Source: a virus. From it: a stretch of 64,000 bases of DNA. This document shows, one piece after another, positions 1 through 64,000 of the stretch (within the stretch, counting starts at the first letter, position 1; each line of letters begins with the position of its first letter). Under the pieces are notes generated by a model, which saw only the letters and a program-made list of their open reading frames with translations, had not been told where the DNA came from and made no database searches. The stretch covers positions 9,760 through 73,759 of the IMG/VR virus record IMGVR_UViG_3300009171_000001; one strand, written 5' to 3'. The translations under genes were made by a program, and so were the position numbers.

Positions 1-304
1 CTTTTTGTTTCTCAGTAAGATGACCACCTTTATTTGCTCCAGGATGTCCCATAAGCGAATTACTAATTTTCCTTTTCGTCTCATTTGAAGTTATGTGTCC
101 TTTGAGACCTTCACTAATACGCCTCCGCTCATCTACAGATGGTATTCTTCCAAATGTTTTACTTGGGGGCATAGTTTGAAATCGAATTTTCTGGGCCTTA
201 CTCATTTTTCTTTTCTGTTCTGGAGTTCTCTTTTTACCCCGTAAAGAGGCTGCCCTTCTTGCTATCCAAATATCAGTATGATGTTTTATATGATTGTTGG
301 CCAT
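1..304 (-). CDS. NUMOD3-motif homing endonuclease-like protein (N-terminal part; runs off window)
   Basis: Own translation: MANNHIKHHTDIWIARRAASLRGKKRTPEQKRKMSKAQK...VDERRRISEGLKGHITSNETKRKISNSLMG. Repeated (T/S)xExKRK(M/I)S NUMOD3 motifs. ATG overlaps the upstream stop (TAATG). Confidence 0.7.
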   Translation of the reverse strand, partial: MANNHIKHHTDIWIARRAASLRGKKRTPEQKRKMSKAQKIRFQTMPPSKTFGRIPSVDERRRISEGLKGHITSNETKRKISNSLMGHPGANKGGHLTEKQK

Positions 305-462
305 TAAAATCCTATTAATTCCAGCCGCGTAGCATCATAATCATCTGTACTACAATGTTCGGTAACTAAAGCATTAGCTACTTCAATAAATGGAGTTAAA
401 CTTATTGTGGCATCCACCTCAATAATTCCACCCACAGCTTCAGCCGTTGTTCTCACTGCCAT
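304..462 (-). CDS. Truncated N-terminus of a head-completion/head-tail adaptor protein (52 aa)
   Basis: Own translation: MAVRTTAEAVGGIIEVDATISLTPFIEVANALVTEHCSTDDYDATRLELIGF*. Resembles phage adaptor N-termini; lies downstream of the capsid genes; RBS GAGG upstream. Confidence 0.55.
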   Translation of the reverse strand: MAVRTTAEAVGGIIEVDATISLTPFIEVANALVTEHCSTDDYDATRLELIGF

Positions 463-474
463 AATAATTTCCTC

Positions 475-1104
475 TTACATTAACTTGCGGACAGATTCCC
501 TCACACCCGATGTTTCCTGTGATTCCTGGAGAATCGCTTTTGCTACCACCACATCAGTTACAACCGGATTGGCCAACAGAGTATTTACAGAATGAACAAG
601 GCCGGAGCTCACTTTCTTTGCCCGCTTGGCAAGAATAGTCCCTATTGTTCCAGCAAGAATACCCCCCAGCGTTATCAAAGGGCCAACGGGAGCTGGTATC
701 AGGGGACCAACCTGAGAAGCCGCTTGACCATACAGAATTAACTCATCGGCATAGGTTACGTCTTTGTCTTTAAGTTCAAGGAGTTTGGCTTGCCATATAT
801 TTATCTGGGCATCAATCTGTGCCTTCTTCTCGGCCACAACCGTAGCCTGAGCTATAGCATTAGTAAGTAATGCTTGAATCTTCTCCCGTTCAGGCAAGGC
901 CAAATTTGGGTCTGCCAATACCGTCTGCATTTCAATCATCCCTTGCCGCAAGGTTGTCAACTGCTCAGTCATCGCGGTCGAGGCTTCGTTAGCTTTTGCC
1001 ACAATACCTTCAAGCAAGTCCAACCGTTCTCTACTGTCTGTACCACAACCACCAATAAGCAGAGAAATCATAAGTATAACCATCATTAAATAACAACGCC
1101 GCAT
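475..1104 (-). CDS. Lipoprotein with coiled coil and C-proximal hydrophobic segment
   Basis: Signal peptide with lipobox LIGG-C, long heptad region, hydrophobic PLITLGGILAGTIGTILA followed by KRAKK. Confidence 0.6.
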   Translation of the reverse strand: MRRCYLMMVILMISLLIGGCGTDSRERLDLLEGIVAKANEASTAMTEQLTTLRQGMIEMQTVLADPNLALPEREKIQALLTNAIAQATVVAEKKAQIDAQINIWQAKLLELKDKDVTYADELILYGQAASQVGPLIPAPVGPLITLGGILAGTIGTILAKRAKKVSSGLVHSVNTLLANPVVTDVVVAKAILQESQETSGVRESVRKLM

Positions 1105-1796
1105 AATTCACTTCCTTTCTGTGCATCTTTAGGTTCGTCATCTTTTACAACCCTTTGATGCTTAGCCCAAAATTCTTTTGTTCCAATTTTTGGAAATACA
1201 ATCAAACTACTATCATCTGTCACATTTACTACTGAACAATTTGGAAACTTTTCCTTCAAATCCCTATTAACATAACCAAACGCTACCAACATTCTGGCAT
1301 ATACATCTTTAGATGGTTTGTCTATCTGAAAATTGTGCCAGTTAGGATTATTATTATCGTCAAGGTGCATATCAAAACCAAGCAGATATATGTTATTTGC
1401 ACCGAACAATAAAGCCAAATTGATAGCCGTGGCACCAGAGCTGGCATTATATCCTAAAGCATCACGATGAAGGCCACGTGTTTGTCGTTGCATAATCTTA
1501 ATCCACGGTTCATTGCATCCTATCAACTGGTTGCAATTAGTAACAACAGGACCAGTAAATTTGGCAAGCTCTTCATATACACCAACTCTTGGCTTTTTAC
1601 CATCGTATAGAAATTTGCGGTCAACAAAAACACATACCTTGCAAATCTCAGGCCCCAAACGAAAGGCGTTGTTGCAACCTATCGTATTCTCATCCCGTAA
1701 CAATTCCCAATCAAAGTTACGAAGTGATGGGCCACCACCTATGATAAAAGCATCTTGACCTTGCCAAATTGGCTCTGGATTCCACCAATTGACCAT
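1086..1796 (-). CDS. MptE/Maf (DUF115)-like putative glycosyltransferase
   Basis: IIGGGPSL, IGCNNAF, SSGATAINLA, IYLLGFDM motifs; paralogous to the N-half of 57929-59218. Confidence 0.65.
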   Translation of the reverse strand: MVNWWNPEPIWQGQDAFIIGGGPSLRNFDWELLRDENTIGCNNAFRLGPEICKVCVFVDRKFLYDGKKPRVGVYEELAKFTGPVVTNCNQLIGCNEPWIKIMQRQTRGLHRDALGYNASSGATAINLALLFGANNIYLLGFDMHLDDNNNPNWHNFQIDKPSKDVYARMLVAFGYVNRDLKEKFPNCSVVNVTDDSSLIVFPKIGTKEFWAKHQRVVKDDEPKDAQKGSELCGVVI

Positions 1797-1799
1797 ATT

Positions 1800-2270
1800 T
1801 CACTCCAGACGCTCGGTAATAAAATCATTCACCTGAGACCGTAATATAGGCCCATTTGTGGTCAAGACTTTCCCTTCCTTATCAGTAATAGTGTACTTGT
1901 GGTCTTTATACAGTATATGCAAACCCAATGCACGAGCACGTGTAAATTTCAGAGTGACATCCTTGCCAGGAAGATTAATAATATCCACAGCACCTTGCTT
2001 AACTGCTTCCGCAACGGCGGATTCCTTGGGACACGCTCCCGTGAGGGCCGTTTGTCCCAAGGTTGTATCCGCTTTCGGGAGGAGGCTTTCTGCTTCCTTA
2101 TCTGTCAAACGCCGAAATTTATTAGAACCAAACAAGGCTACCAAATCCTGTTTTGATTCAACTACAGGCTGCTCAAGGTAAATCCTTTCGCCCTGTTCGT
2201 TTCTACCCATCACTGTTTGGTATTTTTTTCCCAACTCAGTATGGATTCCATGTAGTAACTGAAAATACAT
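1800..2270 (-). CDS. Hypothetical virion-module protein
   Basis: 156-aa ORF with RBS directly after the major capsid gene. Confidence 0.6.
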   Translation of the reverse strand: MYFQLLHGIHTELGKKYQTVMGRNEQGERIYLEQPVVESKQDLVALFGSNKFRRLTDKEAESLLPKADTTLGQTALTGACPKESAVAEAVKQGAVDIINLPGKDVTLKFTRARALGLHILYKDHKYTITDKEGKVLTTNGPILRSQVNDFITERLE

Positions 2271-2337
2271 AATTTGTCCTTTCCTATTTTTTCATAGGTT
2301 AAAAACCAATCCAACCTAACAATACTTAGCCCTATTT

Positions 2338-3420
2338 TTAGCTGGTGCTACCGTGGACGATGCCAGTATTACCATCAATGTCTGCCCGAAGTTGCGGGAT
2401 GATAATACACATCACCTTGAAATTCTTCAACAAACCACCATGGGTGTCCCATTCCAAGGTCATTATATCCATCCCAATAACCATACGGATGGTGCTACTA
2501 TCCATTTCAAGCAAAATCACATTGTATGTGCTGTCTGCTGTATCCAGATAATCCAGTGTACGAACATCGGAAATACCGTCGATTTCCTTAATTCTATTCC
2601 GCAATGTCTTGTTGGGATAATTGGTGTTGAAATCATCATCCAAATACTTATCCCACGCTGAGGAATAATACAGGACAAATGGCCCATAATGTTTAGCATC
2701 TTGAGCGGTCTGCTTCATTGCCAGGATTTCAACCAGATGTGTAGCAGCCGTCCAACCAGTAGCAGTGGGGGATGTAATAGTGTCTGTGAGTCTGCTTGTA
2801 AAATTAGCCATCCCATAAATCGTCCCACCACCATAAGCATAGGAAGATAGACGGCCCAACGTGAGCTTTTCAACCATCTCAGCAACCTTACGACCAGCCA
2901 ATTCACCCATCGTAGTATCGAGCGGAGCGCCAGACTGACGCGAGGTTTGAATCTGTCGCAGCGAGAATTGGAAATCCTTATGGATGATTGGAAGGGGCAA
3001 GAAAGCCGATTCAAAGACCGGCCTATCATCCGCACCCAACCGCAAACCATCCATACTAATGGTGGCATCGTTGATGTCACTCATCTTTTGATATTCCAAT
3101 ACGGTTGTACCCATACCATTAGGCACACCATAAGTCAATCCAGACCCACGCAAATCAGCTACAACCCGCAGACGATTTCTGGCTGCCCGAAGAACCTGGG
3201 TGTCCAAATGTAGCCATGCTTCTTTTGTCAATGTGGCCTGTGTATTGGTGCGGATTGCTTCCAATTTACCGTTTCGATAAACGGTAACATAGGATTGTCC
3301 ATTCTCCGCAATATACGGACGCAGTACACCTGGGTCCATATTACATGCCATCAATTTAGATGCCATGTCTGGATTGCTGGACATGCCATTGAGGATAAAA
3401 TCTATTTGAGCATTTTGCAT
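2338..3420 (-). CDS. Major capsid protein (HK97 fold, encapsulin/linocin-like)
   Basis: 360 aa; LPLPIIHKDF.FSLRQ and YGMAN motifs typical of encapsulin-related phage capsids; strong RBS AAAGGAG; follows the protease and decoration genes. Confidence 0.85.
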   Translation of the reverse strand: MQNAQIDFILNGMSSNPDMASKLMACNMDPGVLRPYIAENGQSYVTVYRNGKLEAIRTNTQATLTKEAWLHLDTQVLRAARNRLRVVADLRGSGLTYGVPNGMGTTVLEYQKMSDINDATISMDGLRLGADDRPVFESAFLPLPIIHKDFQFSLRQIQTSRQSGAPLDTTMGELAGRKVAEMVEKLTLGRLSSYAYGGGTIYGMANFTSRLTDTITSPTATGWTAATHLVEILAMKQTAQDAKHYGPFVLYYSSAWDKYLDDDFNTNYPNKTLRNRIKEIDGISDVRTLDYLDTADSTYNVILLEMDSSTIRMVIGMDIMTLEWDTHGGLLKNFKVMCIIIPQLRADIDGNTGIVHGSTS

Positions 3421-3494
3421 TCTAAAGCTCCTTTCAATTAGTTTTTATTATTTTTTGTTATTTTTTCTGTTGATATCCTTTTGTACAATCTGAT

Positions 3495-3938
3495 TTATGC
3501 AATCTGGATGGCCTTGAGTGTGTCTTCTTCCAATGCATCAAATTCTGCTTCAGAGGCATCAATGTGACCAACTATATTGTCCAATTCAGTTGAAGTGGAC
3601 AAATTGGACACAAGAATAACATGTCCTGTACCATCACTGGCCACCTCTTGCCCAGGGCTACCAGTCTCTCCCGCAAGCATCAACAGGTTAAAAACTGAAC
3701 CTGGTGACATCACGGCAATGGAAACGATGTCATCTTCAGAATAATCTGTATCAACCCCATTACCCTGCAAAGCATCTTCCACAGCTACCATACGCCCGTG
3801 TCGGCCACCTTCATTGGAATGAGCTTGTACTTCGCCATCTGTAGTCATTTCCAAAATCATTCCAGGCTTAATGGTACCAGCAGCCACCGCCTCTTCATGT
3901 CGCCAATCACCTTTGTTATGTATTCTACGATATGCCAT
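3495..3938 (-). CDS. Capsid decoration/cement protein
   Basis: 147 aa between protease/scaffold and MCP; EAVAAGTIKPG...VAVEDALQG pattern. Confidence 0.65.
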   Translation of the reverse strand: MAYRRIHNKGDWRHEEAVAAGTIKPGMILEMTTDGEVQAHSNEGGRHGRMVAVEDALQGNGVDTDYSEDDIVSIAVMSPGSVFNLLMLAGETGSPGQEVASDGTGHVILVSNLSTSTELDNIVGHIDASEAEFDALEEDTLKAIQIA

Positions 3939-4011
3939 TCTGCTATCCTTTCAACAAGTATATTTACTGATTTTTATTTACTTTTTCTACTCAGATGAAT
4001 AAATGAAAGAA

Positions 4012-5841
4012 TTAACTTGCTTTCTTGTCAAAATTCATCGTGGGCAAAGCCAATGGTTCAACCGGCTTATCATCTGTCCCCGCACCATTCTGACCGAGGA
4101 AAATGGGAATCGTTCTGGGTGCTATATTTTCCTCAGTAGCCAGGTTTGCAATACCCCGCAAATCTTCAACACTTTTCGTTGCCAAATACTCTTTGGTAAA
4201 TATGTTGCGTTTGTTCGCTGTGATGGCTTCAATGAGATTCTTACGAACCTCTGCCGCCGTCCTTTTCGCCTCAAGCATCCCTTCCCTCAATGTAAGGGGA
4301 GCATTGGCAATATACTCATCTTCAGTCATTGCCTTCGGAGCGGCTGCCGGTTGAGCATTAGCTACGGGCAGCGGGGCAGCCGGATTTGGTTTGTCTTCCG
4401 GCTTGTTGACATCGGGGGACTTGGTCAACTCGGCCACATCTGCGTGCATATTCGTTAGCACCACTTCATCGAGAGCCATCAACACTGACCGATGCTCCTC
4501 AGTCCACGATGTCCTTTCGTTTTCTATGAGTTCATTTACAATTTTCTCTTTGTCCATCTTCTTACCTTTCAAAATAGGATTTTCTTTGTTTGTTGACAAT
4601 GTTATTTCTTTATATGTAACCTGACGCTCAACACTTACCGACAAACCTTCCAACCGCACCTGACCTTTATCTATCTTGTAATTTTGTCGGTACAATTTAC
4701 CATCCTTTTCATAGATGAAATAAGTATCAAACACATCAGTTATCCACGCATTATCCTCTTTAGCTATTAAAGCCCCCCGCAACAAGGTTTGTACAGAATC
4801 ATAACTTATCTCATTCATTATGATAGTTGAAACATTAGTTACACCCTTGTACTTAGCCACCCAAGTTTGGGCTTTGCCAAAATCCCACTTATCCCTCTTA
4901 AACAAATAGGCTTGCACAATGGTATTACCCTCCCCCTTCACATTTCCTATCACAACTTTGATGCCTTTGAGCTTATTAAGCCAAATCGTTTTGAAACTAC
5001 CCTCAACAAAAGGACCTGGTTCTTTTTGTTGCATACGGATGTATTCTTCCGTAACATCCACATCATTCTCTATAATAATCAAATCATCCCCAGATTGATT
5101 CATCCTCAATAATCCTGCCCCATCTGCTATCGAGCAAGCACCCTTCAAATCTGGCAACACAGCCAAATGGTCTGGTTGTATATTACGGGCTGTCCCGATG
5201 TAACTCTCCCCATTCCATTCGCCTGGTGTCCGCTCCAAATCCATAAACAAGCCGGTTGAGACTTCCATCACCTCATTATTCTCTATCGCCTCAGCCACCC
5301 TATTATCCACTGTTCTTATACGGGATGGGTCCAACCATGCTTCTGCCCCCAACTTTTTACTTTCATCATTGAAAGTAGTTTTCATCAACACCCCAATTTT
5401 CCGTGCAGTCAATTCTACAGGGTCACAAGCCGACACACCTATCCCATTCCGTTGTGGATGATAAACCACTACAGGTTTGTGATTCCATACAGCTGTCATT
5501 TTAGCCAATTCAGCAGCTGGATAGAATATGGGCCCATCACTACCATTATGAACCCCTTCCGTTATCATTTGTACCGGCCCCACCAACCAATCCCTATCCT
5601 CCATCGAATCATGCCGCACAACAGGTTTCAAATTAGTGACAATGTATTGAAACATTTTATTCGCTCCTTGTTGCAGATTCCCTACATAACCCGCTGCATG
5701 AGCAGCACGACCTTGAGCATTAGCTTTTTTAGTAGCTCTACTACGGGCGGCATCATCTCCACAAGTATAATAATACTTTTTGCCGTGCCCACCCCACTGC
5801 TGGAAGCAACCCTTTGCATCTTTACCCGAATGAGTTGGCAT
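4012..5841 (-). CDS. DUF2213-type prohead protease/scaffold
   Basis: WNHKPVVVYHP, EVSTG, NIQPDHLAVLP...GACS..DGAG motifs; Ala/Pro-rich scaffold-like C-terminus. Possible internal start (MFQYIV) with its own RBS near 5656. Confidence 0.8.
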   Translation of the reverse strand: MPTHSGKDAKGCFQQWGGHGKKYYYTCGDDAARSRATKKANAQGRAAHAAGYVGNLQQGANKMFQYIVTNLKPVVRHDSMEDRDWLVGPVQMITEGVHNGSDGPIFYPAAELAKMTAVWNHKPVVVYHPQRNGIGVSACDPVELTARKIGVLMKTTFNDESKKLGAEAWLDPSRIRTVDNRVAEAIENNEVMEVSTGLFMDLERTPGEWNGESYIGTARNIQPDHLAVLPDLKGACSIADGAGLLRMNQSGDDLIIIENDVDVTEEYIRMQQKEPGPFVEGSFKTIWLNKLKGIKVVIGNVKGEGNTIVQAYLFKRDKWDFGKAQTWVAKYKGVTNVSTIIMNEISYDSVQTLLRGALIAKEDNAWITDVFDTYFIYEKDGKLYRQNYKIDKGQVRLEGLSVSVERQVTYKEITLSTNKENPILKGKKMDKEKIVNELIENERTSWTEEHRSVLMALDEVVLTNMHADVAELTKSPDVNKPEDKPNPAAPLPVANAQPAAAPKAMTEDEYIANAPLTLREGMLEAKRTAAEVRKNLIEAITANKRNIFTKEYLATKSVEDLRGIANLATEENIAPRTIPIFLGQNGAGTDDKPVEPLALPTMNFDKKAS

Positions 5842-6052
5842 TCAAAAACACCAAAACAAAAACTTATTATCGGGCAATCCCCTTACCCTTGCTATAAAAG
5901 TATATATCAACAAAGATAAAGTCAAGAGAATTTTGAAAAATAGGAATGGAATTTTAGGAAAATAAGGAAGTGAAGTGCTTTATCTCTTTGCCATTATTGA
6001 ACTTACGGGGGAAATAATTAATTAAAAAATTTTCTAATCATTGCAAAAATAT

Positions 6053-6145
6053 CAGTCTGGCGGGCAGGTGCATTATGCGTAGTTTGCGCTAATAGGCTCA
6101 GACCTGCCACTGTCCATCGCCACTGACCACGCCGCCACCAGACTG
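6053..6145 (-). repeat. Hairpin/tRNA-like repeat element, copy 1
   Basis: Closing inverted repeat CAGTCTGG...CCAGACTG with inner GCAGGT/ACCTGC stem; shares GTCTGGYGGGCAGG with the copies at 6336 and 7291. Confidence 0.6.
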
Positions 6146-6149
6146 TTAT

Positions 6150-6311
6150 TTACTTCATAATTTCGAGCATGACTTTTGATGCTTTGCAAACATTTTCAAA
6201 TGCTCGAATTGCATCGGTTTTGGCATCATAATATACAAGAAAACGCCGACGAATCTCTTGTTCGCAGTCTGTACCGGCATCTTTAATAAGCACTATTCTA
6301 ACCTCGTACAT
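6150..6311 (-). CDS. Small hypothetical protein (53 aa)
   Basis: Own translation MYEVRIVLIKDAG...MLEIMK*; RBS AAGGAG; sits between two repeat elements. Confidence 0.5.
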   Translation of the reverse strand: MYEVRIVLIKDAGTDCEQEIRRRFLVYYDAKTDAIRAFENVCKASKVMLEIMK

Positions 6312-6335
6312 TTCATTTTCTCCTTTTCAAAAATA

Positions 6336-6424
6336 AGTCTGGCGGGCAGGATTCGACCGTTTTGACGCTTCATTGGCAGGTCAAAATCCATCGGCAATTT
6401 TCCGGTCTTGCCGCCGCCAGACTG
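6336..6424 (-). repeat. Hairpin/tRNA-like repeat element, copy 2
   Basis: AGTCTGGCGG...CCGCCAGACT closing stem; minus strand has T-arm-like GGTCGAATCCTGCC. Confidence 0.6.
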
Positions 6425-6523
6425 TTATTCTGGTCGAGATGCCAACCACCAGATAATAAATATTACTATACTTATTGCAACACCTATACTTAGGGGCAAC
6501 AACAATATGGTTATGTCGCTCAT
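6425..6523 (-). CDS. Small membrane peptide (32 aa)
   Basis: Own translation MSDITILLLPLSIGVAISIVIFIIWWLASRPE*; RBS AAGGAG. Confidence 0.5.
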   Translation of the reverse strand: MSDITILLLPLSIGVAISIVIFIIWWLASRPE

Positions 6524-6563
6524 TCTATTCTCCTTTTCAAAAAATTCAGCAGGATTTCCTTAT

Positions 6564-7046
6564 TCAATGTACCACTGTAAAATCTTTAATTTTATTAACT
6601 ATTTGATTAACCCGCTTACGAATAGTCTCTTTCGAGACACAATACTTTCGAGTCAACTCTAACACCGACAACTGGCATATGTACTTATCATAAAGAAGAA
6701 CAAAATCCTCTGCTGACACACAATCCCGCAATTCGATAAGAGTAGCATCATCTGTGGTAACTTGTTCTTCAATTTCTTTATGGATTTGTAACTCATTTTC
6801 CTTTTGCCAATATCGTGCCATTGCAAAAGCACAATCTAAATACCCATACTTTTTAGCCTCATCCAAATTTTTAGCATATCGCAACATCTTAAACCAACCA
6901 ACGCCTATCAATTCACCCTTCTCACACTCCTTTCCTACAATTCTACAGGCTTTCTTTTCTGCAGCCTCTAACATCCCCCAACAATCAGGATGCCAAAAAT
7001 TGGACTTATTTCGTAAAGGCCTTCCCTGAGCTCTACGAGTAATCAT
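6564..7046 (-). CDS. Sigma-factor-like/HTH protein
   Basis: C-terminal LSVLELTRKYCVSKETIRKRVNQI resembles a sigma region 4 HTH. Confidence 0.5.
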   Translation of the reverse strand: MITRRAQGRPLRNKSNFWHPDCWGMLEAAEKKACRIVGKECEKGELIGVGWFKMLRYAKNLDEAKKYGYLDCAFAMARYWQKENELQIHKEIEEQVTTDDATLIELRDCVSAEDFVLLYDKYICQLSVLELTRKYCVSKETIRKRVNQIVNKIKDFTVVH

Positions 7047-7050
7047 TTGT

Positions 7051-7263
7051 TCATTTTCCTTTTTTAGTTTTCTTGGCTCTTCTTACGGAGGTAGCCATTT
7101 CATACATAGTTTTTAAGTCTTTGTAATCAACCACCCAACCACCCCTATCCCCGTGTTTCAGTGAAATCCCATCTGTTATACGTCCACATGCATTTGGCCC
7201 AGGACTGAATACCAATCTTGATTCGGAATGACCCGCCACGATAAAAGTTATGTCTTTCATCAT
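7051..7263 (-). CDS. Hypothetical protein
   Basis: 70-aa ORF with AAGGAG RBS. Confidence 0.55.
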   Translation of the reverse strand: MMKDITFIVAGHSESRLVFSPGPNACGRITDGISLKHGDRGGWVVDYKDLKTMYEMATSVRRAKKTKKGK

Positions 7264-7290
7264 AGTCTAATTCTCCTTGCTCTAAAATAT

Positions 7291-7372
7291 CAGTCTGGTG
7301 GGCAGGATTTTATCCCGTTCACTGTGGCCTTTCACAACACGCTCGATTGCACGTCTGCATTCCGCCGCCGAG
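7291..7372 (-). repeat. Hairpin/tRNA-like repeat element, copy 3
   Basis: CAGTCTGGTGGGCAGGATT on +; minus strand reads GGCGGCGGAATGCAGACG (D-arm-like)...AATCCTGCCCACCAGAC. Confidence 0.5.
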
Positions 7373-7384
7373 GGCCGAGATAGC

Positions 7385-7618
7385 CTATTCGGAAACATGT
7401 AACCGAATCGTTAGCACCAACACATTTGGGTCTTCCACTGCCGGATGAATTGTCTGCCCAACAATCTCAATCCGCACCGTTCCCCCATATTGCATCTCAA
7501 CAACATTTGGATCAATGGACGGGACTGACCACACCCCAAACGGACGTGCTATAATTGTACTAACCACCATCAATGCCAAAACGGCCAAAACCATACATAT
7601 CAACCTATTTTTTTTCAT
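7385..7618 (-). CDS. Small exported/membrane protein
   Basis: N-terminal signal-like hydrophobic stretch; RBS AAGGA. Confidence 0.55.
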   Translation of the reverse strand: MKKNRLICMVLAVLALMVVSTIIARPFGVWSVPSIDPNVVEMQYGGTVRIEIVGQTIHPAVEDPNVLVLTIRLHVSE

Positions 7619-7672
7619 TTTTATTTCCTTTCCTAAATAATCAGGCCAAAATACCTCTTTTTATCAAGAAGA

Positions 7673-7870
7673 AGAAGGTAGCAAGTTATCATCCTTGAAT
7701 AGTCTATTAGTCTCGTCCCTGACCACCTTGCTACCTTCTGCTGCATATAAACTTTTAAGGTGTGTGGGGCAAGGGATAGCCCCACACCCATCTTAGAAAA
7801 GGAGACACTTGGTAGAACCCACGGTTCTACTTGTTGTTCCACGCCGGAGTTACTAAGCCACCACCGGCTG
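7673..7870 (-). ncRNA. Putative structured leader/ncRNA (four hairpins)
   Basis: Inverted repeats 7673-7685/7727-7739 (13 bp), 7759-7770/7779-7788, 7812-7819/7823-7830, 7843-7847/7864-7868; lies just downstream of a CAATAATAT motif. Confidence 0.4.
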
Positions 7871-7889
7871 GGCTCGTTCCCATTATACT

Positions 7890-7898
7890 ATATTATTG
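7890..7898 (-). promoter_or_regulatory. CAATAATAT putative phage promoter motif
   Basis: Same 9-mer precedes several gene blocks on the + strand. Confidence 0.45.
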
Positions 7899-8780
7899 CC
7901 TATCGTTTTTCCGTTTTTCCGTTTTTATTTCTGATGGTATCCAACAACAACGACAATTTGGATGAAGTGGTATTGTCCCCCTTGCCTCTTCCACAGTAAA
8001 TGTCTCACCTTCCCTCGCACCACACTCTTCACAAACCAAAGCATCCCCCGCAGTACTCCATTCAGCCATCAATCCCAATTCATCTACTCCCAACATTTGA
8101 AATGAATCCAATTGTCCCTCAGCATGTGCATGAATTATTTCTGTCCTGGCAATCATTCTGGCCCGTGTACGGGACAAACTACCTATGGACTTTCTCATTT
8201 CCCTTGCAATCTGTAATGGGGACGCTCCATGCATCAATCCATTTATTAAATGAGTACTCAATTGTTGACTCATTGAAGCAGTAATACCCTTCAATTGTTC
8301 AAATGAACGTGAACCCAACAATTGCAATTTACTCATCATTTCCGGTTGAGCAAAAGCCGTCCTCAAAAATTGTTCCCTACTCCCCAAATAGAAATCTGGT
8401 TGGGCCGATGCATACAAAATCCTATTAGCATCAATGTATGCCCTGGTCATACCCCGATGATAAGCAGATTCTATATATTCATATGTCCATGGTCGCCCAT
8501 ATATTCCCTTTCCAGACACGGTCAAAATACCAGCATTGACTTGATTGGCCAACCAACTTTGGAAAATCTGTAACTTTTGAGGATTAGTAGCAAAAGCATA
8601 ATGCCCTGTTGCATGAAGGACCAAAGGCTTTTCGGGTTTTTTCAAACCCAATGAATCTTCCTCTACCAACCATTTCAATATCTGAACATACAACCAATTG
8701 AAACGGCGTTTTATTTCCCCCAAGAATTTCCGTTGTAACAAGGTTGTCCTTGTAGGGTCATGTCTTATGGTTGTTGTCAT
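7893..8780 (-). CDS. Minor head/head morphogenesis protein (MuF, SPP1 gp7-like)
   Basis: RARMIARTE and VCEEC...IPLHPNCRC motifs. Confidence 0.9.
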   Translation of the reverse strand: MTTTIRHDPTRTTLLQRKFLGEIKRRFNWLYVQILKWLVEEDSLGLKKPEKPLVLHATGHYAFATNPQKLQIFQSWLANQVNAGILTVSGKGIYGRPWTYEYIESAYHRGMTRAYIDANRILYASAQPDFYLGSREQFLRTAFAQPEMMSKLQLLGSRSFEQLKGITASMSQQLSTHLINGLMHGASPLQIAREMRKSIGSLSRTRARMIARTEIIHAHAEGQLDSFQMLGVDELGLMAEWSTAGDALVCEECGAREGETFTVEEARGTIPLHPNCRCCWIPSEIKTEKRKNDRQ

Positions 8781-8792
8781 ACGTATCCTTTC

Positions 8793-8850
8793 AAAAAGTA
8801 GAAGGCCCGTTGCTTGGGGATTAATTCAAAACGCTTGGCGGGCCTTCTAC
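8793..8850 (-). terminator. Putative intrinsic terminator/hairpin after the portal gene
   Basis: GTAGAAGGCCCG/CGGGCCTTCTAC inverted repeat followed by T5 on the minus strand. Confidence 0.5.
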
Positions 8851-8865
8851 CTAAATTATCTAATC

Positions 8866-10266
8866 TCATTTCTCATTATCACCTTTGTCCTCATCTTCAT
8901 CCTCATCCTCATCCAATAAATCACCTTGATATTGGGTTCGTTCCCCCTCAATCATATTCACCTCAGCCTCAGACATCCGGTGAATAGAGGTTAAATAGGA
9001 GCGTGGGGGGAGTAAAGCATCTACTCCACCAGCCACATATTTAGCAAACGCATCAGTCTTTTTCATTGCTATGTCCGCCACATCCATTTCAGTAGGCGAT
9101 TCCAAATCTGGCCATTTCACCTTATATTCGGTGGGTTTGGGCAAACAACCCAAAGCAATCAACCTATCAAAAAATGGACGTATTACCAAAGGTGTCAAGT
9201 AACTTTCACGACGCCTGGAAATACGGCTGTTATGTACCTTTTTATCCTGCACCCCCGCCAACTTCCCCTCCTCTGTCCCCATAAATATCCGGTACGGTAT
9301 TCCCAAAGCCATTGCTATCAACCGCACATGCCACTCCAAATGTCCTGATGGGTTGACCGCCTGTGGCTGTAAAGATTTAGCCGATACCCCAGTCAACATC
9401 AACCATCGTTGCAAACCCTGCCCCCATAAAAATAATTGGTCCTTCATACTTTCCTCATCTATTGTAGCCCCCGCCTTTTCCGCCTCTGGGGTCAATTCAA
9501 AGGAGTAACCTGGAAAACCACCTTTCCAAAACATTTCACCACTACCGCCACTGATTTTCTTAACATCCAATAAATTATTATATACAGGTTTCATCCTGGG
9601 TACACCTAACACATCACTGACGGTACGATTATCTACAAGATGAATGATGCGGGACCAATGCACTATTTTTTGTTCCGTAGTATTTGTCCCTTCAAACTTG
9701 ATTTCATATCGGGTTGGAAAACCATAACGTGGATTAGTGGCAGTGGTTTCACTTTCTTTTATAGTCACCACAGATTGGTCGAATGTTTGTAAAAACAACA
9801 ACTCCCTTTTTGTATCACCCTTCCCCCCATTAGCCTCAACCTCCATAACAGGTTCACTCAAGGGTTTGCCATCATTCAAACCCAACAGTATTACCCCAAA
9901 TTGACCTATACCACTCAACACATCGGCACGGCTGAGATAATACCAGATGGGTAATCGTTTGAATAAAGCATTCACAGCTTTCTCAAATTCCGTCTCCTCT
10001 TTATCTTCAATTTCATAAATTTCCGGCAACAACTTCCAACATTCCTCCGGCCACACCTCCACCACCCGTTTGGCTAATCCATGTCTATCAAAAAAGCCCT
10101 TGTAATCCTCAATTGTCAAATCTGTAGGATATTGACATTCAGTATCTATATTTCTGGCTGGACTGAGCAAACGCTGTAAAAGCTCCCGCCTCAATGTAAC
10201 CGCCTCATTCCTAAATACTTGCTGTAATTGTTCATTTGATGTAACTGGTTTTTGTTCTTCTGCCAT
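8866..10266 (-). CDS. Portal protein (DUF1073 family)
   Basis: R.GLAKRVVE, NPRYGFP, VHWSRIIH, GIPYRIFMG...GKLA motifs; follows terL. Confidence 0.9.
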   Translation of the reverse strand: MAEEQKPVTSNEQLQQVFRNEAVTLRRELLQRLLSPARNIDTECQYPTDLTIEDYKGFFDRHGLAKRVVEVWPEECWKLLPEIYEIEDKEETEFEKAVNALFKRLPIWYYLSRADVLSGIGQFGVILLGLNDGKPLSEPVMEVEANGGKGDTKRELLFLQTFDQSVVTIKESETTATNPRYGFPTRYEIKFEGTNTTEQKIVHWSRIIHLVDNRTVSDVLGVPRMKPVYNNLLDVKKISGGSGEMFWKGGFPGYSFELTPEAEKAGATIDEESMKDQLFLWGQGLQRWLMLTGVSAKSLQPQAVNPSGHLEWHVRLIAMALGIPYRIFMGTEEGKLAGVQDKKVHNSRISRRRESYLTPLVIRPFFDRLIALGCLPKPTEYKVKWPDLESPTEMDVADIAMKKTDAFAKYVAGGVDALLPPRSYLTSIHRMSEAEVNMIEGERTQYQGDLLDEDEDEDEDKGDNEK

Positions 10267-10277
10267 AATTTAACCTT

Positions 10278-11786
10278 TCAAGAGTACTTTTTGCTTGTCA
10301 ATCCGTGAAAAATCCCTTTTGATGTCTGCCATCCACCACCAGCCCTTACAACTGGTTTGCTCAAAAAATTAAAAGCACCACTACTGGCATCTACTTGATC
10401 TTTATACTTGCTACGTGGAAAATGCCTCAATTCATCCAGATATTCTTTATTCCATCCCCCTGGCACCATATAAACATTTCCAATGTTGACTTGGGATGCA
10501 TATGGTTCAGCCCTCATTTCTTTATTACCAGAGGATTGACCCACTTTATCTACACTTACAGAATACCCAGCCAGATTACGCACAGTCCATACCGCACTAT
10601 CTTTCCCACCACTCCCAGGCTCTTGCTCCACCCTTATCCTCACATCCTTCCCATCCAATTCAGCCACATCCCTAATCTTTCTCTCCCTCTCATCCACCCC
10701 CCACTGTCCTTTCACCACATTCAACACCCAATACCTCCCCTCTTTATCCTTCCCCATCTCCACCCCCGCCGTCCTGGCCCCACCATCTTTAGTACCCGCC
10801 TTATCCCAATAACGTAATCTCGTCACCCATTGTATTTTATCCGGTATTTCAGACAGGACAATCATATTTGTCTTGAACATCATACCACCTTCAGGTATAG
10901 GTTTTTGTAATACCTGGCCGGCATAACCATATTCACCCAACTGTCTCCACAAATCCTCCAAATACCCCCTGGGCATCTTAACAGGGTCAAGTAATCCATC
11001 TTTGTAATATTTTTTCAATTCAGGTGGTTTTACATCATCTGTTATTTCACCAGGCAAACATATATGTTGGATATCATCCCCACCCATATCCAACAAAGTT
11101 TGTGTAGGGTCATCCTGATGCAACCGCTGCATAATGAGGATGATAGGGGCAATACGTTTGTAAGTAGCCACCTTTCGTGTAGGCAACGTCCTGGTCATCC
11201 ATCGGTTCACCGTTTTCAAATCAGCTTCAGATGCACTGCGTTCAGGGTCAATAGGGTCATCCACAAGCAAAAAATGCCCGTGCATGCCTTGAACCTGCCC
11301 CCCCACACCCACCGTGTACCGGCTGCCACCCAATGTATTTTTGAAATAGCTTTTGACATGCTGATCCTGCCTCAACACAATTTCAGGGTAACAAGCCCTA
11401 TATTTCTCACTCCATATCAAATCCCTACTTTTCAAAGCCAAATCCAACCCTACACTGTCAGTATAACTGGCGGTAATAAATTGTGCACTGGGCATCCGTG
11501 TCCACACCCACGCCGGATACATAATACTACAGATGGTACTTTTAGTTGTGCCAGGGGGGATATTCACTACAATATCACCTTTTTTGGGCAACCTGTTAAA
11601 AACCCGCTCAGCAGCAGTTTGTAATACCCCACACAGATATGATATATGCCAGTTGTCAATAAATGGCTCACACAGAAAACTTTCAAAGAATTCCACCACA
11701 AACCGATAAAAACTACTCCGGCATATACTACCCACCACAGTGGCTTCATCCAATTCTAATTCATCCAATACACTCATGTCTATCAT
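10278..11786 (-). CDS. terL: Terminase large subunit
   Basis: NIPPGTTKS Walker A, LLVDDP Walker B, IMQRLH.DD, RYWDKA and DQVDA nuclease motifs. Confidence 0.95.
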   Translation of the reverse strand: MIDMSVLDELELDEATVVGSICRSSFYRFVVEFFESFLCEPFIDNWHISYLCGVLQTAAERVFNRLPKKGDIVVNIPPGTTKSTICSIMYPAWVWTRMPSAQFITASYTDSVGLDLALKSRDLIWSEKYRACYPEIVLRQDQHVKSYFKNTLGGSRYTVGVGGQVQGMHGHFLLVDDPIDPERSASEADLKTVNRWMTRTLPTRKVATYKRIAPIILIMQRLHQDDPTQTLLDMGGDDIQHICLPGEITDDVKPPELKKYYKDGLLDPVKMPRGYLEDLWRQLGEYGYAGQVLQKPIPEGGMMFKTNMIVLSEIPDKIQWVTRLRYWDKAGTKDGGARTAGVEMGKDKEGRYWVLNVVKGQWGVDERERKIRDVAELDGKDVRIRVEQEPGSGGKDSAVWTVRNLAGYSVSVDKVGQSSGNKEMRAEPYASQVNIGNVYMVPGGWNKEYLDELRHFPRSKYKDQVDASSGAFNFLSKPVVRAGGGWQTSKGIFHGLTSKKYS

Positions 11787-11894
11787 ATGACAAATCCCAA
11801 AAATTTATACGGGATAAAAAATACACCCGATAGAAAATATAATAACGGGGTGGGGTAAGCTAAGCTACTGGAAAATATAGGGGATAATAAATGA

Positions 11895-12061
11895 ACGATA
11901 TATAGTCTATAAAGTAAATCCCAAAAATTGGATGAATATGAAAAACCCACCCCGATGAATAATAAATAGGGGGTATAGGGGGATAATATCTGGTTGAAGG
12001 GGAGTATCAGGAATATCAAGAATAGTACGATATATAGTCTATAAAGTAAATCCCAAAAATT
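11895..12061. repeat. 35-bp direct repeat pair
   Basis: ACGATATATAGTCTATAAAGTAAATCCCAAAAATT at 11895-11929 and 12027-12061; partial copy near 11792. Confidence 0.85.
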
Positions 12062-12139
12062 TGGTAATAACCGTGGGATGGCCATTACCCCCCCTTTTAC
12101 CCCCTCCCCCCCTCTATAGCGGGGTCGTCTAAAAATAAA

Positions 12140-12380
12140 TATATACTTTATATCCATAATACATCCTATATATACTATCTATACATCTATACTATATATC
12201 CTATAATAGTATATACTTTATATCCTGAATATACTTTGTATATACTATATATCTATACTATACTTATATCCTATTCTGGTATATACTATCTATACTTTTC
12301 TTATCCATAATACATCCTATATATACTATATATCTATACTATACTTATATCCTATTTTGGTATATACTATATATCCTATT
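12140..12380. repeat. TA-rich degenerate tandem repeats
   Basis: Reiterated TATATACTAT/ATATCCTAT units; TATCCATAATACATCCTATATATACTAT at 12151 and 12302. Confidence 0.75.
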
Positions 12381-12381
12381 T

Positions 12382-13167
12382 CTATTCATTACCTGCACCC
12401 CCCTCATTATCTATTTTATCGGGTAATAGGGCCACGGGATTAGGGGATGGTATATTATCTATAACCGTACTATCGATGGCCCGCCGTCTAATAGTTTCTA
12501 ATATCTTCTCGCGTACATCCATCGGTAACTCGTCTATAACTATCCTTCCTTTTATAGTAGTATTTTTATCTATCTCTATTTTCTCCCCGTACCCTCTATC
12601 CTTACACTTTGTTTTTAGCCCGTATAGAATCGCCGTTGTATCCATCGCTTTTACTAATTTATAAAATTGACTCTCTATAAAATCCTTCTTTATATCCTCT
12701 ATTTCTTTTACTAACTTACCGAAATCGCCATCGTTATTTAACCACTGGTAATACAACCCTCTACTTATCCCGACTTTCCGGCAAGCCTTCGCTATAGAGA
12801 AATTATTAGATATTAGGGCGTAGATAAAAAGATATTGATTAGCTGCTTTCCCCTTATTAGCCAAAAGGCTTTCTATTTTCCCCGTATCCGTCCCCTCTTT
12901 ATCATACTGATTTATCTTTTCCCAAACGGATTTTAGGTTATCGGGTAGCCGATTATAAACATAGTCTTTTATGCTTAGGTTGTTATTAGTTTTTTTCCGT
13001 ATAGACTTAGCTGTCTTTATAGCCATTCTAATCTTTTTATACTTTTTTCTCCATGTTATCAAGGTTGGCTTAGTCACGCCTATAGTTTTGGCTACGGTAT
13101 TTAAGGTGGCACCATCCTTCACCAAATCGTATATCGTAAAAACTAAACTATCGTTCCATTTTGTCAT
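12382..13167 (-). CDS. Terminase small subunit-like protein with two HTH motifs
   Basis: HTHs VAKTIGVTKPTLITW and ACRKVGISRGLYYQW; AILYGLKTKCKDRGY motif; upstream of terL. Confidence 0.75.
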   Translation of the reverse strand: MTKWNDSLVFTIYDLVKDGATLNTVAKTIGVTKPTLITWRKKYKKIRMAIKTAKSIRKKTNNNLSIKDYVYNRLPDNLKSVWEKINQYDKEGTDTGKIESLLANKGKAANQYLFIYALISNNFSIAKACRKVGISRGLYYQWLNNDGDFGKLVKEIEDIKKDFIESQFYKLVKAMDTTAILYGLKTKCKDRGYGEKIEIDKNTTIKGRIVIDELPMDVREKILETIRRRAIDSTVIDNIPSPNPVALLPDKIDNEGGAGNE

Positions 13168-13378
13168 ATATCTAATTATATCCTATATATCCTATATATT
13201 TATACCCTGATTAGGGATTTTTAGAATATACCGTTGAAACCTGAAAAAGTCAATAGGCAGGTATAGATTTATAGACGGAAAAAAGTAAAATTTCTTAAGA
13301 TTTTTTGGCCTTAAAATCTTGGTTTTTAGCGTAAAAACGGGGTTTTCCAAGATTTTTTCGATATACCCTAAAATTTTC

Positions 13379-13406
13379 TAAAGATTTCTCTCGCCTTAGC
13401 CGATAA
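13379..13406 (+). promoter_or_regulatory. Putative early promoter, sigma28-like TAAAG-N15-GCCGATAA
   Basis: TAAAGATT at 13379 and GCCGATAA at 13399-13406, at the head of the rightward early region. Confidence 0.5.
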
Positions 13407-13429
13407 CGTATAGTATAGTATATATAGTA

Positions 13430-13770
13430 TAGGCTATAAAGTATAGCCTAAGCATATTTGACAAGTTTATATCGGAGGCCGGGAAGGGCGGATTTTACTA
13501 CGGGGTAAGATTACGCGGTCGGCCTAAAATACCGGAAGGAATCTAAGTCGATACGCTACGGCTTACCTGGAAGTCCCGCTCCCGAAGAGGGCAGGCGGGT
13601 ATCTAAGGAAACTACGGGTGGACGGCTTCCAGCTCTATTTCAACCACGCTTCGGCCTCAGGCCCGATAGGGGTTAAAATAGTATCAAGGCTGGCGGCGGG
13701 GCAGGGCGATATATCGTAAGGATTTACGGGCAAGCGGGCGATACCAAGCAGATTTATCTGCCGGCAAAAG
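13430..13770 (+). ncRNA. Putative structured leader RNA of the early transcript
   Basis: ORF-free GC-rich island; hairpin 13430-13450; boxA-like GCATATTTGACAA at 13452; pairings GAGGCCG(13475)/CGGCCTC(13652), CTGGAAGTC(13567)/GGCTTCCAG(13624), CCCGC/GCGGG. Confidence 0.55.
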
Positions 13771-13850
13771 TCCACAATATAATATAAGATATATATACTT
13801 TATATATATACTTATATTACCAATTCTCCCTTAGAAAGAAAATTAGATTA

Positions 13851-13913
13851 GGGCCTAATCGGATTACCCGACAAAATATATCGGGTATAGCGGTTCAACT
13901 CCGCTATAGGCTC
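13851..13913 (+). ncRNA. tRNA-mimic element T1 (acceptor stem + T-arm, no D/anticodon arms)
   Basis: GGGCCTA/TAGGCTC stem; T-arm TAGCGG-TTCAACT-CCGCTA; internal TACCCGA/TCGGGTA hairpin. Confidence 0.7.
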
Positions 13914-13926
13914 TTGTGTTTGTAAG

Positions 13927-13969
13927 TAAAATATCTAATAATTATCTTATTTAAGGAGAACAAAAAATG
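13927..13969 (+). promoter_or_regulatory. Conserved early-gene leader/RBS (TAAAATATCTAATAATTATCTTATTTAAGGAGAACAAAAATG)
   Basis: Near-identical copies start at about 13927, 14310, 14684, 15150, 16122, 16474 and 18688; RBS-only copies near 18990 and 19917. Confidence 0.85.
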
Positions 13970-14233
13970 AAAACCGAAACGAAAACCGAAACGAAAATTA
14001 CGAACGCCGAAAAAAGGGTAATCTTATCCGCTATTCGGGAAAAGATAAAAATCGCCTCCGATATTCTTTCCGTCGCCACCGTCGAGGAAAATTACGAGGA
14101 TGAGGTAGTTATCGATGCGATAACGGACGCGGCGTTAATCATCGAAATCGCGTATCTTAATTCGCTCGATGACGGCGGAGCGAGGATTCTTTACCCGCCG
14201 AAAGACGGGGAGGCCTACCGGAACGGGGAATAA
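13967..14233 (+). CDS. Early hypothetical protein
   Basis: 88 aa; conserved leader/RBS. Confidence 0.8.
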   Translation: MKTETKTETKITNAEKRVILSAIREKIKIASDILSVATVEENYEDEVVIDAITDAALIIEIAYLNSLDDGGARILYPPKDGEAYRNGE

Positions 14234-14234
14234 A

Positions 14235-14310
14235 AGTTGAAATACCCGATAATCTATATCGGGTATATATAGGTGAAAAGCGATAACCTATACTGATGAG
14301 ACTAATCGCT
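14235..14310 (+). ncRNA. Hammerhead ribozyme, type II (HH1)
   Basis: AGTT-GAAA-stem III (TACCCGAT/ATCGGGTA)-TA-stem I (TATAGGT/ACCTATA)-CTGATGA-GACT; loop AGCGAT pairs with 3' ATCGCT; predicted cut after 14267. Confidence 0.92.
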
Positions 14311-14347
14311 AAAATATCTATTTAATATCTATTTAAGGAGAACAAAA

Positions 14348-14623
14348 ATGAGAACGTCGAGAAAAGCTCCGATTATTCAAGTCCGAACTTTGGCCGAAAG
14401 GATAATCGAAATTAGCGAAAATCCACTAAGTGAAGCAGATTTTGAAGGGAAGACGGGACGCTCTCGGAGCGAGGTATTACTATTTTTAGCGAAGACTATC
14501 CTAATGGAATTAGAATCCACCGCTAAGTCTCGCCTCTTATATATACCCGCTAAGTCAAGCATTGCCGCTAAGTCAAGCATTGCCGCTAAGTCAAGCATTG
14601 CCGCTAAGTCAAGCATCCGCTAA
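14348..14623 (+). CDS. Early hypothetical protein with C-terminal AAKSSI repeats
   Basis: 91 aa; conserved leader/RBS. Confidence 0.75.
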   Translation: MRTSRKAPIIQVRTLAERIIEISENPLSEADFEGKTGRSRSEVLLFLAKTILMELESTAKSRLLYIPAKSSIAAKSSIAAKSSIAAKSSIR

Positions 14624-14626
14624 GTC
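14547..14626 (+). repeat. 18-bp tandem repeat CCGCTAAGTCAAGCATTG (~4 copies)
   Basis: Directly visible in the sequence. Confidence 0.9.
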
Positions 14627-14676
14627 TCCATCTGAAATAGAGGTCAGATTTATAGGTTCGACTCCTATGGAGACTT
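14622..14676 (+). ncRNA. tRNA-mimic element T2
   Basis: AAGTCTCC/GGAGACTT stem; T-arm ATAGG-TTCGACT-CCTAT; internal ATCTGA/TCAGAT hairpin. Confidence 0.72.
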
Positions 14677-14722
14677 TTGTAAGTAAAATATCTAATAATT
14701 ATCTTATTTAAGGAGAACAAAA

Positions 14723-15058
14723 ATGAAGACCAAAATAAAAGACACATTAAGACCATTCACTAAACAGGATGATCGCGTTTTTTGCAGCACTAAAAAACCT
14801 TCGGATGGCTCAACACCACTTATCGGCAGGGTCAAGATAACAAATTGGCCTGATTCCGATAAAACTGATGGGTGGGATGACTTTGTGACTGTAATAGTGG
14901 ATGGCCTCGGAGTATGTTTGTGTGGGACAGATGGTGTATTAACAAGAGCCATCCCAGATTTTGAAGATGCTAAGGCCATTGCATATTACATTCTCTCCAC
15001 TCCCACAGATTACATCCAACTGGTAAATAGCGGCAAGTGGGAATCCATCAATCTGTAG
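14723..15058 (+). CDS. Early hypothetical protein
   Basis: 111 aa; conserved leader/RBS. Confidence 0.8.
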   Translation: MKTKIKDTLRPFTKQDDRVFCSTKKPSDGSTPLIGRVKITNWPDSDKTDGWDDFVTVIVDGLGVCLCGTDGVLTRAIPDFEDAKAIAYYILSTPTDYIQLVNSGKWESINL

Positions 15059-15074
15059 TAAAAACCGCCCGCTA

Positions 15075-15150
15075 AGTCGAAATACCCGATATAGATTATC
15101 GGGTATATATAGGTCAAAGCGATGAACCTATACTGATGAGACTAATCGCT
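15075..15150 (+). ncRNA. Hammerhead ribozyme, type II (HH2)
   Basis: AGTC-GAAA-stem III-TA-stem I-CTGATGA(15133-15139)-GACT plus pseudoknot; predicted cut after 15107. Confidence 0.94.
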
Positions 15151-15187
15151 AAAATATCTAATAATTATCTTATTAAGGAGAACAAAA

Positions 15188-16048
15188 ATGAAGACAGTAA
15201 AAACAAACCGATTAAGTGAACGTGCTATGCTGGTACACCTGCGCATTTTGAGATATGCCGGTCATACCAAAGACAATGAAGTAGTTTTGGACGTTTGTTC
15301 GCAAAAACAAGCCACTCAGGACAGCGGTGGATGGTACACCTATTTGATTCCAAAAAAGGAATTGAGTGGTGTTAATCACGCTGCTTCCCGATGTCGCGAA
15401 ATCCACAATCACTATACTTTTCCATGGCTGGATGGTGGGATGCGGATATTACCATCTTTGTATTTCTTCAAATACCGCGAAGCCATCGCTACGGCCATCG
15501 CTGAGTATGATGAGGCAGTTGAGATATTTCTAACCAGATACCCAGACATTGTAACTAAGTCCAAGGAACGTCTGGGTCAACTGAACAGAATAATGCCATC
15601 GGTGAAGGAGATTCAAAGCAAGTTTGCAGTTTCACACAGCATATTTCCACTGCCTGAGACGGAGGACTTCCGTGTCAAATTGGCGGATGAGGAAAAGGAG
15701 TCTGTGAAAGCAACAATCACAGACAGTCTCAATGCCACAATGACGGCTGCGGTCAGTGCCGTTTGGGGCAAATTAGCCAAGTCTGTGGAAAAGATTGCTG
15801 CAGCCACAAAGGACAAAGACAAACAATTTCGCAATGTCCTTTTCACAAACTTGGTTCAACTGTGTGAGGATTTGCCTCAACTGAATTTTACTAATGACGT
15901 CAAATTAGAAGAGGTGAGACAGCACATCTTAACTACGCTGGCTAAATTCAATCCAGATGATGTTCGTGAAGACAGTCAAAAACGCAAGGCAGCTGCCAAA
16001 GCAGCCAAAGACGTTTTGAACAAGATGAAAGATTATGCAACTACATAG
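15188..16048 (+). CDS. Conserved phage early protein (DUF3150-like)
   Basis: LSERAMLVHLRI...HYTFPW.DGG.RILP pattern, of the kind often found beside AAA/VWA pairs. Confidence 0.55.
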   Translation: MKTVKTNRLSERAMLVHLRILRYAGHTKDNEVVLDVCSQKQATQDSGGWYTYLIPKKELSGVNHAASRCREIHNHYTFPWLDGGMRILPSLYFFKYREAIATAIAEYDEAVEIFLTRYPDIVTKSKERLGQLNRIMPSVKEIQSKFAVSHSIFPLPETEDFRVKLADEEKESVKATITDSLNATMTAAVSAVWGKLAKSVEKIAAATKDKDKQFRNVLFTNLVQLCEDLPQLNFTNDVKLEEVRQHILTTLAKFNPDDVREDSQKRKAAAKAAKDVLNKMKDYATT

Positions 16049-16058
16049 CGTGTTCTCC

Positions 16059-16108
16059 GACCACCGCAGGTTTCAGGCCGTTAATGGGTTCAAACCCCAT
16101 CGGTGGTC
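16059..16108 (+). ncRNA. tRNA-mimic element T3
   Basis: GACCACCG/CGGTGGTC stem; T-arm ATGGG-TTCAAAC-CCCAT. Confidence 0.72.
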
Positions 16109-16160
16109 TTGTGTTTGTATGTAAAATATCTAATAATTATCTTATTTAAGGAGAACAAAA

Positions 16161-16400
16161 ATGAACCTGCAAGAAATTAAAAGCCGAGTTGAGGCACTAA
16201 AAGCCTCTCTGAAAATTGATGCTGTCGATGCCATTTATGAAGACAGCTTTGCGCTCGGCTATTTTGGCAATCAAATCCAGCATGAAATTGCCGGCCACGA
16301 AGGTTGCTTTGCCTATGCTCGTACATCGAGCAAAGCTCGCATCGAGGCGATTGTAAACATGCTTGTGAATGAAGGAGAATGTTTGGCCAAAAAAGACTAA
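16161..16400 (+). CDS. Early hypothetical protein
   Basis: 79 aa; conserved leader/RBS. Confidence 0.8.
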   Translation: MNLQEIKSRVEALKASLKIDAVDAIYEDSFALGYFGNQIQHEIAGHEGCFAYARTSSKARIEAIVNMLVNEGECLAKKD

Positions 16401-16474
16401 GTCGAAATACCCGATATAGAATATCGGGTATCTACGGATAAAAGCGATAATCCGTATCGAAAAGACTAATCGCT
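16400..16474 (+). ncRNA. Hammerhead ribozyme type II with variant core UCGAAAA (HH3)
   Basis: AGTC-GAAA-stem III-TC-stem I (TACGGAT/ATCCGTA)-TCGAAAA(16457-16463)-GACT plus AGCGAT/ATCGCT pseudoknot; predicted cut after 16432. Confidence 0.8.
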
Positions 16475-16511
16475 AAAATATCTAATAAATATCTTAAAAA
16501 GGAGAACAAAA

Positions 16512-17498
16512 ATGAATGCTAAACAAATGAAAGTTGTACTGACTAAGTGCATCAAAAACGGTTTGCCCGTGCTTATCAAAGGAGCGCCAGGTGTTGGCAA
16601 GTCTGATGTCGTGACGCAAGTAGCTGCTGAATTGAAGATGGATTTAATCATCAGCCATCCAGTGGTAAGTGACCCGACAGACTTCAAAGGTCTGCCAGGG
16701 ATTGTGGATGGCAAAGCTGAATTTTTGCCGTTTGGTGATTTGCGCTCGCTAATTCAAGCCAAAAAGCCAACAATTGCTTTCTTGGATGATTTGGGCCAAG
16801 CACCAGCCGCAGTACAAGCTGCAGCAATGCAACTAATCCTTGCTCGCCGAGTGAATGGACATAAAGTGAGTGACAAGGTGGTATTTATTGCCGCCACTAA
16901 TCGACGGCAAGACAGGGCTGGTGTAACAGGCATCCTTGAACCTGTTAAGTCCAGATTTGCCACCATCATTGAGTTGACACCAGATTTAGACAGCTGGTCT
17001 GAGTGGGCGTTGGCTAATGATGTTCCACCGCAGATTTTGGGCTTTTTGAATTTTCGCCCAAATTTGCTTTGCACCAATGAAGCAACAGCCGATATTGTGA
17101 ACCATCCGTGCCCACGTACTTGGGCTTTTGCAAGCAAATTAATCCAAATTGATTTGACGGATATACAAAGTCTGGCTGGAGCTTTGGGCGAAGGTTGTGC
17201 GGTTGAGTTTGTGGGATTTATGCGAGTGTTCGACAGTTTGCCGAACATTCAAACAATCCTATTAGACCCAGAAAATACCACCATCCCAAATGAACCTGCC
17301 GCTATGTATGCTGTGGTGTCCGCCTTGGTTAATCGAGTGTCCGACAAGACATTCAAAGCCATAGTTACATATGCTGACCGTTTGCCAGCTGATTTTGGCA
17401 CGCTGCTAATCCGTGATTGTGTTAAGTCCAATCCAAACATTCAAAACACTGCTGCTTTTGGTCAATGGGCCATCAAGCACGCTAATTTGCTAATATGA
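16512..17498 (+). CDS. MoxR-like AAA+ ATPase
   Basis: GAPGVGKS Walker A, FLDDLGQA Walker B, AATNR, SRF, PRTW. Confidence 0.9.
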   Translation: MNAKQMKVVLTKCIKNGLPVLIKGAPGVGKSDVVTQVAAELKMDLIISHPVVSDPTDFKGLPGIVDGKAEFLPFGDLRSLIQAKKPTIAFLDDLGQAPAAVQAAAMQLILARRVNGHKVSDKVVFIAATNRRQDRAGVTGILEPVKSRFATIIELTPDLDSWSEWALANDVPPQILGFLNFRPNLLCTNEATADIVNHPCPRTWAFASKLIQIDLTDIQSLAGALGEGCAVEFVGFMRVFDSLPNIQTILLDPENTTIPNEPAAMYAVVSALVNRVSDKTFKAIVTYADRLPADFGTLLIRDCVKSNPNIQNTAAFGQWAIKHANLLI

Positions 17499-17506
17499 GG
17501 TGTACA

Positions 17507-18613
17507 ATGAATGCTATGGAAATTATGACTAAGGCCAGAACTCACTTGTTGCTTGACCATCCATTTTTTGGATGCTTGGCCATGCGATTAAGTCTGGTTG
17601 AGGACAATCAGTTTGAAACAGCGGGGACAGATGGCAAGGAATTGAGATTCAATTCACAATTCATTCAATCATTACGATTGAATCAAGTGGTTGGATTGTT
17701 TGCTCACGAGGTTATGCACTTGGCTTTGGGGCACAACTGGCGGCAAGGCACACGTGAACATGAACGGTGGAACAACGCTGGCGATTACGCCATCAATTCC
17801 AATCTTGTCCGCACTGGGATTCACCTGCCGGATGGTGCTTTGATTGCTTATCAGTTTGACAAAATGAGTGCAGAAGAAATTTACACTTATCTTCCGTCCA
17901 ATCCAAACCAAAATCAAAGCTCCGGCTCAAGCCAAACGTCTGATCCAGGTGGTTGCGGGGCAGTATTACCCACACCCAATGATTCTCAACTGGATGAGAC
18001 TAAGGCAGAGTGGAAGACAGCAGTGGCTCAAGCCATACAATTTGCTGGCATCGGTAATTTGCCTGCGGATTTGGCTCGCCAATTACAATCGGTGATTGAC
18101 CCATCGTTGCCATGGTATGTATTGCTGCGTGATTTTGTAGAACGCTCAGCGCGCAACGATTTCACTTGGCAAAGGCCAAATGCTCGCTACATCAATCAAG
18201 GCATTGTTCTGCCAGGATTGATTAGTGAAGAGTTGCCTGAAGTGATTGTGGCTGTTGATACCAGTGGCTCAATTAGTCAAGCCCAATTGGATTCTTTTGC
18301 GGCTGAGGCCAGTGCGGTGCTTAGTGCTTACAAAACAACAATCCGTGTGATATATTGCGACAACGAAGTACAAGGCGAGCAAATCTATCAAACAGATGAT
18401 TTGCCCATCCACTTATCACCGAAAGGTGGTGGCGGGACAAAGTTTGACCCTGTGTTCCGCTATGTAAACGAGAATGGATATACACCATCCTGCGTGATAT
18501 ATCTGACGGATTTGTTGGGGCCCACACCCCAATGTGAGCCAGAATGCCCTGTACTTTGGGTAAGTACAAAGCCAGGCAAAATGCCCTTTGGTACAGTGAT
18601 TCAACTGAATTGA
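17507..18613 (+). CDS. Metallopeptidase (HEXXH)-VWA domain protein (DUF2201-like)
   Basis: AHEVMH, DYAIN, VAVDTSGS MIDAS, GGGGT.F.PVF, YLTD. Confidence 0.9.
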   Translation: MNAMEIMTKARTHLLLDHPFFGCLAMRLSLVEDNQFETAGTDGKELRFNSQFIQSLRLNQVVGLFAHEVMHLALGHNWRQGTREHERWNNAGDYAINSNLVRTGIHLPDGALIAYQFDKMSAEEIYTYLPSNPNQNQSSGSSQTSDPGGCGAVLPTPNDSQLDETKAEWKTAVAQAIQFAGIGNLPADLARQLQSVIDPSLPWYVLLRDFVERSARNDFTWQRPNARYINQGIVLPGLISEELPEVIVAVDTSGSISQAQLDSFAAEASAVLSAYKTTIRVIYCDNEVQGEQIYQTDDLPIHLSPKGGGGTKFDPVFRYVNENGYTPSCVIYLTDLLGPTPQCEPECPVLWVSTKPGKMPFGTVIQLN

Positions 18614-18614
18614 A

Positions 18615-18688
18615 TGTCGAAATACCCGATAATCTATATCGGGTATATATAGGCTAAGGCGATAACCTATACTGATGAGACAATCGCT
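18615..18688 (+). ncRNA. Hammerhead ribozyme, type II (HH4)
   Basis: TGTC-GAAA-stem III-TA-stem I (TATAGG/CCTATA)-CTGATGA(18672-18678)-GACA with compensatory stem II; predicted cut after 18647. Confidence 0.93.
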
Positions 18689-18724
18689 AAAATATCTAAT
18701 AAATATCTTAAAAGGAGAACAAAA

Positions 18725-18931
18725 ATGGAACTATGGACTAAAACACGATGGACTCGCTTGCGAAAGAAATCGAAAATAATTCAAACGGGTGGGATTGAAG
18801 GTTCACAAATTTACAATCTCATAATCGAAACACCCGAAGGCAAACACCTGGCTGGAGACTTGATATGGGATGGGTGGGCAGAGCTTGTGCAAGTCTGGAC
18901 GCCAACACCACAAGAATACAAGCAAACGTAA
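18725..18931 (+). CDS. Early hypothetical protein
   Basis: 68 aa; conserved leader/RBS. Confidence 0.75.
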   Translation: MELWTKTRWTRLRKKSKIIQTGGIEGSQIYNLIIETPEGKHLAGDLIWDGWAELVQVWTPTPQEYKQT

Positions 18932-18949
18932 GGAGAACCAAAATACATC

Positions 18950-18979
18950 CGCTAAGGCTCGCTAAGGCTCGCTAAGGCT
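18950..18979 (+). repeat. 10-bp tandem repeat CGCTAAGGCT x3
   Basis: Directly visible in the intergenic spacer. Confidence 0.85.
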
Positions 18980-19002
18980 AACATTTTTTAAGGAGAACAA
19001 AA

Positions 19003-19509
19003 ATGAACAACAATAATATAGAAATGACGTATTGTGATTGTGTTGATTTGATACGCAAAACAGTTTGGGATTTCATCGCTAAGTACAACAAACATCCCGA
19101 TGAGTTTGATGAACTGATGAGTCAGGCTAATGAATACTTTATGACCGCATACAACACGCATGATAAAACGCGAAGCTCATTTACCACGTGGTTGAGGGTA
19201 AGGGTATGGTACGGATTAGTGATGGCTAATGGCAAAGAAATGAAACACACTCGCAATCAATCCCGTCCACCACGCCCAACAAATCATCAAGACAACATAG
19301 GATTATTGGATTTGATAGACAGTTTGAATGAGGATGCCAAAAATCTAATCTTGCTGGTACGAAGTGTGCCAGCAGATTTGGACCAGCTGTTTCATCGTGC
19401 ACACCGCAAACCCGCACGCAAGTATGTCTTTCAATACTTGAAAGATTGTGGATGGACGCGGAGTGAGATATTGAATGCTTTTTCAAGTTTGAAATGCCTA
19501 TTACAATAA
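19003..19509 (+). CDS. Phage sigma-70-like factor
   Basis: FDELMSQANEYFMTAYNTHDKTRSSFTTWL resembles sigma region 2. Confidence 0.65.
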   Translation: MNNNNIEMTYCDCVDLIRKTVWDFIAKYNKHPDEFDELMSQANEYFMTAYNTHDKTRSSFTTWLRVRVWYGLVMANGKEMKHTRNQSRPPRPTNHQDNIGLLDLIDSLNEDAKNLILLVRSVPADLDQLFHRAHRKPARKYVFQYLKDCGWTRSEILNAFSSLKCLLQ

Positions 19510-19523
19510 AAAAGGGGGACAAA

Positions 19524-19694
19524 ATGGAAACCGACAAGAAGGAACAAATTGTTTATCTACATATTTGCTTTTTTTGTAACAAACGCTGGTGGACACCTAA
19601 CAAAGTTGCTAATTGTCCCAAATGTTCCCATCAGCATATTTGGTTCAGGGGGACAAGTAAAATAGTTGATGTAAAAATGGAGGTACAAAAATGA
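19524..19694 (+). CDS. Small zinc-ribbon protein
   Basis: CFFC...CPKC; start after GGGGG RBS. Confidence 0.55.
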   Translation: METDKKEQIVYLHICFFCNKRWWTPNKVANCPKCSHQHIWFRGTSKIVDVKMEVQK

Positions 19695-19933
19695 CTTCAT
19701 TAAACCGACCAGTTAAGCGTACAAACGCTGGGATGGTGCGTGAAGGCGGTAAGATGAGGGCCATTATCATTACCATCCGGCCACCTAATATTATTGGATT
19801 CAGGGCAAAGGGATGTCACAAGGAGTATCAACTGACTACAGAGGCTTGTTACATTATGGCTGTACGAGCCCAGGTATTGGATTTACAAAAACAAAAGAAA
19901 CTCAAAAGAAGACACAAAGGAGAACAAAAATGA
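19691..19933 (+). CDS. Hypothetical protein
   Basis: 80 aa; GGAGG RBS. Confidence 0.65.
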   Translation: MTSLNRPVKRTNAGMVREGGKMRAIIITIRPPNIIGFRAKGCHKEYQLTTEACYIMAVRAQVLDLQKQKKLKRRHKGEQK

Positions 19934-20487
19934 AAAACATATCAAAAAATTGTAAACAGGAGGGGACAATAATCTCCAAAGCACTCGAACCTTTGGCAGT
20001 AGAAGCAAGGAAATATAAGACAGTAGAGGAATTTGAGGAAAAATTATGGGAGATAAAACAATGGGGCGAACAAAGACATAGAACGTCCGGTTTTCCTCAA
20101 TTAAGCGCAATGCCTGGAGAAGAGGAACGATACAATAAGTGGTATGAAAATTTATCACCAGAAAAGAAGGCATTAGAAGATTTATACGTTTCTTATAGAA
20201 ACGTTCCCAATAGGGGAATTACCATATCAGATTTTTACAAGCAAGCCAAGCAAGCCCCTGCGCCAGAGGGGATAATTAAAGTAGGTGATACAATCACAAA
20301 TGGAATGGTACGTGGCAAGGTTATTGGTGAAGGCTCTATCAAATTTGGCAAAAGTCCATTGCCTGCCTACAAAGTCAAAATCCTCACCGGCCATGAAAAA
20401 GGTACAATTTCATTGATGATTAAAACCGACTCAAAGTTAGTATCAAATGATGCCTTTGTACAGCAGTACGGCAGAAAGAAGAAATGA
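19930..20487 (+). CDS. Hypothetical protein
   Basis: Start reassigned to the ATG after AAGGAGAACAAAA. Confidence 0.6.
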   Translation: MKNISKNCKQEGTIISKALEPLAVEARKYKTVEEFEEKLWEIKQWGEQRHRTSGFPQLSAMPGEEERYNKWYENLSPEKKALEDLYVSYRNVPNRGITISDFYKQAKQAPAPEGIIKVGDTITNGMVRGKVIGEGSIKFGKSPLPAYKVKILTGHEKGTISLMIKTDSKLVSNDAFVQQYGRKKK

Positions 20488-20600
20488 CCAAACTATATCC
20501 ATTTCAAAAACGTGGTGTCCGCCAAATAATCCGATTTGGTGGACGTGTGTTGTTGATAAAATATAAAATATCTCTTGACCTTTTCCTATACCCATTATAG
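20484..20600 (+). pseudogene. Orphaned N-terminal fragment of the SNF2 helicase
   Basis: Own translation MTKLYPFQKRGVRQIIRFGGRVLL..., versus helicase start MTKLFSYQKESVRQIIRFKGRTLL. Confidence 0.8.
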
Positions 20601-20649
20601 TATTGGGTTTTGGTAAAAAGAACATTCATTATTAGAAAGGAACAAAAAG

Positions 20650-21180
20650 ATGCCAAGAGGTATTTATCCAAGGACAAAAAATCAATTGAAAAATGCGAAG
20701 AAAAATCTTGCAATGGGTCGTACTCCCAAAGCACGAGAAAAAGCAAGACAAAAAATGATTGAGAAGGCAAAAAATATAGAATGGAGAAAGTTAGTATCAG
20801 AACAAACTAAAAAGGCCATGCATCAACCAAACATACGAAAAAACCACCTGAGAGGACTGTTCAAAGCAAGAGCAAAATATGGTATCAATTTTAAGGGAGG
20901 TAATGGACAAAAGCCAACCCCTATTATAGAATTAGCTAACAAATTATTTAGTCAATGTGGATTTGAAAGAGAATATGTAATAGAAACAAAAATAATAAAA
21001 CAAAACTTTGAAAATATACCAGATTCATATAAAGCTGATTTTTGTAATCCCAAACAAAAGTTGATAATAGAAATGGATGGACCTTGCCATCGGCCCAGGA
21101 AACAAAGAAAACTGGATAGAAAAAAGACAAAAGTATTAAAAGCTCTTGGTTGGCGGGTTGTGAGGTTGAAACATCAATGA
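20650..21180 (+). CDS. Endonuclease with basic NUMOD-like N-terminus and DUF559/Vsr-like nuclease domain
   Basis: YKADF...KLIIEMDG..H...DRKKTKVLKALGWRVVRL; preceded by TTGACC-N17-TAGTAT. Confidence 0.8.
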   Translation: MPRGIYPRTKNQLKNAKKNLAMGRTPKAREKARQKMIEKAKNIEWRKLVSEQTKKAMHQPNIRKNHLRGLFKARAKYGINFKGGNGQKPTPIIELANKLFSQCGFEREYVIETKIIKQNFENIPDSYKADFCNPKQKLIIEMDGPCHRPRKQRKLDRKKTKVLKALGWRVVRLKHQ

Positions 21181-22529
21181 CAAAATTATTTTCGTACCAA
21201 AAAGAATCTGTAAGACAGATCATACGGTTCAAAGGAAGAACTTTACTTGCGTTAGAAATGGGTTTGGGTAAGACTTTAGTGGCTCTGTCTTATCTTCGAC
21301 AACAAACGGGGACAATCCCTGCGATGGTTGTCTGTCCTGCATCGGCTAAGTGGGTATGGAAAAACGAAATCAAGAAACATACCCACTTCAAAAGTCAGAT
21401 TCTAAATGGCAAATCGCCCAGGCCCATCCAATGCAAAGACATAACCATTATAAACTATGATATTTTACCACAATGGAAAGATGTTTTGAAAGGGATGAAT
21501 CATCCTACAATGATATTAGATGAGTGCCAATACATCAAATCCTGGCAGGCCAAGCGCACTAAGGCTGTGATAAGTCTGGGCCGAAACAAACCTCACATCC
21601 TTGCGTTAAGTGGTACACCTTTGACTAATAGGCCAAAGGAATTATATAATGTATTACATTTGTTGTTGCCTGAAAGGTTCACCTCATTTGTCCCATATGC
21701 TTGGCGGTTTTGTAACAGACGGATAACACCTTGGGGATGGGATGATAATGGGGCAAGCCATTTGGATGAGTTGCATAATATACTCAAAGAGACATGTATG
21801 ATTAGGCGTTGCAAAAAACAAGTGTTGTCTGAATTACCGGACAAACAACGCAGTGTAATTTTGTTGCCTGTTAATCTGACCGAATATCGTAGGGCTGAAG
21901 ATGATTTTATCAACTGGTTAGCTGAGCAGGATGTCGCTAAGGCTGAAAAAGCTAAGCAAGCAGAGGCTTTGGTCCAATTGGGTTATTTGAAACGATTGGC
22001 CGCTAAGTTGAAGATGAAAGCAGTGATGGAATGGATGGATGACTATTTTGAATCAACTGACGCTAAGTTGGTTGTTTTTGCATATCATAAATCCATAATC
22101 CAAACTTTGCATCAACAATACAAAAAATTCAGTGTGGTATTAGATGGGAGGACATCTCAGGCGGGAAGGATACAAAGCATCCAAAAATTTCAAGAGGATA
22201 AACAAACCCGTTTGTTTATAGGTCAGTTAATTGCAGCAGGCACAGCTATTACCCTGACCGCAGCATCGACAGCCGCGTTTGTAGAATTAGATTGGGTGCC
22301 AAGCAACCATATACAAGCAGAGGACAGGTTGCATCGTATAGGTCAAAAAGCCCATACCCAAATATATTATATAGTTAGTAAAGATACTATTGAAGAAGAT
22401 TTGTGTAATATAATTCAAAAGAAAGCAAAAACGATTACATCTGTATTAGATGGTCGAAAAAGAAAAGATGAATTAAATATCTTTGATAAATTGAAGAACA
22501 TTATTTATGAAAGGAAAAACAATGGATAA
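21177..22529 (+). CDS. SNF2-family helicase
   Basis: EMGLGKT, ILDECQ, LSGTP, QAEDRLHRIGQ. Confidence 0.93.
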   Translation: MTKLFSYQKESVRQIIRFKGRTLLALEMGLGKTLVALSYLRQQTGTIPAMVVCPASAKWVWKNEIKKHTHFKSQILNGKSPRPIQCKDITIINYDILPQWKDVLKGMNHPTMILDECQYIKSWQAKRTKAVISLGRNKPHILALSGTPLTNRPKELYNVLHLLLPERFTSFVPYAWRFCNRRITPWGWDDNGASHLDELHNILKETCMIRRCKKQVLSELPDKQRSVILLPVNLTEYRRAEDDFINWLAEQDVAKAEKAKQAEALVQLGYLKRLAAKLKMKAVMEWMDDYFESTDAKLVVFAYHKSIIQTLHQQYKKFSVVLDGRTSQAGRIQSIQKFQEDKQTRLFIGQLIAAGTAITLTAASTAAFVELDWVPSNHIQAEDRLHRIGQKAHTQIYYIVSKDTIEEDLCNIIQKKAKTITSVLDGRKRKDELNIFDKLKNIIYERKNNG

Positions 22530-22701
22530 CAAGCCAAAAAAATCAGACCAGACAATGTCAACTATTTTCATCAAGAGCATCCCACGTACACTAAAAAGTA
22601 GTTTCAAAGCATACTGTGCCAGACGGGATAAATCGATGACACAAGTCTTGCTCCGGTTTATGCGGGATAGTGTGACCAAGAATGAACCTGCAAGTAAATA
22701 A
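22522..22701 (+). CDS. Ribbon-helix-helix DNA-binding protein
   Basis: TIFIKSIPRTLKSSFKAYCARRDKSMTQVL. Confidence 0.7.
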   Translation: MDNKPKKSDQTMSTIFIKSIPRTLKSSFKAYCARRDKSMTQVLLRFMRDSVTKNEPASK

Positions 22702-22748
22702 GCTCCGGAGCGGTCTTTGTTTTTGCCGAGGCTAAAAAGGCGTCCAAG

Positions 22749-23618
22749 ATGAAATTCATCGATATACTTGAAGAAAATAATATCCCTACAGCACCACAGG
22801 GACATCATCATCGGACACAAGGATGGATACAATTTGATTGTCCATTTTGTGGGCGGGATAGTGGACGATTCCATATGGGATATAATCTGGGTGGGGGGTT
22901 TGCTAATTGCTGGCGGTGTGGCCCCCATTCACTTTATCAAATCCTGCAGGAATTGACAGGGTTACACCACAACAAAATAAAATCCATAATCTCACAATTG
23001 GATGAAGTTGTAATGGAGGATGAGGAGAAAATACATCACACCCTCATCCTCCCCTCCCACTTAGGCCCACTTGGTACAACCCATATAAGATATATCAACA
23101 AACGCCATCTACATCATCTTGACTTGGAACGATTATGGCAAGTGCAGGGCATAGGGTTTTTTGGCAGATTGAAATGGCGGTTGTTCATACCTATAATCTA
23201 CAAAGGACGGATGGTCAGTTGGACTACACGTACCATTGGTGAAACAGGATTGAGATATATTAGTGCTCAACCTGGACAAGAATTAATGCCACACAAGACC
23301 TTGTTGTATGGACAAGATTATGTAAGGCATACCGTCATTGTTGTGGAAGGGCCGATGGATGTTTGGGCTATTGGACCTGGGGCTGTGGCTACATTTGGGA
23401 CGGCTTATACCAAAAGTCAGGTGGCTAAGTTGATAGAAATTCCACGCCGTATTGTTTGTTATGACAATGAACCAGAGGCTCAAAAACAGGCCCAAAAACT
23501 CTGCAACGAATTGGGGGGATTTGGGGGTGAAACTATCAATGTTGTTTTGAATAGCAAAGACCCAGGTGAAGCAAAACCGGCTGAATTAAATCTATTAAGA
23601 ACATTTTTAGAAAGATGA
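22749..23618 (+). CDS. DNA primase (Zn finger + TOPRIM)
   Basis: CPFC...CWRC zinc finger; VVEGPMD and YDNE...KDPG TOPRIM motifs. Confidence 0.85.
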   Translation: MKFIDILEENNIPTAPQGHHHRTQGWIQFDCPFCGRDSGRFHMGYNLGGGFANCWRCGPHSLYQILQELTGLHHNKIKSIISQLDEVVMEDEEKIHHTLILPSHLGPLGTTHIRYINKRHLHHLDLERLWQVQGIGFFGRLKWRLFIPIIYKGRMVSWTTRTIGETGLRYISAQPGQELMPHKTLLYGQDYVRHTVIVVEGPMDVWAIGPGAVATFGTAYTKSQVAKLIEIPRRIVCYDNEPEAQKQAQKLCNELGGFGGETINVVLNSKDPGEAKPAELNLLRTFLER

Positions 23619-23872
23619 ACAAACAAAGACACAATGTTTTGAAAGGAGAACAACAAATGAACGAAGCACCAGAAAGAATATGGCGACCGGCGAAGAGTCA
23701 ACGATTTAAGGGCAAACTGCTTGATACTGATATTGAGTACATCCGAGTCGATATAGCCAAAGCCGAGAGCGAGCGATTGAGAGGATTACTATTACAATGT
23801 ATTCCAGCCTTACGAGAATCCAAAAGAGACGTAACGCTTTTACCGGAAGTTGAAATAGCTACAATGTTTTGA
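23615..23872 (+). CDS. Hypothetical protein
   Basis: ORF with probable start at MNEAPERIW after AAGGAG. Confidence 0.55.
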   Translation: MNKQRHNVLKGEQQMNEAPERIWRPAKSQRFKGKLLDTDIEYIRVDIAKAESERLRGLLLQCIPALRESKRDVTLLPEVEIATMF

Positions 23873-23886
23873 AAGGAAAATGAAAA

Positions 23887-24561
23887 ATGTTTATCTGTCG
23901 AGAATGTTGGGGCGTGAAACGCGATGGTTTTTCCACCACGATTTATGCGACTTGCGATTTATGCAACAAAGAAACAGTGTGCAACGACATAGCTTACGGT
24001 TTGGTCCCTTCAGATATTTTGGTCAGATACCGTACTGTGGTAAGAGACGAACTCGTATGTAAACTTCAAGCTGAGAACGCGCGGCTCAAAGAGAAACTCG
24101 TCCAGAAGATGAAAATCATATGTTTGTTAAGTATTATTGGACTTTGTTTAAGTATTATTGGACTTTGTTTGATGGGTGGATGTACCAAAGCTCAATGGGA
24201 AAGATGGAATGACCCTTTTGCTACTCAGAGGGAATGGGAAAATAGCCGGATGATGGAAACATTCCGGATAAGAGCGATGGAAGAAGAGGCACGGGATTTG
24301 AAATGTAGCAAACCCTATTTGAACATAGAAAAGGCCATTCAAAATAGTGAAATCAAAGTAGGAATGTCCCAAAGGGAAGTTTTCAACCTATATGGAAGGC
24401 CCATCGGGGATAGTTATACTGGAGATTGCATAAATAGTAGTGTTGGGGTTTGGGGTGTATATGAACAAGTCACATACACCAGATATCAAGGCCCAGACTA
24501 TAATCGTAAATACATCTATCTGTATTTTGACAATTATGCACTCACCGGATGGCAAGATTGA
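23887..24561 (+). CDS. Hypothetical protein; C-terminal part (from about 24109) looks like a lipoprotein with a SmpA/BamE-like repeat
   Basis: N-terminal CxxC pairs; MKIICLL...LMGG-C lipobox; IKVGMSQREVFNLYGRP. Confidence 0.5.
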   Translation: MFICRECWGVKRDGFSTTIYATCDLCNKETVCNDIAYGLVPSDILVRYRTVVRDELVCKLQAENARLKEKLVQKMKIICLLSIIGLCLSIIGLCLMGGCTKAQWERWNDPFATQREWENSRMMETFRIRAMEEEARDLKCSKPYLNIEKAIQNSEIKVGMSQREVFNLYGRPIGDSYTGDCINSSVGVWGVYEQVTYTRYQGPDYNRKYIYLYFDNYALTGWQD

Positions 24562-24704
24562 AAAAGAAAAATTTTTAGAAAATTAAAAGATTTTTCTTTA
24601 CCTAAAACCGTATGGGCAATAATATATACGGCGTTCGCAGTACAAAAACAAAGTTAGAATAGAAGCAAAAAGGTAAAAGTGGTATCTTATTATTTTTGAC
24701 TATG

Positions 24705-24760
24705 GCCGCCCATTGTAGCTTCTATTTTAATAGGCGAACTACAATGGGCGGCGTTTTTAT
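24705..24760 (+). terminator. Terminator/attenuator hairpin upstream of replication genes
   Basis: 14-bp stem GCCGCCCATTGTAG/CTACAATGGGCGGC followed by GTTTTTAT. Confidence 0.7.
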
Positions 24761-24777
24761 TGGAAAAGGTATATAGG

Positions 24778-25623
24778 ATGACAAAACAAAAACCCTACCA
24801 GACAAAAGACTACAAAAAGCATCCCCCTGTTATTAACATAACCAAAACAACTATGGATATTTTGAAGGAGAGAGAAAAAAGTGGGGAATTAATGGGATTA
24901 TATATATGGTATTGTTATGTAACTATTTGGCAGAATACCACGACCATTTGGGCTGGAGTAAAATATATGAGTGCCTTGACCAAATGGTCTATGGAAAAGA
25001 TACGACAATTGAGGAAAATTTTGTTAGATATTGGTTTGATTGAAGATGTACAAAATCGAGAGGAAGGCGGAAATTTTGGCAGACGATATGTACGTGTGCA
25101 TTACATATCCGCACTCTCAACCACCGTCGTACCGAAAACCCGTAGTACGGCAAACCGTAGTGCTAAGTACTTAGTAAGAGATAAGAAGTGCTTAGGAATA
25201 AATAACTATCGTCAGCCACAAAAAGTGGCTGGTATAAATAATAAAAATTCTTTGGTAGGAAAAGACAACTCATTCATTACCCGCCATGCTGAGAAATTAC
25301 AAAGATTACTTAATATCCGTAGTAGATACCACCCTGTTACAATAGCCACCTGGTCCAAACAAATATCTTATTTACTTCATCATGATAATATATCACCCAA
25401 ACGATATGCCCGTGTAATTCGATGGTACTTGAAAAACAAAGATACCTATGACTATTGTCCCCAAATTCGTAAGGCCACCGATTTGGTGGACAAATTCTTA
25501 ACCATAGAACAAATGATGAAAAAACAAACCAAAGTCAAGCATAAAGAAGACAACATACATTACCATGATGATCCAGACCCACGTAAGGCAGGATATTTTG
25601 ATGATAGTTTGGGGGATGACTAA
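24778..25623 (+). CDS. Putative replication initiator/helicase-loader-like protein
   Basis: N-terminal wHTH-like segment, Ser/Thr/Lys-rich linker, C-terminal helical domain; directly upstream of the DnaB-like gene. Confidence 0.45.
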   Translation: MTKQKPYQTKDYKKHPPVINITKTTMDILKEREKSGELMGLYIWYCYVTIWQNTTTIWAGVKYMSALTKWSMEKIRQLRKILLDIGLIEDVQNREEGGNFGRRYVRVHYISALSTTVVPKTRSTANRSAKYLVRDKKCLGINNYRQPQKVAGINNKNSLVGKDNSFITRHAEKLQRLLNIRSRYHPVTIATWSKQISYLLHHDNISPKRYARVIRWYLKNKDTYDYCPQIRKATDLVDKFLTIEQMMKKQTKVKHKEDNIHYHDDPDPRKAGYFDDSLGDD

Positions 25624-25625
25624 TC

Positions 25626-27011
25626 GTGAAGATACAGCACCAAACATTTGATGAGGAGCGGGTGGTGTTGATAGGCATGATAGTAGATAAAACTGTTTTG
25701 GGTAGAATATCAACCAAATGGCAGCCACCCATGTTTTTATCACCACATGCTAACAAGGTGGGTCAATGGTGTATAGATTATTTTCATCAATATGAAAAAG
25801 CCCCAGGCCGACACATTCAATCCCTATATGAAAGTTGGGCTGTTGATAGTCGAAACAAAGACAGTACAGAAATAATAGGTTCATTTCTTGACAGTCTAAA
25901 CAAACAATATAAAAGGCTGTCCCAAGATAGCAATAGTCAATATGTAGTGGATTTGGCTGCCAAGCATTTTAATCGGGTGAAGTTGAATCAACTGACAGAT
26001 GCTATAAGTGGGGATTTAATTCAAGGTAAGACAGACAAAGCTGTAAGCAGAGCTTTGAATTACCATAAGGTGGAAATGGGTGTGGGTGAGGGGATTAAGG
26101 TTTTTCAAGATAAGGATGTTATATGTGAGGCGTTTGAAGAGAGTCATGAACCATTGATAAAGTACACAGATGGATTGGGTAAGTTTTTTGGGGATACATT
26201 AGAGCGGGATGGATTCATAGCATTTCAAGGCCCAGAAAAACGCGGCAAATCTTTTTGGTTGTTAGATGTGGCATTTCGAGCGGTGATTCAAAAACGCCGT
26301 GTAGCCTTTTTTGAGTGTGGGGATTTAAGCCGCAATCAAATAATGAGACGATTTATGGTACGAGTATCACGCCAACCGCTATATCCTTGCGATGTACGTT
26401 ACCCATTGTCTATCAAACACAAACCCAAACGACCACCAATTATCCGTACAAAACATAAACATTACAAAAAGGGATTGACTTGGCGGGCATCCTATAAAGC
26501 GTGTAGGATGATTACCAAACACCGCAAACTCAAGGATGCTTTACGATTATCCGTTCATTTTAATGATACTTTGAATGTTGAAGGTATTAGGGGGATGTTG
26601 GAGGAGTGGGAGAGGGATGGGTGGATACCGGATGTGATTGTGATAGATTATGCCGATATTCTCAATATGGACCATACGGGTTTGGAGGGGCGGGATAGGA
26701 TAGATTACACGTGGAAACAATTGAGACGGTTGAGCCAGGAAAGACACTGCCTTGTGGTAACAGCCACCCAAACAGCTGCACGTGGATATGATGTATTGAC
26801 ACAAAGCCAAAAACATTTTAGTGAAGACAAGCGTAAAAATGCCCACGTGACTGGGATGGTGGGATTGAATCAGACGGTGAAGGAGAAAGAAAAGGGTATT
26901 ATGAGGCTCAATTGGATTGAGTTGCGTGAAGGGTGGTATAGCGAACGGCAATGTTGTTATGTAGCCACTTGTTTTGAGTTAGCTAATATGGCTGTGAAAA
27001 GTTGTTTCTAA
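25626..27011 (+). CDS. Replicative DnaB-like helicase
   Basis: GPEKRGKS Walker A, VIVIDYADIL, VTATQ, SED.RK. Confidence 0.88.
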   Translation: MKIQHQTFDEERVVLIGMIVDKTVLGRISTKWQPPMFLSPHANKVGQWCIDYFHQYEKAPGRHIQSLYESWAVDSRNKDSTEIIGSFLDSLNKQYKRLSQDSNSQYVVDLAAKHFNRVKLNQLTDAISGDLIQGKTDKAVSRALNYHKVEMGVGEGIKVFQDKDVICEAFEESHEPLIKYTDGLGKFFGDTLERDGFIAFQGPEKRGKSFWLLDVAFRAVIQKRRVAFFECGDLSRNQIMRRFMVRVSRQPLYPCDVRYPLSIKHKPKRPPIIRTKHKHYKKGLTWRASYKACRMITKHRKLKDALRLSVHFNDTLNVEGIRGMLEEWERDGWIPDVIVIDYADILNMDHTGLEGRDRIDYTWKQLRRLSQERHCLVVTATQTAARGYDVLTQSQKHFSEDKRKNAHVTGMVGLNQTVKEKEKGIMRLNWIELREGWYSERQCCYVATCFELANMAVKSCF

Positions 27012-27094
27012 AATGAGATGAACAATAATATAGTGAAGAAAGGTGATTAAGTGCTATTAGATTACCCTATAAAACCGTCGAATCTATTGCTACC

Positions 27095-27180
27095 GCAAGC
27101 TACAGCCTGCGAAGTACTTGCGGGAGGTATAAAACCCCGTACTTTTAATAATCGCCTGTCTAATCGTCGCACGGTAGTAG
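27095..27180 (+). repeat. Dispersed repeat, copy 1
   Basis: 31-bp identity CCCGTACTTTTAATAATCGCCTGTCTAATCG (27136-27166) with 50965-50995, plus shared GCTACAGCCTG. Confidence 0.85.
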
Positions 27181-27214
27181 ATTCACAAATAGAATTGATG
27201 AAAGGAGATTGAAA

Positions 27215-27376
27215 ATGAGAACGTGGGAAGATTTTGTTGAAGATATGATAAGTCAAGGCCGGTCATTGAGACAAATATATGCAGTTTGTTTGGGTACGCA
27301 TTGGTGGGATAATTGTCAGGAGATAATGGATAGGGCCAGACAGTTGAGAAAATTTTTCAAAAAACCGAAAAAATAA
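27215..27376 (+). CDS. Small hypothetical protein (53 aa)
   Basis: Own translation MRTWEDFVEDMISQG...; RBS AAAGGAG. Confidence 0.55.
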   Translation: MRTWEDFVEDMISQGRSLRQIYAVCLGTHWWDNCQEIMDRARQLRKFFKKPKK

Positions 27377-27457
27377 TCATTGAATTACAAGATGATTAGC
27401 AATAATATAACAGTGAAACATATTTATCAACTTTTTATGATATGAAAGGACAAGAAA

Positions 27458-28009
27458 ATGGCAAAGGTAATGAAAGTAGAAAAGAGTAAGGCTGTGGCTT
27501 TGTTTGTGGCGATGGGCTTCAAGACTGCCGGAAAGTGGGATGCTGAAAAGCTGACCGAAAAGATTAACCTGATTGAGGATGCCCCAGAAAAGCCGCTGGA
27601 GGATGAGGCTTTGGATGGCCTTTTGGATGAAATCCTGGGGGCAGCGGGGGACATCGTGGTTGTGGACGACGAGGCCGAGGGTGACGAAGAGGAAGAGCCT
27701 GAGGCCGATGATGAGGATGAAAAGCCCAAAAAGGGCAAAAAGGACAAAAAGGCAAAGGCAACCAAAAAGCCTGTGAAGAAGAACCTGAACCGAATCCACG
27801 CCGTCACGGACATTTTGAGAAAGCTGAAGAAGAGTGGTGCTACAGCTGAGGACATCATCAAAGCAGCGGATGATGCCTATGTTGCAGATGGTGGCAACAG
27901 CAATCTGAAAGAAGCCGGATACAGCACTCACAGGGTCATTCAGGTAATGGAACGGCTTGGGATGGTGTCTGTGGAAGATGGTAAAGTCCGTCCGGTCAAT
28001 CCTGTCTAA
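27458..28009 (+). CDS. Acidic/basic low-complexity protein, possibly DNA-binding
   Basis: 183 aa; D/E-rich then K-rich linker; wHTH-like C-terminus. Confidence 0.7.
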   Translation: MAKVMKVEKSKAVALFVAMGFKTAGKWDAEKLTEKINLIEDAPEKPLEDEALDGLLDEILGAAGDIVVVDDEAEGDEEEEPEADDEDEKPKKGKKDKKAKATKKPVKKNLNRIHAVTDILRKLKKSGATAEDIIKAADDAYVADGGNSNLKEAGYSTHRVIQVMERLGMVSVEDGKVRPVNPV

Positions 28010-28026
28010 ACAGCACAGCGGGGATT

Positions 28027-29085
28027 TTGATGAAACGATACCAAAGTGCAATTGGGGTAAGGGGTGATTGTTTATATTGCCCCTTGCCTTTGTCTATTGA
28101 TACCTATTGGAATTGTGAACCTGATTGTTATCATTGTTATAGCCGCCGCCTTAATCGGATATGGGGGATGGATTTGCGGCCTGCTGACCCTGATGCTATC
28201 GCCCACAAATTACATAATGGATTGAAATGCAAAAATCCACGTAGTAGTTTGGCTTGGGCTTTATATCATAAGAAAACCTTGCGGGTGGGAAATCGTACAG
28301 ACCCATATCAACCAGCTGAATTGAAACATCAAGTTACTCATCAGGTATTAAATATCTTGATTGATTTGAAATGGACGTTTGTTATTCAAACGCGATTTAC
28401 AAATAATATGTCTAATGATGAAGAGGCCATACTCAAAGCAAAGGATAAACAACTCATTACTTTGCTGCCCATTATTAGTCCAGGGGGGGAGTGGGATAGG
28501 ACTGTTTTGGAAAAAGGGGCAACACCATCAATTCATAGCCGATTACAAATCATCCGTCGATATATCAAAAAAGGTGTGCCTGTAGGTGTGGGGGGTGAAC
28601 CTTTCATTCCTGGTTTGCATACGCCTAAAATGTTTGAAGATACTTTGAAGTCATTAAAATCAGTAGGGGTAAAAAGTTATAATACATATAATTTGCATTT
28701 CAACGACCATGTAGCCAAACAACTGGTTGGTATTGGATTAGATATTGAAAGGATTTGGCATTATAATCAGGACAAACAATGGCGTCCAATTTTGCATAGG
28801 TTGTGCGAAATGGCTGATAGGCTGGGGATAGTATTGGGTTGCCCGGACTTTGTCAACGTACCGTACAGTTATACAACAAAATCTAACACTTGCTGCGGTA
28901 TATCGGTAACAAACCCCAGCCGATTTAACACAGACACTTGGCGAAGGTTGTTGATGGATGGGAAAAAACCAGGATGGGTGTTGAAAAAGACGTGGGAGGG
29001 GATTGGGAATAAGGAGATGGGATGGAAAATCTTGTTTGGCAAACCGTGTGAATTTTATACGATGAAAGATGCAGGGATTATATGA
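28027..29085 (+). CDS. Radical SAM enzyme (SPL-like)
   Basis: CEPDCYHC motif, TDPYQPAE, C-terminal NTCCG. Confidence 0.88.
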   Translation: MMKRYQSAIGVRGDCLYCPLPLSIDTYWNCEPDCYHCYSRRLNRIWGMDLRPADPDAIAHKLHNGLKCKNPRSSLAWALYHKKTLRVGNRTDPYQPAELKHQVTHQVLNILIDLKWTFVIQTRFTNNMSNDEEAILKAKDKQLITLLPIISPGGEWDRTVLEKGATPSIHSRLQIIRRYIKKGVPVGVGGEPFIPGLHTPKMFEDTLKSLKSVGVKSYNTYNLHFNDHVAKQLVGIGLDIERIWHYNQDKQWRPILHRLCEMADRLGIVLGCPDFVNVPYSYTTKSNTCCGISVTNPSRFNTDTWRRLLMDGKKPGWVLKKTWEGIGNKEMGWKILFGKPCEFYTMKDAGII

Positions 29086-29801
29086 AAAGAAGAAAAGACC
29101 GGATATTACCAAAAGATAAATGGAAATTTGATGATGCTGTTGCTAATTGTTTTGATAATATGTTGGAACGTAGCATACCTCAATATGAAGTAATGAGGAA
29201 GGCGGTTGTTGATATTGCTTGTGAATTTCAATCGGATAATACTTGCATTATGGATTTGGGAACGTCTTTGGGGGGGAGTTTATCTCCTCTGATAGAAAAG
29301 TTTGGAAATAGAAATCATTATGTAGGGATGGAAATGTCTATTCCCATGATTGAAAAAGCGAATCGAAGATTTGAAAAAGAGGTAAAAGAGGGGTATGTAA
29401 TAATAAAAGAACATGATTTAAGAAAAGGGGTGCCCCAATCCCCCACGTGCATTGCTATGTCTATATTGACAATTCAATTTACACCAATAGAATATCGTCC
29501 TCATATCATTAGTTCTGTTTTTGAAACACTAATATCTGGTGGGGTTTTCATTTTGGTAGAGAAGATATTGGGTCAGACAAGTCATATAGATAAGTTGATG
29601 ACCAAATTGTACTATAATATGAAAGGCAAGGCTGGGTATTCTCAAAAACAGATAGAGAGAAAACGATTGAGTTTAGAAGGAGTGTTGGTGCCTGTGACGG
29701 CTAAGTGGAATGAAGAGCTTTTGTGTTGGGCTGGATTCAAAGAGGTGGAATGTTTCTGGCGATGGATGAACTTTGCGGGATGGGTGGGGATAAAAAGATG
29801 A
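29082..29801 (+). CDS. cmoA: CmoA-like carboxy-SAM synthase/SAM-dependent methyltransferase
   Basis: WKFDDAVANCFDNMLERSIPQY, DLGTSLG, LTIQF, LVEK, KRLSLEGVLVP, FWRWMNFAG. Confidence 0.75.
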   Translation: MKRRKDRILPKDKWKFDDAVANCFDNMLERSIPQYEVMRKAVVDIACEFQSDNTCIMDLGTSLGGSLSPLIEKFGNRNHYVGMEMSIPMIEKANRRFEKEVKEGYVIIKEHDLRKGVPQSPTCIAMSILTIQFTPIEYRPHIISSVFETLISGGVFILVEKILGQTSHIDKLMTKLYYNMKGKAGYSQKQIERKRLSLEGVLVPVTAKWNEELLCWAGFKEVECFWRWMNFAGWVGIKR

Positions 29802-30541
29802 AAGATTTATGGATATGTCAAAAATGGAAGATGAAAAATGTGGGGAGCACTTTGTCGGAAATTATCGAAGTGGGAGGAAAGAGGACTGTCTGGCATGAAC
29901 ATAGAATTAAACACCTAAGTGAAAATGTATGGTGTTTATATCAAGCACTTCAAATAGTGGGGGGTGTAAAATCAGTGATAGACCTTTGTGCTGGAATAGG
30001 ATTGTGGGCGAAGGTGATAGAACAGGAAATAAAACCTTTGCGATTGACTTTGATAGATTTGGATTATGCTTGTTGTGAAAGATTGAAAACACAATTTCCA
30101 ACAGCTGATGTTCTCTCAGATAATTATTGGAACATATCTTGTAGAGGTTATGATTTAGTTTGTATGGATGTTACTATTAGCACGGCTCATAGGATATTTG
30201 ATAATAATCCTGATATTCCATTAATGAAAGTGTTGGGGGAAGGAGTTACTTGGATCATAATATCGGATTGTGCTGCCCCTAAATTACACCTCAACAAAAA
30301 ATCTTATGAAAATGTACTTAAAGGTGAAATTGATTCTTATGAAGACTACATAAGATTATATTCAAAAAGACTTTTGAACAAAACAGGAAAATCCATTCAT
30401 ACCGTTTTTCTAAGTGGCGGTTCTAAACGTCCACATTCAAGTTACTTTTTAATCAAAAATGATGCGAGAGATTTTGAGATTAAAAGGGTAGAGAATGTTC
30501 CTGAATCTTCTTTTTATCGGGGGGATTTATTGAATGATTAA
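29798..30541 (+). CDS. Class I SAM-dependent methyltransferase-like protein
   Basis: VIDLCAGIG motif I; LIDLD. Confidence 0.65.
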   Translation: MKDLWICQKWKMKNVGSTLSEIIEVGGKRTVWHEHRIKHLSENVWCLYQALQIVGGVKSVIDLCAGIGLWAKVIEQEIKPLRLTLIDLDYACCERLKTQFPTADVLSDNYWNISCRGYDLVCMDVTISTAHRIFDNNPDIPLMKVLGEGVTWIIISDCAAPKLHLNKKSYENVLKGEIDSYEDYIRLYSKRLLNKTGKSIHTVFLSGGSKRPHSSYFLIKNDARDFEIKRVENVPESSFYRGDLLND

Positions 30542-31385
30542 AATTGATACTCCCGTAGAAAGTCACTATATAAAGGGGAGGGAGATTTGGGTGAAAAGAG
30601 AAGATTTATGCACCCAAATCCCAGGCCCACCTTTTAGCAAATGTCGGGGATTGTATCCTCATATGAAAAGGTTGCGGGATGAAGAGAAAGTACATATAGT
30701 GGGTTATGTTGAAACACCCATATCAATGGCTGGATGGGGTGTGGCTTGGTGTGCTAAGGCTTTGGGAATGACTGCGGTAATATATGAACCCCAATATAAA
30801 CATGGCGCACCAAAAATGTTGATTAAGCATAAACAACATTGGGAAAAGTTTGGAGTGATAATCGAACATATCCCAGCAGGCATGACTTGTATTAATCAAC
30901 ACATAGCCAAAAAACATTTGTTGAAAAAATACGGTGCCAAAACACATTTGTTACCCATAGGGATACCTTCAATAGAAACGGTGGAAGAAACAGCTGCCGA
31001 ATGGCGGAGGACAATATACCAATATGGTAAATTTGAAAATGTTATCGTTCCTGTAGGCAGTGGTACCATTTGTGCAGGTGTATTAAAGGGGATGTTACCT
31101 GAAGATGGGTGTTTGACTGGAGTAATGGTTTATTCTAAAAACATTCCAAAAAAATTCAAATCCATTTGTAATAAAGCGGGCAAACAAAATCTTCCCTTGT
31201 TAGAAAACAATCTTAATTTTAGATTGATTGATCCTGGATGGAGTTATACAGAAATGGCAACCATACAAGCACCATTCCCTTGCCACCGATATTATGATTT
31301 GAAAGGCTGGCAGTGGTTATTAGAAATGTTGCCTACAATGAAAGATAGAGTGTTGTTTTGGAATATAGGCTCAGAAGGTCAATAA
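30534..31385 (+). CDS. PLP-dependent enzyme (fold type II, ACC deaminase/D-cysteine desulfhydrase-like)
   Basis: WVKREDL, FSK.RG, VPVGSGT, YYDLK, LFWNIG. Confidence 0.8.
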   Translation: MIKIDTPVESHYIKGREIWVKREDLCTQIPGPPFSKCRGLYPHMKRLRDEEKVHIVGYVETPISMAGWGVAWCAKALGMTAVIYEPQYKHGAPKMLIKHKQHWEKFGVIIEHIPAGMTCINQHIAKKHLLKKYGAKTHLLPIGIPSIETVEETAAEWRRTIYQYGKFENVIVPVGSGTICAGVLKGMLPEDGCLTGVMVYSKNIPKKFKSICNKAGKQNLPLLENNLNFRLIDPGWSYTEMATIQAPFPCHRYYDLKGWQWLLEMLPTMKDRVLFWNIGSEGQ

Positions 31386-31428
31386 GCAATAATATCTTAT
31401 ACGGTTAAGTTAATAGGATTTTATTTTA

Positions 31429-32856
31429 ATGAATTACTACGAGTTGAGAAAAGCTGTGGCTCAAGTCATCCCGCATAGTCACCGGATTACGGGGGAGAGG
31501 ATGAGAGTACGGGCGGTGAAAGAAAAGGGACGCAAAAGTGGATATGCTGAGTACAAATTGTCTCAACAGGAGTGGGTAAAACAAGAGCGGTTGTTAAATG
31601 TAGATGAAGTGAGTAGTTTTATTGAAGTTAGTTGCAGGGCACAGGCTTGCCCAATGCCATTAAACATCGACATTTGGGATGGATTGATTTGTCCCTACAA
31701 TTGTTGTTATTGTTTTGCTAATAGTTTTAGGGCATCTTTGTACACAGCATTTTTTGATAATAGCAAAACTATGGGTATGCGGCATTGTAACACTGCTAAG
31801 TACAAAAAGGATTTGGACAAACTATTCCTTCAATATCGTGGTAAAAATTCTCATGACATAAACAATCCTGTTGCTAAGGCTATAGCTATAGGAATACCTA
31901 TACGATTTGGCATCCGGTTTGAGGATTTTTTGAAGCAAGAGGAGAAAAGCGGGGTGAGTTTGGAAATGTTGAAATACCTTGCTAAGTGCAAATATCCTTT
32001 GATGGTCAATACCAAGTCTGTATTGATAGGTCATGAAGAATATGTTCATGCATTAAGTCATAACAAAGGCAAAACGGCAGTACATATCACTTTAATAAGT
32101 AGTAACAATGGTTTGTTGAAGGCTTTAGAACCTGGGGCACCATCCTATGAGGATAGAATAGGGGCTATGAAAAATTTGGTGTCTGCTGGGGTGAGGGTAG
32201 TAGCCAGGATTGAACCGTGGATGCCTTTTGTGAATGACGACCCTGACCATACCGAAAAATATATGCAAGATTTGAAAGATATTGGGGTAAAACATTTGAC
32301 CTTTGATACATACTCCTACAGCGCCAACAATCCAGGTATTGCCCAGGCTTTCCGAAATCTCAATATGGATTGGGATAGGATTTTCTCCATGGGTTGTGAA
32401 AGTCAAGGTTTTGGCAGCATCCTGTTAGGTTACTATATGAAATTGTGGCAAGACAAAGGATTTCATTGTTCAACTTTCGATATGGGTAATATGCCCACTA
32501 ATTCTCAATCTATCTGTTGTGAAGTGGGGGATTTGTTTGAAACTACGGGTGGCTTTAATTACGGTTGTACTGTGATGGCTGCCAGATATATCATTGGTAA
32601 AAAAGGTTCATCGGTAAGTTGGGGGGAATTTTGTGCCCATGTAAATAAACATGGTGGATTTTTGTCCAAAGCCTTAAAAGATGAAGTATTATTGTTATGG
32701 GACTTTTTGGGTAAAGATGCTTATAGTCATGGTTGGAGTGCGGGGATGGAAATAGATGGGTGTGATGAAAATGGACATATGGTGTGGAAATATAATTCCG
32801 ATTTAGATTTTCGTCAAGATTTGTTAAAAGGAGTAGGCATTGAGTTACAAAGCTAA
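31429..32856 (+). CDS. Radical SAM enzyme (second; paralogue of 28027)
   Basis: CPYNCCYC motif; LEPGAPS...R; C-terminal SICCE. Confidence 0.88.
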   Translation: MNYYELRKAVAQVIPHSHRITGERMRVRAVKEKGRKSGYAEYKLSQQEWVKQERLLNVDEVSSFIEVSCRAQACPMPLNIDIWDGLICPYNCCYCFANSFRASLYTAFFDNSKTMGMRHCNTAKYKKDLDKLFLQYRGKNSHDINNPVAKAIAIGIPIRFGIRFEDFLKQEEKSGVSLEMLKYLAKCKYPLMVNTKSVLIGHEEYVHALSHNKGKTAVHITLISSNNGLLKALEPGAPSYEDRIGAMKNLVSAGVRVVARIEPWMPFVNDDPDHTEKYMQDLKDIGVKHLTFDTYSYSANNPGIAQAFRNLNMDWDRIFSMGCESQGFGSILLGYYMKLWQDKGFHCSTFDMGNMPTNSQSICCEVGDLFETTGGFNYGCTVMAARYIIGKKGSSVSWGEFCAHVNKHGGFLSKALKDEVLLLWDFLGKDAYSHGWSAGMEIDGCDENGHMVWKYNSDLDFRQDLLKGVGIELQS

Positions 32857-33550
32857 TAAACGCATTGAAGATATATTTGCTCATGCGGTAGCATTACAAC
32901 AAAATGGACGTATGCGCAATACTATATATTGTAGAAAAAATTATATTTATATCTTGAATCAAGATGATACAATTTTGCTACGATTTTGTTTAAGGCTCAG
33001 TGAGGTAGTATTTGCTCATCCAGTATCTTTTTATGCTAATGATTATGATAGCAACAAGTTTTATGAAGAGGATGGAAAAATCCATTTTGTAATTGAAAAT
33101 GAATTTCATCAAAGAATCAAACAATGTGGGACACCTAAGCGAAATCCCTTGCAGGTTCATAAATTATTTCAACAAATAAAACCGTTGATGGAAAATGCTG
33201 TGGATATAGGGGAATCTCTATTAGGATTTCTTGATGAGGATTTGACCCATATAGAATTTTCTGCTTCAAAAGGCAAACTCAAGATTGTCCAACGTAATAT
33301 CTATACAGGTTCAATAATAACCATCCAGGAAAAAACAGGGCAAGAACAAGGATTGGTACAAATATCCCCCCATCTAAAAGATTTTGTCCCAATAGCTATT
33401 CGTACCAAAGATTTTTTAGCCTTGTTTAGTTTTGCCAATATTGTATCCTTTTGTTTTGGTGATCATTATATATGGGTAGAAAATAAAGACCATAAAATAC
33501 CTTTTATGGGTATAATAGGATTATGTAGATATAATGAGTTGCAAGGATGA
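32840..33550 (+). CDS. Hypothetical protein in the modification cluster
   Basis: 236-aa ORF overlapping both neighbours. Confidence 0.6.
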   Translation: MSYKANKRIEDIFAHAVALQQNGRMRNTIYCRKNYIYILNQDDTILLRFCLRLSEVVFAHPVSFYANDYDSNKFYEEDGKIHFVIENEFHQRIKQCGTPKRNPLQVHKLFQQIKPLMENAVDIGESLLGFLDEDLTHIEFSASKGKLKIVQRNIYTGSIITIQEKTGQEQGLVQISPHLKDFVPIAIRTKDFLALFSFANIVSFCFGDHYIWVENKDHKIPFMGIIGLCRYNELQG

Positions 33551-34422
33551 AAGATTTGTTGGGACAACCCATTTCTCTTAAATTGCGTGAGAGGTATGTT
33601 GAACCACCTTTCACAGTTTTATCCACTTACTCTTCCTTTTGGATAAATCGACGGCGACAATGGTTGCGTTTGGGCATTCAAAGTGAATTGGGACGGACAA
33701 GTTCTACATTTAGTGGAGGATTGCCTAATTTCATAACCAAAACCAAAAAATCAAAAAGTTTGAAACAACGTACTTCTATTTTTGATCCAGTTTTGTGTGA
33801 ATTAATATATCAGTGGTTTTGTTTTGAAAATGGAAAAGTGTTGGACCCATTTGCGGGTGGAAGTGTGCGGGGGATTGTAGCGGGATATTTGGGTTATCCC
33901 TATGTTGGGATAGAATTGAGTGAACCCCAAGTAAAAGCTAATGAGAAACAGGCCCATCATATTCTATCATCAAACATAAAAACATATCCACAATGGATAG
34001 TGGGGGATGCTGAAACCGTTTTGCCCACATTAAAAGAAAAAGTATCACTAATTTTTTCCTGTCCACCTTATATGAATTTGGAAAAGTTTAGTAATCATCC
34101 AGAGGATTTGAGTAATATGGATGATGAGCATTTTATTGCTAAATATAACCGGATTATACAATATGCCTGCAAATTGTTAAAACCAAATGGTTTTGCTTGT
34201 TTTGTGGTGGGGGATTTGCGAGATAAAAAAGGATATTTCAAAGATTTCCCCATGATAACTAAGCAGGCTTTTTATGGGTGTGGTTTGAAATTGTACAATG
34301 AAGCTATTTTGTTAAACAGTTTGGGTAGTGCTGCTATACGGGCTAAGTGTCAGTTTGATAGAGGGAGAAAGTTGGTGAAGGTACATCAAACAGTTCTGGT
34401 TTTCAAAAAGGTAAAGGATTGA
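33547..34422 (+). CDS. DNA amino-methyltransferase-like protein
   Basis: SIFDPVLCE, VLDPFAGGSVRG, SCPPY. Confidence 0.85.
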   Translation: MKDLLGQPISLKLRERYVEPPFTVLSTYSSFWINRRRQWLRLGIQSELGRTSSTFSGGLPNFITKTKKSKSLKQRTSIFDPVLCELIYQWFCFENGKVLDPFAGGSVRGIVAGYLGYPYVGIELSEPQVKANEKQAHHILSSNIKTYPQWIVGDAETVLPTLKEKVSLIFSCPPYMNLEKFSNHPEDLSNMDDEHFIAKYNRIIQYACKLLKPNGFACFVVGDLRDKKGYFKDFPMITKQAFYGCGLKLYNEAILLNSLGSAAIRAKCQFDRGRKLVKVHQTVLVFKKVKD

Positions 34423-34518
34423 TTATGGGTGGCAAAAGTCGCAAATCAGGCGGTATTAGTAAAACACTGGTTCAACGTCTATCCCGTGAACATCGACAAA
34501 ATCAAAAGGTGAAAAAAG

Positions 34519-35295
34519 ATGAACGAATATCTACAAGCAGTGGAAAAAGCCGGTCAAAACCCCAACTTTTGGATGAGTGAAGAATACATCCAAAAAGCTA
34601 ATTTGGTTTGGGTATATGAAAATGAACTTTTAGGATATAAAATGAATCCAAAAGATGATGAATGGTTTTTTCCACCTATTGATAAAGATAGACAATTTGA
34701 TTTGAAAAGGAACATTTTCTGCGGATTTGTTTTATCAGATTCAGATTGTGAGGAAGGTTCATTTTTGGATTTTCAATTTTTCTACAATCCCCCAGCATTT
34801 CTATCAATGCAAGGTAGTCATTGGGATGTGTTTCGTAAAAACATTCGCAAAATTCCCAAACGTACCAAAGGTGAATTAATATATAAACCAATTTGTGGAA
34901 AAAGTTATTCTCAAGAAATATCCCAACTGATAATTGAGTGGTCTGACAGAATGGGAGAAGTGCAAGACCATATAGTTTGTATCAAATATGCTTTGAGTGG
35001 ATGCAATCGTTGGGGTTTGTTTTTGGAAAACCAATTGATAGGATTAAATGTTTGGGATGAAAATTTTAAGTATATCAATTTTCGTTATTGTATAGATAAT
35101 GGGATGCCTTTTCTACAAGAATATCTCCGTTATCGTTTTTATCTTCGTATTATGCATATTCAAAAGTGGGTAAATGATGGTGGTGTTTTAGATAATGCTG
35201 GATTAAAACGGTTCAAAGAAAAACTGAACCCTATAACTATAGGAAAAGTTTGTCAATATAAAGGAAAGGATATGATTTATGCAAGTAGTACGTGA
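34519..35295 (+). CDS. DUF2156/GNAT-fold aminoacyl-transferase-like protein
   Basis: QG.HW.VFRKNI and VNDGG.LDN.GL..FK.KLNP resemble the MprF C-terminal/DUF2156 fold. Confidence 0.5.
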   Translation: MNEYLQAVEKAGQNPNFWMSEEYIQKANLVWVYENELLGYKMNPKDDEWFFPPIDKDRQFDLKRNIFCGFVLSDSDCEEGSFLDFQFFYNPPAFLSMQGSHWDVFRKNIRKIPKRTKGELIYKPICGKSYSQEISQLIIEWSDRMGEVQDHIVCIKYALSGCNRWGLFLENQLIGLNVWDENFKYINFRYCIDNGMPFLQEYLRYRFYLRIMHIQKWVNDGGVLDNAGLKRFKEKLNPITIGKVCQYKGKDMIYASST

Positions 35296-36301
35296 ACAAT
35301 TAAACAAAGAATTGAAAGCTGTTATGGCCGGATTATCCCCACAAGAAACAATTGAACAAAGTGATTGTTTTGTTTTTCAAGATGGTAAGGTGATAACATT
35401 TAACGATGAGATTGCTTGTCATTCACCTTGTTGCTTACCCATCACAGGGGCCATAAAAGCTACCAAGTTGTTGGGGATGATAGAACAATGGCCGGAAGAT
35501 AATATCGAATTTGAAGTGGAAAAGGACAAACTCAAATTCCAAGGGAGAAATCGGCATGGTTATTTTGTTATGCAAAAACAAATTACTTTGCCTATTAAGG
35601 ATATTGAAGTGGCGGGTAAATGGAATAAACTGCCTGAAGATTTTCTAACAGCCGTATCTCTAATAGAAAAGAGCGCCAGTCATGATGAAACCAAGTTGCA
35701 ATTTACCTGTTTGCATTTATCCAGCCAATGGATAGAATCCAGTGATGGTTTTCAAGCTGGACGATATTCTATGAAGTTGCCTTTTTGTAAATCCCTTTTA
35801 CTTCATAAAAAAATAGTCAGATGGTTAGGTGAAATAAATGCCAATCAAATGAATGAAACCTTACATTGGATTCATTTTCGCAACAGTGAAGAAAAGGATA
35901 TGATAATCAGTTGTCGCAAACGGGACCAAGGTCAAAATTATCCCAGTGATGCATTGACGGATATATTCAAAACAAAAGGTACACCTATAAAACTACCCAA
36001 AAACTTGAAAAATCTGACAAACCGTCTTAAAGTATTTTTGGATGAGGCGAATGTAATTCAATCATCTTTGATTATTCAATTGAACAAAAACCGCATATAT
36101 ATTACAGGTAGTGGAACGTATGGTGCTCAAACGGAGAGAGCTAAAATTTGTTATGATGGAAAGCCCTTCAAATTTAATATCAATCCTGAATTATTACAGG
36201 AATTTAGTACACAACATGATGAATGTATGATTTCTGACAAAAATATAAAAATACGAAAAGGGAATTATCAATTTGTATCTTGTTTGTGGCTGACTGAATG
36301 A
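35279..36301 (+). CDS. DNA polymerase III beta-like sliding clamp
   Basis: 340 aa; TFNDEI, ESSDGFQ, FNINPELL match clamp-like patterns. Confidence 0.7.
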   Translation: MQVVREQLNKELKAVMAGLSPQETIEQSDCFVFQDGKVITFNDEIACHSPCCLPITGAIKATKLLGMIEQWPEDNIEFEVEKDKLKFQGRNRHGYFVMQKQITLPIKDIEVAGKWNKLPEDFLTAVSLIEKSASHDETKLQFTCLHLSSQWIESSDGFQAGRYSMKLPFCKSLLLHKKIVRWLGEINANQMNETLHWIHFRNSEEKDMIISCRKRDQGQNYPSDALTDIFKTKGTPIKLPKNLKNLTNRLKVFLDEANVIQSSLIIQLNKNRIYITGSGTYGAQTERAKICYDGKPFKFNINPELLQEFSTQHDECMISDKNIKIRKGNYQFVSCLWLTE

Positions 36302-37515
36302 TGCACGGTTTTCTTCTCAATACTAATACAGATAACCGAATAGGTTTGGCTCATAATCCACAATGTGGTAGTTGTGGTTTGGCCCGCAAGTGCAAATCCC
36401 CTAAGATGAAATATACTGGTAAGGGGGAGAGGAAAATACTCATTGTGGGGGAGGCTCCTGGGGTGGAAGAAGATAAAGTCAATGAACAATTTGTGGGTAA
36501 GGCTGGCAAACGATTGAAGCAAGAGTTGAAAAGGCAGGGTGTAGATTTATTTAGGGATTGTTGGAAAACCAACGCCATACGTTGCCGCCCACCAGAAAAC
36601 AAAAAGCCCGATAACAAGCAAATTGCCTATTGTCGGCCAGCTTTGTTTTCCGAAATAGAACAACTCAAGCCTATTTCTATCTTGTTATTTGGTAATGTGG
36701 CGGCTAAGTCTGTGCTTGGTCATTTGTGGGATAATAGTGAAGGTTATGAAATGTCCACTTGGACAGATTGGTTGATACCTAATCGCAAACCCAATAGTTG
36801 GATTAGTGTTCACTATCATCCATCGTATTTAGAGCGACAGGGGGATGGTTTGTTGGATTTATTGTTTCAGCGGCATTTGAAACGGGCGTTGAAAAAGACA
36901 GAACGCCCGTGGGATAAAATCCCTAATTATGAAAATGATATTGATATATTATATACACCCAAAACAATTATCCCTTGCATTCAGGGATTGATAAATTGGG
37001 GGGAACCAATTGCTTTTGATTATGAAACCAATTGTCTCAAACCAGAATATGAGGGGGCAGAAATTGTTAGTTGTTCTATTTGTTGGGGGGAAGATGGGGA
37101 AGATAAGGTAATAGCCTTCCCCTGGATGAAAGAAATCCTAAAAGCAATGGATTTGTTGCTCAAAAGTCCTGTCCCAAAAATAGCCAGCAATATGAAATTT
37201 GAGGAGCGGTGGACAAAATATGTATTTGGACATCCTGTAAAGAATTGGGCGTGGGATACAATGCTGGCTGCCCATACTTTGAATAATAATGGCGGTGTAA
37301 CTGGTTTGAAATTCCAAGCATTTACCCGTTTGGGTCAACCCCCATATGATAAACACATTGAATCTTATTTGAAACCTGCCCGCAAGCAATACTTGAATAG
37401 AATACGAGAAATACCATTGAAGGATTTGCTCTTGTATAATGGGATGGATTCATTATGTGAGTACCTTGTAATGCAAAAACAAAAGAAAATCGTAATGAAA
37501 GGACACAATCCTTGA
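36298..37515 (+). CDS. Uracil-DNA glycosylase (family 4) fused to PolA 3'-5' exonuclease
   Basis: CGSCGL, VGEAPG.EED...FVGKAG, CRPP.N, YHPSY; then FDYET, NMKFE, DTMLA, YNGMD exonuclease motifs. Confidence 0.9.
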   Translation: MMHGFLLNTNTDNRIGLAHNPQCGSCGLARKCKSPKMKYTGKGERKILIVGEAPGVEEDKVNEQFVGKAGKRLKQELKRQGVDLFRDCWKTNAIRCRPPENKKPDNKQIAYCRPALFSEIEQLKPISILLFGNVAAKSVLGHLWDNSEGYEMSTWTDWLIPNRKPNSWISVHYHPSYLERQGDGLLDLLFQRHLKRALKKTERPWDKIPNYENDIDILYTPKTIIPCIQGLINWGEPIAFDYETNCLKPEYEGAEIVSCSICWGEDGEDKVIAFPWMKEILKAMDLLLKSPVPKIASNMKFEERWTKYVFGHPVKNWAWDTMLAAHTLNNNGGVTGLKFQAFTRLGQPPYDKHIESYLKPARKQYLNRIREIPLKDLLLYNGMDSLCEYLVMQKQKKIVMKGHNP

Positions 37516-37841
37516 AGGTATTAAAAGTTCAAGATTGTGAAGTGTTATTAGATGATTATGATTGGTTACGATTATGTCGAATCAAATGGAAAATCCGAAC
37601 ACCCAAAGATGGGGCTAAGTATATTTGTTGTAACAAATGGGTTACTTTACAAGATGGTTGTAGGGCAAAAAAAACTATCTATCTACACCGAGCTATTTCT
37701 TGTCCGCCGTATGGATTAGATTTGCCACCTGATATTGAAGTACATCATAAAAATAGTAATCCCTTGGATAATCAACAATGTAATTTGGAACGGTTAAATC
37801 GAGTTGCTCATGGTAAAATGACACGGAATAATCATCAATGA
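37512..37841 (+). CDS. HNH endonuclease
   Basis: YLHRAI...VHHKNSNPLDNQQCNL. Confidence 0.88.
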   Translation: MKVLKVQDCEVLLDDYDWLRLCRIKWKIRTPKDGAKYICCNKWVTLQDGCRAKKTIYLHRAISCPPYGLDLPPDIEVHHKNSNPLDNQQCNLERLNRVAHGKMTRNNHQ

Positions 37842-39223
37842 TAAAAGCCACCACACAAGATGCTTATAGATTGCTTCATGAAGGCTTATTAGTTATGGCT
37901 GAAATGGAGGCGAACGGAATCTGTGTAGATGTAGATTATATAAAACGGACACAAAGAAAAATAGATGTTCGTATTAAGTATCTTACTGAACAGTTGCAAG
38001 AAGATAAGATATACAGGGTATGGAAAAAGACATTTGGTTGGAAGACGAAACTTGGCAGCCGAGCGCAATTAGCTAATGTATTGTTTGATAAAATGGGAAT
38101 ACGTTCGGAGAGACAAACTAATACACGACAGGCGGCTGATGCAGAGGCTTTAGAGGGATTGAACATACCATTTGTTAAACAATATCTACATATCGAAAAG
38201 TTGAAGAAAGCCCGCAGTACATATCTTGCTAATATCCTGTATGAAACGGTAAATGGATTTATTCATCCCAATTTTAATTTGCATATTGCAAGAACTTTTA
38301 GAGGTTCATCTGACCATCCCAATTTTCAGAATATACCTATGCGGGATGTTCTCATCAAAAAGTTAATAAGACGTAGTTTTATTGCTCGGCCAGGACATTG
38401 CTTGGTTGACTTGGACTTCAAGGGCAGTGAAGTCAACGCAGCCAGTTGGTATCATAAAGACCCAGTGATGCTAAAATATATTGCTACTAATCCAGGCAAG
38501 ATGCATTTTGATGCCGCTAAACAAATCTACAAGTTGCCCAGCAAATTGATGACGCCAGAAATACGATATTGTGCAAAGAATAAGTTTGTATTCCCTCAAT
38601 TTTATGGTGATTGGTGGTTAAGTTGTGCACACAATTTATGGAATGCTATTGATAGGATGAAATTGAAAACCGCTAATGGCATCCCATTGAAAGAATGGCT
38701 TGAAAGAAAGGGCATAGTATGTTTGGGGACAGGTGATACAAAAAATATAAATCCTAAATCTTTTGAAGCCCATTTGAAGGAGGTAGAATATGACTTTTGG
38801 CATAATCGTTTTGCTGTATATCAAGAATGGAAAGAAGAGTGGTGGGAACAATATCAAGAACGTGGGTGGTTTCAAATGTTATCGGGTTTTAGGGTGTCGG
38901 GATATTTGAATCGTAAAGAGGTCATCAATTATCCAGTACAAGGTACAGCATTTCATGCTTTGCTTTGGTGTCTCATTCGTATTAGCCAATTGTTAAAAAA
39001 GTATAATATGAAAACAAAACTGGTTGGGCAAATCCATGATGATGCTGTGAGTGATGTACCGGAAAAGGAGTTAAGCAATTATATAGAAATAGCATTAGAT
39101 GTAATTATGGTACAGTTGAAAAAACATTGGCATTGGATAATCACGCCCATGCAAGTGGAGATTGAGACAACTGAAATAGGTGGTTCGTGGTATGGTAAAA
39201 AGGAATACAAAATTACCAATTAA
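37838..39223 (+). CDS. polA: DNA polymerase family A, polymerase domain
   Basis: RTFRGSS..PNFQNIP, DLDFKGSE, R..AK...F..FYG, NYPVQGTA, QIHD. Confidence 0.93.
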   Translation: MIKATTQDAYRLLHEGLLVMAEMEANGICVDVDYIKRTQRKIDVRIKYLTEQLQEDKIYRVWKKTFGWKTKLGSRAQLANVLFDKMGIRSERQTNTRQAADAEALEGLNIPFVKQYLHIEKLKKARSTYLANILYETVNGFIHPNFNLHIARTFRGSSDHPNFQNIPMRDVLIKKLIRRSFIARPGHCLVDLDFKGSEVNAASWYHKDPVMLKYIATNPGKMHFDAAKQIYKLPSKLMTPEIRYCAKNKFVFPQFYGDWWLSCAHNLWNAIDRMKLKTANGIPLKEWLERKGIVCLGTGDTKNINPKSFEAHLKEVEYDFWHNRFAVYQEWKEEWWEQYQERGWFQMLSGFRVSGYLNRKEVINYPVQGTAFHALLWCLIRISQLLKKYNMKTKLVGQIHDDAVSDVPEKELSNYIEIALDVIMVQLKKHWHWIITPMQVEIETTEIGGSWYGKKEYKITN

Positions 39224-39857
39224 TCAAATCATCTGCGGTGATTGTAGAGAAATCATCAAGGATTGGCCAGATGGATGTATTGACTTAATCCTTACTGACC
39301 CACCGTATGGTATTGATTATGCAAAGATTCAAGGGACAAGGCCCAATGAGAAAAAGAGAAAAGTGTTTGAAGGTGATAAAATTCCAATAGATATGACCTT
39401 TTTGTTTAATCGGCCCGAACCTAAAATCATTTTTGGTGCAAACAACTTTTGGAAACAAATACCTACACGTGGTCGATGGTTATGTTGGGACAAAAGAACA
39501 AAAATAAGTGCTGATAAGACTCTGGGCTCGCCATTTGAATTAGCTTGGATAAATCGAGAACACGGTTATAATAGAATCTATCGTGTGATGCATGGAGGTG
39601 TTATTAATAATGACCAGTATTATGGCGAAAGAAAAAGATGGCATCCAACACAAAAGCCCATCAATTTAATGAGATTGATATTGGAAGATTTTAGCAAACC
39701 CAACGACATAATCCTTGACCCATTTTGTGGTAGTGGTACTACCTGTATAGCCGCCGCCTTAATAGGCCGTCGATACATTGGTATTGATATTGATGAACAG
39801 TATTGTGAAATAAGTAGGAAAAGAATTAAACGAATAACAAGTGGGATGTTAATATGA
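39192..39857 (+). CDS. DNA methyltransferase (N6/N4, beta class)
   Basis: TDPPY, HPTQKP, LDPFCGSGTT. Confidence 0.92.
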   Translation: MVKRNTKLPINQIICGDCREIIKDWPDGCIDLILTDPPYGIDYAKIQGTRPNEKKRKVFEGDKIPIDMTFLFNRPEPKIIFGANNFWKQIPTRGRWLCWDKRTKISADKTLGSPFELAWINREHGYNRIYRVMHGGVINNDQYYGERKRWHPTQKPINLMRLILEDFSKPNDIILDPFCGSGTTCIAAALIGRRYIGIDIDEQYCEISRKRIKRITSGMLI

Positions 39858-40198
39858 GTTGGTGGATTAGTCTAAGAGATTCTCAAGGTGATTATCTGGA
39901 AACAGATACTATTTGTTGCGAAGGTGGTACGCAAGTTGTAGGTGGTACGAGTGAAGCAGTATTGAATGTTACCTACAACTATGGCAAACATTTTTGCTTT
40001 CCAAAACTTCAAGGATTGACAGCCATAGAAGCCAAACCCATTTTATCTGAAGCAATTAAACAACTTAAAGATGACACCGATGAAGATTATTGGAAAGCTA
40101 CGGAAGGCAATGCCAAGCGAGCTATACAAACTCTGTTGGATTTTTGCGAATTTGCTATCCGTACCAACCGGACAGATGCAAAGTTTGTAGTGAACTAA
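39854..40198 (+). CDS. Hypothetical phage protein
   Basis: LNVTYNY...YWKATEGNA pattern. Confidence 0.65.
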   Translation: MSWWISLRDSQGDYLETDTICCEGGTQVVGGTSEAVLNVTYNYGKHFCFPKLQGLTAIEAKPILSEAIKQLKDDTDEDYWKATEGNAKRAIQTLLDFCEFAIRTNRTDAKFVVN

Positions 40199-40212
40199 AA
40201 GGAGATGATGCA

Positions 40213-41130
40213 ATGATGGAATTGTACCGTAAATATCGCCCGACACGTTTGAAGGATGTTTTGGGACAACCTGAAGCTGTAAACATTCTTCGCAAGAAAA
40301 TCAAAAGTGAATCCGTACCCCACGCCATCTTATTTCATGGCCCCCCAGGTACGGGCAAAACCACCTTAGCACGTATAATAGCTAAGCACGTTAAGTGTAG
40401 TGATTATGATTTGCAAGAAAAGAATACTGCCGATTATAGGGGGATTGATAGTATTAGGGAAATCCGCAATAGTGTAAATCAAGCACCTATGAGTGGTGAA
40501 TCCCGCGTATGGATATTAGATGAAGTACATAAGGCTACTAATGATGCCCAAAATGCAATGCTCAAATTATTAGAAGAGCCACCTGACCATGTTTATTTTA
40601 TCTTGTGCACTACTGACCCCCAAAAACTACTTTCAACCATCCTACAGCGGTGTACTGTTATCCGTTTGTTACCCATCCCGTTTGAAGATATTAGGGATAT
40701 AGTAAAGAATGTTTGTCATCAAGAAAATATCAAATTATCGAAAAAGGTTTTTGAGCGGCTGATAGAATATGCGGAAGGTTCTGCCCGTGAAGCCCTACAA
40801 ATCCTGGACAAAATATATCAATTGGAAGATGAACGGGAACAATTAGATGCTATTGAAAAAGCATCTGTCAAAACTCAAGCTATCACTATTGCCAGGATGT
40901 TGTTGAATACAAAAACAAAATGGAAACAAATATCCCCTATTTTGAAAGAATTAGAAAATGAGGATGCTGAACAAATCCGATATATGATATTGGGTTATGG
41001 ACGGGCAGTTTTGTTAAGTAAAGATACCCCACGGGCATTCAGAATGATTGAATCATTCCGTGATAATTTTTATGATAGCAAATTTAGTGGTGTGGTGGCA
41101 GCTTGTTATGAGGTGATTCAAGGTGGATAA
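40213..41130 (+). CDS. Clamp loader, DNA pol III gamma/tau-like
   Basis: LYRKYRP, GPPGTGKTT, LDEVH, AQNAMLKLLEEPP, QRC. Confidence 0.92.
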   Translation: MMELYRKYRPTRLKDVLGQPEAVNILRKKIKSESVPHAILFHGPPGTGKTTLARIIAKHVKCSDYDLQEKNTADYRGIDSIREIRNSVNQAPMSGESRVWILDEVHKATNDAQNAMLKLLEEPPDHVYFILCTTDPQKLLSTILQRCTVIRLLPIPFEDIRDIVKNVCHQENIKLSKKVFERLIEYAEGSAREALQILDKIYQLEDEREQLDAIEKASVKTQAITIARMLLNTKTKWKQISPILKELENEDAEQIRYMILGYGRAVLLSKDTPRAFRMIESFRDNFYDSKFSGVVAACYEVIQGG

Positions 41131-41190
41131 ATTAACGGGTTGTTAGAAAACAATGGGCAATAATATAGTAAAAGGAAAGGTTTATTTTTT

Positions 41191-41661
41191 ATGAATAAAA
41201 GTGAACAAAAAGAATTTGAAGGTTTGTTAGATATTGATAAGACACGATTGGATGAGGAATGTGAAAGACAACCATATCTTGTTTGGGAATATGGCCGTAT
41301 GTCAGCTAAGGCTCTGCGGGATGTAGATGATGCTTTGTCTAATCTCAAATTGGTTGAAGCTGATGTAGATGCGGCTGTAAGGGATGCCCCTGCTAAATTT
41401 GGGCTGGACAAGATAAATGAAACTGCTATCAAACGTGCTATTTTACGCAGCGAGGAGTTTCAGGAGGCTCAAGAACAATTGAATAAGGCAAAATACCGAG
41501 TGAATGTTCTTGAAGCAGCTAATAGGTCATTGGATCATCGTAGAACATCCTTAACAATGTTGGACAAACAAGATGAACGTGGTTACTTTGCCCGCCCCAC
41601 ACAAAAGGTACGGACAGATACCGGCAAATCACCTCATCGCAAAACTTTGAAAAAGCAATAA
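41191..41661 (+). CDS. UvsY-like recombination mediator
   Basis: Helical 156-aa protein, LDIDKTRLDEE...; upstream of SSB/RecA. Confidence 0.55.
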   Translation: MNKSEQKEFEGLLDIDKTRLDEECERQPYLVWEYGRMSAKALRDVDDALSNLKLVEADVDAAVRDAPAKFGLDKINETAIKRAILRSEEFQEAQEQLNKAKYRVNVLEAANRSLDHRRTSLTMLDKQDERGYFARPTQKVRTDTGKSPHRKTLKKQ

Positions 41662-41662
41662 T

Positions 41663-41836
41663 ATGAACAACCCAGTAAATGATATTATTACTTTTGGAAT
41701 AATTGTAGTAGTATTACCTATTTTGACTTATTTCATAGTCAAATTTGGTGCGGCAGGTTATTATAGTGCTAAGCGTATATGGGATAAATCATCCCAAAAT
41801 GATAGTAAAGATGAACAAGATGAAATAAAGGAGTAG
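41663..41836 (+). CDS. Small membrane protein (57 aa)
   Basis: Own translation MNNPVNDIITFGIIVVVLPILTYFIVKFGAAG... Confidence 0.5.
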   Translation: MNNPVNDIITFGIIVVVLPILTYFIVKFGAAGYYSAKRIWDKSSQNDSKDEQDEIKE

Positions 41837-41840
41837 TAGT

Positions 41841-42986
41841 ATGAGCAGACAAAGTAAGAAACGTGAAAAGAGAAGTGTGGCCGGAGCAACGGCTAAAAGG
41901 AGGGAGAAGGCTGGACAGGGATTTTCTGATATGTTCAACTTTCCCAAAGGGACGGAAACCTTTGGTATAGATTCCTCCGGTGTCAAACGTATCGACATTG
42001 TGCCTTACGTGGTAGGCAAAGGCAACCCCAATGCGGAAGATGGGGCTTTTTATTGGGAGAGGACGTTCTTTGCTCATCGTGGCATCGGGGTGAACAACGA
42101 TTGGGTTGTGTGTCCTGCCCGCACGGTTAAAAAGCCTTGTCCAATTTGTGAGTTGGCTGCCAAGATGCAAAAGGATGCTGATGCTGATGAGGATGCAGTC
42201 AAAGCTCTCTCCCCCAGCAAACGCATGCTTGTAAATGTACGCGACCTCAAGAAAGACCCTGACAAAGTAAAAGTCTGGCATGTATCTCATTGGTACTTTG
42301 GCAAGGCTCTTGATGAAGCACTCGCATCGGCGTATGAAGACCACGAAGACAACATGGACAATTTCTGCGACCCTGAAGGTGGTCATTATCTCAAGTGTAT
42401 GGCTGAGACTGGTTGGGAGGGGCAAGGTTATCAAATTGCCCGTGTGGACTTCGTTCCGCGTAAAGAGGATTTGACTGATGAAATCCTTGAAAAAGCAGTA
42501 TGCCTCGATGACGCACTCAATATCAAGAGCTATGAGGAAATAAAAGAAATGCTTTATGCGGGGGAAGATGAAGATGAAAAGCCGGCAAAAAAGTCCAAAT
42601 CTAAATCGGACGATGATGATGAGGACGATGAGGATGAGGATGAAAAGCCGGCAAAAAAGTCCAAATCTAAATCCAAATCAAAGGATGATGATGATGAAGA
42701 TGATGACGAAGAGGCCGATGATGATGATGATGATGATGATGAAGATGATGATGATGATGATGATGAAGAGGCCGATGATGATGATGAAGAGGCCGATGAC
42801 GAGGACGATGAGGATGAAAAGCCGGCAAAAAAGCCCAAGCCCAAGCCCAAATCCAAATCCAAATCTAAATCTAAATTAGATGATGATGAGGAGGAGGAGG
42901 AAGACGAGGAGGACGACGATACCGAAGACGAGGACGATGATTGGGATGATGATGAGGATGAAAAGCCCAAAAAGGGCAAAAAGTAA
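41841..42986 (+). CDS. Single-stranded DNA-binding protein (gp32-like) with very long acidic tail
   Basis: H...VCP...CPICE zinc motif; about 140-aa D/E tail with KPAKKSK repeats. Confidence 0.8.
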   Translation: MSRQSKKREKRSVAGATAKRREKAGQGFSDMFNFPKGTETFGIDSSGVKRIDIVPYVVGKGNPNAEDGAFYWERTFFAHRGIGVNNDWVVCPARTVKKPCPICELAAKMQKDADADEDAVKALSPSKRMLVNVRDLKKDPDKVKVWHVSHWYFGKALDEALASAYEDHEDNMDNFCDPEGGHYLKCMAETGWEGQGYQIARVDFVPRKEDLTDEILEKAVCLDDALNIKSYEEIKEMLYAGEDEDEKPAKKSKSKSDDDDEDDEDEDEKPAKKSKSKSKSKDDDDEDDDEEADDDDDDDDEDDDDDDDEEADDDDEEADDEDDEDEKPAKKPKPKPKSKSKSKSKLDDDEEEEEDEEDDDTEDEDDDWDDDEDEKPKKGKK

Positions 42987-43001
42987 ATTCTCTTAAATTT
43001 T

Positions 43002-43072
43002 GGTGGGCAGGTACATTAAACAGTAACTATTGGGTCTGGTTTGATTGCCTAAAAATCCTGCCCACCTATTTT
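43002..43072 (+). terminator. Long hairpin after SSB
   Basis: GGTGGGCAGG/CCTGCCCACC followed by TATTTTT. Confidence 0.5.
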
Positions 43073-43088
43073 TGACTTCCAGGTAAAT

Positions 43089-44135
43089 ATGAAAACTGAA
43101 GAAATAAAACGACGCTTGAAACATCGTAAAGAAAACAAAGAATTGACTGCCGGTGATTTTGTAAGTACCGGCAGTTCAATGCTCAATCTTGCCTGTACAG
43201 ACAACCCAAACAAAGGCTTTGCTAAGGGATATTACTACCTATTAGTTGGCACAAGCCAATCGGGCAAAACCTTTTTATCGTTGACCTGTTTGGCAGAGGC
43301 TACACGTAATCCCTGTTTTCAGAATCATCAATTCATTTATGATGATGTGGAACGGGGAGCTTTAATGGACATCGAAAAGTTTTTTGGCAAGGCGGTAAAA
43401 GAAAGGTTGAAGGTCATTCATTCTCATACTATAGAGGAGTTTTATTATCGGTTGGACAATCTTGCCAAAAAGGGCAAACCATTTATTTATATATTGGATT
43501 CTATGGATGGTTTGACCAGCCAGGCAGAGCTCAAGAAATTTGGTCAGCAAAAGAAAGCATATCGAGAGGAGCGTGAAGCACCTGGTAGTTATGGGGATGG
43601 CAAGGCAAAAATCAATAGTCAAAATTTGCGATGTGTCCTCAATCCACTTCAAGAAACAGGTAGCATACTCATCATTATAAATCAAACACGGGACAAATTG
43701 ACGGGTTTTGGGGGTAAGACACGGAGTGGGGGGAATGCCTTACAATTCTATGCTTGTTTAGAAATATGGAGTGATGTTAAGAAACATATCACCAAAGTGT
43801 ACAAAGGCAAACCACGGGCTCAGGGTGTATTGTGTACTTTGCGGGTGAAAAAGAACCGATTCAAAGGCAAAGACAGGATGATTGAAATACCCATCTATTA
43901 TAGTTATGGTATAGATGATGTGGGTTCCTGCATAGATTATTTGGTGAGTGAAAAACATTGGAAAAAACGGGATGGGAGTATCATAGCCCCTGAATTTGAT
44001 TTCAAAGGCAAACGTAATAGCCTCATTCAACATATAATCAATAATAATATGGAAAAAGATTTGGGGGAGGTGGTGATGGATGCTTGGCAGGAAATAGAGA
44101 GGGCAATTGATATAAAAAGAAAACCAAGATATTGA
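43089..44135 (+). CDS. RecA/UvsX-like recombinase
   Basis: STGS, GTSQSGKT, ILDS, INQTRD, SGGNALQFYA, VKKNR. Confidence 0.92.
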   Translation: MKTEEIKRRLKHRKENKELTAGDFVSTGSSMLNLACTDNPNKGFAKGYYYLLVGTSQSGKTFLSLTCLAEATRNPCFQNHQFIYDDVERGALMDIEKFFGKAVKERLKVIHSHTIEEFYYRLDNLAKKGKPFIYILDSMDGLTSQAELKKFGQQKKAYREEREAPGSYGDGKAKINSQNLRCVLNPLQETGSILIIINQTRDKLTGFGGKTRSGGNALQFYACLEIWSDVKKHITKVYKGKPRAQGVLCTLRVKKNRFKGKDRMIEIPIYYSYGIDDVGSCIDYLVSEKHWKKRDGSIIAPEFDFKGKRNSLIQHIINNNMEKDLGEVVMDAWQEIERAIDIKRKPRY

Positions 44136-44323
44136 CGGATAGTAAAAAGGATTTTTTGATGGACAAGGATAGAATTATCAGGATATTAGAATGGATGATA
44201 TATTCCCTCAAAGTATATTATACCAACGCTTTTGGGGATGAGGATTTACCAGACGATCAAATCAACTGGAGTCCTGAAATGAAAGAGGCTATGGATGTAT
44301 TGGAGGAGTTGAAAAGGGAATGA
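44132..44323 (+). CDS. Hypothetical protein
   Basis: Short coupled ORF. Confidence 0.5.
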   Translation: MTDSKKDFLMDKDRIIRILEWMIYSLKVYYTNAFGDEDLPDDQINWSPEMKEAMDVLEELKRE

Positions 44324-45162
44324 ACCAACGTCATCTCATTCTTGATAGTAACTACCTGGCCCATCGTGCTAAGTATGTGTTTGGTAATTTGTCTGACAAA
44401 GGCTCTGCTACGGGTGTTATATATGGATTTCTAAAAGATTTGTTGATATTAAGAGATAAGTTTCAAACCAACCATTTTGTGTTTTGTTGGGACCATCCAT
44501 TTTCCAAACGCCAAAATTTGTTACCTGCATATAAACAGCATCGAGAGAAAGAGTTTGATAGTAAAGAGGAGCAGGAGTTTGAATTAGAATTTCAAAGACA
44601 AATTATTGCATTGCGAGATACTTATTTACCTATCATCGGATTTTGTAATATCTTTTGGCAAGTGGGATATGAAGCTGATGATATAATTGCTATGGTTTGT
44701 AAAAATCTCAATCCTGCTACAGAAGAAGGAATTATAGTAACAGCAGACCAGGATTTATATCAACTCCTTCGGATAAATATCACTTGGTATAATCCGAGAA
44801 CAAAAGAACATTTGAATGTTTCTAAATTCAAAAAGAAATATGGTATCAAACCTAAACAATGGATAAAAGTCAAAGCTATTGCTGGTTGTCATAGTGATAA
44901 TGTACCTGGTGTGCCAGGTGTGGGTGAGAAAACTGCTATCAAGTATTTGCGGGGTGAATTGAATCCCTCTTACAAAACATATCAAGCCATTAAAAATCAT
45001 TGGCAAGATATTGTGCTACGAAATCGGCCTTTGGTAGAATTACCTTTGAATGGTACAATATCCCGTAGTCTAAAAGAAGCAGACAATGTGACACAAGAGG
45101 GTTGGAACGAAGTTACTAAAGCATTGGGAATGAAAAGCATACGGTACAAAAATATAATGTGA
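44320..45162 (+). CDS. 5'-3' exonuclease/flap endonuclease
   Basis: LILDSN, YK..R, EADD, DQDLYQ, SDNVPGVPGVGEKTA. Confidence 0.92.
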   Translation: MNQRHLILDSNYLAHRAKYVFGNLSDKGSATGVIYGFLKDLLILRDKFQTNHFVFCWDHPFSKRQNLLPAYKQHREKEFDSKEEQEFELEFQRQIIALRDTYLPIIGFCNIFWQVGYEADDIIAMVCKNLNPATEEGIIVTADQDLYQLLRINITWYNPRTKEHLNVSKFKKKYGIKPKQWIKVKAIAGCHSDNVPGVPGVGEKTAIKYLRGELNPSYKTYQAIKNHWQDIVLRNRPLVELPLNGTISRSLKEADNVTQEGWNEVTKALGMKSIRYKNIM

Positions 45163-45172
45163 AAGGAAAAAG

Positions 45173-45469
45173 ATGTTTATCACAAAGATGCCCATCACAG
45201 GTAATTTCAAAATCAGTTTTCAAAGACAGGATAGTCACATTAGAGGGAAAGTAGATACTTTGTGTGAAATTCGTCGGATCAATTCAGAAAATTCACTCAT
45301 TTCGTCTGCAACAGCACATCTTCATCCTAAAGATAAATATGACAAAGTTAAGGGTAAGAAAGTTGCTTTAACCAAAGCACTTGCCAAATGTCTTCTTTTT
45401 GACAAGATAGACCGAGGATGTTTTTGGCTGGATTTTCGGCATTGGGTAAATAGTTGGAAGGCAAAATAA
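45173..45469 (+). CDS. Hypothetical phage protein
   Basis: HPKDKYDK..GKKVALTKAL. Confidence 0.65.
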   Translation: MFITKMPITGNFKISFQRQDSHIRGKVDTLCEIRRINSENSLISSATAHLHPKDKYDKVKGKKVALTKALAKCLLFDKIDRGCFWLDFRHWVNSWKAK

Positions 45470-46065
45470 TGAAAACCAAGCGTAAAGGCAGAGGAATGAA
45501 AAAAGGCTCTGCATTTGAAAGAGAGATTTGCAAACAACTAAGTTTGTGGTGGACGGGTAGTGAACGAGATGATGTGTTTTGGCGGACCAGTGGTAGTGGG
45601 GCCAGGGCCAAAACCAGGGCTAAGACTGGCGGACAAACCTTTGGTCAATACGGGGATGTTCAAGCTACTGACCCAATAGGCCAACCACTTTTGGATTTAT
45701 TCTCTATTGAAATCAAACGTGGTTATAGTAAAGCAACCTTGTCTGATTTTGTGGATAGCAAACAAAAAGCCAAACCCCAACTACAAAAGTTTTTGGAGCA
45801 GACAATAAAAGACAGCCAGCTAAAAGGGGGAATGTGTAGTTGGATGTTATTAGTAAAACGGGATTACAAAAACACTCTTCTTTTTACCCCCTACAACCCC
45901 TTCAAAATAATGACCTCCTATCAAGATAAACAAAAAACCGAAATGGGGTGTGTGTTATTAAAATGTAAATTATTAGGTATAAAACAAACCATACTCATTT
46001 GTAGTTTGGACTGGTTTTTCAAACGGATAACTTCAAAGGATATTAAACATTATGAAAAAGGGTAG
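45469..46065 (+). CDS. Holliday junction resolvase (PD-(D/E)XK)
   Basis: KGSAFEREIC, SGSG, GDV, IEIKR. Confidence 0.8.
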   Translation: MKTKRKGRGMKKGSAFEREICKQLSLWWTGSERDDVFWRTSGSGARAKTRAKTGGQTFGQYGDVQATDPIGQPLLDLFSIEIKRGYSKATLSDFVDSKQKAKPQLQKFLEQTIKDSQLKGGMCSWMLLVKRDYKNTLLFTPYNPFKIMTSYQDKQKTEMGCVLLKCKLLGIKQTILICSLDWFFKRITSKDIKHYEKG

Positions 46066-46189
46066 ATACAAAGGTAATGAATTTGATACTTTATTGCTGT
46101 GTCCTAATTGTGGGGAGCGTACATTGCGACGGAAAAGAAAAAAGCGAACCTGGATTTGTCCACTTTGTAAATATAGGGAAGAGAGATAA
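46052..46189 (+). CDS. Small zinc-ribbon protein (45 aa)
   Basis: Own translation containing CPNC...WICPLC. Confidence 0.5.
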   Translation: MKKGRYKGNEFDTLLLCPNCGERTLRRKRKKRTWICPLCKYREER

Positions 46190-46248
46190 CAATGAAAATT
46201 CCAATTCAAACTGAAAGGTTCGAGGCCAACCGATAAAGGACTGACTGA

Positions 46249-46434
46249 ATGACAGATAAAGATTATCGCAATATGATGGAGGAATTACTTGCACAAGATT
46301 CCGGTTTGACGGCTTGGGAAATAGATTTTCTCGATAGTTTGTGCAACAAGGGCTTTCAGAACGAAGAATACTGGCATTTTACCGAGAAACAGTTGGCTTG
46401 CTTTGAAAAGATTTACAATAGGATTTTCAGATGA
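46249..46434 (+). CDS. Hypothetical protein
   Basis: LTAWEIDFLDSL...TEKQ pattern; flanked by 21-bp imperfect direct repeats. Confidence 0.6.
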   Translation: MTDKDYRNMMEELLAQDSGLTAWEIDFLDSLCNKGFQNEEYWHFTEKQLACFEKIYNRIFR

Positions 46435-46547
46435 CAGATAAAGGAATGACTGAATGAAGCGTATCTGCATATCAAAAACTAACACAATGTCCCCCAGCGA
46501 CAAAATCAGATATAAAGAATAAATTTAACAAAACGATGTAAACCATT

Positions 46548-46772
46548 ATGATATCATCAGATAATATATCCCGCAAACAAGCCCGCAAACTTGTCAAATT
46601 ATTAGAACGATGGACCAGAGCAGATGTAATGAGCCGTCTGGGACAGTTTGACAATTTGGAATATCTGGATTATGCCCAACATAAAATAGATTATGAAGAT
46701 AAAATACGAAAAATGTTATTTGATACTTCAAACTTTGCAGAGTTAGCAAAACTGTGGGGTATTAGAAAATAG
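46548..46772 (+). CDS. Hypothetical protein
   Basis: 74-aa ORF. Confidence 0.55.
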   Translation: MISSDNISRKQARKLVKLLERWTRADVMSRLGQFDNLEYLDYAQHKIDYEDKIRKMLFDTSNFAELAKLWGIRK

Positions 46773-46843
46773 CCAGGAATGAACCTTGCCCTTGTGGTAG
46801 CGGTAAAAAGTTCAAAAAGTATTATTGGCTTGAAGCAATATAA
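46766..46843 (+). pseudogene. Degenerate SEC-C motif remnant
   Basis: Reads KIARNEPCPCGSGKKFKKYYWLEAI*; no start codon; terminal CC has become YY. Confidence 0.6.
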
Positions 46844-46889
46844 TGAAAAAATGGATAAGCAATAATATATAGAAAGGATTAATCGAAAA

Positions 46890-47429
46890 ATGAAAAACGA
46901 ATCGCCCATACATATAACCATCCCATTTTGGGGTTTGTTACTTTCTTTGGTTGTATTTTTCTTTGTAGGATTAGGCATTCCCGTAGTTATTAATACGAGC
47001 AAACCACTCTTGACCGGAATCGAGACCGAACCCAATCTTCTCTCCACTCCTCCTTTTCATCAAAAAGGGCAAAGTCTCGATTCCATTATTACTAATCCCA
47101 ACCCTATCAACATAAAATCCCTGGGCAAATATACAGTAACCGCCTATTGTCCTTGTGAGAAATGTTGTGGGGTTTGGGCCACTAAACCAGGCCCAAGAGT
47201 TACTGCTAATGGACATAGTATTGAACCTAATGACCGTTTTGTAGCAGCACCAAAAAACATGCCTTTCAAAACAAAGTTGATTATTGAAGGGTACACAGAT
47301 GGTTTGGTTTTTGTATATGACAGGGGAGGGGCCATCAAAAACAAAAAACTTGATGTATTTTTTCCTACTCATCAAGAGGCATTAAATTGGGGTGTCAAAG
47401 AGATTGAAGTGTTTGAGGTGAAAGAATAA
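46890..47429 (+). CDS. Membrane-anchored 3D-domain protein
   Basis: N-terminal TM helix; VTAYC, DRGGAIK..KLDVF. Confidence 0.85.
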   Translation: MKNESPIHITIPFWGLLLSLVVFFFVGLGIPVVINTSKPLLTGIETEPNLLSTPPFHQKGQSLDSIITNPNPINIKSLGKYTVTAYCPCEKCCGVWATKPGPRVTANGHSIEPNDRFVAAPKNMPFKTKLIIEGYTDGLVFVYDRGGAIKNKKLDVFFPTHQEALNWGVKEIEVFEVKE

Positions 47430-47893
47430 TGTGGCCATATAGGGGAAGACGATTAGATAACGGTGAGTGGGCCTATGGCTATTATCTGGTGGTAGAAAGC
47501 CGTAGTTTTATTTGGAATGGTTATCATGAGGCAAGTAGATGTGGTGAAGATTCTTGCATACACCTGTCTTTCTATAACAGCCTTATTGAGGTTGACCCTG
47601 CCACAGTGGGCCAGTCCACCGGCAAGAGGGACTGCAAGCGGACGGCGGAATATCCAGAGGGGCAGGAGATATATAAGGGAGATAAACTTAGAGACGACAC
47701 GGGCGAAATCGGGATTGTTCGGTTCGGAGAGTTGCCCCTGGATAAATCAGGTGATTGTGTGTGTCGTTATTTGACGTTTTATGTCGAATGTCTTGGCAAA
47801 TTAGGCCAAGCACCGTTTTATGCTTGTGTAGATATAGGCGATTGGATGGAGGTTATCGGCACAATCCACGACAAGGAGAAGGAACAATACTAA
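47429..47893 (+). CDS. YopX-family protein
   Basis: YRG.R.DNGEW.YG, VDP.TVGQ.TG, EIYKGD, EVIGTIHD. Confidence 0.85.
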   Translation: MWPYRGRRLDNGEWAYGYYLVVESRSFIWNGYHEASRCGEDSCIHLSFYNSLIEVDPATVGQSTGKRDCKRTAEYPEGQEIYKGDKLRDDTGEIGIVRFGELPLDKSGDCVCRYLTFYVECLGKLGQAPFYACVDIGDWMEVIGTIHDKEKEQY

Positions 47894-48777
47894 CCAAACT
47901 TCAAATCCGCAACTTTCGCAAACATAAGCGATTAGATGTCCCCTTGTCCCGTATTACTACTATACGTGGGGCAAGTGGGGCGGGCAAGAGTGCTTTGATA
48001 GGAGCATTCAAATGGTTAGCCCTCAATCAACCGGCTGGTGATGGATTCATCAATTGGGAGGCAAGACAAGCAGCAATCCGCTTACATGTAGATGGTCATG
48101 ACATCCGCCGCAAACGTGGCCCCACAGACAATAAATATCAACTAGATGGGAAAACTTTCAAAGCATTTGGTCCAAATGTACCTGCCCCCATAATAGATAT
48201 ATTAAACATAAACCATCTAAATTTTCAACAGCAACATATAGGCCCATTTTGGTTCAGAGAAACAGCTGGTGAAGTATCCCGTCAATTAAATACCATTATC
48301 AATTTAGACTTGATAGACAGCACCTTAGCCAACTTAGGCAAACGTCAACGACAAGCCCAATATCAAATCAAAGATACTCAACAACGAATATCTACTGCAA
48401 CTCAACAAAAGGCTTCCTTACGATTCATTTTGATATTAGATAAAAAGCTGATTGCTCTGGAAGATCAACAAACTCAACTTGTTGAGGATAATCATACAAT
48501 AAATGTATTATCCGGTTTGATTGAACAAGGTAAATTATATGAAATAGCAAGCAGTCAAACCATCCCCAATATCCAACCATTATTAACCCTTCATGAGCAA
48601 TGGAAAGTTCAACAAACATCCTATAAACGATTGAACCAACTATATGAACAGGCAAAAGATTATGAAGAAAGTTTTATTCAATTGGGCAATAATATAGATA
48701 AGGATGAACAAAAACTGAAACATATGTTGGGTAAACAATGTCCTTTGTGTGGTAGTATTTTAGGAAAAGCAAAATGA
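47887..48777 (+). CDS. SbcC/Rad50-like ATPase, N-terminal half (apparent ATA start)
   Basis: LQIRNF, GASGAGKS Walker A, Q-loop FQQQH, coiled coil, CPLC hook. Confidence 0.8.
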   Translation: MLTKLQIRNFRKHKRLDVPLSRITTIRGASGAGKSALIGAFKWLALNQPAGDGFINWEARQAAIRLHVDGHDIRRKRGPTDNKYQLDGKTFKAFGPNVPAPIIDILNINHLNFQQQHIGPFWFRETAGEVSRQLNTIINLDLIDSTLANLGKRQRQAQYQIKDTQQRISTATQQKASLRFILILDKKLIALEDQQTQLVEDNHTINVLSGLIEQGKLYEIASSQTIPNIQPLLTLHEQWKVQQTSYKRLNQLYEQAKDYEESFIQLGNNIDKDEQKLKHMLGKQCPLCGSILGKAK

Positions 48778-49757
48778 AAATGGCCTCAGCACAACAAATC
48801 TATCCCATAGCCATATGTACTGCGGACTGGCATCTATCTCACAATCCCCCTATTTTCCGTTCTGCCGAACCAAATTGGTATGCTGCTATGCAAAGAGTCT
48901 TGGAGGAAATAGTCAAGTTATCTGTAACTTTTGATGGCCCAATTTTGTGTGCTGGGGATATGTTTCACAAATGGAATAGCCCCCCAGAATTGATAAATTT
49001 TGCTATGAGAAGGCCCAATCGGGGCAAAACATTGGCGATAGCAGGTCAACATGATTTACCCAATCATAATTTTAATGAGATAGAACGGAGTGCTTATTGG
49101 ACTTTGTGTTATGGAAATGCCATCCATCATATAGATGCTAAAATACCATCAAATTGGGGGGAGATGAAAATTTATGGATTCTCATATGGCTCTCCTTTGA
49201 AACCCTTACCAAAAGAGAAAGTATCTAATAAATTGATAAATGTAGCCCTTGTTCATGATTATGTATGGACAGCAGCAGCTGGATGCTCTTATCCCCATGC
49301 TCCAAAGAACAAGGAAATCAAAAATCAATCACATAGCAAACATCTTATTAATGGTAAGTATTATGGATATGATGTAATTGTCTATGGGGATAATCACCGA
49401 GGATTCAAAAGGCAAATAGGTGAAACTGTCATTTTTAATTGTGGTACTTTAATGCGCCGCAATTCGGACGAAATAAATTATTGTCCACAAGTGGGTTTGC
49501 TTATGTCTGACGGTTCGGTGGAAATTCATCTTTTAGATATATCTCAAGACAAATGTTTGCCAGTGGAGGAGGCTAAAGTTGCTGAACGAGAAGATGAATT
49601 AAATATGGAGAAATTGGCAGCGGAGCTACACCAGTTGGGCTCATCTGCTTTAGATTTTGCCGCCGCCCTTGAATCCTATTGTGAGGCTAATAGTATAAAG
49701 GAATCAGTGAAAAAGATTTTGCTTGAGGCTATGAATACAGATGAAAGACCTGACTGA
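48774..49757 (+). CDS. SbcD/Mre11-like metallophosphoesterase nuclease
   Basis: ADWH, AGDMF, GQHD, GDNH. Confidence 0.88.
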   Translation: MKMASAQQIYPIAICTADWHLSHNPPIFRSAEPNWYAAMQRVLEEIVKLSVTFDGPILCAGDMFHKWNSPPELINFAMRRPNRGKTLAIAGQHDLPNHNFNEIERSAYWTLCYGNAIHHIDAKIPSNWGEMKIYGFSYGSPLKPLPKEKVSNKLINVALVHDYVWTAAAGCSYPHAPKNKEIKNQSHSKHLINGKYYGYDVIVYGDNHRGFKRQIGETVIFNCGTLMRRNSDEINYCPQVGLLMSDGSVEIHLLDISQDKCLPVEEAKVAEREDELNMEKLAAELHQLGSSALDFAAALESYCEANSIKESVKKILLEAMNTDERPD

Positions 49758-49989
49758 CCAACTGCTGGAAATCAAACGTAATGTTGAGCGGATGAAACAA
49801 AATAAGGAACAAGCCTGTGGTGCTTTGAGCCAGGTGATGAAACAAATACGGGCAGAATTCAAATGTGAAAATTTGGATGATGCGGAAGAACTATTATCCA
49901 AAATGAAAAAACAATTGAAACAAGACAAAGAACAATTGGAAAAATCGGTTATTGTATTAAAACGGGAGTTGGATGAACATGCTTCTTGA
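49741..49989 (+). CDS. Short coiled-coil protein
   Basis: 82-aa heptad-rich ORF inside the SbcCD block. Confidence 0.65.
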   Translation: MKDLTDQLLEIKRNVERMKQNKEQACGALSQVMKQIRAEFKCENLDDAEELLSKMKKQLKQDKEQLEKSVIVLKRELDEHAS

Positions 49990-50551
49990 TGCCTTACGCT
50001 CCAAAATCAACACTATCAAAGGGCAATACATCACAGCCAAATCCCTGTTGCAAAGTGAGACTGAAAATTTACAAAGGATAGAACAGGAACAAGGTTACAT
50101 AGAGCATGCCTTACAAATAGCTCAAAGTGTAGCCCAAACTATACAACAACAAGCCCATGAGAAGATTGCCCGCGTAGTATCTGCCTGTTTACAAACGGTC
50201 TTTTATGACCAGGATTATACATTTAAGATACGGTTTGAACGCAAACGTAAAAAGACAGAGGCCAAGTTGTTACTTATCAAGGATGGCCACGAAATAGAAA
50301 ATCCAATGGAAGAAGATAGTGGTGGGGTGGTAGATGTATCTGCTTTCGCTTTGCAATTATCGGCCTTAATGCTGAGCAAACCACCTGTCCGCCGTCTATT
50401 TGTTATGGATGAACCGTTCAAATATGTTAGTGCCGAATATCGGGATAATGTACGACAAATGTTAGAAAAACTGGCTGAGGATTTTGATGTGCAATTTTTG
50501 ATGGTTACGCATATTGAAGAATTGATGACAGGAGAGGAAATACAATTATGA
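49973..50551 (+). CDS. SbcC/Rad50-like ATPase, C-terminal half
   Basis: DSGG signature, VMDEP Walker B, MVTH switch. Confidence 0.85.
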   Translation: MNMLLDALRSKINTIKGQYITAKSLLQSETENLQRIEQEQGYIEHALQIAQSVAQTIQQQAHEKIARVVSACLQTVFYDQDYTFKIRFERKRKKTEAKLLLIKDGHEIENPMEEDSGGVVDVSAFALQLSALMLSKPPVRRLFVMDEPFKYVSAEYRDNVRQMLEKLAEDFDVQFLMVTHIEELMTGEEIQL

Positions 50552-50796
50552 AAAAACCATTTGTACCTGATGAATATGCTCATATTGTGAAATTGATACT
50601 TCCTACTGTGATAGAATTAGCTGAAGAACGGGATGGTTTGGTTGCTGATGAGGAGACTTGTAGAATAATATATTACTGTTTGGGTACTGGATTTTCGTTG
50701 GGTATGGCCTATAATCAAACAGATAAAACCAAACCTTGGGAGCTGAGAGTGTATGAAGCCTTAGAGATAGTCAAATCAGGAAAATTGAATTCATAA
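50548..50796 (+). CDS. Hypothetical protein
   Basis: 82 aa; coupled start. Confidence 0.55.
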   Translation: MKKPFVPDEYAHIVKLILPTVIELAEERDGLVADEETCRIIYYCLGTGFSLGMAYNQTDKTKPWELRVYEALEIVKSGKLNS

Positions 50797-50800
50797 AAGG

Positions 50801-50859
50801 TGGGGTGTGTCATTGGTTGGGCTAAGGTCTTTTCGGAAAGGACACCAAAACACACCCCA
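50801..50859. terminator. Hairpin at the convergence of the two gene arms
   Basis: TGGGGTGTGT/ACACACCCCA enclosing GTCTTT-TCG-GAAAGGAC. Confidence 0.55.
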
Positions 50860-50919
50860 TTACGCATACCACTGGAGAAACACACCTAAAGTAATCTATA
50901 TAGCCGTTAAATTCGTTTC

Positions 50920-51005
50920 TACGCACGCTACAGCCTGTGTATTTCCCCCGAGTAGGGGGGGAAACCCGTACTTTTAATAATCGCCTGTCTAATCGCACGG
51001 TGGTG
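50920..51005 (+). repeat. Dispersed repeat, copy 2
   Basis: 31-bp identity with 27136-27166. Confidence 0.85.
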
Positions 51006-51029
51006 GTTTTTTGCAATTCCATAGAAATA

Positions 51030-51629
51030 TCACGTTTTCCTTTTCATACCTACCCGCAAATTACCATTATGAATCCTAACTGTGCGGGATGCCTGGTAAT
51101 GTACGATGATTGGACTTTTTATATATTTCATCTTATCCATAATCTTACAGTATTCGCCTGGCAACAATTCAAAATCCTTTTTCAACACAGCCTCCAAATG
51201 TTTTTGGTCCCATATTTTAGGTTGCTCTTTACACAGCTTCTCCCATTGTTCTACAATAGCAAAAACTTTTGGACTATTACGAAAATAAACCGTGCCACTC
51301 AATAATTCTGGTATCCAATCAGCCTTATTATATTCCTTACCATCATATACATAAGCAGCAACATCACAGGATAGATTATCAAACAAAATAGGATATGCAA
51401 AGAACTCAGCATCACAATCCACCCAAACAATGTTTGTTTCAGGAAATTTTAATAACATATTCTTTACGAAGGTTGGCTTATATCCAGTATTTTTCTGCCA
51501 ATTCCCCAAACTTTCAATCCCCTCTACATGATAAGGTATATTGAATTTTTGAAGGGATTGAACAAATTTTTGGGCCTTCCCTTCATATATGGTATTGTGG
51601 GTGTAATAAGAGACAATTAGATAACTCAT
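51030..51629 (-). CDS. GT-A fold nucleotide-diphospho-sugar transferase
   Basis: KP.F, WVDCDA DxD motif, LSGT, WDQ, HYQAS. Confidence 0.75.
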   Translation of the reverse strand: MSYLIVSYYTHNTIYEGKAQKFVQSLQKFNIPYHVEGIESLGNWQKNTGYKPTFVKNMLLKFPETNIVWVDCDAEFFAYPILFDNLSCDVAAYVYDGKEYNKADWIPELLSGTVYFRNSPKVFAIVEQWEKLCKEQPKIWDQKHLEAVLKKDFELLPGEYCKIMDKMKYIKSPIIVHYQASRTVRIHNGNLRVGMKRKT

Positions 51630-52504
51630 ACAACCTCAAAAATCTCTGCATATTTTTTTGCTACTTTGGTTATATCATGATTTTGAACAGCAAATTCCCT
51701 CGCCTCTTTTTTCATCCGTTCATATAATTCTTTATCCTTGCTCATCCATATCATTCTCTCCTGTACCTCCCGTATATTTTTCTCTACAAGGAATCCTTGT
51801 TTCCCATCTATTAGGGCGTGACTATGAAATCCAACTTTTGTAATAATAACGGGAATGCCGCAGGCCAAAGCCTCTGTCACGACATTAGAACATCCCTCAC
51901 CATCACTCAATAAGATGAGACAGTGGATTTTGTTATAGAATTCACTAACCATCTTATCTGCTGATAATTGGTTCACCCCATATATTACATTGAATTGAGC
52001 AACTTCATTAAGAAGTTCTTTGATGGCTGCCTGATACACATTCCATCCCTTGTAAATAGAGTACGCACCAGATATGTTACCCGCAAACCCAAATGTGAAT
52101 ATGTTGGATTGTTTGCTATAATCCGGCTTATAGTATTCCAAATCAACTCCATTTGTCTGCATGATGACATTCTGATTGTATTTTGAAGCCTTATCAAAAA
52201 GCATCTTATTTGTACAGATAATCCCAGACACCTGAGACAATTTACTTTTGTCTGAATCAGTCAATGCCCGCATGCTATCCAGGACGGATATGACTTTATG
52301 AAAATCTGAATACATATAAAAACTCAAAGGATTCATTGCCACAATAATATCCATTTTTGGAGTGATCAAATCGGCCTGTTCCCGATTAGTAGAAACGGTA
52401 TAAATAAAATGATGTTCATATTGTGGCATTTGAGTAGCCAAGGCTTTTGCATTCACATCATATGCCCATCCAGGCTCATCACTAATCCATAAAACCTTTT
52501 TCAT
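51626..52504 (-). CDS. Glycosyltransferase family 4
   Basis: NGVD, KG, EGCSNVVTEALACGIPVI. Confidence 0.9.
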   Translation of the reverse strand: MKKVLWISDEPGWAYDVNAKALATQMPQYEHHFIYTVSTNREQADLITPKMDIIVAMNPLSFYMYSDFHKVISVLDSMRALTDSDKSKLSQVSGIICTNKMLFDKASKYNQNVIMQTNGVDLEYYKPDYSKQSNIFTFGFAGNISGAYSIYKGWNVYQAAIKELLNEVAQFNVIYGVNQLSADKMVSEFYNKIHCLILLSDGEGCSNVVTEALACGIPVIITKVGFHSHALIDGKQGFLVEKNIREVQERMIWMSKDKELYERMKKEAREFAVQNHDITKVAKKYAEIFEVV

Positions 52505-53208
52505 AATCTCTTTTCCTTAATAATTGTATGAGATAATGCTCTTTGATTGGCAAGAGCAAAAATATCAATTCCATCTTGTCTTGGGGCAATACTTGACCCT
52601 ACACGCCGAGTGTACAAAACTTCACAACACACCCATCCTTTGTAAAATTGTTGAATCCGCCGACAGTAATTATATGACTCCCCATGAAACGTGCCAAGGT
52701 CATAATATCCTATTTTATTAAAAACCTCACGGGTGAACATTATAGAGGCATCTATCATACAATGAGTATAAGGATAAATCTTCTCCAAATCCTCATTAGT
52801 ACATCTACAATGGGTATCGACATAGTGAATTATTGGATTGCCTTTGATATCAATAGAATTACCCCAACAACCCACAAAACCAACTCCCTTTTCAAACAAA
52901 TGTAATTGTTTTTCCAACCGCATCGGATGACTTATATCATCACCATCCATCCTAACAATAAAATCACCCCTAACTAAGTCAAGACAATCATTCAATCGGG
53001 TAGTTAATCCCTCATTTTTATCACTTCGATATGCCCTTATCCGAGAGTCTTGGCATGATTGTATTTTACCAAGTACGGGCTCAGTCGAACCATCATCCAT
53101 AATAATGAATTCAAAATCCGTCTCCGTTTGATTAAGAATACTTTCAATAGCTTCTCCCAAAAAACGGATTCCATTATACACAGGCATTATCACGGATATT
53201 TTAGGCAT
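52501..53208 (-). CDS. Glycosyltransferase family 2
   Basis: ISVIMPVYN, DDGST, RMDGDD. Confidence 0.92.
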   Translation of the reverse strand: MPKISVIMPVYNGIRFLGEAIESILNQTETDFEFIIMDDGSTEPVLGKIQSCQDSRIRAYRSDKNEGLTTRLNDCLDLVRGDFIVRMDGDDISHPMRLEKQLHLFEKGVGFVGCWGNSIDIKGNPIIHYVDTHCRCTNEDLEKIYPYTHCMIDASIMFTREVFNKIGYYDLGTFHGESYNYCRRIQQFYKGWVCCEVLYTRRVGSSIAPRQDGIDIFALANQRALSHTIIKEKRL

Positions 53209-53211
53209 ATA

Positions 53212-54696
53212 TTATCTCATATAATAAACTGTTGATTTTCTCAGAATCGCCCGATTGTTATGTAATAACTCATAAGCATTTGGTTCCGCCATACCAACAG
53301 CCATAGCACTCAGATATTCTACATTTTCATTTTGGATATTGATAGATTTCAAAAACTCTTGCATATCCGGTATAAAATAAGACAACCAACAACAAGACAA
53401 TCCGATTGATTCACAATAGAGCAACATATTTTGAATAGTTGCAGCAATATCTTGAAACTTCAACACTTCCCATGCAGGATTTTTATGCTGAAAATTAACC
53501 GTCTGCGGTTCACCAAAATCATAACCAACAAAAATAATAGCTGGTGGAAAGCACGATGTGTACTTATGCTTGGCATAAATACTTGCTAATATCTTTTTGT
53601 CTGTAACTATCTTAAATCTTATACATTGTGAATTTGCACCGGAGGGGGCATCTATCCCAATTTGAATGATATCATTCAAAACATTATTTGGGATTATAGT
53701 TGGCCTCCATTTTCTAATTGTTCTCCTATGATAAATAACATCTTTAACCATATTCAGATTTGGAACAACCCCAGTATGAATTACGGATGAAATTGTTTGG
53801 TAGTATAATGCAATAGCTTTGGACGGATTATAGGTGAAGGGTTTTGAAATGTTTTGAAGACTTTTAGAAAAAGAGGAAACATCCATACATATGGAAGTAT
53901 TTGTATCCAGATATTTGTACCAATAGGTTGAACTGATGATTTTATGATTTATGGTAGGAAATGCTATACAAGGTGTCCCCGCTACACCAGCAAATACCGT
54001 ACCATGAAATCTATCAGTTACCACCAACCGATAGTGGGAGATATGGTCCAATAATTCTGGCAACTTTTTGTCGATGTTAAGAATTGGTTTTCGATTACCA
54101 TCAACATGCCCCTCAGTATCTATAATATCAACCTTTGAATCTATATCCTTACATTGTTTGATAACATCTTGTTTTTGCATTTTCAGCCAATCTTCTTTGT
54201 CCTCACGGAAAATACAAAGGATACCTTGTCTATCATACTTTCGATTGTGAGATAAAGTGAACACTGGGTCAGGTAATTGAAATATGTGATTATTTGGGAA
54301 CAAAGTTTTAGCCAAAATATAACTTTCTGGATCACGTGTAGAAATATACAAGCGTGGATGTGATTGATATGCTTGACAACTTTGTTCCGCCTCTTTCTGG
54401 GAATAAAAAGACACTGTTTGGGGGAATGAAATGATTATGTTATTTGTACATCTCCTAATTATTTCTCTCCTCAACAATTCTCCCCTAATCCACAAATCGC
54501 CAAGATAACCGCCACTACCAAGAAAAATAACATCATTCTTTTGAACCTGCCGAATGCCTTCCTCTGTTTCGGGAAGTTGAAACTTAATAACATTTCCCTC
54601 TCCAAAAAAGGATAACAACATATTAAAAATACAATATGCTTGAGCATTATCCCCAATGTTATCATGATGTGGTGTCAAAAATTGTATTGCTCTCAT
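53212..54696 (-). CDS. Polysaccharide pyruvyl transferase fused to nitroreductase domain
   Basis: HDNIGD, GGYLGD, FPQT, RD, PDPVF, TDRFHG; then RRTIRKW...APSG.N.Q...QNMLL...GLSCCW. Confidence 0.85.
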   Translation of the reverse strand: MRAIQFLTPHHDNIGDNAQAYCIFNMLLSFFGEGNVIKFQLPETEEGIRQVQKNDVIFLGSGGYLGDLWIRGELLRREIIRRCTNNIIISFPQTVSFYSQKEAEQSCQAYQSHPRLYISTRDPESYILAKTLFPNNHIFQLPDPVFTLSHNRKYDRQGILCIFREDKEDWLKMQKQDVIKQCKDIDSKVDIIDTEGHVDGNRKPILNIDKKLPELLDHISHYRLVVTDRFHGTVFAGVAGTPCIAFPTINHKIISSTYWYKYLDTNTSICMDVSSFSKSLQNISKPFTYNPSKAIALYYQTISSVIHTGVVPNLNMVKDVIYHRRTIRKWRPTIIPNNVLNDIIQIGIDAPSGANSQCIRFKIVTDKKILASIYAKHKYTSCFPPAIIFVGYDFGEPQTVNFQHKNPAWEVLKFQDIAATIQNMLLYCESIGLSCCWLSYFIPDMQEFLKSINIQNENVEYLSAMAVGMAEPNAYELLHNNRAILRKSTVYYMR

Positions 54697-54718
54697 TATT
54701 TATCCTGTTCTATTAACA

Positions 54719-55429
54719 TCAAATTTGCCTTGTACCACCTTCAATAACAAACGGTATCTTTGATAAATCTTTGATGGATTTACGTTGTTCATACCAAGCA
54801 TAATATGAAAATAAAGAATTGTTTTCCTGCATTTTCAAACCATATTTCTTCATCAATATCGAACCAACTACCATATCATGTCTATGACCAAGCACTCGCT
54901 TATCTATTGATACACGTCGATGTCCATTACTCCACTCACCCCGAAAGGCTATACCTATTTTGGCTTGTTGATAAAACTCCTCAAAAAATGTTTTTGCAAT
55001 AGGATTATTGAAATCAATCCCGATTAATCCCCCAGCAAACATCGGCATATGAAAGGCATCCTCCCTTAATATACCAAAGTGATTCAAGGATATATCTGAG
55101 CTCCATTGTCCCAAAGGATAACCAGAATCTTGTACAAGCACCCCATTATTTTTTTGAATCAAATCAAATAAACTATCCACAGGATGAACAGCCCAAAAGG
55201 ATGCATCAACCCATATAGCCATATCATATTCGGTTAATTGGGCTTTTTTCAAAGCATACAATTTGAAGGCGTATGGTATTTTATGATGAGGCGGGCTTTC
55301 CAAAGTTGTTGGGTCATATCCAAATACATCCCCCTTAAATCCAACTCGATGCAAACTTTGTATAAGTCGCTGCTGTCCAAAAGGATGCCAATCATTACGT
55401 GTTATATAATTTACTATGCAATATCTCAT
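54719..55429 (-). CDS. Glycosyltransferase-like protein
   Basis: PYAFK, WVDAS, HRHD. Confidence 0.65.
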   Translation of the reverse strand: MRYCIVNYITRNDWHPFGQQRLIQSLHRVGFKGDVFGYDPTTLESPPHHKIPYAFKLYALKKAQLTEYDMAIWVDASFWAVHPVDSLFDLIQKNNGVLVQDSGYPLGQWSSDISLNHFGILREDAFHMPMFAGGLIGIDFNNPIAKTFFEEFYQQAKIGIAFRGEWSNGHRRVSIDKRVLGHRHDMVVGSILMKKYGLKMQENNSLFSYYAWYEQRKSIKDLSKIPFVIEGGTRQI

Positions 55430-56175
55430 TAAAAATCTACCATTTGCCAATCCGAGGCATTACCATCAAAAGGCTTATTTTCTATGATATGCGGCAAACC
55501 AAAAGTATTGTGAAAATCTTTGCCTTGATAACTATTATAATTATGTTGTACAATACAACCTTCACGTGGATTATCTGCAACAAAAATCTTGTCCTCATCC
55601 GTATTTATTTCTTTCACTTTCACCCCAGATTTCTTGACAGCACATGCAAGGCACGGCATCTCCCTCCCTCTTCCCGATTTCTCCCAATACTCATTCCACA
55701 AAGCAAAAAAATCCTGAACTCGTTCATTTCTTTTCCAAATGATAAAAGCCCCATTAAAAACACGCAACGGTAATTCCACACCAGTAATATTCATTACCTT
55801 TTTATATAATCGAAGAACCTGTTCACCGGATTTCCAGGCAAGACAAAGATTCAAAACCATATCATAACCATCTAATAAATCAAAGGTCTTTTCAATCCCA
55901 AATCTTTGAATCACTGAATCACAATCAAGACACAATGTCTCATCAAATGGGGTATAATTTATCATATTCGTTTTAATATGACGATTATCATCTTGCGGCA
56001 GATTAAACTCCACAAAGGACACATCTTTAATCTTATCCCACTTTTTGTTTCTCTCGTGGGTATTTGTCAATATACAAATAGGTAAATTTGTAAATTGTCT
56101 GGAGTATGATACAGTATGTGCCGCAAGTTTGTCATACCCTTGACCAAACACTACATAAATAATACCACGATTCAT
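55429..56175 (-). CDS. GT-A fold glycosyltransferase
   Basis: TPFDETLCLDCDS, FNGAF. Confidence 0.75.
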   Translation of the reverse strand: MNRGIIYVVFGQGYDKLAAHTVSYSRQFTNLPICILTNTHERNKKWDKIKDVSFVEFNLPQDDNRHIKTNMINYTPFDETLCLDCDSVIQRFGIEKTFDLLDGYDMVLNLCLAWKSGEQVLRLYKKVMNITGVELPLRVFNGAFIIWKRNERVQDFFALWNEYWEKSGRGREMPCLACAVKKSGVKVKEINTDEDKIFVADNPREGCIVQHNYNSYQGKDFHNTFGLPHIIENKPFDGNASDWQMVDF

Positions 56176-56777
56176 AATTTCACCATAATCACATTCTCAG
56201 CAGATGTATATAGATGGGTGTATCCATAAGTTTTCAAAAATGTCACAACCTCATTTTCTTTTCCATCAAATTCTACACAAATCATCTTGAGTTTTGGAAA
56301 TTTGTTAAAAGGAAATAATTTCAAAACCTGAAAACTCCATCCTTCAATATCAAGATTTAGAAAATCGAAATCGTACCCTACTTGTTCCAATAAATCCTTT
56401 ACCGTAATAACACTGACTGGGATTACTTCATACTCACAACTTCCTTTCTTCTCCCAAAGTAAAGCATGTTTCTTATCAAAAGTCCCTATAGCATCACCAT
56501 AAAAATCATAGAACGGAAGAATACCTCTTTTCATCCCTATACCAATTTCAACAATCTGTATTTTTGGATTACTATCATAAAGATTATGCAATGATTGGTA
56601 TAAAGATGGTGATGCTTCCACACACACACCTCCCCATCCTTGCAAAGCAAGCTGATGAGTATTACTAAAAGTCTTACCATCATATGCCCCAATATCAAGA
56701 AACCGTCCTTGGGGTAAGCCTTGCAGGTTTTTGAAAAATTGTAGAATATATTTTTCTTCATTTCTTTGTGAAAACAT
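56172..56777 (-). CDS. FkbM-family methyltransferase
   Basis: SQ.NEE, FLDIGAYDG...SNT, LNLDIEG. Confidence 0.9.
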   Translation of the reverse strand: MFSQRNEEKYILQFFKNLQGLPQGRFLDIGAYDGKTFSNTHQLALQGWGGVCVEASPSLYQSLHNLYDSNPKIQIVEIGIGMKRGILPFYDFYGDAIGTFDKKHALLWEKKGSCEYEVIPVSVITVKDLLEQVGYDFDFLNLDIEGWSFQVLKLFPFNKFPKLKMICVEFDGKENEVVTFLKTYGYTHLYTSAENVIMVKL

Positions 56778-56781
56778 AAAT

Positions 56782-57264
56782 TTATACCACCACAAAATTA
56801 CTCAAGATTACTGTTTCTGGGATTGTGCTGTATCGATGGATGTGCTTAAACATTTGTACCGCATTTTCCGAAAAATGCTCTTTGTTATCAAAATCATGAC
56901 ACACAATAATCCTTGCTCTATCTTTCAATAAAATTAAATCTTTCATGCGCCTATCATAAAAATTATGGTCCAAAAAAGCCATCCCAATAAATACATCCTT
57001 CAAAATGTTATTATATACCTGTTCAAACCCGTCTGAACAAGTAACAAATATATGCAAATCAGAGGCGAGATGAAGAAAAACATTCACCCAATCTAAATCA
57101 TCCTCAAGGGAAATTAATTGTCTTCTTTGATGCTCGCATATTTCATGTAGCAACGGTGTCGAATAATATCCACAACCAAACTCAATTACTGCCCCACCTA
57201 TTGGTATTAGGCAAGCCCTAATCAATGCCTGCTGATGTGTAGTATATGAATCTTGTTCTATCAT
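56782..57264 (-). CDS. SAM-dependent methyltransferase-like protein
   Basis: VIEFGCGYYST, SLEDD..W, FLD, HD. Confidence 0.75.
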   Translation of the reverse strand: MIEQDSYTTHQQALIRACLIPIGGAVIEFGCGYYSTPLLHEICEHQRRQLISLEDDLDWVNVFLHLASDLHIFVTCSDGFEQVYNNILKDVFIGMAFLDHNFYDRRMKDLILLKDRARIIVCHDFDNKEHFSENAVQMFKHIHRYSTIPETVILSNFVVV

Positions 57265-57932
57265 TTCGGAAATCCCAATGCCTTTCTCCGGTTATATATA
57301 TTCTCATCTAAAGCACCCATCTCAGAATTTCGGCAGTATAATTCATCCGCACTTCGTGGGCCACCTGTCCATAGATGTTTTATAATAATTTGTGGGTTAT
57401 ATATAACCTTTTTCATCCGATAAACTTCATCCGTGAATTCATTATCACAATAGAAACTTTTGTAATCTGGATGATAAATATAACCAAATTGTTCATACAA
57501 TTTCCTCCCCAAAATAGACAAGGTAATAGTCCTGTCCCCTCCATACAAACCATCATTGAAATGTAATGCCCCATCCGTATTGGGAAAATACAACTCCATC
57601 ATCTCAACAACAATCTTGTCAAAATCCTTCACTATTGGAATCATATCATCCGATACTAAGACTAAAATGTCCCAATCAGAAACCAAATCCATCCCCGCAT
57701 TGACAGCATCTATTTTACTGTGATGAACACCAAAATGATATTTGAGTCTGGGTTTGCTATTAAGATAATTCAACATTTCCAAATTATTCATACTACCATC
57801 ATCTTCATCTAATGTGATGAGAAATTGATGAGCAATATCATTACACATCATATCATAATATGTCCCTAAAGTTTTCTTAAACCATCCTGGACGATTTCGT
57901 GTTGGGTACTTGAAAAGTATGTTCATAATCAA
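57261..57932 (-). CDS. GT2-like glycosyltransferase
   Basis: YPTRNRP, SKI.AVN, VSDDM, YHPDYKS.YCDNE. Confidence 0.8.
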   Translation of the reverse strand: MIMNILFKYPTRNRPGWFKKTLGTYYDMMCNDIAHQFLITLDEDDGSMNNLEMLNYLNSKPRLKYHFGVHHSKIDAVNAGMDLVSDWDILVLVSDDMIPIVKDFDKIVVEMMELYFPNTDGALHFNDGLYGGDRTITLSILGRKLYEQFGYIYHPDYKSFYCDNEFTDEVYRMKKVIYNPQIIIKHLWTGGPRSADELYCRNSEMGALDENIYNRRKALGFPK

Positions 57933-59218
57933 TTAGTCTCATAAAAGTAAATTGTACCTTCTATTTTTGCTTCTGTCCTCAAAATCATACGTAATCGCAT
58001 AGAAAAATCCAAATCCTCCCCCTTACTTATATTTTTGAATCCGATTTGAATAGCTAAATCTCTACGAACAGGATTCAAATGATTTGGACATCGGAGATAT
58101 ACCTCACCCTGTTTCTCCCATTTATAATAATCCATAGAATGTATAAATTTTCTCCTTATATTTTTTGACCTAAAATAAATCTCTCCAATGAGGCTACAGC
58201 AATCTGGTTTGGTTTTAATCGCCTCCAAAATCTTTTTGACATAATCAGCAGACACCACATCATCATCATCTATAAAAACAACATATTCCCCTTTTGCCAC
58301 TTTCAATAACCTATTTCTTTTCTCTCCAATACTCATCTTCCTATTATCCGTCTCAAAAAGTATTTCAACCTCATCCGTCTTTTGGGGGGTAAGAATTTGC
58401 AATAATCTTTGCAATTGTTTTTTACGTTCATAAATATGACAAATCAAAATAGATAAGGATTTTGATGCTTCATCTGTGATGTTTTGAATAGGTTCTTCTA
58501 ACACAACATCTTGCTCCACTACATCTTCATTTATGGATTCAACCGTATCAACCACATCTATTTCTTCTATTGGTGGCGGTTCTTTAATAATATCTTCAAA
58601 AGACACAAAAGGGATAACCGTGTTCAATCGACTGCCCTGACTGCAAGAAAAAACTTTAATATCTGTCTCACGTGCTATTGAATCCAAACCCAAAACAAAG
58701 TTGTTAAAAAACATATCAACATCTTTTTTATTAGTTTTTCCTGCCCCATATCTATTATGATAATGACCTTCATTTGGATGTAAATCAAACCCCAACAAAT
58801 ATATTTTCTTATATCGTAGAAGCACGGCCAATTGTAAGGCACAAAAGCCACTATTATATCCCGTGCGAAAATCCTTAAATGAAAAACCTATACCTTCCAC
58901 CCCCGCATTCCGGATTAGTATATTTGTAGCAAATGGATTATATACAAAACCAGACTTATGTTGAAATTTACCATCCTTAAATTTCATAGTGCTGTGATTT
59001 GGATTTGTCACAACCACCCAAGTTGTATCAACATCCTTGAAATATCCCTGCTGTAATCTTCTAAAAGTCCCCGAATCTGCGGTAATAGAATATGTTGGAT
59101 TTGGTACATCCAGAGCTGCCACGTTCACAGCAATCGTGTTCTTGTTAGCAAGACGGCTGAAATCAAAACCTTTTAGGCTTGGTCCCCCACCCACTATAAA
59201 AATTTCATCATTCTTCAT
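57929..59218 (-). CDS. MptE/Maf-like domain fused to GT2 glycosyltransferase
   Basis: IVGGGPSL, NSGFCALQLA, LLGFD; C-half IGEKRN, FIDDDD, GEDLDF. Confidence 0.8.
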   Translation of the reverse strand: MKNDEIFIVGGGPSLKGFDFSRLANKNTIAVNVAALDVPNPTYSITADSGTFRRLQQGYFKDVDTTWVVVTNPNHSTMKFKDGKFQHKSGFVYNPFATNILIRNAGVEGIGFSFKDFRTGYNSGFCALQLAVLLRYKKIYLLGFDLHPNEGHYHNRYGAGKTNKKDVDMFFNNFVLGLDSIARETDIKVFSCSQGSRLNTVIPFVSFEDIIKEPPPIEEIDVVDTVESINEDVVEQDVVLEEPIQNITDEASKSLSILICHIYERKKQLQRLLQILTPQKTDEVEILFETDNRKMSIGEKRNRLLKVAKGEYVVFIDDDDVVSADYVKKILEAIKTKPDCCSLIGEIYFRSKNIRRKFIHSMDYYKWEKQGEVYLRCPNHLNPVRRDLAIQIGFKNISKGEDLDFSMRLRMILRTEAKIEGTIYFYETN

Positions 59219-59271
59219 TTTAGCCCATTACCTTTCCGTTCAATCATCCTCATATACTTACCAAAATCGCA

Positions 59272-59577
59272 TCATCCTATACCCCGCTTTTCCAAATTAG
59301 CTAATCGTCCAAGGAGGGTTTGATATTGTTCATTTGTAATACTTGCCGGCTGTTCTTTATATGGTATCGGTTCGGGTATTGGCGGTTTTTGTGCTTCTAT
59401 TTCTTCCGGAGTTTTGTCAACAACTTTACCGTCAACAACTTTCTGTATTATGTCACTAGCCGTACCTTCCAAAACATCCTCTCCTACTCCCGCCTGGGCG
59501 GAGAACATAGTATTTGTACATTGACCTGTTCGTACAATTTTACCAGTATCTGTTTCATATACAATATAATTCTTCAT
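59272..59577 (-). CDS. Small tail-associated protein
   Basis: YIVYE..TGKI.RTG; directly after the tip protein gene. Confidence 0.55.
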   Translation of the reverse strand: MKNYIVYETDTGKIVRTGQCTNTMFSAQAGVGEDVLEGTASDIIQKVVDGKVVDKTPEEIEAQKPPIPEPIPYKEQPASITNEQYQTLLGRLANLEKRGIG

Positions 59578-59579
59578 CG

Positions 59580-62500
59580 TTATTTACCTTTTGACTCATC
59601 AAACACAATTACTCTTGCACTTACCTTGTGATCTTCGGGTGTTCCAGTATTTTGATCACGGATTTTCAGATAGTATGTTACAGAACCCGAACCAGGTGCA
59701 TCAGCAATAGCCTGTGTCCAAATTATCGTACTCCCCGCAGCAATAGTTGGCGTATTAACAGGCCCATAAATTTTTGTAACCCCTCTATACACATCCACAA
59801 CACAATAGTGACTCGATGCATCATAGTTCTTTATAGACATAGAAAAGAACAATTGGATTAAACCACCTGCTGATGTTTCCGTAACTTCTTGTGCAATTTG
59901 CGGTGTCTGATCATATCCTGGCACCCAAGAGGCACTTTCGCCTGCTGTTTGTGCCGTAGTATAAATTCGCGTTGCATCATCAGCAATCATTGCGGTAACA
60001 ATTTGCCCCGCAGTAAGGATGTCAGCATACATCTTGACCGTGCCACTATCATTCTTGATTACCTGTGACCAAGCCCCACCCGCATTGTTACTTACATAAA
60101 TACCACTTGAATCAATTCTGAGGCGAGTATCACCACCCAAACTCAACGTGATAGTACCACTGGTGATTGTACCAAGATTTGCCGATATGGCTGAAAGTGT
60201 ATCTGCTTGTAAAAGTCCCACATGCATTACTCGGAAAGGCGTTCGCCAATCAGCTGTACCCCCATCATTGTAGCACATCACCCATTTACCCGCACCAATG
60301 GCAGTGGTTAGGGTGTTGGTTTTTTGTAAAGCTGTTGGACTGGCTACATCCCAATAAATGTAAGTGTTATTACCATTACCCACCGCCACTTCATAAGTAG
60401 TGCCCTTGTATCGAATTAAAATTGGATTGACCCCATCTGTTTTCGACCAGGATACATAACCTGCCGATGGTGTATCACTATTCCATTGCAAATTTGTGGT
60501 AAGAGGAATATCTATTGTCAAACCATTCTCAATTATGCTGGGCGGATAATAAGCATGCAAATCGTTCAGCGTAGGTGGCAAAACGAGTTGTTGTGCTGAA
60601 GGTGGGGCTGTATAACCTGTTATTGGGTTGTTTGGGGTTGTACCATCGTAAGCATAAATAGCTTCATTGTAATCAATTGCCGTAATAGTAGCTGCTTGTT
60701 CCCCATTGCGGGAAATATGAATCACCCTGAATTTTCGCAAATCCGTATTCAATATACCAAAGTGAAATTTATCATCCTCAACAGGTGAGGATTCCACCAA
60801 ATTAGCATCTTTGAATACAGATGTTACCACTACACGACGAAGATTAAACACACCCCCATCTTCCACCGCACTGGATAAAATACCTTCAATTGCAATTGTG
60901 GTTGAATTTGAATCCCCAACAGAATCCCCGCTGACCACATAATCCCCATCGTTGTTAGTTGAATTAGTTATCCGTATTGTGTCCCCATCTTTATATTCAT
61001 CCGTATAATCCCCTGCAATGATTATTTCATTCAATGCACTATTGATTGAAGATATATTATTATAACAAGATGACACAGTTCGTTCATTCAAAGCATCATC
61101 AGCAGACTTTTGAACCAATATGGAATAGCTTTGACCACTTTCATAAGTCAAATCTCTGTCTGTTATGACATGCAAACTTGAAGCAGATACTACCCGCCCA
61201 CCAATACCCCACTGTGGCACATCGTGTTGAACATAGATAACATCCCCCACATTACAAGCAAGGGCATCTATATCCACATCAAATTTCACGGTTGTTTTCA
61301 GATATTCATTTTGGCCCAGACGGAACATTGCTGCACGCCATGCTTCACTTTGTTTGGTAATGCCAAACAATTCAAGTGTAGTTTTAATGCCTGTAGTGAT
61401 ATTGGGATTGTCCACAGAAAATGGTACTCGCTCATAATCTTGTAATTCATCCCTATATTGTACTTCAATCTCACTAATGAGCTCGCTTTGTGGCAAGTAT
61501 ATTTTTTGAAATGAATCGGCTATTATATTAGAAACATTGAAAGCTAACACAGCTGTGTCGGCTTTATCTATTGCCAGGGTATAGGTAGTGCCTTGTAAGA
61601 TTACGGAACAGCGTGCAATTTCACAAATCTTTTGCATTGCCCCCCACACCGTAGTCCCTGTATCAAACCCGCCATTGAATCGGATGCGCCGCTCCAAACC
61701 ACCTTCACCATCTGGTACATCATCATCATCACAAAATTGGGCAAGCTCATAGAATTTTACCAAATCCAATCTATTTGGATCAACCCCATCATATCTTGAT
61801 ATAACATATGGATTTGCTGAATCACCACCCCCACTAATAACTGGACGGGTGATAATATCCCACAAAACCCAAGCTGGATTATCACTCCATTCCAAATTCC
61901 AACTTACCCCATCATAAACATTGACAATCAAACCCTTTTGAATGCAAGATGCACTAACAGAACCTGATATTTGGTCTGTAGCCAAAGCCTCAATTCCAAG
62001 TAAAGCAATACCAGGATAGATGAATTGGTCATCTAAAACCTCCCTCAAACTACCCAATCTCAATTCATCTGCATATCGACTGGACGTTGAATCTGCTGAG
62101 GTCTTTGTCACCTTTATATCATATTTATTACCTCTTGTTACAGTAGGGGATGAACCGCCTGTATAAGCCTCACCCGAAACATACTTTTTTCGTTTCGGTG
62201 AAGTAGTTGTATCTGTTATGGTTTCTGCTACAAGTGTGCTATAACTTTCCTCTCCTGACACACTAATTTCAATTTTAATACCCACAGAATGTTCGGATAA
62301 ACTACCTTGATCATTAGCATAATATAACCCACGGGCAAATATCAATTCTATTTCCAAGTCATCAAAATCATTATCTGGTGTGGTATAAATGACTGGCCCA
62401 TTATCATTAGTTATTACACGATTAGGACGAAATTCAGCTTTTGTATTCTCAAAGAAACTAACAGCAGTTTGATTCAACGTACCAAATTTCTCCTCAGTAA

Positions 62501-63218
62501 TCACCTCACTATAATTAGCAGCTGGTTGGTCATTGATTTGAATACTGCCCGCTACAATACCTTCAACTGGGCCTTGACCCAGAGCCACAAGCATTTGTAC
62601 AATTTCTTTGGTATCATCGGCATCATCCGGTTGCGTGTGGACTGCTATTATGTTACCCCACAATTTATTGGTGCCATAAAATCGTGGCACTACAATTCCC
62701 TGCTGTTGGGCGGAATGAGGGGACCACCCATAAACTTGGGAGTTGCCTGTATCTGAAGTGTCCATCTTTGGTGAAGGTGTCAAAGCTGAAAGCAAGAGGC
62801 CTGTGCCAATAATCATCCCAACACCAACTACAAAGGCAGCAGTAGAACCCGCAGTGAGCCCAAGTGTCCCTGTTACAAAAGGCCCACTCGGTCCAATAAC
62901 TACCATAGCTGCTATCATTATGACCATGTTAAGTATTTGTTTTGTATCTCCGCCTTTAGCAACAATGGGCATAATAACTATACAATCTTTCTCCCTCACT
63001 TTATACGAATCCCAAAAACTTGGTGGAATTATAAGGCCATTTACCGTAACTTGTAATGAATCTATAGCATCCGGAAAGGGCATAACCAAACCATATTTTT
63101 TCTCAATTATGGTTAGATGCTCCCGTATTATTTCACTAAGGGGTTGATTAGCAAATGGGATTTCTCTCACTTCACGCAAGTGTCGTTGAAATGGATTGTT
63201 TATATTAACTATCTGCAT
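59580..63218 (-). CDS. Tail tip/central tail fibre protein (lambda J-like, with N-terminal I-like domain)
   Basis: VPRFYG, LGQGPV, YPG.ALLG, WSDNPAW, VGDVI.VQH, LSAISANLG. Confidence 0.9.
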   Translation of the reverse strand: MQIVNINNPFQRHLREVREIPFANQPLSEIIREHLTIIEKKYGLVMPFPDAIDSLQVTVNGLIIPPSFWDSYKVREKDCIVIMPIVAKGGDTKQILNMVIMIAAMVVIGPSGPFVTGTLGLTAGSTAAFVVGVGMIIGTGLLLSALTPSPKMDTSDTGNSQVYGWSPHSAQQQGIVVPRFYGTNKLWGNIIAVHTQPDDADDTKEIVQMLVALGQGPVEGIVAGSIQINDQPAANYSEVITEEKFGTLNQTAVSFFENTKAEFRPNRVITNDNGPVIYTTPDNDFDDLEIELIFARGLYYANDQGSLSEHSVGIKIEISVSGEESYSTLVAETITDTTTSPKRKKYVSGEAYTGGSSPTVTRGNKYDIKVTKTSADSTSSRYADELRLGSLREVLDDQFIYPGIALLGIEALATDQISGSVSASCIQKGLIVNVYDGVSWNLEWSDNPAWVLWDIITRPVISGGGDSANPYVISRYDGVDPNRLDLVKFYELAQFCDDDDVPDGEGGLERRIRFNGGFDTGTTVWGAMQKICEIARCSVILQGTTYTLAIDKADTAVLAFNVSNIIADSFQKIYLPQSELISEIEVQYRDELQDYERVPFSVDNPNITTGIKTTLELFGITKQSEAWRAAMFRLGQNEYLKTTVKFDVDIDALACNVGDVIYVQHDVPQWGIGGRVVSASSLHVITDRDLTYESGQSYSILVQKSADDALNERTVSSCYNNISSINSALNEIIIAGDYTDEYKDGDTIRITNSTNNDGDYVVSGDSVGDSNSTTIAIEGILSSAVEDGGVFNLRRVVVTSVFKDANLVESSPVEDDKFHFGILNTDLRKFRVIHISRNGEQAATITAIDYNEAIYAYDGTTPNNPITGYTAPPSAQQLVLPPTLNDLHAYYPPSIIENGLTIDIPLTTNLQWNSDTPSAGYVSWSKTDGVNPILIRYKGTTYEVAVGNGNNTYIYWDVASPTALQKTNTLTTAIGAGKWVMCYNDGGTADWRTPFRVMHVGLLQADTLSAISANLGTITSGTITLSLGGDTRLRIDSSGIYVSNNAGGAWSQVIKNDSGTVKMYADILTAGQIVTAMIADDATRIYTTAQTAGESASWVPGYDQTPQIAQEVTETSAGGLIQLFFSMSIKNYDASSHYCVVDVYRGVTKIYGPVNTPTIAAGSTIIWTQAIADAPGSGSVTYYLKIRDQNTGTPEDHKVSARVIVFDESKGK

Positions 63219-63622
63219 ATCAGCCGATAAAATCCTTCCCGTTTTGGACCTAAAATTCGATGGTCCATTCTTTGTTTCATTACGTTGTGCCCCCACATCG
63301 TATGAAGAAAATAATTAACATCAGGTAATACAAAGCCACAATGGTCAACATATGGTTGATTGATACGAAAAGTGACAACACAAAATGGTTCAGGTTTTTC
63401 TAATCGTTCAAAATCCTCATCCGCATGTAATCGGATTAAAGCATCTTGATCACATACTTTGCTGGGTGTGAAATCGTTTGGAAAAGCTAAACCCACACGT
63501 CTGCCCAATTCCAAACATAATCCCCAACAATCATAATCATTAGGCCCACGACCACCTAATCGAAAGGGTTTGCCTAACAAATCATCAAATACCAAATCGC
63601 TTTTTATATTTTTATCATACAA
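63209..63622 (-). CDS. NlpC/P60 tail assembly protein
   Basis: LLGKPF..GGRGP..YDCWGL, HCG, H. Confidence 0.85.
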   Translation of the reverse strand: MYDKNIKSDLVFDDLLGKPFRLGGRGPNDYDCWGLCLELGRRVGLAFPNDFTPSKVCDQDALIRLHADEDFERLEKPEPFCVVTFRINQPYVDHCGFVLPDVNYFLHTMWGHNVMKQRMDHRILGPKREGFYRLICR

Positions 63623-64000
63623 TCCGCACCGTCCCTGACCGCATCCCTGGAAAGCCGCCGAAGCGGGTGGTGTTGCCGTAATCGCGGCACGCCGCCAGCG
63701 TTTTCTCACAAGTTGCTTGTGTACCTTCATACCCACATTCCACACCTTGAAATATGAATGCACAATGAAGAGCCGTAAATTTACGTGATGGAAATTGTTG
63801 CCGTAACAAACTGGGTGAACCCAAACCAAAGGAGACACGAGAGTTAGTAGTAATGCAACTAAGCACCTCATACTCCATCTCCAATTCAGTATAATCTTCA
63901 TCCAATAAATCACTGTTTACAATAGTAATTTTGACCATACTTCCTATACCACCATCAAATTCCTCCAACTTAGACTCAAGTAATCTTGTTACATTAGTCA
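63615..64000 (-). CDS. Minor tail protein L-like (partial)
   Basis: C...F...ECGY...C.KTL.AC....N..RFGGFPG four-Cys C-terminus; frame is open to the window edge. Confidence 0.85.
   Translation of the reverse strand, partial: TNVTRLLESKLEEFDGGIGSMVKITIVNSDLLDEDYTELEMEYEVLSCITTNSRVSFGLGSPSLLRQQFPSRKFTALHCAFIFQGVECGYEGTQATCEKTLAACRDYGNTTRFGGFPGMRSGTVRIV

What the first reader, a model, noticed from the sequence alone, without database searches (positions are those of the whole stretch)
16400..16474. Hammerhead with rare core variant UCGAAAA (U3-A8 compensatory pair, C4)
The CUGAUGA core reads TCGAAAA (16457-16463). The C3-G8 tertiary Watson-Crick pair of the active fold becomes U3-A8, U4 becomes C, and G5, A6 and A9 are kept; the cleavage triplet is AUC. 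This pattern looks like a maintained variant rather than decay, and motif searches for CUGANGA would miss it. It precedes the AAA/VWA operon and might cleave more slowly, tuning expression (inference).
Basis: partly seen in the sequence, partly recalled or inferred. Interest (0 to 1): 0.75.

Follow-up and report, generated by a model that had tools for sequence, protein, structure and literature searches.

The report
Phage hammerhead copy with altered core
One of four self-cutting "hammerhead" RNA motifs between the early genes of an uncultured N4-like phage keeps its whole fold but has three changed catalytic letters, so it is a real but probably weakened or disabled copy of a well-known element whose cutting remains untested.

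Summary
Window 16400-16474 (+) is a complete type II hammerhead with a pseudoknot. Stem II is 4 bp, stem III 10-11 bp, stem I 7 bp, and loop I pairs with the 3' tail over 6 bp. GAAA, A15.1-U16.1 and C17 are present, but the CUGANGA strand reads UCGAAAA (U3, C4, A7, A8).

It is a paralogue of three copies with canonical cores in the same early operon (HH1, HH2, HH4). Its stem I differs from theirs by three fully compensated base pairs.

The same variant sits before the same AAA-ATPase gene in a second metagenome contig (L157). That copy is almost identical, so it says nothing about selection. The next relatives have a canonical hammerhead or a tRNA-like element at this junction.

A census of 149 related phage type II hammerheads found no change at positions 3, 4 or 8. 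U3-A8 and U4C are each already documented in nature (PMC3088659). I found no report of the two together. Earlier notes of this scan list each variant on other phage DNA, but not the combination.

Best reading: the fold is maintained and self-cleavage after C16432 is attenuated. A catalytically dead copy is nearly as likely. Cutting is untested. Interest is modest.

The parts
16400..16403 (+). Stem II 5' strand (AGUC). Its first A is the last base of the upstream ORF's TAA stop codon.
   Evidence: It pairs with 16464-16467. G10.1-C11.1 is kept.
16404..16407 (+). Core strand G12 A13 A14 A15.1 (GAAA), unchanged.
   Evidence: Invariant in all 8 copies.
16407..16431 (+). Stem III hairpin (10-11 bp), closed by A15.1-U16.1.
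   Evidence: One pair is compensated (U-A to C-G) in the L157 copies.
16432..16432 (+). C17. The predicted cleavage is 3' of this base. The paralogues have A17.
   Evidence: Cleavage is inferred, not shown.
16433..16456 (+). Stem I hairpin (7 bp, UACGGAU/AUCCGUA) with a 10-nt loop that carries the pseudoknot 5' strand AGCGAU (16443-16448).
   Evidence: Three base pairs differ from the paralogues on both sides.
16457..16463 (+). Variant core strand U3 C4 G5 A6 A7 A8 A9 (UCGAAAA, against CUGAUGA in the paralogues).
   Evidence: It is identical in L157:3260-3327.
16464..16467 (+). Stem II 3' strand (GACU).
16469..16474 (+). Pseudoknot 3' strand AUCGCU, which pairs with loop I.
   Evidence: 6 pairs, 100% of cells paired in 8 copies. 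This type of contact is shown to be needed for fast cleavage in PMC3088659.
16475..16514 (+). Shared AU-rich leader with AGGAG (16500-16504) and the ATG of the AAA ATPase (16512).
   Evidence: The same leader follows HH1, HH2, HH4 and the tRNA-like elements.
14235..14310 (+). Paralogue HH1, with canonical CUGAUGA core (14293-14299) and A17 at 14267.
15075..15150 (+). Paralogue HH2, with canonical core (15133-15139) and A17 at 15107.
18615..18688 (+). Paralogue HH4, with canonical core (18672-18678), A17 at 18647 and stem II UGUC/GACA.
16512..18613 (+). Downstream cistrons: a MoxR-like AAA ATPase (16512-17498) and a DUF2201 metallopeptidase/VWA-like protein (17495-18613).

Best explanation
HH3 is a true paralogue of the phage's type II, pseudoknot-stabilised hammerhead ribozymes. 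It lies between a 79-aa ORF and the AAA-ATPase/VWA-like gene pair in the early polycistronic transcript of an uncultured N4-like phage.

Its hammerhead fold is maintained. Its CUGANGA strand has acquired three transitions at conserved positions (C3U, U4C, G8A) plus U7A at the free position 7.

I infer that the RNA still adopts the hammerhead architecture, and that U3-A8 replaces the C3-G8 tertiary pair. I infer that it self-cleaves after C16432 much more slowly than its paralogues. That would give partial processing, so part of the ATPase/VWA message stays joined to the upstream cistron.

Shown: the anatomy, the paralogy, the compensatory changes in stem I, and the variant's presence in two phage genomes.
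Inferred: folding into the active state, residual catalysis, and any effect on expression.
For: - All helices and the 6-bp pseudoknot are perfect, and the minimum-free-energy fold equals the hammerhead junction.
- Eight of the eleven invariant core letters are kept, as are G10.1-C11.1 and a good cleavage triplet, AUC.
- Positions 3 and 8 changed together into a Watson-Crick pair. This covariation occurs in natural hammerheads and is active in vitro (PMC3088659; about 1,300 examples in PMC4209133).
- U4C is a natural viroid variant. It is less active in vitro but sufficient in vivo (PMC3088659, citing Ambros & Flores 1998).
- A protonated C can replace the U of a U-turn (PMC4105743, PMC6061696).
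- Stem I differs from the paralogues by three pairs changed on both sides, so the structure has been selected in this lineage.
- The central segment is 44-50% identical to the paralogues. Its flanks are 86-97% identical, about the level the canonical copies show to each other. The variant allele has therefore persisted despite exchange at its flanks.
- The same variant is linked to the ATPase gene in L157, behind a different upstream gene.
- Hammerheads with intact stems but broken cores were not seen among 149 related phage hammerheads. Neutral relics of this kind therefore seem uncommon.
Against: - Three conserved core positions deviate at once.
- In comprehensive mutagenesis of another hammerhead, every single and double mutant of the CUGA turn had low activity except the C3G/G8C swap (PMC9901934).
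- Hammerhead-like RNAs that deviated at more than one core position, including a Xanthomonas phage example, were inactive when tested (PMC3088659, Fig. S7 legend).
- There is no comparative depth. The only other copy is nearly identical (1 difference in 279 coding nt).
- The orthologous junction in the next relatives carries a canonical core (L126:3906-3957) or a different element.
- None of 149 related hammerheads varies at positions 3, 4 or 8.
- There are no RNA data.
Confidence: 0.42

Rival explanations
1. Catalytically dead hammerhead. The core changes abolished cleavage, either neutrally or because not cutting here is useful. The element survives as a structured intercistronic spacer and leader module, and as a repeat for recombination between gene cassettes. 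Under this reading the upstream ORF and the ATPase/VWA genes stay on one RNA, bounded by the tRNA-like element T3 and by HH4.
For: - Three conserved positions are changed, including U4 of the U-turn.
- CUGA-turn mutants have low activity (PMC9901934).
- Candidates with several core deviations, one of them from a phage, were inactive (PMC3088659, Fig. S7 legend). [quoted passage not shown]
- The variant is confined to one lineage. Relatives have a canonical core at the same junction, and 0 of 149 related hammerheads share the changes.
- All four changed letters make the strand identical to UCGAAA of the other core strand (16402-16407), which could reflect a single patch event rather than stepwise selection.
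- Mosaic junctions between this phage and L157 fall inside the hammerhead and leader repeats.
Against: - The 3-8 pair is restored as U-A. I estimate a chance of roughly 2-5% if three random hits fell on the 11 conserved letters.
- No other conserved letter, stem pair or pseudoknot pair is damaged.
- Stem I shows three compensated pairs.
- Each of the two kinds of change has a functional natural precedent (PMC3088659).
Confidence: 0.35
2. Fully competent variant. The strong pseudoknot and helices offset the core changes, and HH3 cleaves at rates similar to its paralogues. U3-C4-A8 would then be simply an alternative working core.
For: - Tertiary contacts are proposed to offset variant cores (PMC3088659, Discussion).
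- U3-A8 is common in some hammerhead families (PMC4209133).
- Earlier notes of this scan call U4C and U3-A8 recurrent minority variants in phage hammerheads (unchecked AI notes).
Against: - U4C 'considerably decreases activity in vitro' (PMC3088659).
- CUGA-turn mutants have low activity (PMC9901934).
- The combination is not reported, and it was absent from my census and from the scan's notes.
Confidence: 0.13
3. Not a ribozyme-related function at all. The two hairpins would act as a terminator, a promoter, an RNase or protein site, or as a member of the freshwater-2 (RF02980) cis-regulatory motif.
For: - A sub-threshold freshwater-2 match covers 16410-16514 (26.5 bits against a gathering score of 49.9).
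- The hairpins are stable.
Against: - The freshwater-2 score comes mostly from two hairpins plus the shared SD/AUG leader. Its third hairpin is not formed here. Similar or better sub-threshold matches fall on the tRNA-like elements.
- There is no terminator-like or above-chance promoter-like site at the element.
- The element is 84-86% identical to textbook hammerheads in the same operon.
Confidence: 0.05

Closest known systems
Type II hammerhead ribozymes with a loop I / 3'-tail pseudoknot, clustered between genes of phages and prophages (Perreault et al. 2011, PMC3088659; Rfam RF02276)
   Same: - The same permutation (stem II open) and a 6-bp pseudoknot.
- The GAAA strand, A15.1-U16.1 and an H17 site.
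- Several copies flank single genes or short gene blocks of a phage transcript.
   Different: - The core strand is UCGAAAA instead of CUGANGA.
- The stems are AU-rich and loop I is long, so RF02276 scores none of the four copies at E <= 10.
- Here the hammerheads alternate with tRNA-like elements and share a common leader.
Natural U3-A8 covariant hammerheads (Perreault 2011, PMC3088659; Penelope-like element hammerheads, Cervera & de la Pena 2014, PMC4209133)
   Same: The C3-G8 tertiary pair is replaced by U3-A8.
   Different: Those variants keep U4. HH3 also has C4. Most of the Penelope-like element examples are minimal type I motifs in eukaryotes.
Peach latent mosaic viroid hammerhead with U4C (Ambros & Flores 1998, as cited in PMC3088659)
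   Same: C replaces U at position 4 of the CUGA turn. Activity is reduced in vitro, yet the variant is biologically sufficient.
   Different: It is a viroid type III hammerhead that keeps C3-G8. I could not read the original paper (not held), so the details rest on the citing text.
Inactive hammerhead-like RNAs with several core deviations (PMC3088659, Fig. S7, including a Xanthomonas phage example)
   Same: Phage context, a hammerhead-like fold, and more than one conserved core position changed.
   Different: Their exact changes are not available to me. HH3's changes include a compensated pair, and it has canonical paralogues in the same operon.

Membership tests
Hammerhead ribozyme, type II (Rfam RF02276) | Three-helix junction with stems I and III closed by loops and stem II open | tested here: met
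   Stem II is 4 bp, stem III 10-11 bp and stem I 7 bp. The minimum-free-energy fold equals this junction.
Hammerhead ribozyme, type II (Rfam RF02276) | Core strand G12 A13 A14 with the A15.1-U16.1 pair and the G10.1-C11.1 pair | tested here: met
   (16403-16407, 16431, 16464). Invariant in 8 copies.
Hammerhead ribozyme, type II (Rfam RF02276) | Core strand C3 U4 G5 A6 N7 G8 A9 | tested here: not met
   The strand reads U3 C4 G5 A6 A7 A8 A9 (16457-16463). The 3-8 pair is kept as U-A. U4 is replaced by C.
Hammerhead ribozyme, type II (Rfam RF02276) | Cleavage-site nucleotide H17 (not G) after U16.1 | tested here: met
   C16432.
Hammerhead ribozyme, type II (Rfam RF02276) | [quoted passage not shown] | tested here: met
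   16443-16448 pairs with 16469-16474. 100% of cells pair in 8 copies, with one A-U/G-U change.
Hammerhead ribozyme, type II (Rfam RF02276) | Covariance-model score at or above the gathering threshold (37 bits) | tested here: not met
   No match at E <= 10 for HH3 or for the canonical paralogues. The model does score the relatives' hammerheads at 29-35 bits, so this failure reflects the model's reach rather than HH3's core.
Hammerhead ribozyme, type II (Rfam RF02276) | Homology to hammerheads with a canonical core | tested here: met
   84-86% identical over about 120 nt to HH1, HH2 and HH4. Aligned.
Hammerhead ribozyme, type II (Rfam RF02276) | Site-specific self-cleavage that gives 2',3'-cyclic phosphate and 5'-OH ends | not testable with these tools
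   No RNA run was listed. A bench assay is needed.
freshwater-2 RNA (Rfam RF02980) | Score at or above the gathering threshold (49.9 bits), with three hairpins followed by the SD/AUG | tested here: not met
   26.5 bits. The third hairpin is mispaired.
RAGATH-1 hammerhead (Rfam RF03152) | Full-length match at or above 56.3 bits | tested here: not met
   Only model positions 37-72 match, at 20.5 bits (16394-16432). The letters where the upstream CUGAUGA strand would lie read CAAAAAA.

The most novel reading that the evidence does not exclude
U3-C4-A8 is a working, naturally selected hammerhead core. It would be the first natural case that combines the 3-8 pair swap with a cytosine in the U-turn. 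Its rate would be set low, or made dependent on pH or metal ions through protonation of C4, so that the phage controls how much ATPase/VWA message is released from the early polycistron. The allele's escape from homogenisation by its canonical paralogues would then reflect selection for that tuned rate.
Probability: 0.3. Interest if true: 0.5.

Novelty: new variant of a known kind. Interest (0 to 1): 0.35.

Why it matters
If HH3 cleaves, it enlarges the set of hammerhead cores known to work. It would also show that a phage can hold differently 'timed' ribozymes in one operon. That would bear on how motif searches are written, since CUGANGA descriptors and Rfam RF02276 both miss this element, and on ribozyme engineering.

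If HH3 is dead, it is a clean natural example of a disabled ribozyme kept as a structural or recombination module beside three active-looking paralogues.

Either way it is an incremental addition to what has been known since 2011 about hammerheads between phage genes.

Tried and rejected
- **Rfam, whole window.** Nothing at gathering thresholds. At E-value thresholds only sub-threshold freshwater-2 and a partial RAGATH-1 hammerhead match appear. Neither is accepted as membership.
- **RAGATH-1-like alternative.** A mini stem II (G16395...C16403) would need an upstream core strand, but that strand reads CAAAAAA. Rejected.
- **IMG/VR scans for close relatives of the element.** Four patterns were used: stem III, tail plus leader, the HH3 stem I with any core, and the UCGAAAA core with stem II and the pseudoknot tail. 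No other copy was found.
- **Protein-guided loci.** These gave the one informative relative, L157, plus relatives at 50-70% ATPase identity without the variant.
- **Closest other ATPase.** P0002 is 78% identical and lies on a 1.7-kb contig.
- **Cultured phages.** Only distant ATPase matches, at most 38% identity, several of them in ~73-78-kb phages that I recognise from my own knowledge as N4-like.
- **RNA evidence.** No RNA holder was listed, so read ends could not be examined.
- **Hidden pairing.** I considered pairing of the new core (UAUCG 16455-16459) with loop I (CGAUA 16445-16449). It needs stem I melted, and it is sterically implausible as an H-type pseudoknot because no connecting loop is left. 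The minimum-free-energy fold keeps the hammerhead. Rejected.
- **Terminator or promoter reading.** No site at the element, and counts are not above shuffles.
- **ARAGORN.** No tRNA found in 13700-19000.
- **Papers not held.** The original papers by Ambros & Flores 1998 and Przybilski & Hammann 2007 are not held. The supplement of Weinberg 2017 is not held.

Full report
**What is there.** The window is bases 9760-73759 of a 73,759-bp IMG/VR virus record with direct terminal repeats. Its AAA ATPase has only distant matches (at most 38% identity) in cultured phages, several of them in ~73-78-kb phages that I recognise from my own knowledge as N4-like.

Reading 16400-16474 on the + strand gives a complete type II hammerhead layout:
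- Stem II: AGUC (16400-03) pairs with GACU (16464-67).
- GAAA: 16404-07.
- Stem III: 16407-16/16422-31.
- U16.1 is 16431 and C17 is 16432.
- Stem I: 16433-39/16450-56.
- Seven-letter strand: UCGAAAA (16457-63).
- Pseudoknot: 6 bp between loop I (AGCGAU, 16443-48) and the 3' tail (AUCGCU, 16469-74).

**Is it more than chance?**
- A descriptor that leaves the 7-nt strand free, run over the whole genome, returns four strong hits: this element and three others at 14235, 15075 and 18615. Those three have textbook CUGAUGA cores, A17 sites and the same pseudoknot. The remaining four hits are weak, with short stems.
- HH3 is 84-86% identical to these paralogues.
- In an alignment of the eight copies from this phage and from contig L157, 98.6% of cells in the proposed pairs are standard pairs, against 21-40% when partners are slid.
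- Four pairs change on both sides. Three of them are in stem I and are specific to the HH3 lineage: U-A to C-G, A-U to G-C and G-C to A-U.
- Alone, HH3 folds at minimum free energy into exactly the three-helix junction.
- No Rfam family reaches its gathering score. RF02276 finds none of the four copies even at E <= 10. It does score the GC-richer hammerheads of relatives at 29-35 bits, so the miss reflects the model's reach.

**Context.** Each early cistron from about 13850 to 18730 is preceded by an RNA element (a hammerhead or a tRNA-like fold) and a shared leader ending in AAGGAGAACAAAAAUG. HH3 lies between a 79-aa ORF (16161-16400) and an AAA_5/AAA ATPase (16512-17498). The ATPase is followed by a DUF2201_N/DUF2201 (VWA-like) protein. 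HH4 follows that pair.

**Relatives.**
- A 3,650-bp metagenome contig (L157) carries the same variant: UCGAAAA, C17, the same stem I and the same pseudoknot, directly before the same ATPase gene.
- From C17 onward (element, leader and 279 coding nt) the only difference is one synonymous change in the coding part. This conservation therefore says nothing about selection.
- Upstream, the two phages differ. L157 has another gene before the variant, and its stem III carries a compensated C-G pair that is identical to another L157 copy.
- Overall the two phages are mosaics in which the RNA elements and leaders match while the genes between them often do not. The repeats therefore look like junctions for cassette exchange (inference).
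- At 50-70% ATPase identity, the same junction holds one of three things. It may hold a canonical type II hammerhead (L126:3906-3957, CUGACGA, GUC; RF02276 29.1 bits). It may hold a tRNA-like hairpin element, or no recognisable element.
- The variant is thus derived and lineage-specific. Further IMG/VR pattern scans found no other copy.

**How unusual is the core?**
- I seeded a census with a pattern that fixes the GACC...GGUC stem II of the relatives' hammerheads but leaves positions 3, 4, 7 and 8 free.
- In 1.01 Mb from 120 IMG/VR loci, the descriptor found 158 hits. Of these, 149 had CUGANGA. The other nine did not resemble hammerhead cores, and a reversed-sequence control gave five hits.
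- Read without any stem requirement, the seeds gave 108 CUGANGA cores (three-letter variants at N7: CUGACGA 57, CUGAUGA 49, CUGAGGA 2), and the non-CUGANGA matches I inspected looked like chance matches in coding-like sequence without stems.
- So changes at positions 3, 4 or 8 are rare in this related family: 0 of 149.
- In the literature, U3-A8 covariation is documented in natural hammerheads and is active in vitro (PMC3088659; about 1,300 cases in PMC4209133).
- A U4C viroid hammerhead is much less active in vitro but supports infectivity (PMC3088659, citing Ambros & Flores 1998).
- A protonated C can structurally replace the U of a U-turn (PMC4105743, PMC6061696).
[quoted passage not shown] Hammerhead-like RNAs that deviated at more than one core position, one of them from a phage, were inactive (PMC3088659, Fig. 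S7 legend).
- Earlier notes of this scan list U3-A8 and U4C separately in many other phage genomes, but not the combination. These are unchecked leads.

**Reading.**
- The fold is clearly under selection, or at least clearly intact.
- The core evidence is mixed. In favour of continued selection for the active fold: positions 3 and 8 changed together into a pair (my rough estimate is a 2-5% chance for three random hits on the 11 conserved letters, a post hoc figure). In addition, none of the other eight conserved letters, the stems or the pseudoknot is damaged.
- The segment from C17 to A9 is only 44-50% identical to the paralogues. Stem III is 86% identical and the tail plus leader 97%, about the same as the canonical copies are to each other. 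The variant allele has therefore resisted the exchange that keeps the rest alike. This fits selection for a low-cleavage or no-cleavage allele, or a heterology barrier.
- An unexplained point is that all four changed letters make the strand equal to UCGAAA of the opposite core strand (16402-07). This could mean a single templated patch rather than stepwise adaptation.
- I therefore commit to an attenuated hammerhead, with slow and partial cleavage after C16432, at 0.42. The alternatives are a dead but structurally retained copy at 0.35, a fully competent variant at 0.13, and a function unrelated to ribozymes at 0.05.

**Limits.** Cleavage can only be settled at the bench.

Noticed in passing
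window 13851-13920, 14622-14680, 16050-16110: tRNA-like elements (a closing stem around a hairpin, plus a GGUUCRAnYCC T-arm-like hairpin) alternate with the hammerheads, each followed by the shared leader. ARAGORN calls no tRNA here. The best sub-threshold matches to Rfam freshwater-2 (RF02980) fall on these elements plus the leader, for example 25.2 bits at 13867-13969 and 31.8 bits at L157:483-584. The freshwater-2 motif may be this kind of element.
   Followed up: partly
window 14547-14626 and 18950-18979: A tandem array of 4.6 copies of the 18-mer CCGCTAAGTCAAGCATTG lies inside the 3' end of ORF 14348-14623. CCGCUAAGUC is also the 5' boundary of HH2, of the L157 variant copy and of the tRNA-like element T2. 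A second small array, CGCTAAGGCT x3, lies at 18950-18979.
   Followed up: no
L126:6512-6564: A relative's type II hammerhead after the VWA-like gene reads GAGA instead of GAAA (A14G). Its core is otherwise canonical and it has a pseudoknot (RF02276 35.2 bits). This is another core variant in this phage group.
   Followed up: partly
L157:1-3650 against window 13376-16790: The two phages are mosaics. The hammerheads, the tRNA-like elements and the leaders match at 85-99% identity, while several intervening genes have no match. One junction lies inside the variant hammerhead, between stem III and C17. The repeats look like sites of cassette exchange.
   Followed up: partly
window 16391-16400 and 16460-16469; 16402-16407 and 16457-16462: The 10-nt direct repeat AAAAGACUAA flanks the element in this phage only, not in L157. 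The variant strand UCGAAA is identical to the opposite core strand. No mechanism was found.
   Followed up: partly
window 14235-14310, 15075-15150, 18615-18688: Three hammerheads with canonical cores and pseudoknots get no hit from Rfam 15 Hammerhead_II at E <= 10. AU-rich members with a long loop I therefore escape the current model.
   Followed up: yes
window 17495-18613: The gene after the ATPase combines DUF2201_N (putative metallopeptidase, E 1e-48) with the VWA-like DUF2201 domain (E 9e-30). The 'VWA' partner is thus a DUF2201-type protein.
   Followed up: no

Follow-up and report, generated by a model that had tools for sequence, protein, structure and literature searches.

The window analysed here is a stretch of 64,000 nucleotides (positions 9,760 to 73,759 of IMG/VR record IMGVR_UViG_3300009171_000001) from an uncultured phage whose complete genome comprises 73,759 bp (~74 kb). 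Amid its DNA-replication genes lies a tightly coupled block on the + strand (28027-35295), within which the junctions are overlaps of 4-17 bases or gaps of 43 and 96 bases. The block encodes two SPL-like radical SAM paralogs (rSAM1 and rSAM2), a CmoA homolog, an orphan methyltransferase fold (MT2), a PLP enzyme, a PCNA-fold protein, an N6/N4 DNA methyltransferase, a 51-aa peptide and a DUF2156-fold protein. On its left, outside the module, is a gene for a DnaB-like replicative helicase (25626-27011, +; weak match to TIGR03600), and on its right are the genes for a replicative clamp (35279-36301, +; phrog_947, E 1e-16) and for UDG-exo/PolA (36298-39223). A previous sequence-only reading had described an eight-gene block between helicase and clamp/polymerase genes, and both the extent and the flanks of the block agree with that description; the peptide gene (34425-34580, +) is a ninth, which had been missed. 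In related loci the module is always found between helicase and clamp/PolA, with the helicase syntenic in 63 and the replicative clamp in 59 of 80. Directly upstream of rSAM1 is a 183-aa protein (27458-28009, +), with a middle part that is first acidic and then Lys-rich, that has no family match. It is the usual neighbour at this place, 19-29 related loci having a homolog in the same position, and a second acidic family (v0) replaces it in 20 others; its membership of the module is uncertain.

The distribution of these genes among related viruses is revealing of how the block is built. Five genes, those for the two radical SAM enzymes, the PCNA-like protein, the peptide and the DUF2156-like protein, constitute a core that about 80 viral loci share, in none of which CmoA accompanies it. 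The slot between the rSAM1 and rSAM2 genes, in contrast, is variable, and in related loci is filled by PLP decarboxylases, FAD oxidoreductases, amidoligases, aldo/keto reductases or methyltransferase folds, classes of enzyme with a part in the tailoring of known hypermodified bases. The PLP enzyme is found in 41 of the 80 loci and an N6/N4-type methyltransferase in only eight. The block is therefore not a single conserved unit, as had been proposed when all eight genes were assigned to one pathway, but a conserved core with add-ons. No paper on the core was found in the literature.

The rSAM1 gene (28027-29085, +), found in 73 of the 80 loci, encodes a CxxxCxxC motif (C30/C34/C37) and further invariant cysteines (C18, C272, C289 and C290), and gives partial matches to the PA0069/Rv2578c radical SAM models (E 3e-18). 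Its larger paralog rSAM2 (31429-32856, +; hhalign against the rSAM1 family, probability 98.6%) has 524 homologs, is present in all 80 loci and has invariant cysteines at C88/C92/C95 as well as at C74, C323, C347, C363 and C364. Each of the two enzymes probably carries a second Fe-S cluster. When aligned with gp53 of Pseudomonas phage M6, the rSAM1 family scores a probability of 95.8% (hhalign, E 6.6e-9, 247 columns), which marks rSAM1 as a homolog of gp53, if a remote one. Neither rSAM1 nor rSAM2 is more than distantly related to gp53, and both proteins score far under the cut-offs of the PA0069/Rv2578c models; these SPL-related families are nonetheless the nearest named ones, and homologs are annotated as "DNA repair photolyase" in the source records. 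Together with the presence of a clamp-fold partner, such annotations would suit a repair device in which clamp-tethered SPL-like lyases remove thymine photoproducts or other lesions and the remaining genes are passengers. We regard this as very improbable, as it leaves unexplained why there are two radical SAM paralogs, why a fold of aminoacyl-tRNA transferases and a peptide are strictly co-conserved with them, and why the slot is biosynthetic in content (gp52-type decarboxylase, reductases, amidoligase).

The PLP enzyme (30534-31385, +; fold-type II, PALP; phrog_7093, E 3e-46) is an optional tailoring gene. It aligns over its full length with M6 gp52 (39% identity, E 1e-54), its Lys36 coinciding with the Schiff-base Lys36 of that enzyme. 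Phage M6, a Yuavirus, makes 5-(2-aminoethyl)deoxyuridine by means of the dUMP hydroxymethylase gp58, the 5-hmdU DNA kinase gp54, the glycine:DNA transferase gp51 (aGPT-Pplase2), the radical SAM isomerase gp53, which acts on glycinylthymine in DNA, and the PLP decarboxylase gp52, which decarboxylates C-alpha-glycinylthymine in DNA (Lee et al., NAR 2021, PMC8989533). The likeness extends to the extra-cysteine pattern of rSAM1, which resembles that of gp53, to a location near replication genes, to tailoring enzymes recombined variously across relatives, and to gene order, since in four related loci the PLP gene stands immediately upstream of rSAM1 as gp52 does of gp53. The present phage differs in lacking the hydroxymethylase, the kinase and the aGPT-Pplase and in possessing a second radical SAM enzyme, a DUF2156-fold transferase, a PCNA-fold protein and a conserved peptide, with the PLP enzyme being optional. 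The N6/N4-type DNA methyltransferase (33547-34422, +; PF01555, E 1e-10; phrog_12517, E 1e-87), in which motif I precedes motif IV (CPPY), occupies the same position only in the closest relative, the other loci with such a gene carrying it elsewhere; it is probably an independent insertion and an ordinary DNA methylase.

The CmoA homolog, a putative carboxy-SAM (Cx-SAM) synthase (29082-29801, +), scores 138 bits against TIGR00740, below the NCBIfam equivalog cut-off of 193. The CmoA-like call made earlier is upheld by phrog_4752 (E 1e-67) and by an alignment with E. coli CmoA (4GEK, E 1e-23) that spans the full length (residues 13-238) and retains the equivalent of Arg199 as R196, and judged by sequence this is a genuine CmoA-family protein. 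MT2 (29798-30541, +) is an orphan class I SAM-methyltransferase fold whose start was corrected to 29798 because its close homologs are 247-254 aa long, so that the CmoA stop and the MT2 start share an ATGA overlap. Its family (617 representatives) shows weak likeness only to KsgA, TrmR and Trm5. MT2 has no diagnostic feature of Cx-SAM users and is a candidate Cx-SAM-dependent carboxymethyltransferase. CmoA, with or without MT2, was found neither in the 80 related loci nor in 22 large related records; within that sample the pair is an add-on seen in this phage only.

That phage CmoA can supply Cx-SAM for DNA modification is established: Synechococcus phage S-B43 has a CmoA-CmoX-CmoY system that yields 5-carboxymethylcytosine and 5-glycylcarboxymethylcytosine (Yang et al., Nat Commun 2025, PMC12783734). 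Here too a phage CmoA homolog adjoins a methyltransferase-fold gene among DNA-metabolism genes, and the presumed logic is alike, Cx-SAM being made in situ and the carboxymethyl used as a handle. Unlike S-B43, the complete genome lacks the usual CmoA partners CmoX (a C5-cytosine methyltransferase) and CmoY (an asparagine-synthetase-like ligase), and the partner is instead an orphan Rossmann fold; this CmoA moreover shares only ~29% identity with its counterparts in Synechococcus phages S-B05 and S-CRM01, which are assumed in this comparison to be of one type with the enzyme assayed from S-B43. In the five closest CmoA-bearing virus records a PF00145 gene is present in all five and adjoins CmoA in three. 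Alternatively, CmoA and MT2 may stand outside the core pathway and act on host tRNA (cmo5U-type wobble modification), drain SAM, or make Cx-SAM for other ends such as countering SAM-dependent host defences. The absence of CmoA beside the core in all relatives examined, the tRNA methyltransferase annotation of deposited phage homologs and the fact that tRNA is the target of cellular CmoA (PMC12783734) are in keeping with this. We nevertheless consider it improbable: there is no CmoB homolog and MT2 gives no Methyltransf_9 match, the insertion of the pair falls precisely within the tailoring slot, its stop and start codons overlapping those of rSAM1 on one side and of PLP on the other, MT2 is distantly related to a methyltransferase-like family (v1) that occupies the same slot in 14 relatives, and the sole experimentally studied phage CmoA feeds DNA modification.

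Three core genes remain. The 236-aa product of 32840-33550 (+), which had been left unassigned in a block taken to consist of enzymes throughout, is predicted to be a two-domain PCNA-fold protein (model pLDDT 90.6), as every top PDB or viral match is a PCNA or sliding clamp (E 2.5e-10, TM ~0.6); it is found in 75 of the 80 loci. Co-folding of rSAM2 with this protein scored 0.41 against 0.00 for the best control, with runs sharing at least 60% of contacts and a partner pLDDT of at least 78. Of 80 solved complexes, 58 attained this mark, as did 2 of 110 mismatched pairs; both of these mismatches scored no higher than 0.60, a range in which only 7 of the 80 complexes attained it. The model thus hints weakly at a pairing of the two. 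The 51-aa basic peptide, whose gene overlaps the start of the DUF2156-like gene, begins with an invariant MGGKSRK head. Of 83 related loci, 70 have a similar ORF beside the transferase gene (58 distinct sequences, 37-79 aa), with no variation in the six residues that follow Met, hardly any in the next 12 and a variable tail. Frequent in the tail are LF(D/E)/LLDE-like motifs, which we take to be putative clamp-docking motifs that would suit an adaptor.

The last gene (34519-35295, +) encodes a putative aminoacyl-tRNA-dependent transferase. Its own sequence gives no Pfam match, the family profile matches 2hqy with E 0.0035, and 11 of 120 listed family members carry PF09924. The earlier DUF2156-like call is corroborated by the predicted structure (pLDDT 93.8), a tandem GNAT that matches 2hqy with Z 21.0 (rmsd 3.5, 244 residues aligned) and also matches MprF/aa-PG synthases (Z 13-15), FemX (Z 12.5) and aa-tRNA peptide synthases. 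To our knowledge, aminoacyl-tRNA transferases with such a fold use lipids, peptides or natural products as substrates, and none uses DNA. In Elongator Elp3 (mentioned in PMC13219725), a radical SAM domain and a GNAT (KAT) domain carboxymethylate C5 of tRNA U34. The likeness to the present core, with its radical SAM enzymes and a GNAT fold that would bring an activated acyl group to a nucleobase, is one of functional analogy only, and Elp3 differs in that its two domains are fused, its donor is acetyl-CoA and its target is tRNA. A charged-tRNA donor also has a precedent in DNA hypermodification, since the phage Mu enzyme Mom, likewise of the GNAT superfamily, uses Gly-tRNA(Gly) to place glycine on N6 of adenines in dsDNA (Silva et al., Nat Commun 2026, PMC13219725). 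However, Mom has one GNAT domain and acts without partners, and no sequence relation to it was seen, whereas the protein found here is a tandem GNAT closest to 2hqy and the MprF C-domain and is always accompanied by two radical SAM enzymes, a clamp fold and a peptide.

The conserved peptide gene raises a serious rival, namely that the substrate of the module is this peptide and not DNA. If the module were such a RiPP-like or scaffold-peptide route, the MGGKSRK head would be aminoacylated at its N-terminus or Lys by the DUF2156-like enzyme and then tailored by the radical SAM enzymes, the PLP enzyme and MT2 with Cx-SAM, and the finished molecule, which might dock on the PCNA-like ring, would act on the replisome or on host defence. 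Peptide natural-product clusters typically combine radical SAM enzymes with a swappable tailoring set, which the present gene content resembles, and the Fem, MprF and peptide-synthase relatives of the DUF2156 fold aminoacylate peptide or lipid amines. The linkage of peptide and transferase genes and the pattern of invariant head and variable tail point the same way; the conserved peptide fits a peptide-modifying system equally well and so counts against a role in DNA modification. While this is the main rival, we judge it unlikely. The only parts with characterised homologs, close or remote (those of gp52 and gp53), relate to DNA-acting enzymes, and the radical SAM enzymes fall in the SPL-like branch, not among the SPASM/RRE-bearing peptide maturases. 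In addition, the position in the replication operon is fixed, a clamp-fold protein is included and the tail motifs would befit an adaptor.

Nowhere in the genome is there a known entry route to hypermodified DNA (hydroxymethylpyrimidine, 7-deazaguanine or CmoX). The complete genome gives no match to PF00303, PF02511, Tet_JBP, PF00145, PF00733, TGT or QueC, nor to M6 gp51, gp54 or gp58, so that the earlier remark on missing hydroxymethylase and 7-deazaguanine genes holds beyond the window; the eight related virus records with a completeness of 90% or more likewise lack hydroxymethylase, kinase and aGPT-Pplase.

The explanation that we favour, with modest confidence, is that the block is a clamp-linked, tRNA-dependent, radical-SAM module for post-replicative DNA base hypermodification, situated in the replisome operon and supplemented with Cx-SAM tailoring. 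Of the hypermodification pathway first proposed, the role in DNA stands as the best-supported reading, the PLP enzyme being a gp52 homolog; the joining of eight genes into one conserved pathway does not. The DUF2156-like enzyme would draw an amino acid from a charged tRNA, and the radical SAM pair, in an action likened to those of gp53 and Elp3, would join it to a DNA base by radical chemistry or rearrange it there. The PCNA-like ring and the peptide may tether these enzymes to freshly replicated DNA. A decarboxylation of the attached amino acid by the PLP enzyme would follow in this phage and leave an amine, CmoA would convert SAM and prephenate to carboxy-SAM, and MT2, translationally coupled to it, would pass the carboxymethyl to the side chain (for example its amine) or to the base. 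The order of these steps is not obvious, as an aminoacyl group linked through its carboxyl would leave the decarboxylase without a free carboxylate. The reading of the module as acting on DNA is based on homology, predicted fold and gene neighbourhood, and draws its support from the PLP enzyme and rSAM1 as homologs of gp52 and gp53, enzymes proven on DNA, from the transferase fold with Mom as a precedent, from the clamp fold and the fixed place in the replication operon, from the contents of the slot, from the CmoA homolog and from the lack of known entry routes. Weighing against it are the remoteness of both radical SAM enzymes from gp53, the low scores of these enzymes and of CmoA against their nearest models, and the want of any Cx-SAM signature in MT2. 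The enzyme set is widespread among viral loci yet unstudied, and the module most likely adds an amino-acid-derived group to phage DNA without a known starter enzyme.

The block at 28027-35295 sits inside the replisome operon of this phage, since it is flanked on the left by genes for a SNF2-type helicase, a primase, a replication initiator and a DnaB-like helicase, and on the right by genes for a clamp, a split family-A polymerase, a second DNA methylase, a clamp loader, SSB, a recombinase and nucleases. It comprises eight long ORFs, all on the plus strand, whose junctions are stop/start overlaps of 4-17 bases or gaps of just 43 and 96 bases. The tight coupling and the position among replication genes proposed by the sequence-only reading are both borne out, and its eight genes exist, but a ninth (34425-34580, encoding a 51-aa basic peptide) is present too. 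The virus record is complete (73,759 bp with direct terminal repeats, the window being bases 9760-73759), and its GC skew flips sign at ~12-14 kb (12000-14000) and ~50 kb (about 50000), matching the changes of gene strand from minus-strand structural genes to plus-strand replication genes and back. The split polymerase (36298-39223) consists of a UDG-like and 3'-5' exonuclease part (36298-37515) and a polymerase part (37838-39223), between which stands a 109-aa ORF (37512-37841); the polymerase gene overlaps at its end with that of the second DNA methyltransferase (39180-39857; phrog_67, E 2e-48). A 183-aa protein (27458-28009), strongly acidic in one stretch and Lys-rich in the next, precedes the first radical SAM gene (rSAM1), and in most related loci this position is held by the 183-aa family or by another acidic family; the protein may be part of the module.

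Homologs of the second radical SAM enzyme, rSAM2, number 524 in a large protein collection, many of them on contigs of 60-80 kb. Protein searches with rSAM1, rSAM2 and the DUF2156-like protein (U258) gave no match in 50,697 deposited phage records, and at the DNA level the sole match to deposited phages was 108 bases in CmoA. A scan of viral contigs with the single rSAM2 protein found nothing; an alignment-based rSAM2 scan fetched 80 viral loci, in which the other genes were then sought by tblastn. The PCNA-like protein of the block was found in 75 of the 80, rSAM1 in 73 and the DUF2156-like protein in 69, with the helicase in 63 and the clamp in 59. The PLP enzyme was present in 41, the DNA methylase in 8, a weak match to MT2 (the orphan methyltransferase-fold gene that follows CmoA) in 4, and CmoA in none. 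In some loci rSAM1 directly adjoins rSAM2. Elsewhere the interval holds one or more of a PLP enzyme like gp52 of Pseudomonas phage M6, a methyltransferase-like family (v1) related to MT2, with or without an aldo/keto reductase, and an FAD oxidoreductase; further occupants are an Amidoligase_2 protein, a DUF362 protein, an N6/N4 methylase and a HINT/endonuclease element. Taken together, these per-locus counts and the varied content between the rSAM genes lead us to describe the system, from its gene content, as a conserved core (rSAM1, rSAM2, the PCNA-like protein, the peptide and the DUF2156-like protein) with a swappable tailoring slot, filled in this phage by CmoA, MT2 and the PLP enzyme. 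The single coupled pathway envisaged by the sequence-only reading does not survive this comparison.

The closest relative found, L135 (77% in rSAM2), has the same order of PLP enzyme, PCNA-like protein, methylase and DUF2156-like protein; this locus ends inside the PLP gene, so that whatever lies upstream (CmoA, MT2) is not visible there. It was also the closest of only three loci returned by the metagenome scan. No real CmoA match turned up in 22 large records of related viruses, among which 8 reach a completeness of at least 90%. The homologs with a named source are from MAGs labelled Methanosarcinales, Pacearchaeota, Synergistales and Deltaproteobacteria; these labels hint at anoxic habitats, which would suit oxygen-sensitive radical SAM enzymes.

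The two radical SAM enzymes expected from the earlier reading are real. rSAM1 (28027-29085) and rSAM2 (31429-32856) are paralogous (family profiles match with a probability of 98.6%, E 7e-16), and the CxxxCxxC cluster motif is invariant in both families (C30/C34/C37 in rSAM1, C88/C92/C95 in rSAM2), PF04055 being below cut-off on rSAM2 itself yet recorded on its homologs. Both also keep four further invariant cysteines in a shared pattern, namely one in an upstream CP(L/M)P motif, another further downstream and a CC pair, which suggests a second Fe-S cluster. Among radical SAM enzymes they fall in the SPL-like 'DNA repair photolyase' branch. The PA0069 and Rv2578c models match them in part, at 66 and 50 bits (rSAM1) and 39 and 42 bits (rSAM2) against cut-offs of 360 and 430 bits, so that they are branches related to these NCBIfam families, not members. 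This kinship brings to mind clamp-linked DNA repair of the SPL type, which we regard as highly improbable for the module. The rSAM1 family shows remote but significant homology to gp53, the radical SAM isomerase of M6 (probability 95.8%), a distance too great for the gp53 function to be inferred for rSAM1; the rSAM2 family is more distant still (15%), and an rSAM2 profile search of the PDB gave no solved structural relative. Some rSAM2 homologs carry an intein, such as P0017 (604 aa, with PT-HINT and intein-splicing domains), and in locus L112 (8662-9900) an ORF with HINT and DUF559 endonuclease domains lies just upstream of rSAM2. A further such site is L131:10001-11845.

The ORF at 32840-33550 is without a sequence match, and its model (pLDDT 90.6) has a two-domain PCNA fold, with PCNA chains as top matches (E 2.5e-10, TM 0.5-0.62) and phage sliding clamps in the viral library; single-sequence PDB searches with two unknown ORFs gave nothing usable. 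A predicted complex of rSAM2 with this PCNA-like protein scored 0.41, the best control scoring 0.00, and its runs agreed in at least 60% of contacts with a partner pLDDT of at least 78. Among 80 solved complexes 58 attained this mark, and among 110 mismatched pairs 2 did, but only 7 of those complexes, along with both mismatches, did so at 0.60 or below; the prediction lends weak support to an association of the two proteins. A clamp loader gene lies at 40090-41130, and the region 16512-18613 encodes an AAA-type ATPase (phrog_1297) with weak clamp-loader likeness, followed by a 372-aa protein of the phrog_1314 'HNH endonuclease' family. The two regions could represent two clamp-loading systems for the two clamp-fold proteins.

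Pfam gave no match for U258 (34519-35295) itself, yet the predicted structure (pLDDT 93.8) can be laid over that of the DUF2156 protein 2hqy (Z 21.0, rmsd 3.5, 244 of 258 residues aligned; Foldseek E 3e-10) and also matches the MprF aminoacyl-phosphatidylglycerol synthase domain (MprF/aa-PGS Z 13-15), FemX (Z 12.5) and aminoacyl-tRNA-dependent peptide synthases. PF09924 is carried by 11 of 120 listed family members, and the family profile matches 2hqy at E 0.0035. The earlier DUF2156 call is right in light of this superposition, the MprF, FemX and peptide-synthase matches and the PF09924 domain of some relatives, and the predicted structure gives U258 a tandem-GNAT DUF2156 fold.

The gene for the 51-aa peptide, which starts MGGKSRKSGG, overlaps the start of the DUF2156-like gene. 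A similar ORF of 37-79 aa is found in 70 of 83 related loci (58 distinct sequences), in which the six residues after the Met are invariant and the next dozen nearly so, whereas the basic tail is variable and often contains LF(D/E)- or LLDE-like motifs. An invariant head adjoining a Fem/MprF-type transferase and radical SAM enzymes resembles a peptide-maturation or scaffold-peptide pathway, and a short conserved ORF beside candidate maturases in that many loci is placed as a precursor gene would be. Neither an RRE domain nor a SPASM-type rSAM maturase gave a Pfam or NCBIfam match on the block proteins, searches that remote forms could escape. That the peptide, and not DNA, is the substrate seems to us unlikely.

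The PLP enzyme (30534-31385) is of fold-type II and is 39% identical over its whole length to gp52 of M6 (E 1e-54), with its Lys36 aligned to the proposed Schiff-base Lys36. In M6, which makes 5-(2-aminoethyl)deoxyuridine, gp52 decarboxylates C-alpha-glycinylthymine in DNA, a substrate supplied by the adjacent gene product gp53, a radical SAM isomerase (PMC8989533). This phage thus shares a gp52-type decarboxylase with M6. The N6/N4-type DNA methylase of the block (33547-34422, plus strand) is an insertion amid the core genes which only the nearest relative shares, and a second such methylase is found in the genome; it was set aside as the user of carboxy-SAM (Cx-SAM). Both N6/N4 methylases look ordinary and come in addition to the module.

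The CmoA homolog (29082-29801) aligns through its residues 13-238 with residues 31-256 of E. coli CmoA 4GEK (E 1e-23), and also with YecO 1IM8 and with phrog_4752 (E 1e-67). It scores under the NCBIfam equivalog cut-offs (138.3 against 193.3 bits for TIGR00740, 84 against 285 bits for NF011995) and its nearest homologs (42-47% identity) are uncharacterised proteins of jumbo Erwinia phages and of an Alcaligenes phage; by these measures it is a divergent branch of the CmoA family. Its identity to the CmoA proteins of Synechococcus phages S-B05 and S-CRM01, which served as stand-ins for the assayed S-B43 enzyme on the assumption that all three are of one type, is ~29%. Its R196 aligns with 4GEK chain residue 213, which is native R199, and Arg199 of E. 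coli CmoA reportedly lies in the carboxylate/prephenate site, as described by Kim et al. in 2013. The earlier CmoA-like call therefore stands on a full-length alignment with the Arg199 equivalent kept, though below the equivalog cut-off. MT2 in fact begins at 29798, its start codon sharing an ATGA with the CmoA stop. For MT2 no closer identity than the class I methyltransferase fold emerged from Atlas features, from profiles built on 16 and 37 sequences and compared with PDB and Pfam, or from a profile search of 1.8 billion proteins. Three close homologs share with it an insertion bearing a conserved RPHS motif (MT2 residues ~205-215, window ~30410-30445) that the v1 relatives do not have; this insertion is a candidate carboxylate-binding feature. 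CmoA was rejected as the anchor of the system because none of 52 viral loci with a CmoA homolog contains another block gene. One 17,351-bp Logan contig seems to hold both P0122, a 73% MT2 homolog, and P0148, a U258 homolog. That CmoA and MT2 serve tRNA or SAM metabolism, separate from the core, we judge quite improbable.

To our knowledge, amino-acid-type DNA hypermodifications start from a pre-replication 5-hydroxymethyl-pyrimidine, from Cx-SAM with a C5-methyltransferase, or from Mom alone. As the sequence-only reading had observed for the window, genes for a dNMP hydroxymethylase and for 7-deazaguanine are lacking: PF00303, PF02511, TGT and QueC are all absent from the genome, and for want of TGT and QueC a QueE-type 7-deazaguanine chemistry for the rSAMs was rejected as well. 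Of other sources of 5-hmdU, ThyX (PF02511) and TET/JBP (PF12851) are likewise absent, and the M6 hydroxymethylase gp58 gave no tblastn match. A thymidylate-synthase-family gene occurs in 2 of the 22 large related records and in none of the 8 near-complete ones. At BLAST-level sensitivity, tblastn with the M6 kinase gp54 and aGPT-Pplase gp51 found nothing in this genome that improved on E 0.5, and nothing in the 80 related loci.

The second route is that in which phage CmoA supplies Cx-SAM to CmoX, a C5-cytosine methyltransferase homolog, the product of which is amidated by CmoY (PMC12783734). This 5cxmC system is represented here by CmoA, but CmoX and CmoY are absent: at E <= 1 the complete genome gave no match to PF00145 (CmoX, with SPPC and an Arg350 equivalent), and the genome none to PF00733 (the asparagine-synthetase-like amide ligase CmoY). 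The same PF00145 search was positive in five of the five nearest other CmoA-bearing virus records, adjoining CmoA in the three that were positioned. Mom of phage Mu is a GNAT enzyme for which charged tRNA is the glycine donor and adenine in duplex DNA the acceptor (PMC13219725). With this precedent, a first step on DNA that depends on tRNA is credible, even though Mom, unlike U258, has a single domain. No tRNA gene was found in the genome of this phage, and so there is no clue to the amino acid from that side.

The analysis shows which genes are present, how they are conserved, their folds and two kinships with DNA-acting enzymes. From these we infer a mechanism, and we lean slightly toward reading the module as a whole as a tRNA-dependent, clamp-linked, radical-SAM hypermodification of DNA bases, with Cx-SAM tailoring in this phage. 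The predicted DUF2156-like enzyme would draw an amino acid from aminoacyl-tRNA, and the two rSAMs would use radical chemistry to join it to a base of freshly replicated DNA or to rearrange it there, while the PCNA-like ring and the peptide would keep the enzymes on DNA. The gp52-like enzyme would then remove the carboxylate in about half of the phages, including this one, where in addition CmoA would make Cx-SAM and the translationally coupled MT2 would add a carboxymethyl group to the side chain or base. This mechanism meets a difficulty: once an aminoacyl group is linked through its carboxyl, no carboxylate is left to remove; a way round would be for the rSAM step to re-link the residue through carbon, as gp53 does, or for the transferase to do something other than simple acylation.

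A bolder form, rather unlikely in our estimation, would have the DUF2156-like enzyme hold the tRNA-activated amino acid, possibly on the invariant head of the peptide, for C-C coupling to an unmodified duplex-DNA base by the clamp-riding rSAM pair, followed here by decarboxylation and Cx-SAM carboxymethylation. This would be an Elp3-like logic moved to DNA, without a hydroxymethyl or phosphate handle. If true, this would be a path to a cmnm-type side chain that has no relation to MnmEG or M6 gp51, and Cx-SAM would have a second natural use on DNA, through an enzyme that is not a C5-methyltransferase.

Full-text literature searches for the components of this core found no publication on it. A published metagenome survey of thymidine hypermodification would have missed the module, as its anchor was the 5-hmdU kinase. 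We would class the module with phage post-replicative DNA hypermodification. What is new here is that a CmoA-MT2 cassette occurs where both CmoX and CmoY are missing, which puts Cx-SAM in a new context. As the only member seen with CmoA, the window offers a natural experiment on the swapping of tailoring cassettes and a candidate for a second family of Cx-SAM-dependent nucleic-acid (or peptide) carboxymethyltransferases. A module that lacks any known starter and yet keeps two M6-type finishing enzymes points to a new entry reaction on DNA. Because it is common (more than 500 rSAM2 homologs) and yet absent from the 50,697 deposited phages, an entire class of modified phage DNA may so far have escaped sampling. 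Its enzymes could serve as tools for site-directed DNA functionalisation, and such a modification would bear on resistance to restriction and CRISPR nucleases.
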